Source: Planctomycetota bacterium (GTDB lineage Bacteria; Planctomycetota; UBA1135; UBA2386). Taken from it: DNA of 64,000 bases. The DNA lies in contig CANMWZ010000003.1 in NCBI GenBank assembly GCA_947501605.1, positions 11,746-75,745 on the forward strand. Direction: 5' to 3'. Under the pieces are notes generated by a model. That model had not been told where the DNA came from and did no database searches. It saw nothing but the letters and a program-made list of their open reading frames with translations. Positions 1 to 64,000 of this stretch are shown here, piece after piece; within the stretch, counting starts at the first letter, position 1, and the number at the start of each line of letters is the position of its first letter. A program made the translations under genes and the position numbers.

Positions 1-341
1 GCAAGTCGGAGTTCGACATCCTGTTCCGCGAGGGCATCAATCGCATCGGCGAACTGCTCGACATTGGCGTCGATGCCGGTGTGCTGAAGCGTTCGGGCAC
101 CTGGGTCAGCTACGGCGAGCACCGCCTCGGCCAAGGTCGCGACAAGGCTCGTGAGTTCTTGAAGGAGAACCCCGATCTCGCCAAGAAGATCGAGGAAGAG
201 ATCATGACGCGATTCATGCCTGTGGCTGGCGAGAGCGCCCGCGCGGTCCCGCGCGGCGAGTCAACCATCAACAGCTCGCGCTCGGCCCCGAGTGGTGGTG
301 GTCGCGGTCAACCCGCTCCGGCGGGCAGCGACGCGGAGTAA
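1..341 (+). CDS. recA: Recombinase RecA, C-terminal part (5' end lies upstream of the window)
   Basis: Frame 3 is open from base 3 and reads KSEFDILFREGINRIGELLDIGVDAGVLKRSGTWVSYGEHRLGQGRDKAREFLKENPDLAKKIEEEI, the conserved RecA C-terminal domain. Stop TAA at 339-341. Confidence 0.95.
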   Translation, partial: KSEFDILFREGINRIGELLDIGVDAGVLKRSGTWVSYGEHRLGQGRDKAREFLKENPDLAKKIEEEIMTRFMPVAGESARAVPRGESTINSSRSAPSGGGRGQPAPAGSDAE

Positions 342-497
342 ACCGCGTCAGCGGCGAAGCCGGGGGGGCAGCGGTTCAGCCCGGGGGAGCCAGCTCGGGG
401 AGCCAGTTCGACTGGGGAGTTGCCGTCCTCGACGATCCGCGTCGCAGCGATGCCCGCTTGCCCCGCTGCGGTAGTGCTCTGTACAACCTTTGCCCCG

Positions 498-3161
498 ATG
501 AAGCCGTTGTCCGCAGCCGAGATCCGCCGCCGTTACCTCGCATTCTTCGAGGCGCGCGGCCACGCGATCTATCCGTCCGATTCCTTGGTGCCGCAGAACG
601 ACCCAACGCTGCTGTTCACCGGCGCCGGCATGAACCAGTTCAAGGACATGTTCTTGGGCAAGGGCACGCTGCCGCATACGCGCATCACCACGTCGCAAAA
701 GTGCCTGCGCGTGCCAGACCTCGACAACGTCGGGGTCACGCCGAGGCACCACACGTTCTTCGAGATGCTCGGCAACTTCTCGTTCGGGCAGTACTTCAAG
801 GCAGAGTGCATCCCGTGGGAATGGGAGTTCTTCCGAGACGCACTCGGCATCCCCGAAGAGCGCATGGTCGTCACTGTCTACGAGAGCGACGACGAAGCGT
901 TTGAGTTCTGGACGAAGAAGGTGGGGTTGTCGCCCGACAAGGTGTTCCGTTTCGGCGAGAAGGAGAACTTCTGGCCGGCGGAGGCGCCGAGCAAAGGACC
1001 CAACGGTCCGTGCGGCCCGTGTTCCGAGATCTACTTCGACAACCGACCGGGTCAGCCCTATCCCGACAGGAATGGGCTGAAGGACCTGCCGACGGACCGG
1101 TTCACCGAGATCGGCAATTGCGTCTTCACGCAGTTCGATCGCCAGTCGGACGGATCGCTGAAGGCTCTGCCGCAAAAGAACATCGACGTCGGTCTCGGCT
1201 TGGAACGCATCGCTGCCGTGCTCCAGGGCAAGCCCAACAACTTCGAGACCGAGTTGTTTCGTCCCTACCTCGATCATCTCGGCAACCTGAGCGGATCGCC
1301 CTATGGAACCGACGCGCGGCGGGACATCCGCATGCGACGAATCGCCGACCACGTGCGTGCGATCACCTTCTGCATCGCCGACGGCGCGCTGCCGAGCAAT
1401 GAGGGCCGGGGCTATGTGGTCCGCAAGATCCTCCGCCGCGCAGCTCGCGATGGCTACGAACTCGGCGTGCACGAGCCGTTCCTCTTTGCCATGGTCGACC
1501 TCGTCGGCCAGGTGATGGGCGACCAGTATCCGGAAGTGCGTGAGAACGCCGCTCAGTGCCGCGCCGTCATTCGCGGCGAAGAAGAGAATTTTCTCGTGGT
1601 CTATCGCCAGGGGATGACGCGCCTCGAGGACTACCTGCAGAAGACCAAGCCTAGCCAGCCGACAGCCGGCAGCGGCGCGTTTGCATTCTTGCTGCACGAC
1701 ACCTACGGGTTTCCAGTCGACATCACCCAGAAAGTGATGGAGGAGCACGGTCACCAACTCGACGAGCGTGGCTTCGATCAAGCCATGGAAGAGCAACGAC
1801 ATCGCGCGCGCGCCAGCATGGCGACCAGCGATGCGGTGTTCACGGCCAGCGTCGCCGTCAAGCTGCGCGACCAAGGCCACAAGCCGACGACATTCTGCGG
1901 CTATGATCGCCTCGCAGAGAAGAGTGGCTTGCTGGCGCTCGTCGGGGACCACGATGCCTTCCTGCCGCGCGCGAACGCAGGCCAGAAGGTAGTGCTCATC
2001 GCCGCGGCAACGCCGTTCTATGCGCAAGGCGGCGGCCAGGTCGGCGACAAGGGTGTCGTCACGACTCCGACGGGTACGGCGCGGGTCCACAACGTCACCG
2101 GGCTCGATGGCTTCCACCTGCATCACGCAACAGTGGCAAGCGGCCATCTGGAAGCATCGCAACTGGCCGAGTGGCGAGTCGACGAGGCCCTGCGGGCCGC
2201 GACCGAACGCAACCACACCGCGACGCATCTGCTGCATGCAGCACTGAAGGCGATCCTTGGCAACCACGTTTCCCAGGCCGGCAGCGAAGTGGCCCCAGAG
2301 CGACTGCGCTTTGACTACACGCAGCCTGAAAGGCCGACCGCCCAGCAACTGCAGCAGGTCGAGGACGAGGTCAATGCGCAGATTCTGCAGGCTTCACCGG
2401 TCGAGGCCGCCGTTGCCGGTCTCGACGAGGCCAAGGGCATGGGCTTTACGGCGCTGTTCGGCGAGAAGTACGGCGACCGCGTCCGCACACTGCGCGTGGC
2501 CGAATTCAGCAAGGAGCTGTGCGGCGGAACGCACGTGAAGAACAGTGGCAACATTGGCATGTTCCGCATCACGAGCGAGGCAGCCGTGGCAGCTGGCACA
2601 CGCCGCATGGAAGCCGTAACGGGCCTCGCGGCCCTTCGCCTGTGTCAGCAGGAACGTGAGCAACTGGCGTCGCTGTCGCTCGCCTTGAAGGTCCCCGTCG
2701 CCAAGATCAGTGATCGCATCGCCGAGATCGGCGAGGAATTGAAGCGCAGCAAGAAGGACCTGGAGAAGGCGCTCGCCGCGGACCTCGACGTCGAGCTCGG
2801 CAAGCTGCGCTCGCTGGTGGTAGAGCACGACGGCGCGCGTACCGTGGTGTACCAACGGCCCGGCTTGTCGACCAAGGACGGCCAGGACCTATTGCGCCGG
2901 GCCTTGCAGACTCTGTCGCCGATCGCGGCGGTCGTCTTGGCCCAGCACGCCGACGAAGTGGGCGTCATCGCCGCCGTCAGCCCCGCACTGCACGGCAAAT
3001 TGACGGCGGGAGATCTCGTCAAGCAGATCACCTTGGTGCTCGGGGGTGGTGGCGGCGGCAAGCCCGACCTTGCCCAGGGTAAGGGCAAGGAAGTGAGCAA
3101 AGTGCAGGAGGCCGCGACGGTGGCCAGAAGCGCTCTGCGGGACGCCGGACTGCTTGCCTGA
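498..3161 (+). CDS. alaS: Alanine--tRNA ligase
   Basis: ORF 420..3161. I chose the ATG at 498 (MKPLSAAEIRRRYLAFFEARGHAIYPSDSLVPQNDPTLLFTGAGMNQFK), the canonical AlaRS N-terminus. The editing-domain HxxxH motif (TATHLLHAAL) and a C-terminal DHHA1-like GGGGGKPDLAQG are present. Confidence 0.97.
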   Translation: MKPLSAAEIRRRYLAFFEARGHAIYPSDSLVPQNDPTLLFTGAGMNQFKDMFLGKGTLPHTRITTSQKCLRVPDLDNVGVTPRHHTFFEMLGNFSFGQYFKAECIPWEWEFFRDALGIPEERMVVTVYESDDEAFEFWTKKVGLSPDKVFRFGEKENFWPAEAPSKGPNGPCGPCSEIYFDNRPGQPYPDRNGLKDLPTDRFTEIGNCVFTQFDRQSDGSLKALPQKNIDVGLGLERIAAVLQGKPNNFETELFRPYLDHLGNLSGSPYGTDARRDIRMRRIADHVRAITFCIADGALPSNEGRGYVVRKILRRAARDGYELGVHEPFLFAMVDLVGQVMGDQYPEVRENAAQCRAVIRGEEENFLVVYRQGMTRLEDYLQKTKPSQPTAGSGAFAFLLHDTYGFPVDITQKVMEEHGHQLDERGFDQAMEEQRHRARASMATSDAVFTASVAVKLRDQGHKPTTFCGYDRLAEKSGLLALVGDHDAFLPRANAGQKVVLIAAATPFYAQGGGQVGDKGVVTTPTGTARVHNVTGLDGFHLHHATVASGHLEASQLAEWRVDEALRAATERNHTATHLLHAALKAILGNHVSQAGSEVAPERLRFDYTQPERPTAQQLQQVEDEVNAQILQASPVEAAVAGLDEAKGMGFTALFGEKYGDRVRTLRVAEFSKELCGGTHVKNSGNIGMFRITSEAAVAAGTRRMEAVTGLAALRLCQQEREQLASLSLALKVPVAKISDRIAEIGEELKRSKKDLEKALAADLDVELGKLRSLVVEHDGARTVVYQRPGLSTKDGQDLLRRALQTLSPIAAVVLAQHADEVGVIAAVSPALHGKLTAGDLVKQITLVLGGGGGGKPDLAQGKGKEVSKVQEAATVARSALRDAGLLA

Positions 3162-3228
3162 GGCGTTACCCGCAGCGACTCCGAGCCAGGCGTCGGGATC
3201 CAGCCCGCGCGCAGGTCCGCGGCAGTGT

Positions 3229-3256
3229 TTGACTTCCCGTGGTCTGCCCGTAATCT
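3229..3256 (+). promoter_or_regulatory. Candidate sigma70-type promoter for the rpmF-plsX-fab cluster
   Basis: TTGACT (3229-3234), a 16-nt spacer, then TAATCT (3251-3256), about 75 nt upstream of the rpmF ATG. Pattern match only. Confidence 0.25.
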
Positions 3257-3329
3257 CCCGCGCCTCAGAAACCTAGCCCCAGCGCCACGGCGCTGGCTCT
3301 TCGCCACCCGAGCGGTGGCCGACCGTCCC

Positions 3330-3515
3330 ATGGCAAATCCGAAGAGAAAACTCAGCCGCGCGAGCAAGGGTCACCGTCGCGCCCACCTGGTTCTGGACCG
3401 CATTCAGCTGGTCCGCTGCACGCACTGCAGCAGCATGATTCGTCCGCACACGATCTGCGGCAACTGCGGCTACTACCGCACGAAGCAGGTTGTGGTCGCA
3501 AGCAACCCGAACTGA
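3330..3515 (+). CDS. rpmF: 50S ribosomal protein L32
   Basis: MANPKRKLSRASKGHRRAHLVL followed by a CxxC...CxxC zinc ribbon (CTHCSSMIRPHTICGNCGYY). Start taken at the internal ATG 3330 of ORF 3225..3515. Confidence 0.93.
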   Translation: MANPKRKLSRASKGHRRAHLVLDRIQLVRCTHCSSMIRPHTICGNCGYYRTKQVVVASNPN

Positions 3516-3691
3516 CCGCGTTTGGATCGGGTCGCGCTTAGACTCGGCTTGGCCGAGGCCTGCGCGATCGGTGCGTGGCCATTTCCTCGCAAGCGCGCGA
3601 AGGGATGGTCTTTGACGGGAGTCTTCCCGCCACGTCGGTCCGCTGCGGGCCGGCTTTCCTTGCCAATGCACAGCCGGATGGGGTTCGCTCG

Positions 3692-4708
3692 ATGAGCAAG
3701 ATCGTGCTTGATGCGGTGGGTGGTGACCATGCGCCGAGGGAAGTGATCCTCGGCGTAAAACTCGCGCTCGAGCGGGGTCACGCCAGAGCATCCGAGTTGA
3801 TCTTGGTTGGGCCCGAGGCCGAGGTCCGCGCCGCCGCTGTAGCAGGTGGATTGCCTGCCGAGATCGCCATCGTCGATGCCCCGGATGTCCTCGAGGACAC
3901 CGACACGCCGATCGAGGCGATGCGCAAGAAGCCGCGCAACAGCATCGCCGTTGGCGTGGGGCTGCTGCAGCAGAAGGTCGCCGGTGCGTTCGTGAGCGCG
4001 GGCTCCACGGGCACCTGTGTCGCCGCCGCGACCATGGGACTAGGTTGCCTTGAGGGCATCCGCCGCCCGGCGATCGGTGCGATCATCAGCGGCGAGCGCA
4101 ACCCGTTCCTCGTGTTGGACGTCGGCGCCAATCCCCAACCCAAGCCCCTGCATCTCGCCCAATACGCGATCATGGGTTCTGCCTACTATCGTGGCACCTT
4201 GGGCATCGACCAGCCCAAGGTTGGACTGCTCAACATCGGCAGTGAGGAGCTGAAGGGCACGCCTCTGGTGAAAGAGGCGCGGCAACTCTTGAAGCAGTTG
4301 CCAATCCACTTCCATGGGAACGTCGAGGGTGTCGAGCTGTTCACCGGGGACTGCCACGTCATCGTCAGTGACGGCTTCACCGGCAACGTCATGCTCAAGG
4401 TCAGCGAAGGCTGTGCTGAGTATGTGTTGCGCGCAATGCTGGCGGCGATGAAGCAAGTGGGCGTCGACCGCGAGAAGATCAACGGCGTCTTGGCGCAGAT
4501 CATGCCGCGCATCGACTACTCCGAGTATGGCGGTGCGCTGTTGCTTGGAGTGAACGGAGTGGTGACGATTTGCCATGGTCGCTCGCAAGCTCCGGCTTTC
4601 TGCAACGCGATTCGATTCGCACAGAAGGCCATGACCGCAAAGGTCAACCAGCACATCGTCGAGGCGGCGCGCGCCCTCTCGAATGGCAGCCCCGACAACG
4701 CCAACTAG
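3692..4708 (+). CDS. plsX: Phosphate acyltransferase PlsX
   Basis: MSKIVLDAVGGDHAPREVILG is the PlsX N-terminus. Also GFTGNVMLK and LLGVNGVVTICHGRS motifs. Sits in the canonical rpmF-plsX-fab context. Start at the internal ATG 3692. Confidence 0.93.
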   Translation: MSKIVLDAVGGDHAPREVILGVKLALERGHARASELILVGPEAEVRAAAVAGGLPAEIAIVDAPDVLEDTDTPIEAMRKKPRNSIAVGVGLLQQKVAGAFVSAGSTGTCVAAATMGLGCLEGIRRPAIGAIISGERNPFLVLDVGANPQPKPLHLAQYAIMGSAYYRGTLGIDQPKVGLLNIGSEELKGTPLVKEARQLLKQLPIHFHGNVEGVELFTGDCHVIVSDGFTGNVMLKVSEGCAEYVLRAMLAAMKQVGVDREKINGVLAQIMPRIDYSEYGGALLLGVNGVVTICHGRSQAPAFCNAIRFAQKAMTAKVNQHIVEAARALSNGSPDNAN

Positions 4709-4726
4709 TCACGCGGAGCCTCTCGC

Positions 4727-5716
4727 ATGCAGAGCTTGATCCCGATGGGTCTGTGCGGGCTTGGTCACTATGTGCCCGAAAAGCGGCTGACCAACGCCGA
4801 GCTCGAGAAGATGGTCGACACGTCGGACGACTGGATCGTCCAACGCACCGGCATCCGTGAACGGCGCATCGCGGGTCCTGGAGAAGTCACCAGCAAGATG
4901 GGCATCCTTGCCGCCCAGCGGGCCCTGGCGGATGCGAAAATGAGCCCCGAAGAGCTCGACCTCGTCATCTGCTGCACGGTCACCGGCGACCAAGTGTTTC
5001 CCGCGACTGCCTGCCGGATTGGCAAGGACATCGGCGCCAAGCGTGCCGGTGGCTTCGATATCGCGGCGGCCTGCTCAGGGTTCGTTTTCGGTTCGCAAGT
5101 GGCGGCCGGCTTCATTCGGACTGGCGTCTACAAGAATGTCCTCGTCGTCGGCGCCGAGATCCTTAGCCGCATCGTCGACTACTCCGATCGCAACACCTGC
5201 GTGTTGTTCGGCGACGGCGCCGGTGCGGCGATCTACACGCCGCTCGATCGGGCTGGGCGCGGCGAGTTCTTGGGTGGCTCCATCCAGATGGAGGGTGCTA
5301 GCGAGGACGTGCTCGCGGTGCCAGGCGGCGGGAGCCGATTTCCTGCCAGCCATGAGAGCGTCGACCAACGCATGCACTTCATGAAAATGGGCGGGACCAA
5401 GGTGTTCCGTTTTGCAGTGCGGGTGTTTGCTGAGTTGGTTCAGCGAACCGTCGACCAGTACGGGCTCGACGAGATCGGGATCATCATCCCGCATCAAGTC
5501 AACCAGCGGATCATCGAGTCGGCCATGGACTCCCTGTCTCTGCCCATGGAGATGGTCTTCAGCAACATCGAGCGCCTCGGCAACACCTCGGCTGCCTCGG
5601 TGCCGATTGCCTTGTCCGAAGCCGTGGCAGCCGGTCGGCTCAAGAAGGGCAAGTTGGCGGTCATGCCCGCGTTCGGAGCAGGACTCGCCTGGGGACACCT
5701 TGTCCTCCGCTGGTGA
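4727..5716 (+). CDS. fabH: 3-oxoacyl-ACP synthase III (FabH)
   Basis: TSDDWIVQRTGIRERR, active-site region DIAAACSGFVFG, HQVNQRII and GNTSAASVPIAL, which together give the Cys-His-Asn triad context. Confidence 0.93.
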   Translation: MQSLIPMGLCGLGHYVPEKRLTNAELEKMVDTSDDWIVQRTGIRERRIAGPGEVTSKMGILAAQRALADAKMSPEELDLVICCTVTGDQVFPATACRIGKDIGAKRAGGFDIAAACSGFVFGSQVAAGFIRTGVYKNVLVVGAEILSRIVDYSDRNTCVLFGDGAGAAIYTPLDRAGRGEFLGGSIQMEGASEDVLAVPGGGSRFPASHESVDQRMHFMKMGGTKVFRFAVRVFAELVQRTVDQYGLDEIGIIIPHQVNQRIIESAMDSLSLPMEMVFSNIERLGNTSAASVPIALSEAVAAGRLKKGKLAVMPAFGAGLAWGHLVLRW

Positions 5717-5885
5717 TCGTACCAGCGTCAAGCCGCGCCGGAACTGCCGTAGTTCCTCGCGTCCCACGAACCACTCGTCTCCAGCAGGCAACCCAGTTCC
5801 TTCGCAGCCTCTTGCGCCTTCCGGTGAGCCTTCCTAAGACGCATCGTGTTCAACCCCCGAGAAGTCGTCTGATTCCAACCCTGTC

Positions 5886-6635
5886 ATGAGCCCCACGCAT
5901 CTGCAGAACAAGGTGGCCCTCGTAACCGGGGCATCGCGCGGCATCGGTCGCGCCATCGCAGTGGCGTTGGTGCAACATGGTGCGACGGTCGTGTGCACTT
6001 CGACCAAAGCTGGCGGCTGCGAGGACACGTTGGCTTGCTGCGCCGCGGGCCCCGGCAAGGCAATCGCCGCAGTGTGCGATGTCAGCGACTCCGAGCAAGT
6101 AGAGTCCCTGGGCAAGTGGCTACTCGACGCGCATGGCCGACTCGACATCCTGGTCAACAATGCTGGCATCACCCGCGACGGCGTGTTCTTGCGAATGAGC
6201 GAAGAGGACTTTGACCAGGTCCTCGCAACCAACCTGCGCGGGCCATTCCTGGTGTGCAAGGCCTTCTCCCGCACCATGGCCAAAGCCCGCGGCGGGCGGA
6301 TCTTGAACATCGGTTCCGTCGTAGGCTTGACCGGCAATGCCGGGCAGGCAAACTACGCGGCCAGCAAGGCGGGCCTACTCGGCCTGACCAAGTCGCTAGC
6401 CAAGGAACTCTCTGGGCGAAACGTCACGGTCAACCTGATCGCGCCTGGATTCATCGCTACCGACATGACTGCCCAGATCCCCGAAGAACTGCGCGCAGGC
6501 ATGCTCAAGAACATTCCGCTGGGCCGGTTTGGCCAGCCGGAGGACATCGCTGCGGCGGTGATCTTCCTGTGCAGTGACGCCGGCTCGTACATCACTGGCC
6601 AGACGCTTGTGGTGGACGGCGGCATGACCATGTAG
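5886..6635 (+). CDS. fabG: 3-oxoacyl-ACP reductase (FabG, SDR family)
   Basis: [14 protein letters not shown] (TGxxxGxG), NNAGI and YAASKAG (YxxxK). Positioned between fabH and acpP. Confidence 0.9.
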
Positions 6636-6716
6636 TTTGACCACTCGGCAGCACTACCCGTAGGGACTGGTTCCCCGGGCGCTGGCCGCATTCCATACCT
6701 ACCGAGGATAGAAACA

Positions 6717-6962
6717 GTGTCGAAGGTTGAAAACGTCGAAGAGCGCGTGCTGAATATCGTGTGCGAACAGCTCGGGACCACCCGTGACAAGATCACGAAC
6801 GAGACTTCGTTCATCAACGATCTCGGCGCGGACTCCCTCGACACCGTCGAGCTCGTAATGGAGTTCGAGGACGAGTTCGAGATCAACATTCCCGATGAGG
6901 ACGCTGAAAAGATTCAGAGCGTCGGGGATGCCGTGAAGTACATCCAGGGCAAGCTCAGCTGA
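6717..6962 (+). CDS. acpP: Acyl carrier protein
   Basis: 81 aa with GTG start. The [19 protein letters not shown] phosphopantetheine-attachment motif (DSL) is present. Confidence 0.95.
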
Positions 6963-7018
6963 GCCCAGGCAAGAGAGACGCCACGGCAACCTAGACCTTC
7001 ATCCCAGGCTTCTTGGGG

Positions 7019-7037
7019 GGCGGAGTGAGTCTCCGCC
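7019..7037 (+). other. Perfect 7-bp stem-loop in the acpP-fabF spacer
   Basis: GGCGGAG-TGAGT-CTCCGCC. There is no U-tract, so it is not a classical intrinsic terminator. It could act as an attenuator or stabiliser between acpP and fabF. Confidence 0.3.
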
Positions 7038-7052
7038 AAGGTGTGCAACAGA

Positions 7053-8297
7053 ATGGCACGACGGCGCGTCGTCATCACGGGGCTCGGGGCAGTAACCTCA
7101 CTCGGGCTCGATCTCGCAACCACGTGGGAGAAGCTCCTCCAGGGGGAGTCAGGTGCGGGCACGATCACCAAGTTCGACACCAGCAAGCACACGACCAAGT
7201 TCGCGTGCGAGGTGTGGGGCTGGGATCCAGAGAAGTACTTCACGCGGCCGGAGGCCAAGAAGCTCGACCGCTATGCGCAGTACTACTTGGTCGCTGCCGA
7301 CGAGGCGATGAAGGCTGCTGGCTTCGATGCCAGCAAGACCGACTTGACCCGCTGCGGCTGTATCCTCGGCACGGGGATCGGTGGCATCCACGAGATCGAG
7401 GCCAGCAAGGTGCTTCAGATCGAGCGCGGTGCCGATCGGATCAGTCCGTTCTTCGTGCCTAAGATGATGGCCAACGCCGTTGCCGGCCAGGCGGCGATTC
7501 GCTTCGGTTTGCAGGGCACCTGCTATGTGACCAGCTCTGCCTGTGCGAGCAGCAGTCACGCCATCGGTTTGGCCCTCCGCACGATCCAGTGGGGTGAAGC
7601 GGACTTGATGTTGACGGGCGGCAGCGAGGCCGCGACGACGGAACTGGGACTTGCAGGTTTCTGCTCGCTGCGTGCGCTGTCCACGCGAAACGACGATCCC
7701 AAGCGAGCGAGTCGTCCGTTCGATCGCGACCGGGACGGCTTCGTGATGGGGGAAGGGGGTGCCGCCCTCGTGCTCGAAGAGCTCGAACATGCCAAGCGCC
7801 GAGGCGCTCCGATTCTCGCCGAGGTCCTTGGGTTCGGCTCAACGGACGACGCCAGCCACATCACCGCACCCAACGAGACCGGGCACGGGCCGAGTCGCGC
7901 GATCCGCCAGGCCTTGCAGGACGGCGGCGTCACACCGGAATCCGTGCAATACGTCAATGCGCACGGAACGAGTACCGAGCTCAACGACAAGATCGAGACG
8001 CTGGCGATCAAGACCGTGTTCGGCGACTACGCCAAGAAACTGGCCGTGTCCTCGACCAAGTCGATGACCGGCCACCTGCTGGGCGCGTCCGGCGCAATCG
8101 AACTAGCCGTAACGGCACTGTCGATCACGCGCGGGCAGGTTCACGCTACGATCAACTACGAGAACCCGGACCCAGCGTGCGACCTCGATTACGTGCCGAA
8201 CACGGCGCGCGACATGCACGTCACGCACGCGATCAGCAACTCGCTGGGCTTCGGAGGTCACAACACGTGTCTGCTGCTCGGTCGGTTTCGCGGCTGA
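7053..8297 (+). CDS. fabF: 3-oxoacyl-ACP synthase II (FabF)
   Basis: RRVVITGLGAVTSLG, active-site SSACASSSHAIG, NAHGTSTELND and SNSLGFGGHN. Start at ATG 7053; a GTG at 7041 is also possible. Confidence 0.95.
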   Translation: MARRRVVITGLGAVTSLGLDLATTWEKLLQGESGAGTITKFDTSKHTTKFACEVWGWDPEKYFTRPEAKKLDRYAQYYLVAADEAMKAAGFDASKTDLTRCGCILGTGIGGIHEIEASKVLQIERGADRISPFFVPKMMANAVAGQAAIRFGLQGTCYVTSSACASSSHAIGLALRTIQWGEADLMLTGGSEAATTELGLAGFCSLRALSTRNDDPKRASRPFDRDRDGFVMGEGGAALVLEELEHAKRRGAPILAEVLGFGSTDDASHITAPNETGHGPSRAIRQALQDGGVTPESVQYVNAHGTSTELNDKIETLAIKTVFGDYAKKLAVSSTKSMTGHLLGASGAIELAVTALSITRGQVHATINYENPDPACDLDYVPNTARDMHVTHAISNSLGFGGHNTCLLLGRFRG

Positions 8298-8325
8298 GCC
8301 GCACCAACTCGAGGAGCACACTGCC

Positions 8326-8676
8326 GTGAAGAAGAAGCTCAAAGACGCGCTGCATCGGTACAAGGTCGAGTCGTTCAAGCTGTCGCACCATGGTTTGGAT
8401 GTCGCGGATATCTCCCGAGAGATCCTCGATGCCACGCAGATCGCCCTACAGAACGCCTACCACCTTCACTTCGAGAAGGACGCGAGCCCCCAGCGGATCG
8501 AGACCTTCCGCATGGTGAAGACCTTCGTGACGGAAGCGCTGCTGCCGCCCGTCGTGGAGAAGGTGATGCGCCGCATCACCGCGGTTGAGAAGCAGCAAGT
8601 GCAGTTGGTCGCCCTGCTCGACGAGTTGATGCAACTCCTCTCCGAGGACGAGCATTCGGTTGCTTCTGGTGGCTGA
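8326..8676 (+). CDS. Hypothetical protein (116 aa, helical, cytoplasmic)
   Basis: GTG start 28 nt after fabF. Composition is coding-like and lysine-containing, unlike the shadow ORFs. No motif recognised. Confidence 0.5.
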   Translation: MKKKLKDALHRYKVESFKLSHHGLDVADISREILDATQIALQNAYHLHFEKDASPQRIETFRMVKTFVTEALLPPVVEKVMRRITAVEKQQVQLVALLDELMQLLSEDEHSVASGG

Positions 8677-8735
8677 CCAGCTCCGCTCTTTCTGCCACCT
8701 GCTGGCTACGCCTCGCGGCATCGGATGACCCAACC

Positions 8736-9650
8736 ATGAAGTCTGTCCTCGCCGCCGATCTCGGTGGTACAAAATGCCGTGTCGCACTGGTCACCGAGGA
8801 CAATCAAGTCCTCGGTGCACAAAGGCTGCCGACCAGCCGGGATCGCTCGGTCTTCCTGCCGGCGCTGGAGCAAGCCTTCGCCAACGCCTTGGCCGAACGG
8901 CCAGCCGCCGTGGAGCCACCGCAGGGAATCGGCATCGGCACCGCCGGCGTCATCACTGCCGATGGTCGTGGCGTCGAACGCGCACCCAATCTGCCGCTCG
9001 ACAATTTTGCCCTCGCCGCGCACTTCGAAGCGAAGCTCTCGCTGCCGACCTCGTTGCTGAACGATGGTCGCGCAAGTGCGTGGGGCGAGTTTCGGACCGG
9101 GACAGGAAGGGGGCTGGATCCACTCCTGTGCCTCTTCTTCGGCACCGGGATCGGCATTGGCATCATGGCCGGCGGCAAGCCGCATCAAGGCGCCGACAAT
9201 GCCGCCGGCGAGATCGGGCACACGATCTGGCAGCACGGCGGGCGTCGTTGCCCCTGCGGCGGTCACGGTCATTTCGAGGCCTACTGCGGCGGCCGCGCCA
9301 TCCTGGAACGATCGCAGGATCTCTTGGGGCCAAACCCCAACTCTGGGCCCTGGACCGCCGCGACCATCGCGGCGCTGAACAATCCGGCGGCCACGGCCAT
9401 TCTCGACGATGCCGCGCTGGCCGCATCCATCTGCACGGCAAACGCCTGCACGCTGTGGAATCCACGCGCCGTCGTGCTCGGAGGCGGTCTTATCGAAGGC
9501 TGGCCCGCGCTCGCCGAGCGCATCGAGAGCTATGTGCGGATGCACTGCTCCGCTGCGATCACTCGCCGCCTGCAGTTCCACCGCAGCGCCGGTGGGTCGG
9601 ACGCGATCCTGATCGGAGCTGCCGCGTCGACCGGTTGCCTGCGGGCCTGA
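8736..9650 (+). CDS. ROK-family sugar kinase (glucokinase-like)
   Basis: N-terminal LAADLGGTKCRVALV (ATPase phosphate-1 motif) and the ROK zinc motif CPCGGHGHFEAYCGG. Confidence 0.85.
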   Translation: MKSVLAADLGGTKCRVALVTEDNQVLGAQRLPTSRDRSVFLPALEQAFANALAERPAAVEPPQGIGIGTAGVITADGRGVERAPNLPLDNFALAAHFEAKLSLPTSLLNDGRASAWGEFRTGTGRGLDPLLCLFFGTGIGIGIMAGGKPHQGADNAAGEIGHTIWQHGGRRCPCGGHGHFEAYCGGRAILERSQDLLGPNPNSGPWTAATIAALNNPAATAILDDAALAASICTANACTLWNPRAVVLGGGLIEGWPALAERIESYVRMHCSAAITRRLQFHRSAGGSDAILIGAAASTGCLRA

Positions 9651-9744
9651 AGCGCCTCGAATCGTCGAACACCTGCCACTTGCTGCAGTGGGCCGAGAAG
9701 CGACGACGCGCTAGGATCTCGCCGCCTCCTGGGAGGGTGGCACT

Positions 9745-10869
9745 ATGGACATCGCGGTACTCGGCGGCGGACGGTCGCCCGAACACGACATCTCGTTGCT
9801 GTCAGCGCGAATGGTGATGCGTCACCTCGACCGGCAACGCTTTCGGGTGTGGCCGGTGTTCCTCGACCGCGATGGCGGCTTCTGGCCTCAGCGCAAACCG
9901 CTGCTGGCGAGCGAGACCTGGACGCCCGGCGATCGTTCGGCGGCACTCGGCCCGATGCGTCCCGGAACTGCGCTCGATTGGCTGCTGGAATGCGCACGCG
10001 TCGAGATGGTGTTTCCGGTGCTGCACGGCCCCTTCGGAGAGGACGGACGACTGCAGGGCATGCTCGAACTGTACAACGTGCCCTTCGTCGGCTCCGGCTG
10101 CTTGGCGTCGGCGCTGGCAATGAACAAGCAGCGCACTCGCCAAGTTTTGCAGACGGCGGGCGTTCGCCTCGCCAACGCCTACGTCCCAGAGGCCTCACTC
10201 CAGCAGTGCGATACCGAGTACGAATGGGCGCGGCTGCAGGTAGCAGTTGGCCTCCCGTGCTTCTGCAAGGCGGAGTGCTCGGGCAGCAGCCGTGGCGTCG
10301 CACGAGTTAGCTCCCGTGCCGAGTTCGAGGCCTTCGTGGCCGCAGCACGCCCGACCTTCGAGCGCTGGTTCGCGGAGTCTTTGGTAACCGGCGTGGAGAT
10401 CACGGTGCCGGTCCTCGGCAACTGTGGTGAACCCCTGGAGCCGCTGCCGCCAGTTGGCATCTATCCACGCTTCTCCGACCATTTCGACGAGCGCGCCAAG
10501 TACGAGAAGGGTGCCTGTGACGAGATCGCACCGCCGCGCGGTTGGACTACGGAGCAGTGCCGCGAAGTGCAGAACATCGCCATGCGCTGCCACCGTGAAC
10601 TTGGCTGTGACGGGATGTCGCGCACCGACATGATCATGGGCCAGGACGGCCCCGTGGTACTGGAGGTGAACACCATCCCTGGGATGACGGAAACGAGTCT
10701 CCTGCCGAAGTCTGCCGCGGCGGTCGGCATGTCGATGGCGATGCTGCTGTCGCGCCTAGTCGATCATGCGGTTGCTCGCACCAAAGGCGCGGTGGCCCAT
10801 TCGTTCCCTGCGCGCAGCCAACCGACGCCGATCCTGCGGCCTACGGATCTTGCGGCCGAACACGGGTAG
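9745..10869 (+). CDS. ddl: D-alanine--D-alanine ligase
   Basis: AVLGGGRSPEHDISLLSA, VLHGPFGEDGRLQGMLELYNVPFVGSG and EVNTIPGMTETSLLPKSA. ATP-grasp architecture. Confidence 0.9.
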   Translation: MDIAVLGGGRSPEHDISLLSARMVMRHLDRQRFRVWPVFLDRDGGFWPQRKPLLASETWTPGDRSAALGPMRPGTALDWLLECARVEMVFPVLHGPFGEDGRLQGMLELYNVPFVGSGCLASALAMNKQRTRQVLQTAGVRLANAYVPEASLQQCDTEYEWARLQVAVGLPCFCKAECSGSSRGVARVSSRAEFEAFVAAARPTFERWFAESLVTGVEITVPVLGNCGEPLEPLPPVGIYPRFSDHFDERAKYEKGACDEIAPPRGWTTEQCREVQNIAMRCHRELGCDGMSRTDMIMGQDGPVVLEVNTIPGMTETSLLPKSAAAVGMSMAMLLSRLVDHAVARTKGAVAHSFPARSQPTPILRPTDLAAEHG

Positions 10870-10875
10870 CCCCCG

Positions 10876-13245
10876 GTGACGGACAGAATGGCAATCCTCG
10901 GCGAATCCAAACGCAGCGCCCCCGTTTCGCCGATGTCCATGTCCTTGATCTCGAGCCAGGATCCACAGTCATCGCTGCCGAACGCCGCCATCGACGATGC
11001 GGGAGCAGGCATGTTCGACTGGCTTTGGTCGATCGCAAACCACACGGGTGTCGTGGAAACGCTGGTTGCGGGTTTCATCGTGCTCGTGTTGGTGTGGTTC
11101 TGGCTGCGCGCGAGTCGCCACGTCGAACGCGTCCGCAGTCGCGCACTGTTGCAGGACTACTTGCTCGGTGTCGAGCAGGCGCTCCACGGCGATCTGGACG
11201 GAGCCCACGCACGACTCGAGCGGGTTCTGCAGGCCGACCCCGAGAACCACTACGCACGGCTGCTGCTCGGCAAGGTCCTGGCCGAGCGCGGCGAGCCGGC
11301 AGCCGCGCACAAGCACCACCTCGTCCTTGCCGGCGCATTCCTCGTCGAGAGTGCGGAGAATGCACTCGACCTCGCGCGCGCGCTGCAGCGGTGTGGCCGA
11401 CCGGGCGAAGCAGCCGACGCGGCAGAACGCGTGCTCCGTGAGGATCCGCAGAACGCGGCGGCCTTGGAGTTGACGTTTCGGGCGCGACTGCAAGCCGGCG
11501 ACCATGAGGCGGCGGCGACTCTGGCTCCCCGTCTGCTCAACGTCCGTCGCTCCCCAGAACACGCGGCAGCCGTGCGCCAGGACATCGCCAGCGTGTTGGC
11601 GGAAGTAGGCATGCAGCGACTTCGCCGCGGCGATGCGGCTTCGGCGCAGAAACTGCTCGACCGAGCTGCGCTCGCGAGTCCACACGAACCCAGCGTCCGA
11701 CTGTTGGCTGCGCGCTTGGAGGTGGCCAGCAGCAGTGCCGCCGCGGTGACGCGGCGCTTGCTCGCCGATGCATCATCCACCGGCAACGCTCCGTTGGCGG
11801 TCGCTGCGAGCCCAAGTGCGGCACTCCCGACCTCGGTTCTCGGCGGTGCGTCGGCACACGTCCCACCCTGGCTGCGCGCGATCGCGCCACTGCTGCCAGC
11901 GGGACGATGGCGCTGCTCCTCCTGCGGACAGGTTCTCAAGGCGGCTGAAGGCCGTTGCCCGCGCTGCACCGCAGAGGGATTGGCGCTCGTTGACGAACCG
12001 CTGCTGTTCACCCCGGTCGATGCACCCGGCCACGTTGCCGACGCGATCGAGGCCAACACAGCGCACGTTCGTCGCACCGTCCGCGCCGCCCTCGACGCCG
12101 ACACAGCTGCAGACTCCACCAACGAGGCCACTGCACGCCTGCGGCAGGCCGTGCTCGAACTGGGCGAACGGGGCGTCAGCGAGCTGTTGGCGGCTGCGAC
12201 GCAGGGGGACGAAGGCCGTTCTGCCACCGCCATCGCGCTGCTGCAAGCGATCGGTCCCGCTGTGACGCCAGCGTTGTTTGCGAGCGCCGAGGCCATGGAG
12301 GACCGCCGCCTTCTGCCAGACGGGGGCGCAATCGCGCACGTGGTCGGCCGGGTGGTTCAGGGCTTCGACCGCAGTGCCTTGCCGCACATCGAAGCGCTGT
12401 TTGCCTCGGCCCGGCCGAATAGCAGGAACATCCTCATCGATTACTTCCTCGGGCTCGCCGACCCCGCGCAGTTCCGCGTCGTCCTCGAGCGCTTTCCGCC
12501 GCTGGAGATCCTCCACCGACTCAACAAGATCGATCGTGCGGTGCTGTTGCGGTTCCTGCAAGCGATCCCGGAAGACAGCTTTGTCGCGACCGTGTTGTTG
12601 CTCGAACCGACCTTTTATCGCGATGAGGATGTGCTCGCAGCCATTCCTTTTGCGCTGCATCCGAGCGTCCTCGAGCGCGTGCTTGTTCAGCGCGGGCCAT
12701 CGCGCGCGTTGACGAGCGATCTGTTGCGCGGGCTCGCCGACGACGCCCTTCGTTTGGTTGCGGACCGCGTCTTGCGTGCCTACGGCCCGCGCGTGCAGGA
12801 CGATTTGCTCTCCGCCTTCGTCGATCGTGATCGCGACGCCGCCGTGCGGAGCCGTATCGGAGACCTGCTCGCAGTCCTTGGCGCATCCGCGGTGGAGCGA
12901 CTGTGCGGCAGCTTCGGGCCCGAGCCTGCAGCACTCGATGACGACTTGCGGAGTGTTCTCGTACGGATGGGGGATGGAGCGACGGATGCCCTCTACGAGG
13001 CGTATGCCCAGCCCGGTTGGATCGAACGTGTGTCTCTCGGTTTCTTTGGACGCGGCGGCAACCGTCGCAATCAGATCGCCCGCGCACTGACCGAACTGGG
13101 CACCGCGCGCGCCGACGGTGTGCTGCAGCGACTGCGCGAGGACGAGACGGACCCGGATCTGAAACTGCGTCTCCAGCAAGCCCTTCATCAGCGACGCACG
13201 CAACAGGAACGCACACCAGGAGGAACCAATGAGCAAACTCGGTGA
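10876..13245 (+). CDS. Membrane-anchored TPR protein with a rubredoxin-type zinc finger (LapB/YciM-like N-terminal half) fused to a roughly 400-aa helical-repeat C-terminal half
   Basis: TM helix (VVETLVAGFIVLVLVWFWL), then TPR-like helices, then CSSC-x10-CPRC at 11914-11967, then a long Leu/Ala-rich repeat region. The start is uncertain: GTG 10876, or the ATG giving MFDWLW. Confidence 0.6.
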   Translation: MTDRMAILGESKRSAPVSPMSMSLISSQDPQSSLPNAAIDDAGAGMFDWLWSIANHTGVVETLVAGFIVLVLVWFWLRASRHVERVRSRALLQDYLLGVEQALHGDLDGAHARLERVLQADPENHYARLLLGKVLAERGEPAAAHKHHLVLAGAFLVESAENALDLARALQRCGRPGEAADAAERVLREDPQNAAALELTFRARLQAGDHEAAATLAPRLLNVRRSPEHAAAVRQDIASVLAEVGMQRLRRGDAASAQKLLDRAALASPHEPSVRLLAARLEVASSSAAAVTRRLLADASSTGNAPLAVAASPSAALPTSVLGGASAHVPPWLRAIAPLLPAGRWRCSSCGQVLKAAEGRCPRCTAEGLALVDEPLLFTPVDAPGHVADAIEANTAHVRRTVRAALDADTAADSTNEATARLRQAVLELGERGVSELLAAATQGDEGRSATAIALLQAIGPAVTPALFASAEAMEDRRLLPDGGAIAHVVGRVVQGFDRSALPHIEALFASARPNSRNILIDYFLGLADPAQFRVVLERFPPLEILHRLNKIDRAVLLRFLQAIPEDSFVATVLLLEPTFYRDEDVLAAIPFALHPSVLERVLVQRGPSRALTSDLLRGLADDALRLVADRVLRAYGPRVQDDLLSAFVDRDRDAAVRSRIGDLLAVLGASAVERLCGSFGPEPAALDDDLRSVLVRMGDGATDALYEAYAQPGWIERVSLGFFGRGGNRRNQIARALTELGTARADGVLQRLREDETDPDLKLRLQQALHQRRTQQERTPGGTNEQTR

Positions 13246-14518
13246 CACGTTCCGCCGAGCCGTGCTCGCACCATTCCGGGCGCTGATGCCAAAGCACCGC
13301 GGTTGGCGCATTGCGCTCGTCACCGTGGTCGTTCTCTTCGTGGCAGCACTACTGGAGCCCGTCGCGAACATCCTCATCAAGCTGTTCGAGCTGTTCCTTC
13401 GCGTCCTCGAGCCGATGCTGCAGACACCGATCGGCCGCATTCTCGTGCTGCTGTTGGTGTTCGCTGGCGCCATCCTCGTGGGCTCGCGGCTCCTCCGAAC
13501 CCGCTTGCAGACCATGCATCACGGAGTGTTGCTGAGCCGCCATCTCGACGCGATCGCCGCTCTGCTGCGTGCAGATCCTCGACGTTCGCGCGACCTGTTC
13601 TTGCGGGTACAGAAGCGCAGGCGGGCGCTGCCAAGCGAGTACCCCGCGCTGGTTCAAGATGCGAACCTCAAGCTCGCCCGCCTTGCCCTCGAGGCCGGAC
13701 GCCATGGGGAAGCCCTGGCTTGGACCTCCCGCGTCGTCGAACCTGGACTCCCGCGCGAACTCGACCGCTCTCTGCGCCAACTACGCCTGCAGGCCCTCCG
13801 CTTGCACGGCTCCGCCCTGCCGGAGACGTTGATGAGCGAAGCACAAGCAGCAGTCGCGGCGCACCCGACGGACTACCGACTCAGGCGCGAGTTGCGCTCC
13901 CTGCAGCTGGAACGCAGCGATTGGAACGCCGTGGCCGAGACCCAGCATCGCGTTCTCGAGTTGGCGCCACCCGCCGCGATTGGACTCGAACGCGAACAAC
14001 TGGGTCGGGATGTCACGGCCGCTGCCGAAGCGGCCCTCGGGCGCGGCGAGTTCGACGTTGCCAAGAAGCTGCAGCGATCCATCGCGAAGCTCCCCGGCCC
14101 GGCGGGGGGGCTGTTGCTAGGGTCCATCCAGCAACGCAAGGGCGACTTGCGTGCGGCGATCAAGGCCTTTGGACAAACGCGTTGTCCCGAGGGCCTCGAC
14201 CGCATCGCCGCGCTCTTGGGTTCCAACCCAGGCGCGATGGACGCGCGCGAGCTGCTCGAGTGCTGCCCGATGCAGGGCACGCTGCTGTTGGTCGCGCGCG
14301 AATTGGCCCGCTCCGGTCAACTCGACGCGGCTCGACGCGCGGCGCAGCAAGCCGCAAATAGCCTGGGCCCGACGCCGACCGTCTGTGGGGTCTTGGCCGA
14401 AGTCCTGCAGCTTCTGGGCCAAGAGGACCAAGCCAAGCTACTCGCCGAGCAGGCAGTGCAGCGACTCCTGGCCCCAGAAACCGGGACCGGCACACAGGCG
14501 AGTTCAGGCTCTGCTTGA
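13229..14518 (+). CDS. Two-TM plus TPR membrane protein (HemY-N-like architecture)
   Basis: Two hydrophobic segments (IALVTVVVLFVAALL and ILVLLLVFAGAILVG) followed by TPR-like helical repeats. Overlaps the upstream gene by 17 nt. Confidence 0.55.
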   Translation: MSKLGDTFRRAVLAPFRALMPKHRGWRIALVTVVVLFVAALLEPVANILIKLFELFLRVLEPMLQTPIGRILVLLLVFAGAILVGSRLLRTRLQTMHHGVLLSRHLDAIAALLRADPRRSRDLFLRVQKRRRALPSEYPALVQDANLKLARLALEAGRHGEALAWTSRVVEPGLPRELDRSLRQLRLQALRLHGSALPETLMSEAQAAVAAHPTDYRLRRELRSLQLERSDWNAVAETQHRVLELAPPAAIGLEREQLGRDVTAAAEAALGRGEFDVAKKLQRSIAKLPGPAGGLLLGSIQQRKGDLRAAIKAFGQTRCPEGLDRIAALLGSNPGAMDARELLECCPMQGTLLLVARELARSGQLDAARRAAQQAANSLGPTPTVCGVLAEVLQLLGQEDQAKLLAEQAVQRLLAPETGTGTQASSGSA

Positions 14519-14555
14519 GTCTCTGGGCTGGGCCGGCATACTGCGCGCCCCCCTC

Positions 14556-14642
14556 GCCGGAGTGGCGGAATCGGCAGACGCACAGGTTTCAAAAACCTGC
14601 GCCCGTAAGGGCGTGCGGGTTCAAGTCCCGCCTCCGGCACCA
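14556..14642 (+). tRNA. tRNA-Leu (anticodon CAA), class II with long variable arm, CCA encoded
   Basis: Hand-folded. Acceptor GCCGGAG/CTCCGGC, anticodon stem CAGGT/ACCTG with loop TTCAAAA, variable arm CGCCCGTAAGGGCGT, T-arm GCGGG-TTCAAGT-CCCGC, then ACCA. Confidence 0.93.
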
Positions 14643-15709
14643 TTCTTTGTTGGTTGCACCGACGGCTTTGTTGGTTGCACCGACGGCTTGGTCGGTTGCA
14701 CCGACGGCAGAGTCGCGCCCTGGACTCCGGCGGGTGCGACGGCCGCCGACTTCGCTTCGAGTTCGACGAGCTTTTGTCGCCGGTCCTTGAGGAAGGCGCT
14801 GTAACCCCGCTCGCCGGCAAAGCGCTCCTCGAGCGCCGCCAGTGCGGCGCGGCACAGTTCGAGATCGGGCCTCTCGGCAACTTCTTGGTTCAGCAAGACG
14901 GCCCCATAGAAATCACGCATGGCGTTGCGGGCTTGGGGCCGCTTGCCCAGACGGTACATCAGTGCGAAGACTCGCCCGGTCTCCTGTTGCGCCGTGGGAT
15001 TGGTTCGATCGACCGTCGCAAGTGTGGCCGCGATCTCCAAGTCGGTGATCAAGCTGGCGATGTCGATAGCTTCTGCTGGAGACCACGTGCCACTGTCCGC
15101 CATCAGATCCCGCGCCTCAACGAGGGTCAGGGAGCCCGCGGCGAGACCGACTTGCAGACGCTGCCGCCGCAGTGATTGCTCGCTACGTTCGGTGGTTGCT
15201 TCGATGGCGAGGAAGTCCCGAGCCGCTGCGACCAACTCCTCGAATGCCGCCACAGACTTCTGGCGATGGCTTTCGTGCGTGCCGAGCACACGGCCGGTGG
15301 CATCGAGCACGACATGGTGAGGAAACCCGCTTCCGCGCCATGCCGGCAGCCTGCGATCCTCCTCTTCGTCAAGGTGCGCGGTCACGTGCACCAGCAGCAC
15401 GATGCTCCGGGCGAAGGCAACGAACTCAGGGCTTGCGAGCACCTCACGTTCGCAGCGGATCGAAGTTCCGCACGGGGTGTAGGACCGGGTGCAGTGCACC
15501 AGGATGAGCTTGCCCTCGCGAGCTGCTGCGCGCTGCGCACTCTGTAGGTCAAGGTGCCACTCGGCGTGACGCAAGAAGGGCTGCGCCAGCTTGTCGGCCC
15601 TCTGCACTTGCAACTCGGCTGATGAGGGCGTCGCTGGCGTCGATTGCCCCGCGAGCGCATGGGAGAACGGCAGAGCGACGAGCAGGGCAGACAGGCACGA
15701 ACGCAGCAT
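14621..15709 (-). CDS. Secreted thioredoxin-fold (Thioredoxin_7/DUF255-like) protein with a C-terminal heptad repeat
   Basis: Signal peptide MLRSCLSALLVALPFSHALAG (start at the internal ATG 15709). GKLILVHCTRSYTPCGTSIRCEREVLASPEFVAF resembles thioredoxin-like domains. The 3' end overlaps the tRNA-Leu 3' end by 22 nt on the opposite strand. Confidence 0.5.
   Translation of the reverse strand: MLRSCLSALLVALPFSHALAGQSTPATPSSAELQVQRADKLAQPFLRHAEWHLDLQSAQRAAAREGKLILVHCTRSYTPCGTSIRCEREVLASPEFVAFARSIVLLVHVTAHLDEEEDRRLPAWRGSGFPHHVVLDATGRVLGTHESHRQKSVAAFEELVAAARDFLAIEATTERSEQSLRRQRLQVGLAAGSLTLVEARDLMADSGTWSPAEAIDIASLITDLEIAATLATVDRTNPTAQQETGRVFALMYRLGKRPQARNAMRDFYGAVLLNQEVAERPDLELCRAALAALEERFAGERGYSAFLKDRRQKLVELEAKSAAVAPAGVQGATLPSVQPTKPSVQPTKPSVQPTKNGAGGGT
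14651..14713. repeat. 21-bp tandem repeat, 3 copies, immediately 3' of tRNA-Leu
   Basis: TGGTTGCACCGACGGCTTTGT / TGGTTGCACCGACGGCTTGGT / CGGTTGCACCGACGGCAGAGT. On the minus strand it encodes (PSVQPTK)x3 at the C-terminus of the 14621-15709 CDS. Confidence 0.9.
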
Positions 15710-15796
15710 GGAGGACCTCGCAGCAGGGAGACGAAGGGCGGGCCCGACGCATTGCTGCACGCCAAACTCCGGGCCTTGTGGCGCGGCGTTGAGGCG

Positions 15797-16177
15797 TTAG
15801 CGGGCCTTGGCCAAGTGCACGAGTCCCTTCTCGCCGACCAGCAAGCCCAGTTCGCGCGCCGCATCGACTACGATCCTGGCGTCGTCGAGGGACACCGCAA
15901 GAGTACGCGCAAGGGCCAACACCAAGCTGCTTTCGGTCACGGTTGCCCGAACGCCTCCCAACTCCGCAAACACCCGTGGCAGGAGGTCCTTGTCGACGAT
16001 CGTGCCATCGGAGCCGCGCTCGGCAACCTCGCTGGCCGCACTCGCGCCCGAACAACAGGGCTCGACGTTGGTGCCGCAGAGGCCACACTGCCCGTGGCCA
16101 TGCACATGAACGACGTGAAGCGCCGTGCCACAATAGGCGCAGCGTTGGCGGTTCTCATCGTGCGGAGCGCTGCTCAT
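15797..16177 (-). CDS. Zinc-ribbon protein (126 aa), hypothetical
   Basis: CAYC-x13-CGLC near the N-terminus. The ATG overlaps the NifU-like stop (ATGA at 16174-16177). Confidence 0.5.
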   Translation of the reverse strand: MSSAPHDENRQRCAYCGTALHVVHVHGHGQCGLCGTNVEPCCSGASAASEVAERGSDGTIVDKDLLPRVFAELGGVRATVTESSLVLALARTLAVSLDDARIVVDAARELGLLVGEKGLVHLAKAR

Positions 16178-16761
16178 CCCATCGTCACGACTAGTTCATC
16201 ATCGATTTCGGTCTGTAGCAGATTCTGGATCGCCATCATCGTTCCCGAGGTCGAACTCGGGCAGCTGCCACAGGCACCCTGGTATCGAATCACCAGCGAC
16301 TTGCCGTCGAGACCCAGCACCTGCAAACCACCGCCATCGCCGGCCAATGCCGGTCGAACACGATCGTCGAGCAACGCGTTGATGCGCGACAGCATTTCGG
16401 GATCACCGCCCTGCGGCAGCGACGCTAGCGGGTTTTCCGAAGCCTCGAGCGCCGGCGGAGTCGAGCACCCGTGCGCCGAGTGTTCCTCCTGCTCGTCGAT
16501 GTGTGACTCGAGCAGGCGCGTGCATTGCTCCGCAACTCCCCGCCAATCGGCCTTGGCGGTCATGCTGACGGTCACGAAGTTCTCGCAGAAGAACAGGGTC
16601 TCGACACCCGGTACGGCGAACAGACCCTGGGCCAGGATGTCGGTGCGTGCGTCCTCGGGTTTGCTGTAGCTGCGAGTCTGACCGCCGCGGGCGAGGGGGC
16701 GATCGACCAGAAACTTGAAGGCGTTGGGATTGGGCGTCGGGAGAATGCTCTGGACCTTCAT
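16174..16761 (-). CDS. NifU/Nfu-type Fe-S cluster assembly scaffold (Nfu_N plus NifU C-terminal domain)
   Basis: N-terminal PTPNPNAFKFLV (Nfu_N) and C-terminal GGGLQVLGLDGKSLVIRYQGACGSCPSSTSGT (CxxC). Confidence 0.85.
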   Translation of the reverse strand: MKVQSILPTPNPNAFKFLVDRPLARGGQTRSYSKPEDARTDILAQGLFAVPGVETLFFCENFVTVSMTAKADWRGVAEQCTRLLESHIDEQEEHSAHGCSTPPALEASENPLASLPQGGDPEMLSRINALLDDRVRPALAGDGGGLQVLGLDGKSLVIRYQGACGSCPSSTSGTMMAIQNLLQTEIDDELVVTMG

Positions 16762-16854
16762 GGTTCGATGCGGGCTCTAGGAGGCCATCAGGATAGCGCA
16801 GTAGGGGCCCCTTGTCGGCCACCGTCTCTTGGACACAAGGGGGGCGCGGCTTTC

Positions 16855-19797
16855 TCAGCGCAGCATCTGCCGCACGAAACCCGTCGGACCTGTCGTCACA
16901 TAGGCGGGCTGCCACAGGCCACCAGCACCTGCGTGGTCGACGACGCGCAACGCCAGGGTGTGCCGTCCCGAAGCAAGTCGCTCACCAAGATCGAGGACCT
17001 GGCACTCGAGCCAAACACTTGTGCCGCTCGCGAGATCTCCACATCGGCCGATCGAGACCCCGTCGAGAAAACACTCGCAACTGTCGTCCACGCCTTCGAG
17101 CACCAGAGCCGCCGACGTGTTCGGCCAGTCCGTCGGCACGTCGAGGTCGATGCGGTACCAGGCGATGCCCGTATAGGTCCGCAGGTCCTCGGCTTGGTTT
17201 TCCCAATGCGAGCCGGCGCGCAAATCGCGCCACGGTTCCGAGTCGACAGGGACGGTCGCATCGAACCACCTTGCACTGAGCCCTTCGTCCTTCTGGTCGG
17301 TCCGAAAGCGCCAGACCTCGAGTGCCAGAATTCGCTCGCTCACGAGCCGGTGCAGGGCCGCGATCGTCGTCTCGGACAGGGCGCGCTGACTGGCTGGACC
17401 GTTGGCGAGATGTTCGAGCAGCTGGCGTTCCACGTAGCGACCCGCCGCCGTCGTGGCATCGAAGCTACTGGCGAGGAGGCGACCCTGTCCGATACGCGTG
17501 TCGAACGCAAAGAGGTGCGCCCGAACCTCCGTCAAGTCGTGCGTCTCCCAGAACGCGAGGATGGGGTCCACCTGATCCAGCCACGGTAGCCACGGAATCA
17601 CGCGACCACCGTCGAGATCGAATGGCTGCAGCTCGATCAACATCGACGCTGGGAGCGCCTCATGGACCGGATGCGCCGGCGCAAAGGGCGCACCTCGGAG
17701 ATACCAGAGTTCTTGTGCATGCAGCGTTCGCTTCTGCGAACCCACTCGCAGCAGCACGCGTCCGCCACGCTCCACTTCGTCGAGAACTTGCTCGTCGAGA
17801 TGATCGACGACGCGCACATTTCTCGGTCTCGCGTCGTCAAAGGTCGGCAACAGCCAGATGTCCCACTGCGCACGTACGTCAAGGCACTCGGCAGTGACTG
17901 CATGACGCGTCGGATGGGCAACCGACGGCAGCGGGGGAGTTTGGGTGGGTGGCGCCGCGAAACCGATCGGCGTGACTTCGAGGCACAGGTGCGCATCCTC
18001 CTTGACCACGAAACCGCGGGCGTCGGTGGCAAGGTGCAACATGCGCTCGCGATGCCACGACCAATCCGAAGCGCTCCACTTGAGACGTCCGAAGTCGTCG
18101 CATAGGCCCATGCGAGCCTTGGGAATGTCGCGCGCGACGGAGACCACGTAGCCGGCGTCGGGCAAGGTCGCGCGAAGTCGTTCGATCTGGTAGCGGCGTG
18201 TCGCCATGCCGTAGTCCCGTGCAATCTGCGGCAAACTCGTGAGCGTCGCGGCTCCGAACTCGCGCACGAGCCATGACTCAAACTGCTCTTGTGCGCGAAG
18301 ACAATCGGGACGCCACCACGGCAGCGGATCGCCTAGCGCTGCCCACTCCGCCCGATCGACCCATGTGTCGGCGGCAATGCACTCCCCGAGGAGCAACGGC
18401 TTCTTACCACTCTTCTCGATGTGCTTCTCGAACTCCAGCAACCGACCCGGCCACCAGCGGTTGTTGCCGTAGGGATGCTCGTCCCAGAAGTCGGTGACGC
18501 GCTGCCAACCGATCCATGAGCTGTCGTCGACGACCAGGGTCTCCGGTACCGCCGCATGGCAGGCATCGTAGAGCGCCTTCATGACCGCGAGGTCGGCGTC
18601 GTGACCCGTCTCGCAGGTGATGCTGCGGAAGGCAACCGCCGCATGACTGCCGTCAGCGCGGAAGAACTCGCCGTATTCGCGCAGTAGCTCCGCCTCGTGC
18701 GCTTGGTCGATCTTTGGGTGCCACGTCGGATACTCCTGCCAGCACAGCATGCCGAGTTCGTCGCACAGTTCGTAGACGCATGGGGGCGGCACGAACAGAC
18801 AGCACTTGAGGGTGTTGAAGCCCAGACTCTTCCAATCCTCCAGTTGCCGGCGCCAGTACGAGGCATCGCTCGGTGGGGCAAGTAGCGGCGGCGAGAAGCC
18901 CCAATGCAGGATGCCGCGCACGTGGAGCGGCACGCCATTCCAAAGCACCGTTGTGCCAGAGGCTCGAAGACTGCGAAACCCGATCGACATCTCGTGTCGA
19001 TCGAGCTCGGTGTCGCCCTGCAGCAGCCTAAACTCGAGCCCGTAGCAGTTGGGTGTCGCGCACGACCAGGGTCGCACCGAAGGCACCATCGCCTCAAACT
19101 CGAGTCCGTCCCGTGCTTCCACCGGCTGGTCAAACCAACCGACGGTCGCAGCGCCATCGCCGACGCGAACCTGAAGTCGCAGCGGCGTAGGCCTAGTGAT
19201 GCCCTGCTTGGAGATCCGGAGCGCAACTCGGCCGTGACAGCGACCAGCGCCGTCGTCTTGGAGGAAGCCGAATGCGCTCAATTGGGTTCGATCCAGCGAG
19301 GCCCCGCGATCCACAGCCATCGTCACGCTCTGCCAGATGCCGCCGAAGTGGGGTTGCACAGCAGGGAGGAAGCCCTGCGTGTTGTGGCCTACGAGTTCAT
19401 CGACGCGCACCTCGATCGTGTCCTGGCCCCGCCACTGCAAGGCCGAGGTCACCTCAACCGCGAATGGCGTCCATCCGCCCAGATGCTCGCCGAGTTCGAT
19501 ACCGTTGCAGAAGACCCGTGCGTGGGTTGCAACTGCAGCGAACTCGATCCAGATCGACCGGCCTTGGTCCGCTGCGGACAGCGGCAAGGTGCGTCGGTAC
19601 CAAGCGACCCCATCAAACGTGTGCCCAAGAACCGTCTCGAAGGTGCTGGGCACTTCGATCGCCAAATCATAGACCCGCTCTGGTGCGGCTGGGACATCGC
19701 GCCCAAGTTGCCAAAGGCCGTCGAGCGGCACCCGCTGCTGCGCAGCCAACGGCAAGACCAGGAGACACGACACCACGATTGCTCTAGCGATGCGCAT
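16855..19797 (-). CDS. Secreted glycoside hydrolase family 2-like protein (980 aa)
   Basis: Signal peptide MRIARAIVVSCLLVLPLAAQQ. GH2 sugar-binding-like segment WYRRTLPL...FCNGIELGEHLGGWTPFAVEVT, a TIM-barrel-like middle, and a second jelly-roll-like segment near the C-terminus (WYRIDLDVP...CFLDGVSIGRCG). Confidence 0.7.
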   Translation of the reverse strand: MRIARAIVVSCLLVLPLAAQQRVPLDGLWQLGRDVPAAPERVYDLAIEVPSTFETVLGHTFDGVAWYRRTLPLSAADQGRSIWIEFAAVATHARVFCNGIELGEHLGGWTPFAVEVTSALQWRGQDTIEVRVDELVGHNTQGFLPAVQPHFGGIWQSVTMAVDRGASLDRTQLSAFGFLQDDGAGRCHGRVALRISKQGITRPTPLRLQVRVGDGAATVGWFDQPVEARDGLEFEAMVPSVRPWSCATPNCYGLEFRLLQGDTELDRHEMSIGFRSLRASGTTVLWNGVPLHVRGILHWGFSPPLLAPPSDASYWRRQLEDWKSLGFNTLKCCLFVPPPCVYELCDELGMLCWQEYPTWHPKIDQAHEAELLREYGEFFRADGSHAAVAFRSITCETGHDADLAVMKALYDACHAAVPETLVVDDSSWIGWQRVTDFWDEHPYGNNRWWPGRLLEFEKHIEKSGKKPLLLGECIAADTWVDRAEWAALGDPLPWWRPDCLRAQEQFESWLVREFGAATLTSLPQIARDYGMATRRYQIERLRATLPDAGYVVSVARDIPKARMGLCDDFGRLKWSASDWSWHRERMLHLATDARGFVVKEDAHLCLEVTPIGFAAPPTQTPPLPSVAHPTRHAVTAECLDVRAQWDIWLLPTFDDARPRNVRVVDHLDEQVLDEVERGGRVLLRVGSQKRTLHAQELWYLRGAPFAPAHPVHEALPASMLIELQPFDLDGGRVIPWLPWLDQVDPILAFWETHDLTEVRAHLFAFDTRIGQGRLLASSFDATTAAGRYVERQLLEHLANGPASQRALSETTIAALHRLVSERILALEVWRFRTDQKDEGLSARWFDATVPVDSEPWRDLRAGSHWENQAEDLRTYTGIAWYRIDLDVPTDWPNTSAALVLEGVDDSCECFLDGVSIGRCGDLASGTSVWLECQVLDLGERLASGRHTLALRVVDHAGAGGLWQPAYVTTGPTGFVRQMLR

Positions 19798-19803
19798 TCT
19801 GGT

Positions 19804-21324
19804 TCAGCCGCAGCCGTAGACGGCGCGCAGCTTGGCTTCGAGGTAGGACAGGAACGGCTCCGGCGACAACGGCGCCCCGGTCGCGCGACGACAGAGCTCC
19901 TCGGGTTGAAAGCGCCTGCCGTGGACATGGACGTTGGCACGAAGCCACTCGCGCAGAGCCGAGAATGCACCCCGGGCCATCTGTGAGTCGAGGTCGGGAA
20001 GGGAACGGCGCGCGGCCGCAGCAAACTGCGCGGCGTAGAGGTTGCCGAGGGTGTAGGTCGGGAAGTAGCCGAACAACCCACAGGACCAGTGCACATCCTG
20101 AAGGCAACCGCGCCGATCATCGGGCACGACAACGCCAAGATACTCCAGGTAGCGTTGGTTCCAGGCCGTCGGCAAGTCGCGCACTGCAAGGTCGCCCTCG
20201 AGTAGCAACTGCTCGAGCTCGAAACGAACCATCACGTGCAAATCGTACGTGAGTTCGTCGGCTTCGACACGGATCAGACTCGGCTGCACAACGTTGCTGG
20301 CCAAGAACAATGAGTCGGAGTCAAAGGGATCGACAGAAACCCCAAGGTGCTGGCGGAGCACGGGGCGCGCCCATTGCCAGAACGCGCGGCTGCGGCCAAC
20401 GTGGTTCTCCCACAGCCGGGACTGGCTTTCGTGGATCCCCAGCGACACAGCCTCCCCGAGCGGCGTTCCCATGTGCGCGGCATCAAGACCTTGCTCGTAG
20501 AGGCCGTGACCACCTTCGTGCATCGTTGAGCCGAGCGCATCGAGCACGTTGTCGCGGGCAAATCGGGTCGTGAGTCGAACGTCGCCAAAGGAACCGGTAC
20601 AGAACGGATGGGCGCTGCGATCGAGTCGTCCGCGCTCGAAGTCAAATCCCATCGCTGCGACCACTGCGCGCACGCATTGTTCCTGGGAGCCTTCGTCAAA
20701 CTCGAGCTTGACGAAAGAGTCATCGGGCCGGCGACCCTCGAGGTCAAGATTGTGCCGCAGAGTCACAAGCCGCGGGCGCAACGTCGCGAACATCGATCGC
20801 AGTTCCGCGGCGTTCATGCCAGGTTCCGAAAGCTCTGCCAGAGCATCCCACCGCGATATCGATGCCGACCGCAGACAGTCCGCCCTGGCCTGCTGCAACT
20901 CGACCATGCGCTCCAGCACAGGACGAAACCGCGTGAAGTCTGACGCCGCCCGCGCGTCGGCCCACACTTGCTGCGCGCGGCTTTCATGCTGTGCGAGTTC
21001 GGCCACGAGAGCAGCAGGCAGCTTGGTCGCTCGATCGTAGTCGCGCCGAAATCCGTGCAGGCTGGCGCTGTGCTCCTGGCTGGCGACCAACTCCGAATCG
21101 GCTTCACAACTCGCGATCCAGTCAGCAATCCGCGGGTCCGTGGTTCGTTCATGGACCAGCGTCGCCAGCAGCGACAGTTGCTGGCTGCGATGTTCGCCGC
21201 CGCCACGAGGCATGCCGGTCTCCTGGTCCCAACTCAGCACCGCTGCGGCCGATGACAACAGATGGGTCTGCCGCGCGTGTGCGATCAGAGCGTGATATGC
21301 GGCGAGACGGGGAAAGGCTGGCAT
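19804..21324 (-). CDS. Carboxypeptidase Taq-type metallopeptidase (M32)
   Basis: HEGGHGLYEQG (HExxH), IRVEADELTYDLH and DVHWSCGLFGYFPTYTLGN. Start taken at the internal ATG 21324 (MPAFPRLAAY). Confidence 0.88.
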   Translation of the reverse strand: MPAFPRLAAYHALIAHARQTHLLSSAAAVLSWDQETGMPRGGGEHRSQQLSLLATLVHERTTDPRIADWIASCEADSELVASQEHSASLHGFRRDYDRATKLPAALVAELAQHESRAQQVWADARAASDFTRFRPVLERMVELQQARADCLRSASISRWDALAELSEPGMNAAELRSMFATLRPRLVTLRHNLDLEGRRPDDSFVKLEFDEGSQEQCVRAVVAAMGFDFERGRLDRSAHPFCTGSFGDVRLTTRFARDNVLDALGSTMHEGGHGLYEQGLDAAHMGTPLGEAVSLGIHESQSRLWENHVGRSRAFWQWARPVLRQHLGVSVDPFDSDSLFLASNVVQPSLIRVEADELTYDLHVMVRFELEQLLLEGDLAVRDLPTAWNQRYLEYLGVVVPDDRRGCLQDVHWSCGLFGYFPTYTLGNLYAAQFAAAARRSLPDLDSQMARGAFSALREWLRANVHVHGRRFQPEELCRRATGAPLSPEPFLSYLEAKLRAVYGCG

Positions 21325-21436
21325 CGTGGAGAGTGGAAGGCGCGAGCCTACGCCAGGGGTCGTCCGGCGCCACTTTGGTTGTCTTGTGCTGCTGCAACTG
21401 TGCCAACAAGCACACACGAGCTAGACTGCCGGCCTT

Positions 21437-22642
21437 ATGGCCGCACGTGCTCGCGCCTCGATCGGACTCGCCGCTGGAGCTGTGTGCGCTTGCGTCTGTC
21501 TTGGCGTTGGTTTCTGGGTCGGACGCGCTGGCTTCCAGCGGTCATTCACAACCGAGCCGCGTGGCGGATCGTCGCGAATCTGGGGGGCGGAGCACGAGGA
21601 CAAGGACAGCGGCAACGTGGACCGGCGGTCGGTACTGCCATCGTTTGCGCCAGCGGTCGAACGCACCAGCCCAGGCGTCGTCGCGGTAAGGGCCATTGTC
21701 ACCGCGACGAAGAGCCGGACCGACAACGCTTCCTCGCTGCTGAGTTCGCCACCCGAAAGTGGGCCCGAGGTGGAGCCCAAATTGGCCGTCCGCGACGGCT
21801 CCGGCTTCGTCGTCAACGCAGCCGGCCTGGTGGTGACCGCGCGCCATCTGACCGTTCGTGCCTTGCGGCTTGTGGTCGACGTTCCGGGGCTCGGCCCCTT
21901 CGATGCCCGGTTGGTTGGCGAGGATGATGTCACCGATCTCGCCGTCCTACGCATTTCGGAGCCGCCACAAAACCTGGTGGTGCTGGAACTCGGAAGGAGC
22001 GAATTGTTGCGCGCCGGCGACTGGATCATTGCCGTTGGCAACCCCTACGGGTTTCGCCAGAGCGTGACCGCGGGCATCGTCAGTTTCGTCGGGCGCCACC
22101 TTTCGAGCGAGGACCTGCGGCCGTCCAGTGAGTTCTTGCAGTTCAGCGCCGCCGTCAATCCCGGCAGTTCCGGGTGTCCGGTGGTGGACCTCGATGGGCG
22201 CGTGGTAGGCGTCACCACGCAGGCCGCCGAGTCCGCGGAAGGGCTGTCCTTTGCGATCCCTGTTCGCACGTTGAAGTGGGTCCTGGACGCGATGGACCGG
22301 AGCCCCGACGGCCGTGTCCACCGCGGTCAACTCGGCATCAACCTGCGGACTCGGATGGGCACTGGCGACGACGGCCAACCACTGCGTGGCGTCGTCATCG
22401 GTCGAGTGCTCGAAGGCCAAGCTGCGCACCGCGCCGGTATCCGGCCTGGAGATATCGTCGTCGCCGTCGATGGCGAACCCGTGATCGACACCAACGACCT
22501 GCACGAGCGCATCACTCGTTCGCCGCCAGGGAGCGAGATGCGACTTGAACTGCTTCGAGACGGTCGCTCCCTGCCGCCGCTTGCAGTGGTCCTCGGCGAT
22601 ACCGCGGCACCAGTTCCTCCGCCCGAAGCCGTCGCCCGCTGA
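21437..22642 (+). CDS. HtrA/DegP-family serine protease with one PDZ domain
   Basis: N-terminal TM segment, GNPYGFRQSVTAGIVS, NPGSSGCPVVDLDGRVVGV (catalytic Ser) and PDZ-like GVVIGRVLEGQAAHRAGIRPGDIVVAVDG. Confidence 0.85.
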   Translation: MAARARASIGLAAGAVCACVCLGVGFWVGRAGFQRSFTTEPRGGSSRIWGAEHEDKDSGNVDRRSVLPSFAPAVERTSPGVVAVRAIVTATKSRTDNASSLLSSPPESGPEVEPKLAVRDGSGFVVNAAGLVVTARHLTVRALRLVVDVPGLGPFDARLVGEDDVTDLAVLRISEPPQNLVVLELGRSELLRAGDWIIAVGNPYGFRQSVTAGIVSFVGRHLSSEDLRPSSEFLQFSAAVNPGSSGCPVVDLDGRVVGVTTQAAESAEGLSFAIPVRTLKWVLDAMDRSPDGRVHRGQLGINLRTRMGTGDDGQPLRGVVIGRVLEGQAAHRAGIRPGDIVVAVDGEPVIDTNDLHERITRSPPGSEMRLELLRDGRSLPPLAVVLGDTAAPVPPPEAVAR

Positions 22643-22646
22643 CTCC

Positions 22647-23336
22647 ATGGCGAATGAGCCACACGTTGTGATGAATGACCCGCGCGCTCTGAATCTGTGG
22701 TTCCTCGCCCCCGGAATCGCGCACTTGCTCGGCAATGCGCTGTTCACCGCGCAGGGGCGGGCGAGGCTCTTGGCGACTGGGGTGGAAGAAGGAACCTCAA
22801 CCACAGCCCAAGTGGCGGAGGATGCTCGGGCCGTGCTCGACGGCACCGGACGTGCGTTCCTTGGCCTGTCCGTCCTTCGCGGTCTCCTCGGCGAGGGCAA
22901 GACCACCGCCGTGCCTTGTGGCTCAGCCCTCCACGACTTGGCCGACATTGCCCGAGTCCCGCTTCGCGACCACGCGATGGAACTGGACCTCCACGTAGAG
23001 CCAGGTTGCGAGGACGAACTCGTAGATGCGCCCGAGCTCTTCACTGTGCTAACGACAGCGTTCCGGTTGCTCGCTGGCGGGCAGCACTCCCACGGGCTAC
23101 GGATCGAGACGCTCGTGAGCAGGAGTCAGAGCGAACTGCGCATTGCTGTGCGCGGCCGCGCGGCCGCGCGCAAGACGGACGCGTGTCAGCCACTGGCGTT
23201 GGTCGGGGAGTCGCTGGCGAATGAAGTCCGAGGATGGCCTTCAGGTGTTTGGAGCGGCCGCTGGGAAATAGCGGACTCGCTCGACATGCTGGTCTTCTAC
23301 GTTGCGATCCTACGGCCAACCTTGAGGCCGTCTTGA
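22647..23336 (+). CDS. Hypothetical protein, possibly a degenerate histidine-kinase-like protein
   Basis: H-box-like GIAHLLGNALFTAQGRARLL near the N-terminus. No N, G1 or G2 ATP-binding boxes recognised. Sits 4 nt after htrA and directly upstream of the response regulator. Confidence 0.4.
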   Translation: MANEPHVVMNDPRALNLWFLAPGIAHLLGNALFTAQGRARLLATGVEEGTSTTAQVAEDARAVLDGTGRAFLGLSVLRGLLGEGKTTAVPCGSALHDLADIARVPLRDHAMELDLHVEPGCEDELVDAPELFTVLTTAFRLLAGGQHSHGLRIETLVSRSQSELRIAVRGRAAARKTDACQPLALVGESLANEVRGWPSGVWSGRWEIADSLDMLVFYVAILRPTLRPS

Positions 23337-23395
23337 CCGCAACTTGATGAAGCCTTCCTAGCGTCCTGGCCCTTCCTTCCGCGAAGAGGCTACCT

Positions 23396-24094
23396 GTGTC
23401 CAAACCCAAGATTCTGGTCATCGAAGACGAGTCCGACATCCTCGAGGTGATCCAGTACAACCTCGAACGCGAGGGTCACAAAGTCATCGCTTGCCGCAAC
23501 GGTGAGCAGGGGCTGAGTCGTATCCGCACCGACAATCCCGACCTTGTCATCCTCGATCTCATGCTGCCAGGAATGGACGGCGTCGAGGTGTGTCGGCAAG
23601 TGAAATCGGATCCCATCACCCGAGCGATTCCGGTCATCATGGTCACGGCGAAGGCCGAGGAGAGCGACATCGTGCTCGGCCTCGGGATCGGAGCGGATGA
23701 CTACATCGCCAAACCGTTCAGTCCGAAGGAACTCATCGCCCGAGTAAAGGTCGTCTTGCGCCGCGGACCGTTGCGCGAAGAAAGCGGCGGTGGCGAGCGC
23801 GTCGTCCGCGGCGAACTCACGATCGATCTGGGACGGCACGAAGCCACCATCGGCTCGGAGGCGCTGACCCTGACGCCGACGGAGATGCGCCTTTTGCACT
23901 TCCTCGCTTCGCATCCCGGTCGCGTGTTCCCTCGATCCCACTTGCTGAGCCGCGTCATTGGCGAGGACGCGATCGTCACCGATCGCAACATCGACGTGCA
24001 CGTGCGAGCTCTTCGCCAGAAGCTCGGCAACTCCGCCGATGTCATCGAAACGGTGCGAGGTGTGGGCTACCGGTTCGCGGACGGGAGACGGTAG
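23396..24094 (+). CDS. OmpR/PhoB-family response regulator
   Basis: GTG start. Receiver domain KILVIEDESDI...DLVILDLMLPGMDG...TAK, and a winged-helix C-terminus LTPTEMRLLHFL...IETVRGVGYRF. Confidence 0.9.
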   Translation: MSKPKILVIEDESDILEVIQYNLEREGHKVIACRNGEQGLSRIRTDNPDLVILDLMLPGMDGVEVCRQVKSDPITRAIPVIMVTAKAEESDIVLGLGIGADDYIAKPFSPKELIARVKVVLRRGPLREESGGGERVVRGELTIDLGRHEATIGSEALTLTPTEMRLLHFLASHPGRVFPRSHLLSRVIGEDAIVTDRNIDVHVRALRQKLGNSADVIETVRGVGYRFADGRR

Positions 24095-24098
24095 CGCG

Positions 24099-26998
<2,900 letters not shown>

Positions 26999-27067
26999 TG
27001 GTTCGTACCATCGGCCTTTGCGAGGCGCCGTGCAAGCGCGCAGACAGAACTCGGCAGTGCGCGAAGC

Positions 27068-27802
27068 TCAGTGATCGCGGTCTGGGCGGAGCCCTGACTT
27101 CGGCTCCGTCGCGTTGATTGCCTCGCCAGCGCTCTCACCGGTCGCCTCGACGGGCTCTAGTCGATGCAGCATCGCGGCTCCAGCAGCACCGGCGCTCGTG
27201 GGACCCGCGCGGCCTTCGAGCAGTTCGCGCATCAGTGGCAGACGGTCGCCGAGGAGCGCCACCGCATCTTTGGCCAACCGCAATGAGTGCGATTCTTTGG
27301 CAGCGGCTGCCACCCGACTCTCCGGCGCGAAGAACATTCGCAGGACAATGTGCATCGACAGGACGACTAGGGCACCCGTCGCTACTCCGAGCAGCCCACC
27401 AAAAAGGCGGTCGTAGAAACCGAGTCCGACGCGCCGGATCAGATTCTGTAGCACCATCGCACAGAGACTCAGAGCCAGCAGCACTCCGACGAAGATCAGC
27501 ACGCAGGCGATGTAGAGCGCGGTCGCCTGTTGGTCCTCCGAGGGCGGCTCCTGGCCGGTGTGGGTCCAACTGAGCAACACCTCGCCGAAGCCGAAGCCGA
27601 GCTTCACCGAGGCAAAGTAGGCGGCAACCAAGATCGCCACGCGACTGACCTGCCAGACGATGCCCTTGAAGAGACCTAGGACAAAGAAGACGGCCAGCAC
27701 GCTGATGGCGGAGATGTCGACCCAACCGAGGTGCTGCAGGCTTTGGGCGAGATCGTTGGCCGCCACGGCCGTGGCAGCTGAGTCTTGGCCAGAGGTATCC
27801 AC
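27068..27802 (-). CDS. cvpA: CvpA-family membrane protein
   Basis: Four or more TM segments starting WVDISAISVLAVFFVLGLFKGIVWQVSRV, typical of CvpA. The ORF extends to 27904, but there is no in-frame ATG near the first TM. GTG 27802 or GTG 27766 are candidate starts. Confidence 0.6.
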   Translation of the reverse strand: MDTSGQDSAATAVAANDLAQSLQHLGWVDISAISVLAVFFVLGLFKGIVWQVSRVAILVAAYFASVKLGFGFGEVLLSWTHTGQEPPSEDQQATALYIACVLIFVGVLLALSLCAMVLQNLIRRVGLGFYDRLFGGLLGVATGALVVLSMHIVLRMFFAPESRVAAAAKESHSLRLAKDAVALLGDRLPLMRELLEGRAGPTSAGAAGAAMLHRLEPVEATGESAGEAINATEPKSGLRPDRDH

Positions 27803-27962
27803 CGGAGCATTGTGCAGCCGGATGGCTGTACTGCCAGCCCGGTGCCAAGACGGTCTGCTCCCGAGACTTGCTCGCTGGTTCCCGTAGTTGCATTCGCACC
27901 GCACGCCTGGGAGCCTGTCCGTCCGTCTGGATCCACGAATCCGGGCCCGACCCTCCCAACCG

Positions 27963-29648
27963 ATGGCCAGTTCCGACGCGCTCCGTCTGCAGACCGCCCT
28001 CCTGCAACTCCACCGACGTGCTCTCCAGGACCACCGTCTGCAGGCAGAACTGGCTCGCGCTCGACGTGAGTTTTTCGGTGTCGAGCCAGGGGTGAAGGTC
28101 CGACCGACTGCCGAACTGCGCTTCCTCGAATGGGCGCTCCTCGAGCGTGAGAGCCTTGCGCTGGCCTCGATCCCGAGTGACGTGCTTGCGGAACCAGGCG
28201 ATGACGATGCGCTGACCGGTTCAGCCGTCGGCGTCTACACGGTTGAGTCCGTCGAAGAGGAACGCGTCGACGCGCGCGACCTGCAGGACGAGGACACCGT
28301 CGAGTTGCTGGTGCCGCAAGGAACCCTGCAGATCGGCGACCTCATGGTCGGACGCATCTATGGAACCCTCCGCGGCACGTGGCAGCCCTCCGCGGCAGTT
28401 GCGATCTACCGCCCAGGGGCGGCGCTTGCCAAGGCGTTTCAACGCGACCTCAAGCGCCTCGAACTGGAGCGTCGCCTCACCCAGGTCGAGATCGAACACC
28501 TCTTGTTGCGGCAGCAGACGCCGGACCACGAGCTCGCGGCCCCGGATACTGGGCCGACACCGGCGCCAAAGCTGATTCCGGGTCGGCAAGTCGAGCACAT
28601 CGAAGCTGAGTTGGAGACCGTGCTCAGCGCTGGCGGTGTCCCTGGCCTGACGACCGAGGTCAGTGACTCCTTGGCCCAGACCGAGCGAATGGGAGCGGTG
28701 ACTGGGCCGCTGCTCGAGCAACTGGCATTCGAGACAGAGGTCGATCTCGACCGCGCCCGGCGACTCCTGATCGAGTTGTGGAACGCGCACCACAGCGGCA
28801 GCCCCCAAGAGCTATCGCCCGAGCCGGCGAAGCCACGCGGCCCGATCGAGCTTGCAGAGATCCCCGGGGAGACCCTGGGGGAGCGCCTCGCACGCCTGCT
28901 CAACGAAGGTCTCTCGCAAAAGCGCGACGTCACCGAGTTGTTCCGCCAGCTCGAAGCCATGGCCGGAATTGAAGACGAGGAAGAGGGTGCCGATGACGAC
29001 GCTCTTGGTGACGCCGGTCCGGCGATGATCCACGCCCTGGAGGGCGAGGACTTTGGCGATCTGGCACCGCTGGTGACCGAGTACTTGTGGGAAACCGCGC
29101 AAAGCGGTTCGGAAGCCGAAGGGCTCCTCCAGCTCTGGATCGCGCTGCAACAGAATGCAGCGCTGCCGCACACGAACCTGGATGACGTGACTGGGCAGGA
29201 CCTGATGCGCTTGCTGCTGCATGTCTACCTGCGTGCGGAACCAACGGGGCGCGCAGCGGCCGTTCGCACGGCATTCGCCGCGGTCACTGCGTTTTCGGTT
29301 TGGGCCGAAGCGACCCAGGAATTGTCCCTCAAGAGTGCGCTGCTCAGTTGCCAGGGCCACTTACTCGACCATCTCGACCGGCTCCAGGAAGTGGGCATCC
29401 GGTTGACAACTGCCACCAAAGAAGGGGCTTCGACCCCAGGCCTGCTGCACGTCGAGGACATCGCCGTCGATGGCTTCGGCGTACGCGGCGACGAGAGCAG
29501 CCACTGGATCGAGACGACCACGCAGATTGCAACGCTGCTGCGCCACGGCGACTTGCTCCTAGCGGCCCTGGTGGAGCACGGCACCGAAGCGATCTTCTCG
29601 GGCCCGGTAGTCGCGTTGCCTGCCGACGCCGAAGCCCTGGTCGGATGA
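27963..29648 (+). CDS. Hypothetical protein (561 aa), acidic, helical
   Basis: Start at the internal ATG 27963 (MASSDALRLQ). Coherent coding composition. No catalytic motif recognised. Confidence 0.55.
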   Translation: MASSDALRLQTALLQLHRRALQDHRLQAELARARREFFGVEPGVKVRPTAELRFLEWALLERESLALASIPSDVLAEPGDDDALTGSAVGVYTVESVEEERVDARDLQDEDTVELLVPQGTLQIGDLMVGRIYGTLRGTWQPSAAVAIYRPGAALAKAFQRDLKRLELERRLTQVEIEHLLLRQQTPDHELAAPDTGPTPAPKLIPGRQVEHIEAELETVLSAGGVPGLTTEVSDSLAQTERMGAVTGPLLEQLAFETEVDLDRARRLLIELWNAHHSGSPQELSPEPAKPRGPIELAEIPGETLGERLARLLNEGLSQKRDVTELFRQLEAMAGIEDEEEGADDDALGDAGPAMIHALEGEDFGDLAPLVTEYLWETAQSGSEAEGLLQLWIALQQNAALPHTNLDDVTGQDLMRLLLHVYLRAEPTGRAAAVRTAFAAVTAFSVWAEATQELSLKSALLSCQGHLLDHLDRLQEVGIRLTTATKEGASTPGLLHVEDIAVDGFGVRGDESSHWIETTTQIATLLRHGDLLLAALVEHGTEAIFSGPVVALPADAEALVG

Positions 29649-29696
29649 CGGGTTGGCCCTGGTCGGATGACGGGCTAGCCCTGGTCGAACGCGGGG
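29635..29696. repeat. 22-bp tandem repeat (2.8 copies) spanning the stop codon of the 27963-29648 CDS
   Basis: CCCTGGTCGGATGACGGGTTGG / CCCTGGTCGGATGACGGGCTAG / CCCTGGTCGAACGCGGGG. Each full unit carries the ...ALVG-TGA ending. Confidence 0.9.
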
Positions 29697-29797
29697 TCGC
29701 AACGGAAACCGGGTCGCTGCGGTGCGTTCGGTGGACGGATCTTCCGCTCGTGCCGCGCCGACCCCAGCGGCGCTAGAGAACTGCGGCAAAGTCCGCC

Positions 29798-31930
29798 GTG
29801 TCGGGGCGTCGATTGCCCAGGTGGAGGATGCCACGAATGGGCTTCGACACCGAGATCGATCGTCTGCTGCGTAACCAGGTCCATCTCGCCGAAAAGGGGG
29901 AAGTAAAGCCAGAAGCCGTACGCCAACAACTGATCGACCTTTGGCAGTTGGCCGGGCCGCGGGCGCCATCGGCGTTCTTGCTCGGCTACAGCAAAGTTCT
30001 GCTCGGGCTCGACCTTGGACCTGTGCCTGAAGGCAACCTGCGACGTTGGTTCGTGTTTGGCTGCATGCGTGCCCACGATCGCCGCGGCGAACGCAACTGG
30101 ATCGCGGACATGGTTCAAGATCCTGCGGCGCTGGCCGACCTGCTTGCGGATCCCGTGCTGGCAGCGCAAGTGCTTCCCCTGTGCGTGCGGACGCTTTTCT
30201 GGTGCGGCGACCTGAAGCTCGCACTGCGCGCAATCGAGTATCTGGCTGCCGACGCAACCTCCCCAGAACTGGCCTTGGTGGTGGATGCAGCGGTGACCGA
30301 CTTGCTCGCGCGGCTCGAAAAGCGAGAGGAAGGCGAGGACGAAGAAAGCACCGCATCCATCCTCGGAAAGGTCATGGGGATCGCGGGATTTGACCGCTTG
30401 CCGTCGGATGTGCGCGGTCGCTACCACAAGGCTCTGGCCGAACGTCTGCTCTTGGGCAGCGAGTGGGATTCGGCCGGACAACACGCAGTCGCTGCGGCGG
30501 CGCTGTCGACCGCCCAGTCGCGCATGCACAGTGCGTGCAACGCGGTGGCGGCTCTGGCTCATCTGCGGGTCCATCGCTTGGAGGACCTCGAGCCTCATGC
30601 AGATCGCAACGACCGGGAGCCAGCACTTGCACTTGTGCGACATGTCGAGAGTGAGACGGGAGAAGCCGCACCAACCGCCCACTTCCTGCGCGGCATCCTC
30701 GCCTACGAAACTGGTGATTACGCGGTCACGACCAGGAGTCTCGAAGCTGCGGTACATGGCATGCGTCGCCAAGATGGCCGCGACGAACAGATCGCCGATC
30801 GAGCCCGGTTCTTCTTGGCCGCATCGCTCCTGGCGCAGGGACTCCCGGAAGACTCGTCGCGGGCTCTCAAGCTCATGGAGCGTTCGCTCGACACCGTCAA
30901 ACCGGACCTCGAGACCTTCTACTCGGTACACGAAGCTCTGAAGAAACTGGATCGATCGATCGCCCTGCGATTTCTCGATCAGGTCGACATCGGTCGCGGC
31001 CGCTCCCCGGACCAATTGCTGATGGTCGCACTGGAGTACCTGTCGCTAGGGGAAGCGCCCAAGGCCCTGAGCGCGGCCGAGCGCGTCCTCGCGGTTGCCG
31101 TGGACCTGGACCAGCGGCTCGAGGCGATGCGGGCGATCCTGACTGCTCGAAACATGCAGGGACAGCGCGAGCAGGCGAGGTCGTGCTTCGCCGACATGCG
31201 TGACCTGCTGATGCAACGGGGCGCCTTCGATCAGCTGGAGAAGATGCTGCAGAACGAGGCCTTCGTCGGTCAGGCTCTCGATCATTTCGACATCAAGCTC
31301 GAACTCGCCAACCTCTACGAAGAGATGGAAGGGAAGGACTACGAGCGAGCCCAACTACAGATCGCGATCGCGCGATCATTCCGCGCCCGCAAGGAAGTCG
31401 AGTGCCTGCAGCAGGCCCACGGCTTGCTCCTGGAAGTGAGTTGCCATCATCCAGAGCTCGCGGCGGAAGACCTCCTCGCGATCGAACGGATGTTGGAGCT
31501 GAACGAGGCCTCTCCGGTCGATTCGGATGCTGGTGCAGCAGCTGGCAAGGCGCTCGGCAAGCAACTCGGCCACGCAGTCCGTGTCCTAGTGGTCGGCGGC
31601 AACGAGCGTCAGCGGCGGCATCACTCGAAATTCGTGGATCTGGCCACGCGCTGGGGACTCGAAGGCGAGTGGCTCGAGACCAACTACACTTCCCCGCAGA
31701 AGATCGTCGGGCAGATCGCCGATCGCATGCGTGCAGGCATCGACGTCTTGGTGCTGCTTCACTGGAATCGCCACGAGACCACGGAGCCAGCCCTCGAACT
31801 AGCGCGCAAGAGCGCGGTCCACGCGCGCACCGTCCACTATGCAGGATTCACGAGTCTGCAGGTCGCCCTCGGCGAGATGCTGCAGAAGCTCACACAACAG
31901 AAGCCTGCCAGAGTCGCCGCAAGAGCCTGA
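29798..31930 (+). CDS. Hypothetical protein (about 700 aa), TPR-like helical body with a small alpha/beta C-terminal module
   Basis: Long helical-repeat region. The C-terminal ~110 aa (VRVLVVGGNERQRRHHSKFVDLATRWGLEGEWLE...VLVLLHWNRHETTEPALELARKSAVHARTVHYAGFTSL) resembles the DUF2325 pattern from memory only. The start could be 29798, 29828 or 29837. Confidence 0.55.
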   Translation: MSGRRLPRWRMPRMGFDTEIDRLLRNQVHLAEKGEVKPEAVRQQLIDLWQLAGPRAPSAFLLGYSKVLLGLDLGPVPEGNLRRWFVFGCMRAHDRRGERNWIADMVQDPAALADLLADPVLAAQVLPLCVRTLFWCGDLKLALRAIEYLAADATSPELALVVDAAVTDLLARLEKREEGEDEESTASILGKVMGIAGFDRLPSDVRGRYHKALAERLLLGSEWDSAGQHAVAAAALSTAQSRMHSACNAVAALAHLRVHRLEDLEPHADRNDREPALALVRHVESETGEAAPTAHFLRGILAYETGDYAVTTRSLEAAVHGMRRQDGRDEQIADRARFFLAASLLAQGLPEDSSRALKLMERSLDTVKPDLETFYSVHEALKKLDRSIALRFLDQVDIGRGRSPDQLLMVALEYLSLGEAPKALSAAERVLAVAVDLDQRLEAMRAILTARNMQGQREQARSCFADMRDLLMQRGAFDQLEKMLQNEAFVGQALDHFDIKLELANLYEEMEGKDYERAQLQIAIARSFRARKEVECLQQAHGLLLEVSCHHPELAAEDLLAIERMLELNEASPVDSDAGAAAGKALGKQLGHAVRVLVVGGNERQRRHHSKFVDLATRWGLEGEWLETNYTSPQKIVGQIADRMRAGIDVLVLLHWNRHETTEPALELARKSAVHARTVHYAGFTSLQVALGEMLQKLTQQKPARVAARA

Positions 31931-31941
31931 ACGCACTAGCC

Positions 31942-31980
31942 GGTTGCCATCCTCTCGCGAGCGGGCAGGATCCAGCAACC
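31942..31980 (+). other. Stem-loop ending 1 nt before the qhpG start codon
   Basis: GGTTGC-C-ATCCT-(13-nt loop CTCGCGAGCGGGC)-AGGAT-CCA-GCAACC. It occupies the position where a ribosome-binding site would lie. Confidence 0.35.
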
Positions 31981-31981
31981 A

Positions 31982-33385
31982 ATGCGACGGCCCATCGATG
32001 ACGACAGCCTGCCCGCCAAAGTCGACTGCTTGATCGTCGGTGGCGGCCCCGCCGGTGCAGCCCTCGCCGGGTTGCTGGCACGCAGCGGCCACATGGTCTT
32101 GGTCGTGGACGACGGCGCGCTGCGAACAGGCTCTCCGCTCGAGACGTTGATGGCTTCCGCCTTGCAGTCGCTGGATCGCTGCGGCCTCGGGGAGATCGTT
32201 CGCGCGACCGCCGAAGTCGACCGCCGACGGCACGGCGCGCGGTGGGACGCCGACGAGGTTGCTTGGCGCGACGAGGGCCGCTCCGGCCTGTGCCTTCGCC
32301 GCGGAGTGTTTGATGACGGACTTCGCGACTGGGCCGTGAAGTGTGGAGCGCGCGTGCTTCGACCGGCAACGGCAGTGGAGCTACCAGATGGTGGTCAGGG
32401 CTCCGCCCGAATCCGAGTTGCAGGTCGCGACCTTTTCATCGAGGCGAACACGATCGCCATTGCGACCGGACGCCGGAGTGTCGCCGTGCTTGCCAGCGCA
32501 GAGATCGTTGAGCAGGGACCGCCGACCGCGGCGTTCGCGTTCCAGATCGAGGCCGAAAGCGAGACCGGAGCAGTGGCCATGGTGACGGCCGCGCCCGACG
32601 GCTGGTGCTGGTGGATCGGGGACGAGCGGGGTGGTGCGCGGCTGGTGGCGACTGTGGACGCAGACACGTTGGGCGAACCACTGCGCGCGGTCGTCGACCG
32701 CGTCCTCGAGTATGCCGGCAGTGCGTTCGGTGGCCGACGCGCAGCCGTACTCGAAACTGCCGTGCGGGCAACCTCTCGCCGCGCCACGACGCCGCGTGGC
32801 TATTGGCTGGTAGGTGACGCGGCGGCGACACTCGATCCGTTGGCAAGTCAGGGGACAGAGAAGGCCTTGGTCGGAGCCGAATCCGCAGCACTGGGGATTC
32901 GCACGGCTCTGGCGAACCCAGCGCTGCGAGGGCTCGCGATCGCCCAGCATCGCCGCTGGGAGCACGAGCTGTATCAGGCCCACGCGCGCACGACGGCGGC
33001 GTTCTATTCTCGCGTAGGTCGCTTCGCGGAGCGCCCGTTCTGGGCACGCAGGTCACAGCTACCGCCGTCGCCGAACTTCGGTGCGCTACCGCATCGCCTC
33101 GTTCGCGCACCGGATCTGCTCGAAGGCCCGATGCTGGTCCGCCACACCGAGGAACTGGTCTTGACGCCTGGGTTCGCGCGCTTGGCGGCGGAGCCGATCG
33201 CTCGCATCGGCCGCGTCACGGTGGCGCCGCTGCTGGCCGCATTTGCGCGTCCGCGCTCGGTCGCAGACGGGCTTGCCATCGCCGGACAAGACCCCAGGCT
33301 GTTCGTGATGGGCAGCGCCGTCGTGCGCGCCGCTGTCGTCGAACTCTGGCGAGCAGGCTTGCTCATCGCACCACAGATCGACTGA
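31982..33385 (+). CDS. qhpG: FAD-dependent monooxygenase, QhpG-like (CTQ tryptophan hydroxylase of the QHNDH system)
   Basis: N-terminal Rossmann motif VDCLIVGGGPAGAALAGLLARSGHMVLVVDDG, about 467 aa. Converges on qhpE with a 10-nt gap. The assignment rests mainly on context plus family fold. Confidence 0.7.
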   Translation: MRRPIDDDSLPAKVDCLIVGGGPAGAALAGLLARSGHMVLVVDDGALRTGSPLETLMASALQSLDRCGLGEIVRATAEVDRRRHGARWDADEVAWRDEGRSGLCLRRGVFDDGLRDWAVKCGARVLRPATAVELPDGGQGSARIRVAGRDLFIEANTIAIATGRRSVAVLASAEIVEQGPPTAAFAFQIEAESETGAVAMVTAAPDGWCWWIGDERGGARLVATVDADTLGEPLRAVVDRVLEYAGSAFGGRRAAVLETAVRATSRRATTPRGYWLVGDAAATLDPLASQGTEKALVGAESAALGIRTALANPALRGLAIAQHRRWEHELYQAHARTTAAFYSRVGRFAERPFWARRSQLPPSPNFGALPHRLVRAPDLLEGPMLVRHTEELVLTPGFARLAAEPIARIGRVTVAPLLAAFARPRSVADGLAIAGQDPRLFVMGSAVVRAAVVELWRAGLLIAPQID

Positions 33386-33395
33386 CCGCACTACC

Positions 33396-34064
33396 CTACG
33401 GCCGCAGAGATAGTGCGTTCGCCAGCATCCCGGACGTACGCGCAACCGCGAGGCTGCTGCCGTGAACGTGGGAGGGTGGCAAGCCCGGGACACCAGCCGG
33501 CGGGAAAGGCGACGCGAACCAGAACGAACCGGCGCCGACGCTCTGGAGCCGCGGCTGGGCCGCAGGCACGTTGCCATCGGCAACGACGAGTTCGAGTCCA
33601 CCAATGGCTGCAAGGGCGTTGGCTCGGCCGCACGGAAGAGCTGCCGGAACGACGATGCGCACGCCGCGATCAAGGAGGAACTTGGCGGCGTCCTTGAGCA
33701 GGGATTGCGCTTGCCGTGAGGCCCCGAAGTCGTCGTCGAAGCCAAGGCTGCAGTTGACGACGGCAACATCGGTCATCGCAATCTGACGCAACGCCGCCAC
33801 CAAGGCCCGAACCGAGCTTCGACCGGCGGCATCGAACACGCGCAGGGGCACGACAACCGCTCTCGGGCAGACACTCCACAGCGTCGTCGCAACCGCAGTT
33901 CCGTGTCCCAGTGGATCGCGAGGAATCGGCTCAGCGAAGGCGCCGCCGTCGGCGTCGATGTGCCAACCCGATTGGAGCGCGTAGCCGCGGCATCCGGGAT
34001 GGCCAGGATCGATGCCGCTGTCGACCAGGGCGATGCGCACCGGACGCGGGGCGATCTCAGACAT
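33396..34064 (-). CDS. qhpE: Small subtilisin-like (S8) serine protease, QhpE-like leader peptidase
   Basis: Catalytic triad contexts VDSGIDPGHPG (Asp), GHGTAVATT (His) and HGSSLAVARTSG (Ser). Start at ATG 34064, overlapping the qhpB stop by 8 nt. Confidence 0.8.
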   Translation of the reverse strand: MSEIAPRPVRIALVDSGIDPGHPGCRGYALQSGWHIDADGGAFAEPIPRDPLGHGTAVATTLWSVCPRAVVVPLRVFDAAGRSSVRALVAALRQIAMTDVAVVNCSLGFDDDFGASRQAQSLLKDAAKFLLDRGVRIVVPAALPCGRANALAAIGGLELVVADGNVPAAQPRLQSVGAGSFWFASPFPPAGVPGLPPSHVHGSSLAVARTSGMLANALSLRP

Positions 34065-35199
34065 CCAACATGTAGACCTGCCCCTGGATCTCGCCGTCGA
34101 ACTCGACCACGCGCAGGAGCTGGAAGGTGACGGCATCGAACACCTGGAAGTCACTGCCGGCGCCGCCGACGTAGACCTTGCTACCGTCCGGCGCGATCGC
34201 TGCCAGCGACTGCCGTGGACGGAACTCGGTCTGGAACTCACGCAGCTTCTTGCCATTCTCGAGGTCGTACAACTGGATGGTCGTCTTGCGGTCACTGCCG
34301 CCACCCCAGCCACCATTGCTCGACACAGTCAGTTTCGCATCCCGCGAAAGATAGGAACCGAACCCACTTGGTCCCTGACCCCACTCGACCATATCGGTGA
34401 TCTTCTTCTGCTGGAGGTCGATATCCACGTAGCCCCAACTCGAGCGGCTGTGCTGCACCGGGTCGCTGTACGAGCACAACATGCGGTACTTGTTCGGGTC
34501 TCTGCCAAACAGCAGATCCGTGCGGCGCAGTGAGATACGGCCCTGGCCGGCGAACTGTGGGGTGGCGAGATCGATCTTGCCCGTCTCCTTCAACGTCTTG
34601 GGGTCGACGATCTGCAGATTGCCGTCGCGGTCGAACACGTGCCATGAGAGGCCGTCGGGAGAGATCCGCGCACCGCGAGAGAGGATCTGCGGCATGCGCC
34701 GCATCTTGCGCACGATCTTTCGTTCGCCGACGTCGTAGAGCAACGTCTGCGCTGGCTGAAACTCATAGCGATCCACCAACTTCTTCACTCGATCGGTCTC
34801 GACGTACCATTGGGTCCCGCCGGGCAGTTCCGAAATGCTGCGCACGCGCACGATGACGCCTTCTTCACTGAAGTCGTGGACCGACGCCACCGCGCCCTGC
34901 TTGCAGTCGACGATCTCAACCTTGCGCTGCGTGTCCGTGATCACGGCGAAGTGCTGACGGTCGAACAACAGGGTCACGCCCCAGGACATGCCATTCTGGA
35001 GTTGGATCTTCTTCACCACCGTGTCGGTGACTGGATCGAACTCGACCATGAAATCGGGATACGCCGCGAACCAGAAGTGCGCGGCGGGTACCGCAGGCGC
35101 GGCAGCGACGGGGTCCTGCGGTGGCGCCGAAGTGCACGCACATGCAGCGACCGAAGCCAGGCCAGCCAGCAAGAACGCGGCGATCGTAGAACGCGTCAC
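34057..35199 (-). CDS. qhpB: QHNDH beta subunit (beta-propeller), QhpB
   Basis: GTG 35199 overlaps the qhpC stop (GTGA). Signal/lipobox-like TIAAFLLAGLASVAAC. Repetitive beta-strand pattern. The C-terminal ...KVYVGGAGSDFQVFDAVTFQLL resembles P. putida QhpB ...KLYLGGTFNDLAVFNPDTLEKV. Confidence 0.8.
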   Translation of the reverse strand: MTRSTIAAFLLAGLASVAACACTSAPPQDPVAAAPAVPAAHFWFAAYPDFMVEFDPVTDTVVKKIQLQNGMSWGVTLLFDRQHFAVITDTQRKVEIVDCKQGAVASVHDFSEEGVIVRVRSISELPGGTQWYVETDRVKKLVDRYEFQPAQTLLYDVGERKIVRKMRRMPQILSRGARISPDGLSWHVFDRDGNLQIVDPKTLKETGKIDLATPQFAGQGRISLRRTDLLFGRDPNKYRMLCSYSDPVQHSRSSWGYVDIDLQQKKITDMVEWGQGPSGFGSYLSRDAKLTVSSNGGWGGGSDRKTTIQLYDLENGKKLREFQTEFRPRQSLAAIAPDGSKVYVGGAGSDFQVFDAVTFQLLRVVEFDGEIQGQVYMLDV

Positions 35200-35528
35200 G
35201 GGAACACCAAATCGATGGACTTCCAGTCTTGCACGGGCGCGCCACACGAGGCGGTCCACTTCGGGAAGTTGGTGACGCCGTCTGGCACTTGCGCTGGCCA
35301 ATAGCAGGTGTGGTAGCAATCGTACAGGTCGCGCTCGATCGGCTGGCAGAGGCCGTGGACGCCGCCGCTGCTGTCGACTTCCCAGCCCGGAGCGAACACC
35401 GTCGTGCAACCATACGGATACTCCGTGGGCGGCGGATCCTGAGTCAACGGCATCAGGGCACCGCGCTGTTCGACGACGAGAGCCGCGATACGGCGCGCCT
35501 TTTGGTTGAGGGGGCGAACGTGTGTCAT
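35196..35528 (-). CDS. qhpC: QHNDH gamma subunit precursor (CTQ-bearing, thioether-crosslinked), QhpC
   Basis: 110 aa. The core GCTTVFAPGWEVDSSGGVHGLCQPIERDLYDCYHTCYWPAQVPD matches the conserved QhpC core, with all crosslink residues at the canonical spacing. The ATG overlaps the qhpD stop (ATGA). Confidence 0.9.
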   Translation of the reverse strand: MTHVRPLNQKARRIAALVVEQRGALMPLTQDPPPTEYPYGCTTVFAPGWEVDSSGGVHGLCQPIERDLYDCYHTCYWPAQVPDGVTNFPKWTASCGAPVQDWKSIDLVFP

Positions 35529-36958
35529 TGCGATTCGTACCTCGCGAAGAACTTGGGATCGTGCGCCATGATGCGCGCGTAAGCCTTCAGACCTTGGTCA
35601 ACGTGACCGCGGATCCAGTCGCAAGCATGCAGGTTCGCTTTGCGTGCGTCCCCGTGGCGCACGTGCGCCTCGTGGTAGCAGCCACCGGCGCACAGCGGCC
35701 GGGCAAAACAAGTCTTGCAGTCGGTCTTGCGATCAATGTGGGCCTGTTCGAGAAACGCCGTGCGGATCGACTCATCGACGCCCTTCTGCACCGTGCCGAC
35801 AGCGTGGCTCTTGGATTCGACGAAGCGATGACAGAGAGCCAGTTCGCCCTCGGTCGAGACCCCGAGCAAACCAAGGCCCGCGCCACACGGATGCGCTTTC
35901 TGGATGCCCTGGTGGAGTTCGCGCAGCAGATCGTTGAGGTTGGCAAAGCCGTGCGCGCGACCCGCAATCGCGGCGGTCACGAAGTCCTCGGTGAGCGTCG
36001 CAAACTCGGACAACATGCGATCGTAGGCTCCTGGAGACAGCTCGTAGCCCCGTCCCGGCGCCGCCGTCACCGGCGCGAATCCGACTTCTTCGAAGCCCAG
36101 GTCATCGGTGAGATACCGATAGGTGTCGAGCACCGAGCCGGCGTCGTGGGTCAGCGTCACGCGCGCCCCGATCGGACGTCCGCGTTCTCGTCGATTGGTT
36201 GCGATCAAGGTGCGGATGCGTGGCTCGATGTCGGCGAACGAGCCCTTGCCGCTCTTGTAGCGACGGTGGCGGTCTTGTTCCTTCTCGTCGCCATCGATCG
36301 AGATCGTGATGCCAAAGCGGTGGGCGACCAGGAACTTGATGACCTCATCCGTGAGCAGGGTCGCGTTGGTCGTCAGCGAGAAGTGAATTCGCTTCTGGTG
36401 CCGCAGTGCCTCGGCTTCGGCATAGTCGACCGCTGCAATGATCGTCTGGAAGTTCAGCAGCGTCTCGCCGCCGAAGAACGTGATCGTCAGAACCGAGCGT
36501 TCGCCGCTGCTGCGGATCAAGAAGTCGATCGACTGCTTGGCCGTCTCCGGCAACATCATCGCGCGCCCAGCCGGCGCATTGGCGGCGGTCAGCTTGTCGG
36601 CCCCGTACTCGTAACAATACGTGCAAGACAAGTTGCACTTGTTGGTGACGTTGAGCACCAGCGTCGCCAGCGGGAACGGCATCGGGGGCAGCGCCGCGCG
36701 CGGCGGCGAAGTCTCGCCATCTGGCCGCACGATGCCGAGGTCGATCAGGTCGCGCAGCGCCGCCTCGGCCTCGGGTTCCCCGAGTTCACGGAGAACCGTC
36801 ACCGGATCCGCCGGCTCCAAGAAGGCGGCTGCAAGCCGATCCGCCAACGCATCGACAGCGTGGATCGCCGCCGAATCCGTGAGGTAGAGATACGCGTTGC
36901 CACGGTCGTCGGTAACGCGATGGTGGAGGCCAGTGCGAAGCTTCATCGTTCTTCCCAT
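35525..36958 (-). CDS. qhpD: Radical SAM/SPASM maturase QhpD (thioether bond formation in QhpC)
   Basis: CNLSCTYCYEYG (Cx3Cx2C) and the SPASM cluster region CKTCFARPLCAGGCYHEAHVRHG. An alternative ATG at 36946 would overlap the qhpA stop as ATGA. Confidence 0.9.
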   Translation of the reverse strand: MGRTMKLRTGLHHRVTDDRGNAYLYLTDSAAIHAVDALADRLAAAFLEPADPVTVLRELGEPEAEAALRDLIDLGIVRPDGETSPPRAALPPMPFPLATLVLNVTNKCNLSCTYCYEYGADKLTAANAPAGRAMMLPETAKQSIDFLIRSSGERSVLTITFFGGETLLNFQTIIAAVDYAEAEALRHQKRIHFSLTTNATLLTDEVIKFLVAHRFGITISIDGDEKEQDRHRRYKSGKGSFADIEPRIRTLIATNRRERGRPIGARVTLTHDAGSVLDTYRYLTDDLGFEEVGFAPVTAAPGRGYELSPGAYDRMLSEFATLTEDFVTAAIAGRAHGFANLNDLLRELHQGIQKAHPCGAGLGLLGVSTEGELALCHRFVESKSHAVGTVQKGVDESIRTAFLEQAHIDRKTDCKTCFARPLCAGGCYHEAHVRHGDARKANLHACDWIRGHVDQGLKAYARIMAHDPKFFARYESQ

Positions 36959-39282
36959 TCGAGTCGGGTCCAGCGGATGTACTGCGGCACAGTGACAATC
37001 AGGCTCGCGCGGGCGCGGAAGCTCTTGCGCTCCATGAGTGGCGTCCCGCCGGTCGGCTTCAGCTCGTCGCCATCGCGCGGCGCCGGCATCGGCACTGGAA
37101 TGCCCGCAGGCTCAGGCTTCGCCGCTACGGACGCTGGTTTCGGATTCGGCTCCTGCGCGCCGTCGCCGCCTGATTGTCCCGACGGCTGGGGGTCAGCACT
37201 CTCGGCCGGCTTCTCTGGGACATCCGGCTTCGGGGCTGCCGTGGACTTCGGCGGTGGTTCAGGACGCACCGGCACATCCAGTGCGACGGTGCACTCGACA
37301 TAGACTTCGCCGATGTTGTTGGCGGACCATTTGCGCTGCACGTTCGGGCCGTCGATCGCAGGCGTGAACTCGCCCGTCGCGCCATCGAGCGTGCCGACAT
37401 AGCTGAGGTCGTCGTCATCATCGCGGACGATCGCTTCGCGCAGTGAGAACGTCGCCGGCACCATCCACAAATCGACATCGTCGGCAGTGAAGGGCTTCTC
37501 GTCCGGTCCGCGTGTGACGGTCACCGCTTCGAAGCGCTCGAGTTGCTTGGGGAAGCGGGCGCCACCAATGCGCGCAAGTCCCTGGGTCGGACGAATGCGC
37601 ACGTAGTCGACGGCGTCATAGAGGCGGATTCGCGCGCGCGTTGGCTCGATGCCGAAGGCGACATCGCGCAAACCGACCGGGGTGCCAGGCGCGACATCGA
37701 GCCACAGTCGGCAGTCCGTAGGACTCGTACGTTCACAGCGCGTGACGGTGACTCCGAGACCGAGATGAAAGTCCGCAGCACGGAGCGTTTCCGGGAACGC
37801 GTCGCCGCGCACCGAGAGCACGTGGTCCTTGGCCGGCACGGTGACAAACGGTGCCGAGATCGCGAGGACACGCGGCACGCCGCGATGACGCACCATCGAG
37901 ATGTCGACGCCGATCTCGTCGTAATCACCGGTGAAGAAGCGCCCGCGCATCGAGTCCCAGCGCTCGTCCAGCAGCAGCACCTCACGCCATGTGCGACCGC
38001 CTTCGCCGGGATCCGTCGCCCGACCGCGCCAGCTGTAGCCGCCGTAGAGCAAGCCCCGTCCGCGGCGGTCGATCTTGGCGCCACCCTGGACCTCGAGTTG
38101 CCAGTGCACTTCGTAATCGCCGTCCTCGACGCGAACGATGGTGGCGGTTCCGATCAGATCGCCGCGGCCGATCTCGTGACCCGTGACGGTCCAGTTCCCG
38201 GCGAGCGGCACCTCGCGACGGTTGATCGCCCACTCATTCCAGTCGTCGCTGAACAGCGCCTGCTTGTCGCCGAGTGCGGCGAGCACCCGATCGCCGCGAT
38301 TGCCTTGGCGCGGACCTTGACCGCCGTCGCCAGAACCGCCAGCCGGCCCAGAACCGCCCGCCGGCGCGGCCGCGCCGCCGGTTGCACCGCGTCGGCCGCC
38401 GCGCGCCGCTGGGGCGGCGCCGCCACCTTGGCCACCGAATCGCTCCTCATCGTCCGGTGGACCGCCGCCGATCGAACCACGCGCGAGCGGGAACATGGCG
38501 ACGTGCGTGTTGCGCAGCTGTTGCCATTCCTCGGCGTCCCGGGCCTGGCCGAGCACGCGACCCAAGGTGTGGCAGCCCGAGCAAGCTTCGCGGAAGTCGG
38601 CGTCCTGGTGCTCCTCGGACCAGTGCACCCGCCGTTCACTTTCGTAGAGGCTGCGCTCGGCCTCCGCTCGGGTGAGGCCGTGGCGATCGGCGAGATAGCG
38701 CACGACCGCTTTGGCATCGGCGGGGGACATCTGCAGCCCGTGCAAGCGAATCATCCGCTTCAACGACTCGGACCAACCCTCGGGCGACTTGCGCATGTAG
38801 CTGATGCGCGTCATTAGGCCATTGGGGTCGCGCTGGTGACAACGAGCGCAGTGCGTCTCGACCAGGAGATCGGTCACTGGGATGCCGCGGCGCTGAGGCT
38901 TTGGCTCTTCGACCGCACCTTCGTCCTCGTTGTCCGCATTCTGCCCATTGCCCTGGCCACCTTCGGCGCCGCCGCGACGACCGCGACGTGGCGCGTCACC
39001 CTCGGGTCGCTCGACGATTGCGCCAGCCGCAGGCGGTTGTGTCGGAGCGGTGCCCGGCTCTTGGCCGCTCGCGGGTGTTGTCGTGCTGGCTCGGGCCGAT
39101 GGAGTCTCCGGCGCGGGCTGCGGCACTACCGCGGGAATCGGTGGGTGGCCGGCTGGGAGCGGCTGCTGGGCCGGCTCCTGCGCCGTGAGCGCGCCGGACC
39201 ACGTGAAAACGAGAAGGCAGCCAGCCAGGACGGATTTCATGCGCAGGGGGAACCGCGGTGAGAGCTCGTCGCGCATTGGCAT
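36943..39282 (-). CDS. qhpA: QHNDH alpha subunit (dihaem cytochrome c plus beta-barrel domains), QhpA, unusually long (779 aa)
   Basis: Two CxxCH motifs (CARCH, CSGCH). HCARCHQRDPNGLMTRISYMRKSPEGWSESLKRMIRLHGLQMSPADAKAVVRYLADRHGLTRAEAE aligns by eye with the P. putida QhpA haem domain. Signal peptide MKSVLAGCLLVFTWSGALTA if the start is ATG 39240. Confidence 0.9.
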   Translation of the reverse strand: MPMRDELSPRFPLRMKSVLAGCLLVFTWSGALTAQEPAQQPLPAGHPPIPAVVPQPAPETPSARASTTTPASGQEPGTAPTQPPAAGAIVERPEGDAPRRGRRGGAEGGQGNGQNADNEDEGAVEEPKPQRRGIPVTDLLVETHCARCHQRDPNGLMTRISYMRKSPEGWSESLKRMIRLHGLQMSPADAKAVVRYLADRHGLTRAEAERSLYESERRVHWSEEHQDADFREACSGCHTLGRVLGQARDAEEWQQLRNTHVAMFPLARGSIGGGPPDDEERFGGQGGGAAPAARGGRRGATGGAAAPAGGSGPAGGSGDGGQGPRQGNRGDRVLAALGDKQALFSDDWNEWAINRREVPLAGNWTVTGHEIGRGDLIGTATIVRVEDGDYEVHWQLEVQGGAKIDRRGRGLLYGGYSWRGRATDPGEGGRTWREVLLLDERWDSMRGRFFTGDYDEIGVDISMVRHRGVPRVLAISAPFVTVPAKDHVLSVRGDAFPETLRAADFHLGLGVTVTRCERTSPTDCRLWLDVAPGTPVGLRDVAFGIEPTRARIRLYDAVDYVRIRPTQGLARIGGARFPKQLERFEAVTVTRGPDEKPFTADDVDLWMVPATFSLREAIVRDDDDDLSYVGTLDGATGEFTPAIDGPNVQRKWSANNIGEVYVECTVALDVPVRPEPPPKSTAAPKPDVPEKPAESADPQPSGQSGGDGAQEPNPKPASVAAKPEPAGIPVPMPAPRDGDELKPTGGTPLMERKSFRARASLIVTVPQYIRWTRLEWEER

Positions 39283-39377
39283 GGGACGCGACCCTTAGAC
39301 CATAGCCATGAACTCCCCCGGAGGGACAGCACCGGGGCAGCAAACATCGGGGCCCTCGTCGCCAGTGCGATCTGCCG

Positions 39378-41087
39378 CTACGACGCCCGAACCTGACCGC
39401 CCTCTAGGTGCACGATGCGATCCACGGCCACCGAGTCCGGTGGGCGATGGTCGATCCACAACACGGTGCAAGGCCGCGGCAGCACCGAAAGGTAGCGCGC
39501 GAGGACGCGCTGCGCCGCCGCATCCAAGAACGCGAATGGCTCGTCGAGCACCAAGAGATCTGCCGGGCGCAACAACGTGCGCACAAGCAACAGTCGCCGC
39601 CACTGCCCGGCACTGAGTTCGTGGCTGCCGGCGAAGCTGCGGCCAAGCGGCGTGCCGAAGTCGTCGGGCAAGCCCGTCAACAGTTGGTCGAGACCCGCGG
39701 CCGCTGCACGCGCGCGGAGCGAAGCGTCCTCTTTGGCCTCGGCGCCAAACTCCAGGTTGTCGCGCACCGTGAGTTCGAACCCAACCGTGTCCTGGAAGAA
39801 CACCGCAACGCGGCCGCGTAACTCCGCGGCGGCAACCGTGCGCAGATCGACGCCATTGAGCAGCACTTCGCCCGCAGTCGGCAAGGCCAACCGACACAGC
39901 AACCGTACCAGGGTCGACTTGCCAGCGCCGTTGCCGCCAAGCAACGCGATGCGCTCGCCCGCCGCAATCTCGAGATCGACGCCGCGCAGCGCCGGCGAGG
40001 AACTCCCTGGGTAGCTGTAGCACACACCACGCAGGGCGATGGCCAGCGACCCCGCGGGCACTCGCGATGCGATCGCTGCGGTCACGGCCGCGGGCAAAGC
40101 CAGCGTTGGCTTGGTGGAAAGGAACCGGAACAGATGCTGCACGAAGCGCTGGTCGTCGCGCAGCGCAGCGTGGGCGAGCAAGCTGTCGCGCATGCCGTTC
40201 TGCGTTCGTTGAACGGCCTGCGCCTGCAGCAGCAATCCACCCAGCGTCAACTCCGAACGCAATGCCGCGAACGCGAGGAACGCATAGGCAGCAAACATGG
40301 CCAGCGTCGACAACGCTTGCGCCGCAGTCTCGGCGCGCGTGCGTCGGCGCATGAGATCCAACTGCTCCTCGGTGAGGCGCGCGCGTTGTCGGTCGACGCG
40401 GATGGCCAGTGGTTCGGCGAGGTCGAGCAGGCGCACGTCCTTGGCCCAAGGCCGGCCGACGAGAATGCCGGCAAGGTAGCCGAGCCGACGCTGGGCTCCG
40501 GTGTTGGCTTCCTGCCACGAGAACTGCAGCCGGCTGTGGCGATGGCGCACGAGAACCTGCGGCACGGCGGCGAGCGCGACCACCAGTGGCAGCCAGACGG
40601 CAGCCGTCGCGGTCGCGAGGACCATCGAAACCAACATCGCCGAAGCGACCACGAAGGCGGCAAGATCTTGGACGACCCTCGTTGGTCGGGTCAGAGCGTC
40701 GCCGGCGGCCCGGTGCAGCAGGTCGCGCACTTCTGGGGATTCGACCTGCTCCAGGTCGAGCGCGGCAGCGTGCCGTTGGACCAAGCTGGCGCAGCGATCG
40801 CCGCACAGGCGCGCGTGCCGTTCCCCGATCGCCGTGGCCACGGCGCCAATCACGGCACCAAACAGGGCGATGACGGACGCGGCACCGACCGCAAACCAGA
40901 TCTCGGCTGCGACATCGGGCACCCCGCTGACGCCGCGTTGGACGGCATCGAGCAAGCGCTGCATCGCTAGCAACCCGAGCAGGGGCAGCGCACCTTGGCC
41001 GAGGCGCAGGGCGAGGTTCTGCCACAGCAGCGAACGACCCGCGAGTGCCGCAAGACGCAGGGCCGATCGCAACGGGACGGCGGCCAT
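39378..41087 (-). CDS. qhpF: ABC exporter (fused TMD-NBD), QhpF-like
   Basis: Six-TM N-terminal half. Walker A LLGGNGAGKSTL, signature LSAGQWRRL and Walker B LLVLDEPFAFLD. Heads the qhp gene string. Confidence 0.8.
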   Translation of the reverse strand: MAAVPLRSALRLAALAGRSLLWQNLALRLGQGALPLLGLLAMQRLLDAVQRGVSGVPDVAAEIWFAVGAASVIALFGAVIGAVATAIGERHARLCGDRCASLVQRHAAALDLEQVESPEVRDLLHRAAGDALTRPTRVVQDLAAFVVASAMLVSMVLATATAAVWLPLVVALAAVPQVLVRHRHSRLQFSWQEANTGAQRRLGYLAGILVGRPWAKDVRLLDLAEPLAIRVDRQRARLTEEQLDLMRRRTRAETAAQALSTLAMFAAYAFLAFAALRSELTLGGLLLQAQAVQRTQNGMRDSLLAHAALRDDQRFVQHLFRFLSTKPTLALPAAVTAAIASRVPAGSLAIALRGVCYSYPGSSSPALRGVDLEIAAGERIALLGGNGAGKSTLVRLLCRLALPTAGEVLLNGVDLRTVAAAELRGRVAVFFQDTVGFELTVRDNLEFGAEAKEDASLRARAAAAGLDQLLTGLPDDFGTPLGRSFAGSHELSAGQWRRLLLVRTLLRPADLLVLDEPFAFLDAAAQRVLARYLSVLPRPCTVLWIDHRPPDSVAVDRIVHLEGGQVRAS

Positions 41088-41171
41088 CAGTGGCTGCGAG
41101 TCCTGGATAGCAAGGACCGTTCTGGCTGAGGTTTATGGATCTTCGAGCCCAGCAGAATCCCCCTACCCACC

Positions 41172-41220
41172 CCCCCTCCAGCGGTTCCGATAAGATTTGT
41201 TATGTAAAGTTCGGAGGGGG
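41172..41220 (-). promoter_or_regulatory. AT-rich island flanked by an 8-bp C/G inverted repeat, upstream of qhpF (candidate promoter/operator)
   Basis: CCCCCTCC-(33 nt including GATAAGATTTGTTATGTAAAG)-GGAGGGGG. This is the only strongly AT-rich stretch I noticed in the window. It lies 85-130 nt upstream of the qhpF start. Confidence 0.3.
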
Positions 41221-41259
41221 AGCCACAGGGGGGAGAGCCCGAGCCCTTGGGCGACGCAC

Positions 41260-42327
41260 TCATGGCCGTGGCCCCCGCCATGCGGAGCCTTGGTCGGGCA
41301 ACCATGCCATCGCCAGCACCAAGGTGAAGTCGGGCGCAATGTAGGGCGACAGGTCTTCGCCAAAGACCACCTCGACGAAGAGCTGGCGGTCGACCCGCAT
41401 GCGGGCGCCGAGCCACAGCCACACCTGGTCGCGGTTCGCTCGGTCGAGATCGAGATTGCGCAGCACGGACGTCTCCCAGGACAGTTGCGCCACGCTACTG
41501 AAGTCACTGAGCAGCGGAACTTCGAGCCCGAGGCTCGCGGCACTCACATCCCCAAACGCGAAGCTGCGCGAGCGCGCGAGGTCGGGAGTCCCGGCCCACG
41601 TGTACTGGCCGTCCGCGAACAACGTGCCGAACGCCAGCGGCCAACTGGCGCACAGGCCAGCTGCGTAGTCGAACTGGCCATTGCCAGCGCCGCCGCTCTC
41701 GTCGCCAGTTGGCAATTCGAAACCGGTGCGCAACGCCAATCCCGGCAGTCCCGCGCCGCTGGCGCTGCGACCTGGCGGCACGAGGCACCAGGTAGCCGAC
41801 ACGGGCACGTCCGCAAGCATGAGCGTCTCTTCGCGCAGCTCCCACACGGTCTGCCCGTTTTGCTCGGCGAAAACTTCGAATTGATTCTGCGGCGCGACGC
41901 TGCGGCCCTGGTCCGGGAAGCCGAAGAAGTCGTGGTAGTCGATGAGAAAGCCATCGAGAAAACCACCGCTGGTGTGCACCACCGGGAGCTCCACGGTCAG
42001 CTCGATGCCAGCGCCGATTCCCGTTCGTCCTTGGATGCTGGTGCGCATCAGTTCGCCGTCCATCGCGAATGCCTCGGTGGCGTTGCTGTCGCCGAGAAAC
42101 AGACTCGAGTAGGCCGTGCTCGCCCGAACCGCCGTGTCGCCGCTTGGCAGCACCGAAGGCGAGGCCGGATCCAGCCGCATCACGGTCAACTGGGCGGGGT
42201 GCTGGTTGCGCACCGCCAGCGGTCCATGGCTGGGCGCCGGGCCAGCGCTGCATGCCGAGGCCGACACCGCGACTGCAGTCCACCAGCCGACGGCACCTCG
42301 TTCTGTGCACTTGCGCGTTACGTGCAT
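41260..42327 (-). CDS. Putative outer-membrane beta-barrel protein (hypothetical)
   Basis: Signal peptide with a lipobox-like AVSASAC. Alternating hydrophobic beta-strand pattern. C-terminal aromatic-rich end ...FTLVLAMAWLPDQGSAWRGPRP. No family confirmed. Confidence 0.45.
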   Translation of the reverse strand: MHVTRKCTERGAVGWWTAVAVSASACSAGPAPSHGPLAVRNQHPAQLTVMRLDPASPSVLPSGDTAVRASTAYSSLFLGDSNATEAFAMDGELMRTSIQGRTGIGAGIELTVELPVVHTSGGFLDGFLIDYHDFFGFPDQGRSVAPQNQFEVFAEQNGQTVWELREETLMLADVPVSATWCLVPPGRSASGAGLPGLALRTGFELPTGDESGGAGNGQFDYAAGLCASWPLAFGTLFADGQYTWAGTPDLARSRSFAFGDVSAASLGLEVPLLSDFSSVAQLSWETSVLRNLDLDRANRDQVWLWLGARMRVDRQLFVEVVFGEDLSPYIAPDFTLVLAMAWLPDQGSAWRGPRP

Positions 42328-42463
42328 CGGGACAGAACGTAGTGAGCCTGCGCGCCGAAGTCGCGCGTGTTCCGTGCACCGTAGACGACTTCAGGCGGCC
42401 CTGTCCGTGCCGCCTTCGATTGTTAGACTCTGCCCCCCGCGCCACGCGCGCGCTGCCGACCGC

Positions 42464-43690
42464 ATGCACCGATTCCAACCCCAAACGCTCCTGTTCCCGT
42501 TCCTGTTGCTGGTTGCCTGCGCTGATGGCGGCAAGACCGAAGTGCCACAGAGCGAAGTCCAGATCGCCGCCAACCATCACGTGATGTGGTTTCGCAGCCT
42601 GCCTGGCTTCGGTAGTTCTGCTACCCGCCCACTGGCCGTCAACTCCGGACACGCGACACTCGCGATGGCTGCCGACAGCACCTACACGCTGGTGTTCGCT
42701 GGCGGCGGCACCTCGTCGAAGGAGCGCTACGCGATCGCCAACACCGCCAAGCTGTCGATCTACCAGACCGGTTCGGGCCGGAATCCATCGACGGTCTTCC
42801 AAGGCGGCTACCAACTGGTTGGTGCGCGGCCAGACCTGTTCTTCACCGATCGCGTCTCGGCCGGTGATTCGACCTCGATCGGGCTCTACTTCGGCGCCCG
42901 CACGGTACTGGGCCAGGACGAACTCGAAGGCGCTTGGCACCTGTTCTCGATGCACGTGATGATGCAGAACGCGACGCTGCAAACACCGCGCACCGTCGCG
43001 CGCGCGGCATTTGGTGAAGTGTCCGTTGCCGCCGGCGCGCCCGGAACAGCTCGCGCGATCAGCGGCACTGGCTTTGAGTCCGGGGCCGACCCGAGCACGG
43101 TTCCGGTCACTCTGAGCGGCCAAGTTACGAACCTGCTCGATGGCAGCCAGCAGGGCAACGGCATCTGCAACCTCACGGTCGGCTACACCAACACCGGTTC
43201 GGCGACGGATAGCCGGGTGTTCTGGGCTGCGGCCGGCAGCGACCTGCTATTCGCTGTCGACGAGGACGAAACCGACACCGCGTCGGGCCTTCTCGCGATG
43301 GTGCGCAAGTTCGCCGCGCCCGCAACCCCGGCCGATCCAGCGCGGATTGCCGGCACGTTCTACGTCGGCGGCTACACCACCTTCGTGAACCCCACCAACG
43401 CCGGCTCCGACTCCTTCGTCGGCGAACTTCTGCTCACTCCACAGGGCGCCGTTCGCCTCGACGGACTGGATCACCGCGGCGTCGATTTCGCCTACACCGG
43501 GACCTGGACCTCGACGGCCGAAGGCGGCTTGACGCTGCAGATCAGTGGCAATGGCGGCGAGACGTGGCGCGGCGCCGTGGCGCGTAGCTATGACACGTTG
43601 GTGTTCGTGGACCCGGTTGTCGAAGTGCGCACGAACAACACGCCCGAGCTCAACTTCGTGCACGCGGTGCGCAAGCGCTCGAACCCGTAG
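42464..43690 (+). CDS. Hypothetical lipoprotein (408 aa)
   Basis: Start at the internal ATG 42464. Lipobox LLLVAC in MHRFQPQTLLFPFLLLVACADGG. Beta-rich, Gly/Thr/Ser-rich body. Confidence 0.5.
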   Translation: MHRFQPQTLLFPFLLLVACADGGKTEVPQSEVQIAANHHVMWFRSLPGFGSSATRPLAVNSGHATLAMAADSTYTLVFAGGGTSSKERYAIANTAKLSIYQTGSGRNPSTVFQGGYQLVGARPDLFFTDRVSAGDSTSIGLYFGARTVLGQDELEGAWHLFSMHVMMQNATLQTPRTVARAAFGEVSVAAGAPGTARAISGTGFESGADPSTVPVTLSGQVTNLLDGSQQGNGICNLTVGYTNTGSATDSRVFWAAAGSDLLFAVDEDETDTASGLLAMVRKFAAPATPADPARIAGTFYVGGYTTFVNPTNAGSDSFVGELLLTPQGAVRLDGLDHRGVDFAYTGTWTSTAEGGLTLQISGNGGETWRGAVARSYDTLVFVDPVVEVRTNNTPELNFVHAVRKRSNP

Positions 43691-43737
43691 CGATCGCGGT
43701 GCTGGAGTTGGCAGCGGCGGTCTTTCATGATGGTCGC

Positions 43738-44637
43738 GTGAGCACCCCGGTTCTGACCATCGACCTTCCCTTCTGCAAGCGCTTGGGCAGCGGCAAGGTC
43801 CGCGAATTGTTCGAACTCAACGGCGACTTGCTCTTGGTCGCCACCGACCGCGTCTCCGCCTACGACGTGGTGATGCGCGAGGGCATCCCTGGCAAGGGCG
43901 CCGTCCTCACTGCGACCTCCACGTTCTGGCTCCGCCGCCTCGCCAGCGTCTGCGCGAACCATCTGCTGTCGACCGACGTCGACACCTGGGCTGACGTGCC
44001 GGAGCAATGGAAGCCGCTGCTGCGCGGACGCAGCATGCGCTGCAAGAAGGCAACGCCACTGCCCGTCGAATGGGTCGTGCGCGGGTTCCTAACCGGCTCG
44101 GGCTTTCAGGACTACCAGCGCGATGGCGCGGTCTCAGGCGTGAAGCTGTCGCCGGGCTTGCTACACGCGAGCGAACTGGATCCGCCGATCCTAACGCCTT
44201 CGACCAAGGCCGAGTCGGGGCACGATGAACCGATCTCGTTCGATCGAGTCGTGTCGCTGGTAGGCCGCAGCGTCGCTGAGCGCGCGCGCGACGCCGCGCT
44301 ATCGCTGTATCGCACAGCCCGCACCTATGCCCGCGAGCGCGGCATCGTCATCGCCGACACCAAGTTCGAATTCGGGATGCTCGGCGAACAGGTGATTCTC
44401 ATCGACGAATGCCTGACGCCCGACAGCAGTCGATTCTGGCCGGCCGATGAAGTTCGACCCGGCAGCAACCCGACTTCGTTCGACAAACAGTACCTCCGCG
44501 ACTGGCTAACCTCGACCGGCTGGAACAAGCAACCGCCACCACCGACCCTGCCAACGGATGTGATCGCGAAAACGGCCGCCACCTATCGCGACCTTCAACA
44601 GCGCCTCTGCGGCACCTTGAGCGAACCGACTCGATGA
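43738..44637 (+). CDS. purC: Phosphoribosylaminoimidazole-succinocarboxamide synthase (long-type PurC)
   Basis: GSGKVRELFELNGDLLLVATDRVSAYDVVM, VVRGFLTGSG and IVIADTKFEFG. Start is GTG 43738, preferred by N-terminal length, or GTG 43699. Confidence 0.9.
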   Translation: MSTPVLTIDLPFCKRLGSGKVRELFELNGDLLLVATDRVSAYDVVMREGIPGKGAVLTATSTFWLRRLASVCANHLLSTDVDTWADVPEQWKPLLRGRSMRCKKATPLPVEWVVRGFLTGSGFQDYQRDGAVSGVKLSPGLLHASELDPPILTPSTKAESGHDEPISFDRVVSLVGRSVAERARDAALSLYRTARTYARERGIVIADTKFEFGMLGEQVILIDECLTPDSSRFWPADEVRPGSNPTSFDKQYLRDWLTSTGWNKQPPPPTLPTDVIAKTAATYRDLQQRLCGTLSEPTR

Positions 44638-45722
44638 CCTCAACCCCGGAAACGACCGAGACAACGCACGCGCCAACGCGACCCGCTCCGTTGCCACCGC
44701 CAGTGCTCTGGGTTGGCGACGACCAGGGCGAGCTGCACCTCCTGGACCAGACCCGTCTGCCTCAGGAGCGCTTGGTGCTGGAGCTTCGCACAGCGGACGG
44801 TGTTGCCGACGCCATCGCCCGACTCTGTGTTCGTGGCGCACCCGCGATCGGCGTCGCCGCGGCGTACGGGCTCTACCTCGGTGTCCGCGAGCAGTGCCCC
44901 GATCGCAGCATGCTTGTGGACACGGCGCGCCATGTCGCAGCACGCTTGCTGGCGACCCGCCCCACCGCCGTGAACCTGCGCTGGGCCCTTGATCGTGCCC
45001 TTGCCCGTGTGCGTGTCGACCTGACGCAGGCCTCGCTACTGTCAGAGGCGCGCGCCATCGAGCACGACAACGCGGAGAGCTGTCTGCGGATTGCGACGAA
45101 CGGCGCCAACCTGATCCACGACGGCGACACGATCCTGACTCACTGCAACGCGGGCAGGCTCGCGACTGCAGGAGAAGGTTCGGCACTGGCCATTCTGTTC
45201 GAAGCCCATCGACGAGGTCGCCGCTTCCGCGTGTTTGCCGACGAGACCCGACCACTGCTGCAGGGCGCACGACTGACCGCTCTCGAACTCGCGGCCGAAG
45301 GCATCCCCGTCGCCGTGATCCCGGATGCAGCAGCAGCGGCGTTGATCTCCCGTGGCGAAGTGCAGAGCATCGTCGTCGGCGCGGATCGCATCGCCGGGAA
45401 CGGCGATTTCGCCAACAAGATCGGCACCTACGGCATCGCGCTCGCTGCGCACGCGCACAGCATCCCGTTCTACGTCGCGGCCCCGCTGTCGACCTTTGAC
45501 CCGGCGCTCTCGAACGGTAGCCACATCCCGATTGAGGAACGCCCTGCCGCCGAGGTCCTGACCTTGCACGGAACTGCCCTTACCGCGGAGGGAATCCTGG
45601 CGCGCAATCCGGCATTCGACGTCACGCCCGGCCATCTCGTGACCGGCTTCGTGACCGATCAGGGACTGCTTCTGCCACCGTTCGCAGCGTCGATCAAGGC
45701 CGCGCTCGCCGCCGGTCGATGA
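44634..45722 (+). CDS. mtnA: S-methyl-5-thioribose-1-phosphate isomerase
   Basis: LDQTRLPQE, VRGAPAIGVAAAYG and GADRIAGNGDFANKIGTYGIALAA. The ATG overlaps the purC stop (ATGA). Confidence 0.88.
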   Translation: MTSTPETTETTHAPTRPAPLPPPVLWVGDDQGELHLLDQTRLPQERLVLELRTADGVADAIARLCVRGAPAIGVAAAYGLYLGVREQCPDRSMLVDTARHVAARLLATRPTAVNLRWALDRALARVRVDLTQASLLSEARAIEHDNAESCLRIATNGANLIHDGDTILTHCNAGRLATAGEGSALAILFEAHRRGRRFRVFADETRPLLQGARLTALELAAEGIPVAVIPDAAAAALISRGEVQSIVVGADRIAGNGDFANKIGTYGIALAAHAHSIPFYVAAPLSTFDPALSNGSHIPIEERPAAEVLTLHGTALTAEGILARNPAFDVTPGHLVTGFVTDQGLLLPPFAASIKAALAAGR

Positions 45723-45729
45723 GCGACGC

Positions 45730-46023
45730 ATGGCCATCGCCAAGAAGATTCGGAGCAAGTCAGACAAGTCGGGGATCAAGTCGAAGGCACCGGCCAAGAC
45801 GAGCTCGGACAGCGAAACGCCGGCCGCAGCATTCCTCGATAGCGACGTCGATGGCCACGGCGAAGAACCTGGGCGCAGCAGTTCGATGGGCCTCGATGTC
45901 GACCACGAGGTGCTGGCATTCATCGCAGCGCTCGATCGCTTCAAGAAGACGCACAACCGAGCCTTTCCGAACTGGAGCGAAGTGCTCTTCGTGCTGAAGG
46001 AACTCGGCTACCGCAAGAAGTGA
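45730..46023 (+). CDS. Hypothetical small basic protein (97 aa)
   Basis: Lys/Ser-rich N-terminus and a conserved-looking C-terminus, VLAFIAALDRFKKTHNRAFPNWSEVLFVLKELGYRKK. No family recognised. Confidence 0.45.
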   Translation: MAIAKKIRSKSDKSGIKSKAPAKTSSDSETPAAAFLDSDVDGHGEEPGRSSSMGLDVDHEVLAFIAALDRFKKTHNRAFPNWSEVLFVLKELGYRKK

Positions 46024-46045
46024 GACTCGCGGCCGTAGGCGCTGC

Positions 46046-46888
46046 CTAGATCCAGCTCCACCAGCAGCCGACGATCAGCAGGCAGCCCGCCATCAGGCGA
46101 TAGATGGCAAAGGGCACGAACGTGTGCCCCCTCAAGAACGCGACAAACTGCTTCACGACGGCGAGCGCGCTGACGAATGCCACGAGGGTGCCGATCACCA
46201 TCGGGTAGAGCAGAGGTCCGCTGACCTGGTCCCAGTTCTTCAGCAACTTGACGGCGCACGCGCCGTAGAGGATCGGCAATCCGATCAGAAACGAGAACTC
46301 CGCCGCAGCCGTCCTCGACATCCCCAGGATCAAGGCTCCAGCGATCGTGGCCCCCGATCGACTCGTGCCCGGCAACAGCGCGAGGCACTGAAAGCAGCCG
46401 ATCCAGAACGCCATTCGATACGACATCGCTCTGCCATCGCCATGCAGCGCTGGCCGACGACGAAGCACGCGTTCGAGCCAGAGCAGCAACACGCCCCCCA
46501 ACGTCATGGTGACAGCAACGAACTCGGCGGAGAAGAGTCGCGACTCGATCCAGTCATCGAACAGCAGACCAAGAACGGCCGCGGGCATGGCCGCGACCAC
46601 GATCTGCAGCAGCAGATTGGATTCGCGGGGCGCGGCAGCCGTGGTGACTGGACTCACGATCGCGAGCACGGCCTGCCACAAGCGCTCCCAGTAGAGCACG
46701 AGGATTGCGGTGATTGCTCCGAGTTGGATACCGATCGTCAGGGGCGACTCAGCCAACCCGAGCAACCGATTGGCAACAATCAGGTGGCCGGTGCTCGACA
46801 CCGGGAGGAACTCGGTGAGCCCCTCCACCAGGCCAAGCCACGCCGCATCGAGAAGCGTAAGACTCGGACCCGGCTCCTGCGGGATCAC
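46046..46888 (-). CDS. uppP: Undecaprenyl-diphosphate phosphatase
   Basis: LGLVEGLTEFLPVSSTGHLIV and LLPGTSRSGATI motifs. GTG 46888 overlaps the ald stop (GTGA). Confidence 0.9.
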   Translation of the reverse strand: MIPQEPGPSLTLLDAAWLGLVEGLTEFLPVSSTGHLIVANRLLGLAESPLTIGIQLGAITAILVLYWERLWQAVLAIVSPVTTAAAPRESNLLLQIVVAAMPAAVLGLLFDDWIESRLFSAEFVAVTMTLGGVLLLWLERVLRRRPALHGDGRAMSYRMAFWIGCFQCLALLPGTSRSGATIAGALILGMSRTAAAEFSFLIGLPILYGACAVKLLKNWDQVSGPLLYPMVIGTLVAFVSALAVVKQFVAFLRGHTFVPFAIYRLMAGCLLIVGCWWSWI

Positions 46889-47991
46889 AGCACCTTGTCC
46901 GGGGACGTCCACTTCATACCGAAGGCGTCGGCAACGCCTTGGTGCGTGCATACACCACTGAGCACGTTGGCTGCGGTGCCCAAGATCGGGTCCTTGGCGG
47001 CTTTGGCAGCGCCCATCGCGGCGATCTTCTTGGCCCACGGCATCGTGGCGTTGGTGAGGCCGAATGTGGACGTGCGCGGCACGGCGCCTGGCATGTTGGC
47101 AACGCAGTAGTGGACGACCCGATCGACGACGAACGTCGGGTCCGCATGGGTCGTTGGCTTGCAGGTCTCGATGCACCCACCCTGATCCACAGCGACATCG
47201 ACGATGACGGCGCCCTCCTTCATCGTCTTCAGGTCTTCGCGCCGAACGAGGCGCGGCGCACGCGCGCCCTGCACCAGCACGGCGCCGACGATCAGGTCTG
47301 CGTGCAGCAGCTGTTCGCGAATCGCGATCGGTGAGCTGTGCAGCATCGACACATTCGCCGGCATTACGTCACTGAGGTAGCGCAGCCGATCGAGATCGAG
47401 GTCCATGATCAGGACTCGCGCACCGAGGCCCGCAGCCATCTTCGCCGCATTCGTACCGACAACGCCGCCGCCGAGGATCAGAACTGTTGCGGGTTCCGTA
47501 CCAGGAATGCCACCGAGCAGGATGCCGCGACCACCCATGTGTTTCTCGAGACAGACGGCACCGACCTGCACCGCCATACGGCCGGCCACTTCGCTCATCG
47601 GCGTCAGCAGTGGCAGAGTGCGGCCGACCTGAAGGGTCTCGTAGGCGAAGCAGTTCGCCCCAGAGGCGAGCATCGCGTCGGTGAGTTCGCGGTTCGCCGC
47701 GAAGTGGAAGTACGTGAACAGCAGGTGGCCCTTGCGGATCATCGCGTACTCCGAGGGCAGCGGCTCCTTGACCTTCACGATCATCTCGGCCTTGCCGTAG
47801 ATCGCGGTCGCCGTCGCTTCCATCTTGGCGCCAACTCGCTCGAAGTCCTCGTCGGTGATCCCGGCGCCAAGACCCGCACCCCTCTCGACGAGCACCTGGT
47901 TGCCGGCGGCGACGAGCTCCATCACCATCGCAGGAACCGCGCCGACCCGGCTCTCTTGCGCTTTGATCTCTTTAGGAACACCGATGATCAT
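46885..47991 (-). CDS. ald: Alanine dehydrogenase
   Basis: MIIGVPKEIKAQESRVGAVPAMV and NAD-binding VLILGGGVVGTNAAKMAAGLGARV. Start at the internal ATG 47991, preceded by GGAGG. Confidence 0.93.
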   Translation of the reverse strand: MIIGVPKEIKAQESRVGAVPAMVMELVAAGNQVLVERGAGLGAGITDEDFERVGAKMEATATAIYGKAEMIVKVKEPLPSEYAMIRKGHLLFTYFHFAANRELTDAMLASGANCFAYETLQVGRTLPLLTPMSEVAGRMAVQVGAVCLEKHMGGRGILLGGIPGTEPATVLILGGGVVGTNAAKMAAGLGARVLIMDLDLDRLRYLSDVMPANVSMLHSSPIAIREQLLHADLIVGAVLVQGARAPRLVRREDLKTMKEGAVIVDVAVDQGGCIETCKPTTHADPTFVVDRVVHYCVANMPGAVPRTSTFGLTNATMPWAKKIAAMGAAKAAKDPILGTAANVLSGVCTHQGVADAFGMKWTSPDKVL

Positions 47992-48305
47992 GAATGCCTC
48001 CGTCGCGTCGCGTTCAAGTTTATGAGGGCAAGGACTATAGAAGTGGTTCCCGAAAGCGCCAGCGGTTGGGACTGGGACGACGGTCGATGACGTTCTTGCG
48101 GGCTCACGGCGCAAGCCACAGCTCCCGCTACGAATCCGGTTCCTGCCCTCGGCCGCCGTTGCTCAGCCTCGCGGACAGGCCATCAAGAAAACAACCCTGA
48201 CAAGCTCGCGGCCCTTGACTGCGGGTGTTCTCCCGAGCTGGAGCGTGACTGCCAACATCGCTCGCAACGTCGTTAGAGAACGGGGCTCTGTCGGCCCACC
48301 AGCGG

Positions 48306-49319
48306 TCAGCGCACCGCGACCAAGCGCTGCAAGGTTGCGCGAAGGTGCTCGCGTTCGCCCGCCACGAGGCCGGGCAACAAGGCGCAGTCGACCGCCAGCC
48401 CGCTCGGGTGGTCGCGGACGACCGGGGCGGGGCGCTGCAGGACACGTGGGTCGTGGCGGAGATACGCGTCGATGGTTGCGCGGGCGAGCAACGGGTCCTT
48501 GGCTTCTAGCTGAAACGACCACCGCAGAGGTTCACGTGCAGGGCTGCTCGTGACCAGCGGATCCTCGGCCGCAACCGCCGGTTGTTCTGGCGCTGACGCA
48601 AAGTCGAGTTCGGCCGCCAGTCCGTCGGTTGGATCGAGCACGAAAACTTCCTGCAACGGACCGAGTACATCCGCGGCATCTCGCAAACCGAGGGCAGAAT
48701 CGTGAGCCTTGGCCTGGTGCGCTTTGTGCGGCCCGATGGCCTCGGTCAAGACGCCCGCCGCTGACCACGCTCCACAATCGCGATCCGACTCCCCCTCGAC
48801 ATCGCTCTTGGATCGTCCAACGACGGGCGCTTCGCCGCGCCGCCGGCGCCACGCCAACCAAACACCCGCAACAGTGCCAGCGACGACCACACACCACATC
48901 CAGAACTGTTGACGCCCGGCGATCTCGGCGGAAACAGCGGCGGTTCGCTCAGCGGCGCGGACGCGGGCAGCATCCGCGTCCACACGGGATGGTCTGTCCG
49001 AAGGCGACGGCGCAGTTGCTGCGGGCACTCCAGTTACCGTGCTCGCCAGAGCACCGCTGGTCCCAGGCTGCGCGTCTACAGGGTCGCTCCCCGCACCAGT
49101 CTGCACGCGCAACTCCGCGACCAATGCATCGACGCGGTCCGCGAGCTGACCGAGTGTCGCAGCAACGCGAGCCTCGAGCTGCTCCTGCCTTGACTGCTGC
49201 GTGTGCATTTGCGCTTCGAGCTCGGCGAGTCTCGCCGCCTGCGTGTCCACATCCTGGGAGCACGATCCAGCGAGCAGCGCGGCGCACGCGAGCAGAGCCC
49301 CAAAGCACACGGTCTTCAT
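48306..49319 (-). CDS. Hypothetical lipoprotein with coiled coil and an internal TM segment (337 aa)
   Basis: Lipobox ALLACAALLAGSC, then a coiled-coil-like QAARLAELEAQMHTQQSRQEQLEARV, a TM segment FWMWCVVVAGTVAGVWLAW, and a C-terminal ~170-aa domain. The ATG overlaps the upstream stop (ATGA). Confidence 0.5.
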   Translation of the reverse strand: MKTVCFGALLACAALLAGSCSQDVDTQAARLAELEAQMHTQQSRQEQLEARVAATLGQLADRVDALVAELRVQTGAGSDPVDAQPGTSGALASTVTGVPAATAPSPSDRPSRVDADAARVRAAERTAAVSAEIAGRQQFWMWCVVVAGTVAGVWLAWRRRRGEAPVVGRSKSDVEGESDRDCGAWSAAGVLTEAIGPHKAHQAKAHDSALGLRDAADVLGPLQEVFVLDPTDGLAAELDFASAPEQPAVAAEDPLVTSSPAREPLRWSFQLEAKDPLLARATIDAYLRHDPRVLQRPAPVVRDHPSGLAVDCALLPGLVAGEREHLRATLQRLVAVR

Positions 49320-49969
49320 CGGCGGCGCTCTCCTTCACGAGGTCGCACATGCATCGACATGCGCCCTTGCTCATCGATCCGAAGACGCCGCGGCATCGCG
49401 ATCAAATGTTCGCGGCAGACACGAAGCTCGTCGTCGCGCAGTGCGATGGGCAGCGCATCCGGACTCTGCACGGCATCGCTGTCGTTGCGCACCGTCAGCG
49501 GCACCACTCCGCGCGGTTGCTCGTCGGGCAGGGGCAATCTCTGCAAGAAGGCAGAAGTGCTGCGTTGCACCACCGCGCTTGTCACTTCATCCCACTCGGC
49601 AGCAAGGGCCGCAGGCATGAGCTCCGCGACCACCAACTCGGGACGACCCTCCGCCCGCCACACGACGGTCGGAACCAACGGAACCTGGACGTAGCCGTGC
49701 GTGCGGCTGTGCGGCACCAACACCATGGTGTCCTGGAGACCAACCCGCAGTGGCCACCGCGGCAAGCGGCACTGCAGCCACAGTTCCCCATGGCGAGCCA
49801 GCGCCAGTGACCATGTACGCGCCTTGCTCCCGTCGAGGCACAACAGCGTGTAGCCGCCTCGAACGGGTTCCAGGATCAACTCGAGTCGCCCCAACTGGAA
49901 GCGCCTGCTGCCGCCTCGATCCGGGCGCGGTAGCTGTGCCTGTTGCAGGTGCGATAACGTGAGGTCCAT
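49316..49969 (-). CDS. Hypothetical protein (217 aa)
   Basis: Start at the internal ATG 49969 (MDLTLSHLQQ). Translationally coupled to the downstream lipoprotein gene. No motif recognised. Confidence 0.45.
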   Translation of the reverse strand: MDLTLSHLQQAQLPRPDRGGSRRFQLGRLELILEPVRGGYTLLCLDGSKARTWSLALARHGELWLQCRLPRWPLRVGLQDTMVLVPHSRTHGYVQVPLVPTVVWRAEGRPELVVAELMPAALAAEWDEVTSAVVQRSTSAFLQRLPLPDEQPRGVVPLTVRNDSDAVQSPDALPIALRDDELRVCREHLIAMPRRLRIDEQGRMSMHVRPREGERRR

Positions 49970-50176
49970 CCGAGGTGCGGCGCGAACCGCACCAGAGGTG
50001 CGATTGTGAGGAGCGTGGATCCTAGAAGTGCGCACGCAGTGTGAACAGTCGCCCTCGACTTGCATTCCACAACGGCTACCGATGCGGTGCAACGGCACGG
50101 GGTGTGGACGAGATACTCGGCCGACAGTTTTCGCTTGCTTCTCCCTCCAACCTAGTCATGATCCCCGCCCCTGGTT

Positions 50177-50253
50177 GGGCGTTTAGCTCAGTTGGCTAGA
50201 GCATCAGCTCGACAAGCTGAGGGTCACAGGTTCGACTCCTGTAACGCCCACCA
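50177..50253 (+). tRNA. tRNA-Val (anticodon GAC), CCA encoded
   Basis: Hand-folded. Acceptor GGGCGTT/AACGCCC, D-arm GCTC-AGTTGGCTA-GAGC, anticodon stem TCAGC/GCTGA with loop TCGACAA, T-arm ACAGG-TTCGACT-CCTGT, then ACCA. Position 33 reads C rather than the usual U. Confidence 0.88.
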
Positions 50254-50329
50254 TCTTCTCTTCCGGGTGCCTGCTCCGTGTTTGTCGCCACGCTGAAGTG
50301 GCACGGCGCATGAGGGGCGGCTGGTTGAA

Positions 50330-50359
50330 GGCGTTGCGCTACTAGCCAGGCGCAACGCC
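50330..50359 (+). other. Perfect 10-bp stem-loop downstream of tRNA-Val
   Basis: GGCGTTGCGC-TACTAGCCAG-GCGCAACGCC. No U-tract follows. Confidence 0.4.
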
Positions 50360-50450
50360 GCCGCGGGTTCCGGGAAAGCTACGGGGACTGCTACCAGCTG
50401 CCGCGGTGGCCTTGAGTCCGCGACCCGATGGTAGCCGTGCGCTGCACTTC

Positions 50451-50478
50451 GCTCTCGATTGGTCGCTCTCGATTGGTC
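50451..50478. repeat. 14-bp perfect tandem duplication
   Basis: GCTCTCGATTGGTC x2, in the gene-poor stretch after tRNA-Val. Confidence 0.9.
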
Positions 50479-51111
50479 GCCGCGCCCGCTGGACGACCGC
50501 AAGAGCGCCCCGGGCACTGCGCGGGTGCCCCAGAACGTGGCGCACCATCCGAACGGTTGTCCGCGGCATCCACCCACCAGTGCGGCGAGAGCGGCAAGAG
50601 TGACCTCACGGGAAAGACGACTACCGGGGTCTTCCGTGGTGCCACTGCCGCTGCCAAGGATGGTCACCGTGAGTGCGTTCTGGTGCGCGCGAAGGTTGGC
50701 GTATGCAACCACACAGCCCGCGCCCATCTGTCGCACCAAACCACACGCCACATCGAGGACAAGAATACAGGCATGCTGCAGGATGCAAACCGCGGCGAGG
50801 CCGAGCCTCGCGCCGCGCGGGGTGATTCGGCGGAATCGCCCTCGCTTCAGAACTCGCTCAGGGCGCAGCTTAGGGACGCGAGATTCGCCACCGCACGACG
50901 GATATCTGCACAGCGAAACAGCCCGTGCTTCCGACGCTTTGGAGGCTCCTCAAACTGCTACCCCCCGATTGCGTAAGTCGACGTCGGGCGGCAACCTTGC
51001 GCGAGTTCTTGAACCGCTTCGCATCGCGTGCGTAGCCACGCGCCGTCTCACCACGACGGTCAACCCGGATGAACCCGGGAAGATGATGCGAGACCGGTCA
51101 AGGGATTCTCC

Positions 51112-52815
51112 ATGCACCGCTATCTCCTCAGCAGTGCGCTCGCGGTGGCCCTGTGTGCCAATCCGCTGTCGGCGCAGTCCAACGTGCTCATGGTCGTCAT
51201 CGACGACCTCGGACCAGACTACCTCGCTTGCTACCAGCAGAACGCCAACCCGCCATCGACGCCCACGATCGACCAGCTAGCCAGCAGCGGCCTTCGCTTT
51301 GCGCAGGCCTACGCCGACCCCGTCTGCACGCCCACGCGTGTCTGTCTGGCGACCGGACGACATGCATTCCGCAGTGGTGTGGTTGTCACCTGCAACCCGG
51401 GGGATCCGGGGCTCCGCGATGAGGAGGTGACGCTTCCGGAAGCGCTCTCGACCTCGGGCTATGCGCGCGCGCTGGTCGGCAAGTGGCACATGGGAGATCG
51501 ACACGGCGGCGTTACGCCAAACGTGCACGGCTGGCCCCACTTTGCCGGCACGCTCTACGGCAACATCCCCAACCACTACCTTTGGACCAAGACCAGCGAT
51601 GGCGTCGCCTCGCTAGTCACGACCTACTCGACGACAGCCGAAGTGGATGAGGCGTTGAACTGGATCGGACAGCAAACGGCGCCGTGGGTGCTCGTGCTCA
51701 ACTGCAACGCGCCACACACACCGCTCCAGGCGCCGCCAGCGCAGCTGCACCTTCAAGACCTAACCGGCCTCTCGCCAACGACCCAGCCCGTGCCCTTCTA
51801 CAAGGCGATGATCGAGGCCTTCGACAGCGAACTCGGTCGCCTCCTCACCGGCCTCGGTAGCGCCCGCGCCAGCACCAACGTCATCGTGATCGGCGACAAC
51901 GGGACTCCCGGCGCCGTCGCCATGGCGCCGCTGACCCGCGCCAAGGGGTCGTTGTATCAAGGTGGCGTGCAGGTCCCGTTGATCGTCAACGGACCGGCCG
52001 TGGTGCAGGGCGGCCGCGTCGTCACCGTCCCGGTTCACGCGGTTGATCTATTCCCGACGGTGCTCGAGCTATGCAGCGTGTCTCCATCGAGCCTACCAGT
52101 GGCCCTCGATGGCCGCAGTCTGATGCCGCTGATCAAGAATCAGGCGCGGCCCGCTCAGCCAGTCTACGCGGAGACGATCGGCACTGGGTTTGGGAGCGGC
52201 TACCAGGTGCGGGAGGGCGACTACAAGCTCATACGGTTCACGGACGATGTTGCGATGCTGCCGCACGAGGAGCTCTACAACGTGCGGCTCGACCCGACCG
52301 AAACGACCGACTTGCTCCTGGCCGGCCCCGCGGACCCCAATGCTGCGGCCGCCTACCAGCAACTGCGCACCGAGATGTGGAGACTGCGCAGCCAGGGAGT
52401 CATCCTTGCGTACAGCGCCGACTGCCCGAGTTCTGTCGGCGTGGTGCGACTCAAGAGCTACGCGCCGCCTACCCTCGGGTCGGCCCACCACATGCGCGTG
52501 CTGTCGCCTGGCGTCGGTAGCAACGCAACGATCTTCCCGGCGATGGTGATGCTCGGGGTAAGCGGCAGCTCGTGGCTTGGCGCCGCGCTGCCAGCCCGGC
52601 TCGATTCCCTCGGCATGCCCGGATGCATGTTGAATGCGAGCCCAGACTTTCCCATCTACATCGGCACCACCGACACGCTGTTCTGGATCTGGGTTCCCAA
52701 TGACCTCGCCTTCCTCGGGCAGTCGTTCTACTCACAGGCGGCGGTGGCGGATCCGGCAGCAAACCCAGCGGGACTCGCAACGTCTGCGGGCTATCAGTTC
52801 ACGCTGGGTCAGTGA
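51112..52815 (+). CDS. Secreted sulfatase (formylglycine-dependent arylsulfatase family)
   Basis: Signal peptide MHRYLLSSALAVALCANPLSAQS. VVIDDLGPD and the sulfatase signature CTPTRVCLATGR (CxPxR). Confidence 0.88.
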   Translation: MHRYLLSSALAVALCANPLSAQSNVLMVVIDDLGPDYLACYQQNANPPSTPTIDQLASSGLRFAQAYADPVCTPTRVCLATGRHAFRSGVVVTCNPGDPGLRDEEVTLPEALSTSGYARALVGKWHMGDRHGGVTPNVHGWPHFAGTLYGNIPNHYLWTKTSDGVASLVTTYSTTAEVDEALNWIGQQTAPWVLVLNCNAPHTPLQAPPAQLHLQDLTGLSPTTQPVPFYKAMIEAFDSELGRLLTGLGSARASTNVIVIGDNGTPGAVAMAPLTRAKGSLYQGGVQVPLIVNGPAVVQGGRVVTVPVHAVDLFPTVLELCSVSPSSLPVALDGRSLMPLIKNQARPAQPVYAETIGTGFGSGYQVREGDYKLIRFTDDVAMLPHEELYNVRLDPTETTDLLLAGPADPNAAAAYQQLRTEMWRLRSQGVILAYSADCPSSVGVVRLKSYAPPTLGSAHHMRVLSPGVGSNATIFPAMVMLGVSGSSWLGAALPARLDSLGMPGCMLNASPDFPIYIGTTDTLFWIWVPNDLAFLGQSFYSQAAVADPAANPAGLATSAGYQFTLGQ

Positions 52816-53186
52816 CTTTGGCAGTGGGCTGCTCGTCGGCCTGCGAGCGACGCCGAACACCGATGGTCGAGGGCACGGAGCGAACTCGTAGCGGAATCTG
52901 TGCTTCCACGGAGAGTTCGCGAGAAACCTAGCAGGCGCCACAGCGATCGGGCTTTGGGGCCATCCGCAGCCGCTGGCACTTGGTGAAACCACTTCGAGTG
53001 CTGGGACAGCGAGAGTCGGCTGTAACGAGATCCTGCGGACGAGAGCCGCGCCGAGTAGCGCCTGACGGCTGCTGGTCTGGCTCGGAGGCAAAGCCCGTAT
53101 CTGCCGGCAGACGCCGCTGCCAACCTCTCCTGCGAAGGTGGCCGAAACCGCTTCGTGCAAGTCCTTCTGCAGGCCAGCAGAGGTGC

Positions 53187-54776
53187 CTACGAGGTCGGAG
53201 TCGACGAGTCCCCGAGCACCTTGCCTAACAGGGCACGATCGCCCTGAACGGCGGTTCGCTGCATGTACAGTTGCAGGCCGCGCAGGGCGCCGAGTTCTTC
53301 CCCGCCGCCGGCTCTACCAGGGCCACCGTGGATCGTTCCTGGGAGCACTGCACCGGGACCAAGAGCCTGGCCCTGCGTCTTCTCGCTGCCAATCCACAAC
53401 CGGCCGTGCCACGGCGCCATGGTCTGCACCGCCTCGTCGAGGAAGTCGCGATCGTCACTGTAGAGACTGGCGACCAGGCCGCCGCCGCCGCGATTGGCCA
53501 ACATCGCAGCCGATGCAGCCGTGCCGTCGTAGGGCAGCAGAGTGGCGCATGGACCGAACACCTCGAGGGCGTGCAAGACTTCAGCGCCCGCATCCCTCGC
53601 CCGAAGCAAGGTCGGCGCCACGAAGTAGCCACGCTCCGTCATCGGTGACGGGCCGCCACACAGCACCTCAGTGACAGCCAGGAGGTGTTGCATGCCCGTG
53701 CGGACGGTTCCCAGGGCCTCGGCGCTCGCGACTGGCCCCATGCGGTTTTCTTCGTCGGCGGGGTTGCCGACCTTGACCGCTCGGATGCGTTCTACCAAGG
53801 CCTCGGCCACATCGCCGAGCAGGTCCATCGGTACCAGGATGCGGCGCACGGCCGTGCACTTCTGGCCGGCCTTCTGCGTGATGTCGGTGGCAACGTTGGC
53901 GACGAATTGCGCGAACGTGTCGCCACCGAGATCGACGTCGACGCCGAGCACTGCAGCATTGATCGAATCCGCTTCGATGTTGCATCGCACGTTGCGAGCG
54001 ACGAGGTTGCGGTTGCCGCGAATCAAAGCGCCTGTCACCGAGGAACCGGTGAACGCAACCGCGTCCATGGCCGTCAGCAAATCGAGCATCGGTGCAATCG
54101 AGCCGACAACAAGCTGGAAGCTCCCCTCAGGCAGGACCGCGCTCTCGACCACGATCTGGGCGATCCGATGCGCCAGCATCGCGCTTGGCGTGCCTGGCTT
54201 CTCAATCACTGGCACTCCTGCAAGGAGTGCGCACGCCATCTTTTCACCCATCCCCCAAGCTGGGAAGTTGAAGGCATTGATGTGGAGCGCCACACCCGGT
54301 CGTGCCGAGAGGACGTGCTGGCCCCAGAACCGAGGAGTCCGTCCAAGTTGCAGTCCGTCGCCGTCGAGGAAGGCGCCACTGGTCGGAAGTGAGCCGGCGA
54401 GGTTGCCGTAGAAAGCCAACGTACCCGTCATGCCGTCGAGGTCGAACTTGGCGTCACCGCGCGTATTGCCACCGTTCTGCGTGCTGATCGCAATGAGCTC
54501 GTCGCGGCGCTCATGCAGGATCTTCGACAGCGATTTCAACATCTCGCCACGCTCGAGGTAACTCGTGGCTCCCAGCGCGGCCAACCCCTTGCCGCGCGCA
54601 TGCTGCAGCGCCGCGGCGAGATCCACGCCACCAGTGTGCACTTGTCCCAGGACCGCCTCAGTCGAAGGATCATGCAAGGTCTTGGCCTCGCCGCTACCGA
54701 TCTGCCACCGGCCGGACACGTAACTCGAGAGCACGTTCATCCTTGAGAGACTACCGATCGGAAGGACCGATGCCAC
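53187..54776 (-). CDS. Aldehyde dehydrogenase, PaaN/PaaZ-N-terminal-like
   Basis: N-terminus LSSYVSGRWQIGSGEAKTLHDPSTEAVLGQV...LERGEMLKSLSKIL resembles PaaN-type ALDHs. FTGSSVTG, catalytic Cys context AGQKCTAVRR and EVFGP are present. The start may be ATG 54740. Confidence 0.8.
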   Translation of the reverse strand: MASVLPIGSLSRMNVLSSYVSGRWQIGSGEAKTLHDPSTEAVLGQVHTGGVDLAAALQHARGKGLAALGATSYLERGEMLKSLSKILHERRDELIAISTQNGGNTRGDAKFDLDGMTGTLAFYGNLAGSLPTSGAFLDGDGLQLGRTPRFWGQHVLSARPGVALHINAFNFPAWGMGEKMACALLAGVPVIEKPGTPSAMLAHRIAQIVVESAVLPEGSFQLVVGSIAPMLDLLTAMDAVAFTGSSVTGALIRGNRNLVARNVRCNIEADSINAAVLGVDVDLGGDTFAQFVANVATDITQKAGQKCTAVRRILVPMDLLGDVAEALVERIRAVKVGNPADEENRMGPVASAEALGTVRTGMQHLLAVTEVLCGGPSPMTERGYFVAPTLLRARDAGAEVLHALEVFGPCATLLPYDGTAASAAMLANRGGGGLVASLYSDDRDFLDEAVQTMAPWHGRLWIGSEKTQGQALGPGAVLPGTIHGGPGRAGGGEELGALRGLQLYMQRTAVQGDRALLGKVLGDSSTPTS

Positions 54777-54834
54777 GTGAAGGTGCGGGCGCCAAGCGCT
54801 GGTTAGCGGAAGCGCGGGAAGCTACCGTGCCGAC

Positions 54835-55269
54835 ATGATCAAGCGCCTGCTCGCGGTTCCTCTGTTCCTACTGTTGGGCGCCTGTGGCATTGCCCGCATG
54901 GAGACGAATGAACCCCTCGACGCGACCCTTGTTCGGACACTGCAACCAGGAGTGACGACCGCGCGCGAGGTCGTCGAGAAACTCGGCGCCCCCACGGAGG
55001 TCGTTCAACTCGGACGCCGTTCCGCCTACCGCTACGACGCTTCCAGCGCCAAGTCAGCGGGACTGATCCTGCTGGTGTTCAACATGTTCGCGCAGGACAT
55101 GCGCACGGACCGCCTCTGGGTGTTCTTCGATGAGAAGGACCTGTTGACTCACTTCGGCGCGACCTACGGCGTACACCGGACGCAATACGCTCTCCCGTGG
55201 GAAGACGTTCAGGAACCCGAGGACAACGCCGAACGGGATGCCCAGCGTCCTGGAGTAATCGGCAAGTGA
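54835..55269 (+). CDS. Small lipoprotein (BamE/SmpA_OmlA-like fold suspected)
   Basis: Lipobox LLLGAC. LQPGVTTAREVVEKLGAPTEV resembles the BamE-type motif. Confidence 0.5.
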   Translation: MIKRLLAVPLFLLLGACGIARMETNEPLDATLVRTLQPGVTTAREVVEKLGAPTEVVQLGRRSAYRYDASSAKSAGLILLVFNMFAQDMRTDRLWVFFDEKDLLTHFGATYGVHRTQYALPWEDVQEPEDNAERDAQRPGVIGK

Positions 55270-55700
55270 GGCCATGGCTCATTGCCGCCGCTGCGGGTCT
55301 CTGCTGCCCGAGTTGTGTGCAGCTCACCTACATGGTGCGGTCGGTGGACAGCCCGGTATCGATCCCCGCCCTGGAGTCCCTCCGTCCCGGCGTGGACGAT
55401 CTGACCGTGTGCCTTCAGCGACTCGGAGCCCCGCACCATGTGTTCGAGTACCGAGTCGACGGCATGGCGCTCCTCTGGCACTACGTCGATGGCTCAGGTT
55501 GGGGCGCGAGCGTCAGCTACAACCCGGTTCGACAAGCGCCCGGCACGAGCTTCAACATGGAACTCGACGATTCCGACATGCCAGGTGCCGTGCTGTGGTT
55601 TGACGCCGATCTCAAGCTGCTGGAGTGGCGCCAAGGCATGATGCGCGATCTGACTGTCGGCCTGCGGCGACGGCCGGCCGACCGCGATCAGCTGCAATGA
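55266..55700 (+). CDS. Paralogous small lipoprotein-like protein
   Basis: GTG 55266 overlaps the upstream stop (GTGA). LRPGVDDLTVCLQRLGAPHHV parallels the upstream gene's LQPGVTTAREVVEKLGAPTEV. Confidence 0.45.
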   Translation: MRPWLIAAAAGLCCPSCVQLTYMVRSVDSPVSIPALESLRPGVDDLTVCLQRLGAPHHVFEYRVDGMALLWHYVDGSGWGASVSYNPVRQAPGTSFNMELDDSDMPGAVLWFDADLKLLEWRQGMMRDLTVGLRRRPADRDQLQ

Positions 55701-55731
55701 GTAGGTGTAGCGACGGAGATTGCGCCCGAAC

Positions 55732-56631
55732 TCAGAACTGGACGAACTGCAGCAAGTCCTGGTAACGACGCTCGACAGTTGCGCGATCGGTCGCGGCCAG
55801 TCGCTCGACGCCCAGCGCCTCCACTGTGAGGCTTGCCGTCACTGTGCCGTAGGCAACAGCTCGCTTCATGTTCCACAGGCTGATCGAGTCGCAGCTCGCG
55901 AGGTAGCCCATGAAGCCGCCGGCAAAGCTGTCCCCAGCACCGGTCGGATCGATGACTTTCTCGGTTGGGTAGGCCGGCAGCGCGTAGTGGAAGTAGGGAC
56001 TGAACACGAAACACCCGTGCTCGCCCTTCTTCACGATCACCAAGGACGGCCCCATCGCGAGCACGGCCTTGCCAGCCTTGATCAGGTTGCTCTCACCTGT
56101 CAGCTGCTTCACTTCCTGGTCATTCACGATCAAGCCGTTGATGCGCTTCAACAGGGCGCCGAGGCCGTCGCGATCGCGTTCGATCCAGAGATCCATGGTG
56201 TCTGCGACGACGAATTCGGCGCGGTCGACCTGCCCGAGCACGGACATCTGCGTCTGCGGGGAACCATTGGCGAGGAACACAAACCTCGAGTCTCGGAACG
56301 AAGTCGGCACCTTGGGCTGAAAGTCACCGAACGTGTTGAGCTGCACGTCCAGAGTCGTCCGCGAGTTCATGTCGGCTGAGTAGCGACCGTGCCACGCGAA
56401 AGTCTTCCCCGCCTTCTGCTCCAGGCCTTCGAGGTCGATCCCGCGAGACTCCAAGAGGCGCCGGTGCTCGGCCGGAAAATCCTGTCCGACGACGCTGACG
56501 AGACGCACGGACGTGAACATCCGCGCTGCCAGGGCGAAGTAGGTCGAGGAGCCGCCGAGACAACGGGTCGCGGTGCCGTGCGGGGTCTCGATGGTGTCGA
56601 ACGCAGTAGAGCCGACGACGAGCAAGTTCAT
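55732..56631 (-). CDS. PfkB-family carbohydrate kinase
   Basis: MNLLVVGSTAFDTIETP..., GEHGCFV and the C-terminal DPTGAGDSFAGGFMGYL (PfkB signature 2). Start at the internal ATG 56631. Confidence 0.85.
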   Translation of the reverse strand: MNLLVVGSTAFDTIETPHGTATRCLGGSSTYFALAARMFTSVRLVSVVGQDFPAEHRRLLESRGIDLEGLEQKAGKTFAWHGRYSADMNSRTTLDVQLNTFGDFQPKVPTSFRDSRFVFLANGSPQTQMSVLGQVDRAEFVVADTMDLWIERDRDGLGALLKRINGLIVNDQEVKQLTGESNLIKAGKAVLAMGPSLVIVKKGEHGCFVFSPYFHYALPAYPTEKVIDPTGAGDSFAGGFMGYLASCDSISLWNMKRAVAYGTVTASLTVEALGVERLAATDRATVERRYQDLLQFVQF

Positions 56632-56721
56632 GCGGGCGGAGAGCATCCCCGCCCGCCAGGAGGATGACAAGACCTACTACGTGCCCACTCCCCCACCGCG
56701 AAGCACTCGTGTCGAGCCCCC

Positions 56722-57936
56722 TCAAGATTGCGGCGGACCACTATCCGCAGCGTTCAAGGCCGCTTCCTCCGCAATGTCCTCTTTCGTGATCCGGTTGCGC
56801 TCGAACAAGACGAGCACGCCGCCCAAGAGCGACCAGATCGTGGTGTGCAGGCGATAGAGAACGGACAGTGCGAACGCGCGTGTTCCCATGATGCGCGCTG
56901 CATCTGCGGCCGACGCGATCCCCGTGACGTAACCGGCGCCGTAGGTCGCGAACAACTTTTGGTACAGCCACTCCCCAAGGCCCCAGCCGTTCGGCATCAA
57001 CGGCACGACGCTAACGATGTTGATTACCGGAATGAGGACGAAGTACTCGGTCCATGGCATCCCGATACCGAGCGCGTCACCGACGAGCACGACGCTCATG
57101 ACCGAGACCACGTGGTTCCCGACACCCGCAAGAATGCTGAAGAAGATGACTCGCTTGTGACCCCGATAGAAGAAGACCGCTTGGTCGAACATCTTGAGCA
57201 GGTTGCCGACCCTGGCGGGCAACCGGTCAAGTAGCCACTTGAGGCGCACCAGCCCACGAAGGCGGCGACTGAACGCGATCGCCGCCAACACTGACAGTCC
57301 ACCGATGACGCTCCAGATCGCGATCGCGATGTCCGCGAATCGCTCGATCGCGAAAAGCACGACGAGGGCACCGAGAATTGCAAGTGACGTCAGGCCTAGC
57401 ACGCGATCCACGATCACCGAAACCAGCGCCGGCACTCGTTGCCCTGGGCAGCGCTTCATGATGTAGAGCGCCTTGATGACATCGCCCCCGGTAGAGCCGA
57501 GAAAGATGTTGTTGAAGAACACTCCGATCCAGGTGAAGCGAAGGGCCTGTCCGAGTGAGACCTCGAGTCCGTTGACGCGGAGCAGCCACCACCAGCGCGC
57601 CCCGGCGAGCATTACCGTCGCGAAGTAGCACAGAGCCGCGATTGCGAACAGCAACACGTTGATGTTGCGGCAGTAGGTCCAGAAGCCGGGTGCAAGGTCT
57701 ACTTCGCTGCCGTCGGGCTGCCGACCGGCAAGGAACTTCTGCTCGGTCCCATCAGCACGCACGACGACAACGGTCTCGTCCGTCCACTGACCTTCGATGC
57801 GAACGACTTCCGTCGACTCGACTCCGGCAACGCGGCGGACAAGGTGGTCATCCCACTGCACGCGAGAGACCACGACCACCATCAGGCCGACCACCAATGC
57901 CAGCTTGAGCAACTTGATCAGCATCGCCTTCGTCAT
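56722..57936 (-). CDS. Polytopic membrane protein, UPF0104 / lysylphosphatidylglycerol-synthase-TM (flippase-like) family
   Basis: Eight or more TM segments. GSTGGDVIKALYI and LRFTWIGVFFNNIFLG are typical of the family as I remember it. ATG 57936 overlaps the upstream stop (ATGA); a GTG at 57945 is also possible. Confidence 0.65.
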   Translation of the reverse strand: MTKAMLIKLLKLALVVGLMVVVVSRVQWDDHLVRRVAGVESTEVVRIEGQWTDETVVVVRADGTEQKFLAGRQPDGSEVDLAPGFWTYCRNINVLLFAIAALCYFATVMLAGARWWWLLRVNGLEVSLGQALRFTWIGVFFNNIFLGSTGGDVIKALYIMKRCPGQRVPALVSVIVDRVLGLTSLAILGALVVLFAIERFADIAIAIWSVIGGLSVLAAIAFSRRLRGLVRLKWLLDRLPARVGNLLKMFDQAVFFYRGHKRVIFFSILAGVGNHVVSVMSVVLVGDALGIGMPWTEYFVLIPVINIVSVVPLMPNGWGLGEWLYQKLFATYGAGYVTGIASAADAARIMGTRAFALSVLYRLHTTIWSLLGGVLVLFERNRITKEDIAEEAALNAADSGPPQS

Positions 57937-58538
57937 CGTTGCCACTCCCCCTTCGCGCGCACTTTGCTGCGGGCGATCGCGATCGTCGACTGCTCTGCGG
58001 CAACTTGACTCAACAGACGTGATGCGAATCGCACAGGATCGACGCCGAGTTGCTGCAGGGTCGCGATGCGGACCGGTGCCCCGCCCGGCGAGATGTTCAG
58101 AGCGAAGTGAATCAAGGTGCTGACTGGTGAAGCCGTGGCGATGGAAATCGACAACTTGCCGTCGTCGACGAACAGGTCGTCGCCGGCGCGGCGAACCTCA
58201 GCGGCAACTGCGAGTTCGTTCAAGAGCTCGCCGGCAGTCGCACTCAGGAGTCGCTGCCTGTGGACTGCGAGCAGCAGATCGGTGGAGGCAAAGCACTCCC
58301 ACATGAAGTGCAGCATGTCGTCTGCGGCAATGCCTGGGCCATCGAGGTCGGCAAGATCGGCGATCTCCGCGCGCTCGACGCGGCACGGCCCGCGAAACGC
58401 CACCAGGGCGTCGCCGGCGAGTCCGGTCTCCGCGAGGATCCAGTGCGCGCTCAACTGCGAGCCGTCGTAGGCAATCCGGCGGTCGATCCAGTGAGTAATC
58501 AAGGCTTGCCCTTTTGCTTCTGGAACTCGGACCACCAC
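57933..58538 (-). CDS. Conserved hypothetical cytoplasmic protein (about 190-200 aa; possibly DUF366-like, unverified)
   Basis: Coherent composition and no signal peptide. An alternative TTG start at 58502 overlaps the upstream stop as TTGA. Confidence 0.45.
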   Translation of the reverse strand: MVVRVPEAKGQALITHWIDRRIAYDGSQLSAHWILAETGLAGDALVAFRGPCRVERAEIADLADLDGPGIAADDMLHFMWECFASTDLLLAVHRQRLLSATAGELLNELAVAAEVRRAGDDLFVDDGKLSISIATASPVSTLIHFALNISPGGAPVRIATLQQLGVDPVRFASRLLSQVAAEQSTIAIARSKVRAKGEWQR

Positions 58539-59773
58539 ACTCGAATCCAGTCCTCACCGCCAAAGTCGAGGTCCTCGGCCGGTCGAGCATGCTCTCGCCG
58601 CAGACAGTGAGCGAGCGCTTCGCGCGCCGGCATCGCCACAGGGGAGTAGTAGGGATCGCCGTCCAGAGCCATCCGGACCAGGAATTCAGCCGGTGCGATA
58701 CGCTGCCAAGCTTCTCGACCTGGGAACGTACAGATCTGCACAGCTCGATCTGGATCCAGCTGCCCGCAAAGATGCACCAAGCGGAGACGCAGGGCATCGT
58801 TGTCCTCGAATGTCGGCTCGCCGGCTGCGATCTGTTCTGGGGAAGCTGCCAGCATCGCAAGGAGCACTGGCACAGAATCCGAACCGCCGGAACGATGAAG
58901 TTCTTCGATGGCGCGTATGCGCACTTCGATCAACTCAACGTTGCGGCCAGCCGCAGCGTCGATCACAGCCCACTGCAGCGCATGGTGCAAGGCCGAGCGC
59001 AGAGCCGCCTGTGCTGCGACTCGCATGTCGGGTTGCTGCTCATCGCGCACGGCATTCGATAGATCCGCGACAAGAGCAAGGCGCTGGCTCCAGTGCGGCA
59101 GTGGCCTCGCGGACAGGACTCCCAAAGCGGCACCGTAGAGCGCGCGCTCGTCCTCGCTGAGCGGACCGCCCGGAGGAGTGCGTTGCGCTGGGCGCATCGA
59201 CGTGAAGCGTTCGAGTGCCTGGGCCCCGTCCGCGGGCGGTTCGAGTTGGAGACCACGTTCCACGAGCCCCGTGAGGAGGTCGACGCCGACGACTTTGGCA
59301 ATAGCGGCAATGCTGTCGAGAGCGACGATGCGATTGAGCGGCGCGGGATCCAGTTCGGCAACGCGCACCAGCCGTTGGGCCGTGTCGGCACACCGCAGCA
59401 AGTTGCTTCCTGCCTTCTGGCCAACAACACCGATCAATTCGCGGACGTAGGATGAGGGATTCTCCAGCTCACGATCGACCCGTTCACCGAACGTCCAGAA
59501 GAGGATCGGCCTCAGCGGCAGCAGTAGGGTCCAACGGGCGATGCCCGCAGTGGACTCAACCCCGGTTCTGTAGATCAACCGCTGGTCTGGTCCGGTGCCC
59601 TCCACGACTACTGCGGAATCAAGGTCGCGAACCACCATTCCGTAGGTCAGGTTCGACACGGAACACGCGGCGATGCACAACACAATCGCCAGCACAGACG
59701 CGAACGTCAGCGACGAACGAAATCCTGAATGCAGCCGTGTTGATGGCTGCGCCTGCGCAGAGCCCGTGATCAT
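58499..59773 (-). CDS. Hypothetical lipoprotein with helical (HEAT-like) repeats (424 aa)
   Basis: ATG 59773 overlaps the upstream stop (ATGA). Lipobox VLCIAAC. Leu/Ala-rich helical repeats. Confidence 0.5.
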   Translation of the reverse strand: MITGSAQAQPSTRLHSGFRSSLTFASVLAIVLCIAACSVSNLTYGMVVRDLDSAVVVEGTGPDQRLIYRTGVESTAGIARWTLLLPLRPILFWTFGERVDRELENPSSYVRELIGVVGQKAGSNLLRCADTAQRLVRVAELDPAPLNRIVALDSIAAIAKVVGVDLLTGLVERGLQLEPPADGAQALERFTSMRPAQRTPPGGPLSEDERALYGAALGVLSARPLPHWSQRLALVADLSNAVRDEQQPDMRVAAQAALRSALHHALQWAVIDAAAGRNVELIEVRIRAIEELHRSGGSDSVPVLLAMLAASPEQIAAGEPTFEDNDALRLRLVHLCGQLDPDRAVQICTFPGREAWQRIAPAEFLVRMALDGDPYYSPVAMPAREALAHCLRREHARPAEDLDFGGEDWIRVWWSEFQKQKGKP

Positions 59774-60807
59774 CGCGCCCAATGCTCCTGCCACGAAGCC
59801 AGCATGTCCGCACGCACTGCGGCATCGAGTGCCGCAGCGACAGAACAGGGCTCCCCGTGCCCCGAGAGTTCGCGCAGCACCTCGTGCATTGCGACGAAGG
59901 CGAGTGCGTCCGGCTCGACTCCCATCGTCGGCAACAACAACACTGCCGCCTCGGCAGGTAGCAATGCCGCGGTGCGCCGAGCACCTGCGGCACGCACGGT
60001 GGGATCCGGATCCGACAGAGACATCGCACAGAACTCGGGAAGCACAGATCGATCCACCTTCGCTCGCGCAACTCCAGTGCGGCGCAGCGTGGGATCCGGA
60101 TCGGACACGGCAATCGAACACGCCCTCGCAGCGATGGACGCGTCCAGTCGGAGCAACAACTCGAGCACGTGCAGTCGATGCGCTGGTTCCTGGGCCCCGC
60201 GCAAATCAGCCAGCAGATCCCGAGTACGCACCGACCGTGCCCTGGAGCGAGTCGAAACCGCGTTCTCAACCCACGAGACGTCCTCGCTGCGCTCGCGCAC
60301 GAAGGTCGCGCCGGCCGGTGTATCTCGGAGTGACTGCAACGCCGCTTCCGCGGCAACCGCATCGCCTTCGAGCCACGTGAGCTCGGCCAATTCGAACCAG
60401 AGCCCCGGCCCGAAAGCGGTCGCGTGCGCGTCGCGTAACGCCTCCAGTTCGACGATGGCTTCCCGACGGCGACCGAGATCACGAAGCACCCCGGCGCGAG
60501 CCGCTAGCAAACCGGGGTCGTTTGACGCCCGCCGAGCGGCGACCGACAGGACCAGCAAAGCCTCGGGCAAGCGTTCTTCGGCATCGAGCAGTGCCACCAG
60601 GGCAAGTGCCACCGTAGTTGGTGTGATCGAGGTCGCCAGCTCATTACGCAACTCGGCTTCCGTGCGCGCCACGGCAGCTGGCATCTCCACACGTGTCGGC
60701 GGCATCAGACTCTCGCTACCGCCGCCGAAGGAGGACGACGGCGCGACGTCTGGCGTCGCGCAGCCTGCGAGCACGAGTCCGAGGATCGCAGTCGCCGTTC
60801 GTGGCAT
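59770..60807 (-). CDS. Lipoprotein with TPR-like and HEAT (PBS-lyase type) repeats
   Basis: Start at the internal ATG 60807. Lipobox GLVLAGC. Repeated SDPDPTLRR and SDPDPTVRAAGA HEAT signatures. Confidence 0.5.
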   Translation of the reverse strand: MPRTATAILGLVLAGCATPDVAPSSSFGGGSESLMPPTRVEMPAAVARTEAELRNELATSITPTTVALALVALLDAEERLPEALLVLSVAARRASNDPGLLAARAGVLRDLGRRREAIVELEALRDAHATAFGPGLWFELAELTWLEGDAVAAEAALQSLRDTPAGATFVRERSEDVSWVENAVSTRSRARSVRTRDLLADLRGAQEPAHRLHVLELLLRLDASIAARACSIAVSDPDPTLRRTGVARAKVDRSVLPEFCAMSLSDPDPTVRAAGARRTAALLPAEAAVLLLPTMGVEPDALAFVAMHEVLRELSGHGEPCSVAAALDAAVRADMLASWQEHWAR

Positions 60808-60880
60808 CCCCGGCAAGTTGTAGCCACGAGCCTCCACAGTGCACCCTTGTTTTCAGGCCGCGATTGGGAAAGGTGCTCGA

Positions 60881-61714
60881 ATGCGAACGCCGACGATCGA
60901 ACCCAGCATCCTGATCGCTGCCCAGAAGGTTGCGATCGACAGCGTACTGCGCGCTGCGGCGACGGCGACGACGCGCGGACGCCCTCGGAACGCACGAACT
61001 GCTCGGCGCAAGGACGTCGGCGATTTCGTGACCGCGATCGACCTCGCCTGCGAACGCATGCTCAAGAAGGAACTCGCTGCCGGCTTCCCAGAAGCAGGAT
61101 TCCTCGGCGAAGAGACTGCATCCAGAGCGCTCGAACGCGACTTCGTTTGGGTCGTGGATCCGATCGACGGCACCAGCAACTTTGCGAACCGCTTGCCGCA
61201 GTGGTCCGTCGCAGTCGCCTTGGTCCATCGAGGATCACCCGTCGTGGCCGCCATGTGGTGCGAACCGGAAGGCGCGCTCTACACCGCAATCCGCGGCTTT
61301 GGTGCCCTGCGCAACGGCACACCGTTGCCGAAGGCAACACCGCGGTGGGATGACGGCTCGATCGTCGGCTGCCAGTGGCACCGCGGACAACAGCAGATGC
61401 AGTTCCTAGCAGCCTTGCAGCGCGACGGCGCCCGGATCCGCACCTTCGGTTGCACAGTGGTGCAACTGGTCGATGTCGCCTGTGGCCGCCTCGATGGGAA
61501 TGTGCAGCAGCAGGGCCGGGTCTGGGATATTGCCGCACCGGGCTTGTTGCTTGAAGAAGTCGGCGGGCTGCTCACCGACTGGCGAGGCAAGCCGGTGTTT
61601 CCGCTCAAGACGCTCACCCAGGGACACCTTCCGACCATTGGAGCCATGCCCAAGGTACACAGCAAAATCGTCGCACGCATGCGCTCGCAGCGCGTTGTCG
61701 TTCCGTCCAGGTAA
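60881..61714 (+). CDS. Inositol monophosphatase family protein (SuhB-like)
   Basis: DFVTAIDLACE, GFLGEE and WVVDPIDGTSNF, the IMPase metal-binding motifs. Start at the internal ATG 60881. Confidence 0.88.
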   Translation: MRTPTIEPSILIAAQKVAIDSVLRAAATATTRGRPRNARTARRKDVGDFVTAIDLACERMLKKELAAGFPEAGFLGEETASRALERDFVWVVDPIDGTSNFANRLPQWSVAVALVHRGSPVVAAMWCEPEGALYTAIRGFGALRNGTPLPKATPRWDDGSIVGCQWHRGQQQMQFLAALQRDGARIRTFGCTVVQLVDVACGRLDGNVQQQGRVWDIAAPGLLLEEVGGLLTDWRGKPVFPLKTLTQGHLPTIGAMPKVHSKIVARMRSQRVVVPSR

Positions 61715-61885
61715 CATACCCGCCAGCCGGTACGACGACCGACTGGGAGCATGCGCGCCGCCGGGGATCATCAGGAAGCTTGGCCCTGCTTTTGCGTGGA
61801 TGAGTGTCAGAGGGTTGCTATCCTGCCGCCCTCGAACACTCGGCCAGCCAGGCCAACCTGGCCGGCACCCTTGGAGCAATCGATC

Positions 61886-64000
61886 ATGAAGAAGCTCGTT
61901 CTTGCAGGCCTTTGCTGCGCCGGCGTCCTCGCGCTGCTGCCGCAGACCGGCAACGCCCACGGTGGTCAGTATCGTGGCCCTGGCGACGTTGTCCCGCCGA
62001 ACCCCGGTGGCGGTCGTGGCGGTGGCCCTGGTGGCCCCGCAACTCCTGGCCCCGGTGGCCCCGCGACCCCTGGCCCTGGCGGTCCTGCAGCGCCTGGCCC
62101 GGCCGGGCCGGCGACAGGCGGGCCAGCGGGCCCCGCGGGCGGCAAGGGCCCAACGACTGGTGGTCGAGGCATCCAACTCGAGGACGACCTCAACCTGTGG
62201 CAGTTCTGGTGGGAGTTCAACAAGGACCCGTTCATCCGCCTGCGCGACGCGATCCACAGCAGCACCGCAGTGTCGGGTAGCGACGAGTTCTATCTCGGCG
62301 CCACCCGCAAGGTCGATGCCCAGGACACGATGAGTCCTTCGGAAGAAGATCGACTCAACGTCATCCTTCCGGCATTGAAGAAGGCGATCGACTCGACCGA
62401 TGACCGCGACATCACGTCCTCGTGCATGGTCGCGATGGCCAAGGTCGGCCGCAACCACAGCGAGTTCCGCCTGCACGACGTGTTTGCCGAGCGCTTGAAG
62501 CGCGGCGACCAGGAGATCCGCGAGACAGCGGCACTGTCCTTCGGCATCGCGGCACTGCCCGAAGTCGAGAACATTGACCTGCTGGCGGGCTTGGCTCTCG
62601 ACAACGAAGTCGGCCGAAAGGCGGGCAGCGGTGGTGAAGTCAATGACCGCACGCGCTCCTTCGCCTGCTACGGCCTGGGTCTCGTCGCCCATGCCAACGC
62701 CGACGTGACCCTGAAGCGCAAGGCTTTCGACGCTCTCCGCCAAGTCGTGGACGACGACAAGAAGAGCAGCCGCAACACCAAGGTTGCCGCCATCACCGCC
62801 ATCGGGCTGCTGAACGCATCGCCCACGGGCCCCACCGCGACTCCGGTAACCGGCACAGAGACTCCTGCAGCTCCGGGCAGCGAAGACGGCCGCGCCCTGG
62901 TCGCCGAGGCTCTGAAGTGCCTTGAGGCTTACTACAATCGAGAACTCGGTTCGGGCGAGCAGGTGCTGCAATCCCATGCCCCGACTTCGATCGCCAAGCT
63001 TCTTGGTCGCGATTATCCCGACTCGAAGGTGGTCACCGACTACAAGAAGATGTTCTCCAATGACCTCGCCGACAAGGGCAAGGTGAAGCGCAGCAGCAAC
63101 GACATCCCCCGCTCGTGCGTTTTGGCGCTTGGCCAACTCTGCAGCCCGATCGACGACGAGAAGTCGGCCGACTTCGAGTTCGGCAAGCAGTTGCTCGAGA
63201 CCTGGAAGAGCAACAAGGATCTGCAGACGAAGTACTTCGCGATGCTGGCATTGGGCCAGATTGGTGGCAAGTGGTGCCGGTCGCAGCTGCTCAAGGAGTT
63301 CGACAAGGCCGGCAAGGCCATCGAGCGCCCATGGGTCGCGATGGCGATGGGCGTCTACTCGTTCAAGAAGTACGAAGCCGATCAGGCCGCAGGCCGCACG
63401 ATCGAGCTCGAAGAGGAGTTCGGCCGCACGCTGCGCGCCGGCCTCGCGGACGTCAAGGATCCGAGCGCCGTCTCTGGCCTTGCGGTCGGGCTCGGCCTCA
63501 TCCGTTACGAAGCAGCTGCCGACGACCTCCGCGACCTCTTGGTCAAGAACCGAGGCAAGGATGACCTCGCCGGCTACCTCTGCATTGGGCTCGCATTGAT
63601 GGGCGACAAGCGCGCGATGGTCGACATTCGCGACATCGCCGAGAAGGCACTGCGTCGCCCCGAATTGCTGCAACAGGCAGCAGTTGCACTGGGCAAGCTT
63701 GGCGACAAGGGTGTCGCCGACGAACTGCAGAAGCTGCTCGGCGATGGCGATGCCACGCTGGCCACTTTGTCGGCAGTCGCTTCGGCGCTTGGCTTCATCG
63801 GCGATCGCCGCACGATCGAACCCTTGAAGCGCATGCTGCAGGATGAGCGCCTGACGCCGCTGTCGCGTGCGTTCGCAGCGGTTGCTCTTGGCGGCGTCGG
63901 TGACAAAGAGAAGCTGCCTTGGAACAGCAAGATTGGCGTGAACATGAACTATCGCGCCTCGGTCGAGACGCTGACGGACAAGACCGCCGGCATCCTCGAC
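61886..64000 (+). CDS. Secreted Gly/Pro-rich (collagen-like) plus HEAT-repeat protein, 3'-truncated by the window end. Not in the supplied ORF track.
   Basis: ATG 61886 is preceded by GGAG 10 nt upstream. I translated 705 consecutive codons to base 64000 without a stop. Signal peptide MKKLVLAGLCCAGVLALLPQTGNA, then a G/P-rich segment at aa 26-95 (GGPATPGPGGPATPGPGGPAAPGPAGPATGGPAGPAGG), then HEAT repeats (AAVALGKLGDKGVADELQKLLGD, SALGFIGDRRTIEPLKRML, AAVALGGVGDKE). The listed antisense ORF 61406..63673 is its shadow. Confidence 0.8.
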   Translation, partial: MKKLVLAGLCCAGVLALLPQTGNAHGGQYRGPGDVVPPNPGGGRGGGPGGPATPGPGGPATPGPGGPAAPGPAGPATGGPAGPAGGKGPTTGGRGIQLEDDLNLWQFWWEFNKDPFIRLRDAIHSSTAVSGSDEFYLGATRKVDAQDTMSPSEEDRLNVILPALKKAIDSTDDRDITSSCMVAMAKVGRNHSEFRLHDVFAERLKRGDQEIRETAALSFGIAALPEVENIDLLAGLALDNEVGRKAGSGGEVNDRTRSFACYGLGLVAHANADVTLKRKAFDALRQVVDDDKKSSRNTKVAAITAIGLLNASPTGPTATPVTGTETPAAPGSEDGRALVAEALKCLEAYYNRELGSGEQVLQSHAPTSIAKLLGRDYPDSKVVTDYKKMFSNDLADKGKVKRSSNDIPRSCVLALGQLCSPIDDEKSADFEFGKQLLETWKSNKDLQTKYFAMLALGQIGGKWCRSQLLKEFDKAGKAIERPWVAMAMGVYSFKKYEADQAAGRTIELEEEFGRTLRAGLADVKDPSAVSGLAVGLGLIRYEAAADDLRDLLVKNRGKDDLAGYLCIGLALMGDKRAMVDIRDIAEKALRRPELLQQAAVALGKLGDKGVADELQKLLGDGDATLATLSAVASALGFIGDRRTIEPLKRMLQDERLTPLSRAFAAVALGGVGDKEKLPWNSKIGVNMNYRASVETLTDKTAGILD

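Follow-up and report, generated by a model that had tools for sequence, protein, structure and literature searches.

What does the string of seven adjacent genes at positions 31982–41087 of this freshwater Planctomycetota lineage encode: a secreted peptide of a new kind with its modifying enzymes, or a known enzyme with the machinery that matures it? All seven ORFs were confirmed at these coordinates from the ORF list and its translations, and we read them as encoding all parts of a quinohemoprotein amine dehydrogenase (QHNDH), apparently a functional one, together with a dedicated maturation system, a reading to which the sequences lead us to give a probability of about 0.88. The system is a known one, whose alpha and gamma subunits have already been named in Planctomycetota by public annotation, and it is ordinary apart from a conserved fifth cysteine in the small subunit.

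A complete QHNDH gene set

The locus lies in a window of 64,000 nt (the whole stretch of DNA that was analysed) and comprises the following features, each given with the evidence for its assignment:

31982–33385, forward strand: qhpG, putative FAD-dependent peptidyl-tryptophan dihydroxylase, 467 aa (NF049967, 7ctq_A, convergent on qhpE)
33396–34064, reverse strand: qhpE, putative small subtilisin-like leader peptidase, 222 aa (NF049966, PF00082, Asp15/His54/Ser204)
34057–35199, reverse strand: qhpB, beta subunit, 7-bladed beta-propeller, 380 aa, GTG start (fold match, synteny)
35196–35528, reverse strand: qhpC, gamma-subunit precursor, 110 aa (NF037958, PF08992, alignment to 1jju_C/1jmx_G)
35525–36958, reverse strand: qhpD, radical SAM/SPASM thioether-forming maturase (TIGR03906, CteB match, conserved Cys)
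36943–39282, reverse strand: qhpA, dihaem alpha subunit precursor, 779 aa (TIGR03908, Pfam, PDB-chain matches)
39378–41087, reverse strand: qhpF-like ABC exporter, 569 aa (transmembrane domain and ATPase domain, without a peptidase domain)
41088–41259, reverse strand: intergenic region upstream of qhpF, 172 nt, candidate promoter region of F-A-D-C-B-E, from its position only

The starts of genes B and E lie inside longer ORFs of the mechanical list; JGI's independent gene call for an identical contig gives the same B (380 aa), E (222 aa), C (110 aa), G (467 aa), and F (569 aa). The preliminary description had taken the string for a complete structural and maturation gene set of this known family, and the profile searches agree with it: the best or only specific match of each product is the corresponding Qhp family, and every motif quoted in its support (GGNGAGKST, LSAGQ, LLVLDEP, CARCH, CSGCH, CNLSCTYC, CKTCFARPLCAGGCYHEA, DSGID, HGTAV, GSSLA, and GGGPAGA) is present in the translations. 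Measured against the curated (equivalog) cut-offs of the NCBIfam models, QhpA, QhpD, and QhpC score above and QhpB, QhpE, and QhpG below. The scores of the first three against QHNDH-specific models (387.7, 510.5, and 126.8 bits, respectively) place the match far beyond chance. Gene presence, family assignment, conservation of catalytic and crosslinking residues, and phylum-wide conservation of layout are demonstrated for this locus.

The alpha and beta subunits

QhpA exceeds the cut-off of TIGR03908 (387.7 bits, cut-off 274), contains PF09098, PF14930, PF09099, and PF09100, and matches the crystallised alpha subunits 1jmx_A (E = 3.7e-58) and 1jju_A (E = 1e-47). A signal peptide is followed by a low-complexity linker (residues ~35–135), a haem domain with C145xxCH and C234xxCH, a Gly/Ala-rich linker (~267–332), domains II to IV, a Pro/Glu/Lys-rich linker (~668–745), and a conserved C-terminal segment; the low-complexity linkers account for the length of 779 aa. 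When aligned with 14 Planctomycetota homologues (n = 15), both CxxCH motifs are invariant and the linkers variable, and such linkers are a clade-wide trait of Planctomycetota QhpA, which range from 600 to 840 aa. With JGI's 623-aa call, QhpA would lack its first haem site as well as its signal peptide.

QhpB is not recognised by the equivalog model TIGR03907 (38.2 bits, cut-off 223.2). The QhpB of Acidobacteriota, Rhodospirillaceae, and other Planctomycetota also fall below this cut-off, with 19 to 69 bits, so the model is a narrow one. Recognition of this protein as the QHNDH beta subunit needed fold comparison, and on the predicted structure it was confirmed: the AlphaFold model (pLDDT, 87.2; pTM, 0.82) retrieves 1jju_B (E = 1.3e-18) and 1jmx_B (E = 4.7e-18) as its top two Foldseek matches in the PDB (TM-scores, 0.54 to 0.63), ahead of all other propellers. 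Of the homology searches proposed earlier as a check on the three subunits, those with QhpA and QhpC gave scores above QHNDH cut-offs, and that with QhpB failed by sequence model but succeeded by fold. In all loci compared, qhpB directly follows qhpC. Its signal peptide ends in a lipobox-like sequence (...SVAAC), and the protein is probably lipid-anchored.

The gamma subunit and its fifth cysteine

QhpC scores 126.8 bits against NF037958 (cut-off 50) and also matches PF08992. In the N-terminal part of its ~34- to 38-aa leader is a conserved motif: five planctomycete sequences agree in Pro6, Asn8, Lys10-Ala11-Arg12-Arg13, and Ala15, and across phyla near-invariance is confined to Asn8-x-Lys10-Ala11. 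By alignment to 1jju_C, the thioether pairs would be Cys41-Glu50, Cys61-Asp67, and Cys75-Asp83, with the cysteine tryptophylquinone (CTQ) formed by Cys71 and Trp77; residue by residue, the four cysteines, the tryptophan, the glutamate, and the two aspartates are in register with both 1jju_C and 1jmx_G. The crosslinking and CTQ residues are invariant in 123 aligned sequences, save one with Gly in place of Trp77, and are kept at 84 of 86 loci.

At the remaining two loci, the codon for Cys61 is TGA: this crosslinking position of QhpC is occupied by an in-frame TGA in two related planctomycete lineages.

QhpC carries, in addition, Cys95 and Asp106, which 1jju_C and 1jmx_G both lack, and by its sequence it is a member of a large five-cysteine subtype defined by this pair. 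A tentative explanation, to which we give well under even odds, is a fourth covalent link, with QhpD joining Cys95 to Asp106 (or Asp101), that would mark a distinct QHNDH subtype. All 120 closest homologues and all 86 loci combine Cys95 with an acidic residue at 106 (Asp at 82 of the loci, Glu at 4). Among representatives at 50% identity, 38 have Cys/Asp at these positions, 1 has Cys/Glu, 3 have Cys/Cys (disulphide-like), and 3 have Lys/Asp (salt-bridge-like), a pattern that suggests that the two positions are near in space. Neither QhpA nor QhpB offers a conserved cysteine as partner for an inter-subunit disulphide, and the cysteine precedes its Asp or Glu partner in all known QhpD crosslinks, as Cys95 precedes Asp106. 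Against such a link, the co-occurrence is imperfect: seven representatives combine Cys95 with Asn, Thr, Gln, Lys, or Pro at 106, and about seven have Asp106 without Cys95. The i+11 spacing, moreover, exceeds the known range of i+6 to i+9, a literature search found no support for a fourth thioether, and a free thiol or some other role of Cys95 fits the data equally. If the link does exist, the subtype would be common to Acidobacteriota and some Alphaproteobacteria, and its stability or substrate range might differ. Somewhat more doubtful still is a broader proposal, in which a large QHNDH subtype of Planctomycetota, Acidobacteriota, and some Alphaproteobacteria would have a fourth QhpD thioether (Cys95-Asp106), a Cys95-Cys106 pair in rare relatives, and selenocysteine instead of Cys61 in some planctomycetes; the in-frame TGA would then encode selenocysteine, implying a selenoether crosslink.

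Maturation proteins

QhpD exceeds the cut-off of TIGR03906 (510.5 bits, cut-off 453) and matches CteB (5wgg_A; E = 9e-52). Its 10 cysteines (three of the radical SAM CX3CX2C motif and seven SPASM/auxiliary) are kept in nearly all of the 75 to 79 loci that cover each position. The gene probably starts at ATG 36946 (473 aa), the alternative being ATG 36958 (477 aa).

The sole NCBIfam match of QhpE is NF049966, at 86.3 bits (cut-off 165), and PF00082 matches as well. Asp15 and Ser204 are invariant at 57 aligned loci, His54 lies within the HGT motif aligned to subtilases, and size and position fit the ~220-aa subtilisin-like QhpE. For QhpG, the best match is NF049967 (180.2 bits, cut-off 240), followed by GoxB at 69.9 bits. 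The protein matches the peptidyl tryptophan dihydroxylase 7ctq_A (E = 9e-17) and aligns with it at GxGxxG, the Glu42 equivalent, the W-x-W motif (equivalents of Trp181 and Trp183), and GDAA, but a pairwise search places it as near to the halogenase 8zop_A. Arg47, which is essential to the activity of the crystallised QhpG, stands opposite Ser here in a pairwise alignment that is uncertain. The exporter has hydrophobic segments in its N-terminal half, a 100.7-bit match to ABC_tran in Pfam, and Walker A, signature, and Walker B motifs in its translation; it aligns over its full length with the NCBIfam models for CydD (58–561), MsbA, and LssB-type exporters, and a QhpF-specific model is absent from the best 25 of its 179 NCBIfam matches. 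By profile, then, QhpF is a generic ABC exporter, and its gene precedes qhpA in Planctomycetota loci, as it does here.

Gene order and regulation

The gene order had been called rearranged. The arrangement itself, F-A-D-C-B-E with a convergent G, stands, but it is not specific to this locus: it recurs in most Planctomycetota loci examined, convergent qhpG included, and is the standard layout of the phylum. Order and strand of qhp genes have already been described as variable (Oozeki et al.). Across Planctomycetota loci, the seven genes keep identical order and orientation while their flanks differ, and so the set appears to be a conserved unit; the layout is kept among relatives down to 37% QhpB identity.

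Direct reading of the junctions reproduces the overlaps given in the preliminary description: ATGA at A/D, provided that D begins at 36946 (JGI also calls a 473-aa D), ATGA at D/C, GTGA at C/B, and 8 nt at B/E, with the convergent E and G stop codons separated by a 10-nt gap. Both ATGA overlaps are also found in relatives. From this arrangement, we infer co-transcription and translational coupling. The 172 nt upstream of qhpF likely hold the promoter of the F-A-D-C-B-E string, although a simple scan of this region found no sigma-70-like site. No AraC-type regulator was found among the 660 ORFs of 60 aa or more in the window, as had been remarked before, but the test is a weak one, with E. coli MarA as its probe; the flanking genes scanned with Pfam likewise include no AraC-type gene. 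As for an electron acceptor, QhpA is the only ORF with CxxCH, and no aldehyde dehydrogenase gene adjoins the locus.

Competing readings of the locus

A RiPP cluster would likewise have a radical SAM/SPASM maturase, a leader-bearing precursor rich in Cys, a protease, and an ABC exporter, and QhpD matches the PapB and SCIFF maturase models, so that the locus might be taken for a novel ranthipeptide or sactipeptide-like cluster secreting a bioactive peptide rather than building an enzyme subunit. These matches remain below their cut-offs (265.3 versus 340 bits for PapB, 215.8 versus 425 for the SCIFF maturase), whereas that to QhpD lies above its own; the precursor is an unambiguous QH_gamma that keeps the Cys and Trp of CTQ, and its partners, a dihaem alpha and a propeller beta subunit, are products of the same gene string. 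A RiPP cluster is thereby effectively refuted. Hardly more probable is that a horizontally acquired qhp cluster survives here as a decaying, non-functional remnant. That neither a regulator nor an electron acceptor adjoins the locus, and that no aldehyde dehydrogenase gene follows it downstream, would suit such a history, as would the long low-complexity insertions in QhpA; yet all seven ORFs are intact, their catalytic and ligand residues are all conserved, GC content and codon bias agree with the flanks, the layout is conserved to 37% QhpB identity, and the linkers are shared by the 600- to 840-aa QhpA of the whole clade.

Proposed maturation and function

The biochemical steps are inferred through homology with the systems of Paracoccus and Pseudomonas. 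QhpD, the radical SAM/SPASM enzyme, would bind the 110-aa QhpC precursor via its conserved leader, QhpG would dihydroxylate Trp77, and QhpE would cut off the leader. The crosslinked peptide would be carried by QhpF to the periplasm, where it would join Sec-exported QhpA (dihaem cytochrome c) and QhpB (the propeller, probably lipid-anchored), and where CTQ would be completed between Cys71 and Trp77. The enzyme is predicted to convert primary amines to aldehydes and ammonium and to pass the electrons, via both haems, to a soluble acceptor presumably encoded elsewhere. To our knowledge, the five-cysteine, divergent-beta branch has no biochemically characterised member, and substrate and activity are therefore extrapolated.

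Comparison with known systems

All seven components are shared with the qhpADCBEFG(R) system of Paracoccus denitrificans (PDB 1JJU; QhpG, 7CTQ), as are the A-D-C-B core order, the dihaem domain and three further domains of the alpha subunit, and a gamma core of 50 to 55% identity in which the crosslink and CTQ residues are the same. Here, however, qhpF leads, qhpG is convergent, and an AraC-type qhpR was not found; the planctomycete QhpA is ~290 aa longer and has three low-complexity linkers, QhpB is only 16 to 18% identical to the crystallised beta subunits by structural alignment, and QhpC has a longer leader plus the additional Cys95 and Asp106. Of all PDB entries, the QHNDH of Pseudomonas putida (1JMX) matches QhpA best (E = 3.7e-58); for QhpB it ranks second in Foldseek by E-value, with the higher TM-score (0.58/0.63). 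Its gamma subunit conserves the same residues but has four cysteines only, and the other differences are those noted for Paracoccus.

Five-cysteine clusters of Acidobacteriota (Edaphobacter modestus DSM 18101, locus L052; Bryobacter) share Cys95 and Asp/Glu106 in QhpC, the A-D-C-B core, and a QhpB below the TIGR03907 cut-off (52 to 69 bits). Unlike the planctomycete layout, theirs has F and E together downstream of B and G elsewhere, and tblastn matches of ~500 residues suggest a shorter QhpA. Among more distant systems, the ranthipeptide/SCIFF maturases (PapB; CteB, 5WGG) have the radical SAM and SPASM fold and the thioether chemistry in common with QhpD, but their products are free peptides, whereas QhpD has as its substrate an enzyme subunit, which in addition becomes the carrier of a quinone cofactor. 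The LodA/GoxA oxidases share CTQ and a related flavoprotein, LodB/GoxB (QhpG scores 69.9 bits against GoxB and 62 against LodB); they differ from QHNDH in being single-subunit oxidases without a haem subunit, radical SAM crosslinks, or ABC export.

Identification of the cluster and its gene calls

The preliminary description was right to recognize a quinohemoprotein amine dehydrogenase (QHNDH) locus: this is a known system, with both Qhp profile matches and structural matches. Its genes run qhpF-A-D-C-B-E on the minus strand, with qhpG convergent on the plus strand (31982–41087). When the products were searched against NCBIfam profiles with their curated cut-offs, the expected homology was recovered above threshold for QhpA, QhpD, and QhpC, whereas QhpB, QhpE, and QhpG scored below it.

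NCBIfam profile matches of the Qhp products
QhpA: TIGR03908, 387.7 bits (cut-off 274), above
QhpD: TIGR03906, 510.5 bits (cut-off 453), above
QhpC: NF037958, 126.8 bits (cut-off 50), above
QhpE: NF049966, 86.3 bits (cut-off 165), below; sole match
QhpG: NF049967, 180.2 bits (cut-off 240), below; next family 69.9
QhpB: TIGR03907, 38.2 bits (cut-off 223), fails

The ABC protein (QhpF) matches only generic exporter models in NCBIfam, and Pfam recovers all four QHNDH alpha domains as well as the gamma domain. Against the gamma subunits of the crystallized enzymes of Paracoccus denitrificans (1JJU) and Pseudomonas putida (1JMX), the 110-aa QhpC precursor is in register at Cys41–Glu50, Cys61–Asp67, and Cys75–Asp83 and at Cys71/Trp77, the residues of the cysteine tryptophylquinone (CTQ) cofactor. 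QhpA matches 1jmx_A (E = 3.7e-58) and 1jju_A in the PDB; all ten cysteines of QhpD are kept in nearly all of the 75 to 79 loci whose alignments cover each position; and Asp15 and Ser204 of QhpE are invariant across 57 loci. Aligned to the peptidyl-Trp dihydroxylase structure 7CTQ, QhpG keeps the FAD motifs and the W-x-W motif, with one functionally important arginine left unaligned; in the pairwise search, a halogenase scored equally to 7CTQ, and the resemblance of QhpG to flavin halogenases is already known (PMC7876137). The identification also confirms that this locus should not be rated a new RiPP system by automated scans.

All seven open reading frames occur in the window's ORF table as the preliminary description had delimited them, every motif that it quoted is found in the translations, and two of the genes begin at internal starts of longer mechanical ORFs:

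34057–35199, minus strand, qhpB (GTG start)
33396–34064, minus strand, qhpE

An identical JGI metagenome contig (3300037492, Ga0393274_0001027), retrieved by sequence lookup with QhpB (an exact-sequence lookup with QhpD gave no match), had been gene-called independently, and its calls agree for QhpB (380 aa), QhpE (222 aa), QhpC (110 aa), QhpG (467 aa), and QhpF (569 aa). Its QhpD, at 473 aa, uses the proposed start at ATG 36946, which creates an ATGA overlap with the qhpA stop. Reading the sequence bears out the other junctions as well (ATGA at D/C, GTGA at C/B, and an 8-nt overlap at B/E, with the stops of the convergent genes qhpE and qhpG 10 nt apart). For qhpA (36943–39282, minus strand), the JGI call (L087:1877–4195, on the identical contig) is 623 aa, shorter than the 779-aa ORF, and is accompanied by a 136-aa antisense ORF within the low-complexity N-terminal region. 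We reject the antisense ORF as spurious and the 623-aa call as wrong: it would cost QhpA its signal peptide and first CxxCH heme motif, and alignment with homologues backs the 779-aa ORF. That length is due to three low-complexity linkers (after the signal peptide, after the heme domain, and before the conserved C-terminal segment) of a kind common to Planctomycetota QhpA proteins, which span 580 to 840 aa and whose linkers vary in length and sequence.

Divergence of QhpB

We examined QhpB by aligning 33 homologues and modeling it with AlphaFold (pLDDT 87.2). The top two Foldseek matches of the model in the PDB are QHNDH beta subunits (E = 1.3e-18 and 4.7e-18; TM 0.54 to 0.63), with all other propellers ranking below them; this ranking and the invariant synteny together identify the predicted beta-propeller as QhpB. 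A divergence peculiar to this locus can be rejected: TIGR03907 fails equally on QhpB of Acidobacteriota, Rhodospirillaceae, and other Planctomycetota (19 to 69 bits), and the low score therefore reflects a narrow model. The NCBI model for QhpB, and to a lesser degree those for QhpE and QhpG, thus overlook much of the family, which is why those retrieved planctomycete QhpB proteins with a named source are listed as "hypothetical protein." The signal peptide of QhpB has a lipobox-like C-terminal end, LASVAAC, and the nearest relatives are alike (SV(A/S)AC; VSAC or VAAC), while more distant QhpB proteins have Ala-Gln type cleavage sites instead of a lipobox. Judging from these motifs, QhpB may be lipid anchored, and the enzyme membrane tethered, in this sublineage.

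A fifth cysteine in QhpC

The cluster itself adds little, and what is noteworthy lies mainly in a five-cysteine QhpC subtype and in TGA-containing variants among relatives, rather than in the features highlighted by the preliminary description. Cys95 and Asp106 of QhpC are missing from both crystallized gamma subunits. The 95/106 pair is present in all 120 closest homologues, and Cys95 is accompanied by an acidic residue 106 in 86 of 86 loci (Asp in 82, Glu in 4). Searching the 50%-identity representatives exhaustively gave 133 proteins, 62 of which cover both positions; among these, the pair is Cys/Asp in 38, Cys/Glu in 1, Cys/Cys in 3, and Lys/Asp in 3. Cys95 occurs with a nonacidic residue 106 in 7 of the 62, and several have Asp106 without Cys95. 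In the homologue alignments, neither QhpA nor QhpB has a conserved cysteine able to pair with Cys95. Given this conservation pattern and the lack of a conserved partner, a fourth thioether between Cys95 and Asp106 is a reasonable but unproven idea, which we consider rather unlikely; nothing on a fourth QhpC thioether was found in the searchable literature. Both crystallized enzymes are of the four-cysteine form; most representatives of QhpC sequence clusters have the fifth cysteine, and Edaphobacter modestus DSM 18101 is a cultured carrier. Were Cys95 to form a fourth cross-link, one would have to broaden both the chemistry assigned to QhpD and the account of the gamma-subunit scaffold.

In-frame TGA codons in relatives

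Two distinct Planctomycetota lineages have an in-frame TGA in qhpC where the second thioether cysteine (Cys61 in the numbering used here) would be encoded. The qhpC genes concerned, in homologous loci from other genomes or metagenomes, are as follows:

L013:1527–1835, TGA-containing qhpC
L061:3593–3901, TGA-containing qhpC
L088:1949–2257, minus strand, TGA-containing qhpC

The reading frame after the TGA is fully conserved, and one of the two variants was seen again in an independent JGI metagenome contig. The codon could specify selenocysteine and hence a selenoether cross-link. The 63 nt from the TGA in L013 and L061 fold no more stably than shuffled sequences (z = +0.75 to +1.6), which leaves a SECIS element undemonstrated; the TGA-containing loci also yielded no tRNA-Sec.

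Genomic surroundings

The neighborhood of the cluster includes the following:

23396–25358, plus strand, OmpR-type response regulator and PAS/HisKA histidine kinase, 6.6 kb from the cluster
25334–26920, minus strand, thiC
26908–27003, minus strand, TPP riboswitch upstream of thiC (RF00059, 72.5 bits)
27888–29648, plus strand, large codon-biased ORF (586 aa), no Pfam match
29798–31930, plus strand, large codon-biased ORF (710 aa), no Pfam match
41260–42327, minus strand, DUF3187 protein gene, same strand as qhpF and immediately upstream of it (172-nt gap)
53187–54821, minus strand, aldehyde dehydrogenase family gene (PF00171, 210 bits)

A MarA probe, which is a weak test, detected no AraC-type regulator, and the OmpR/histidine kinase pair are the only regulators found within about 10 kb. 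A hybrid kinase lies near the cluster in the homologous locus L001. Scans of 31500–41500 gave no promoter-like sigma-70 site and 10 terminator-like sites, near the shuffled expectation (6.0 ± 2.5) and all inside genes; an Rfam scan of 25 to 46 kb found nothing in the cluster, the TPP riboswitch outside it being the only match. The 710-aa ORF precedes qhpG by 51 nt in the same orientation, so cotranscription of qhpG with both large ORFs is possible. In the gene tables of three more distant loci (L001, L003, and L005/L006), neither these ORFs adjoin qhpG nor does the DUF3187 gene adjoin qhpF. A CxxCH search of the window's codon-biased ORFs for a c-type cytochrome acceptor returned QhpA only. 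The sole aldehyde dehydrogenase found, 12 kb away and unlinked to the cluster, might in principle act on the aldehyde product.

Comparison with known systems

The proposed mechanism is modeled on the characterized Paracoccus and Pseudomonas systems (PMC7876137). By homology, we infer that QhpD would make three thioethers on QhpC still bearing its leader, that QhpG would dihydroxylate the CTQ tryptophan, that QhpE would remove the leader, and that QhpF would export the peptide for periplasmic assembly with Sec-exported QhpA and QhpB, the enzyme then oxidizing amines and passing electrons via two hemes. Apart from the QhpG arginine not aligned to 7CTQ, the residues needed are conserved here, and this freshwater Planctomycetota lineage is probably able to oxidize primary amines in the periplasm.

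The nearest QhpC loci belong to freshwater Planctomycetota MAGs (Erken-D3_bin-1231, 93%; LBMAG CL500-15, 85%), and QhpA and QhpC are already annotated as QHNDH subunits in Planctomycetota MAG records. Most Planctomycetota loci share the F-A-D-C-B-E string and the convergent G, including loci with QhpB identity as low as 37%; this layout persists despite unrelated flanking genes, and the seven genes therefore appear to be a conserved, self-contained unit. One Planctomycetota relative has a SAM-dependent methyltransferase gene between qhpF and qhpA (L003:5390–6142). In Acidobacteriota, by contrast, A-D-C-B is kept, F and E lie together downstream, and G is elsewhere. In five loci of Bryobacteraceae and Acidobacteriaceae (L027, L038, L054, L078, and L084), qhpC and qhpB come immediately after qhpA, and tblastn finds no qhpD match anywhere within 20 kb; either their qhpD lies elsewhere or it has diverged beyond detection. 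The other full-length loci have a detectable qhpD, and a few truncated ones (e.g., L033) also give no match.

QhpC was found in at least 592 species genomes in our scan, and Oozeki et al. (2021) report the operon in more than 1300 species, with variable gene arrangement, order, and strands. The "rearranged order" of the preliminary description is thus real but lineage typical, and not new, since it recurs across Planctomycetota and variation in qhp order is already published. The system is known, is partly annotated in Planctomycetota, and has the normal layout for its phylum.
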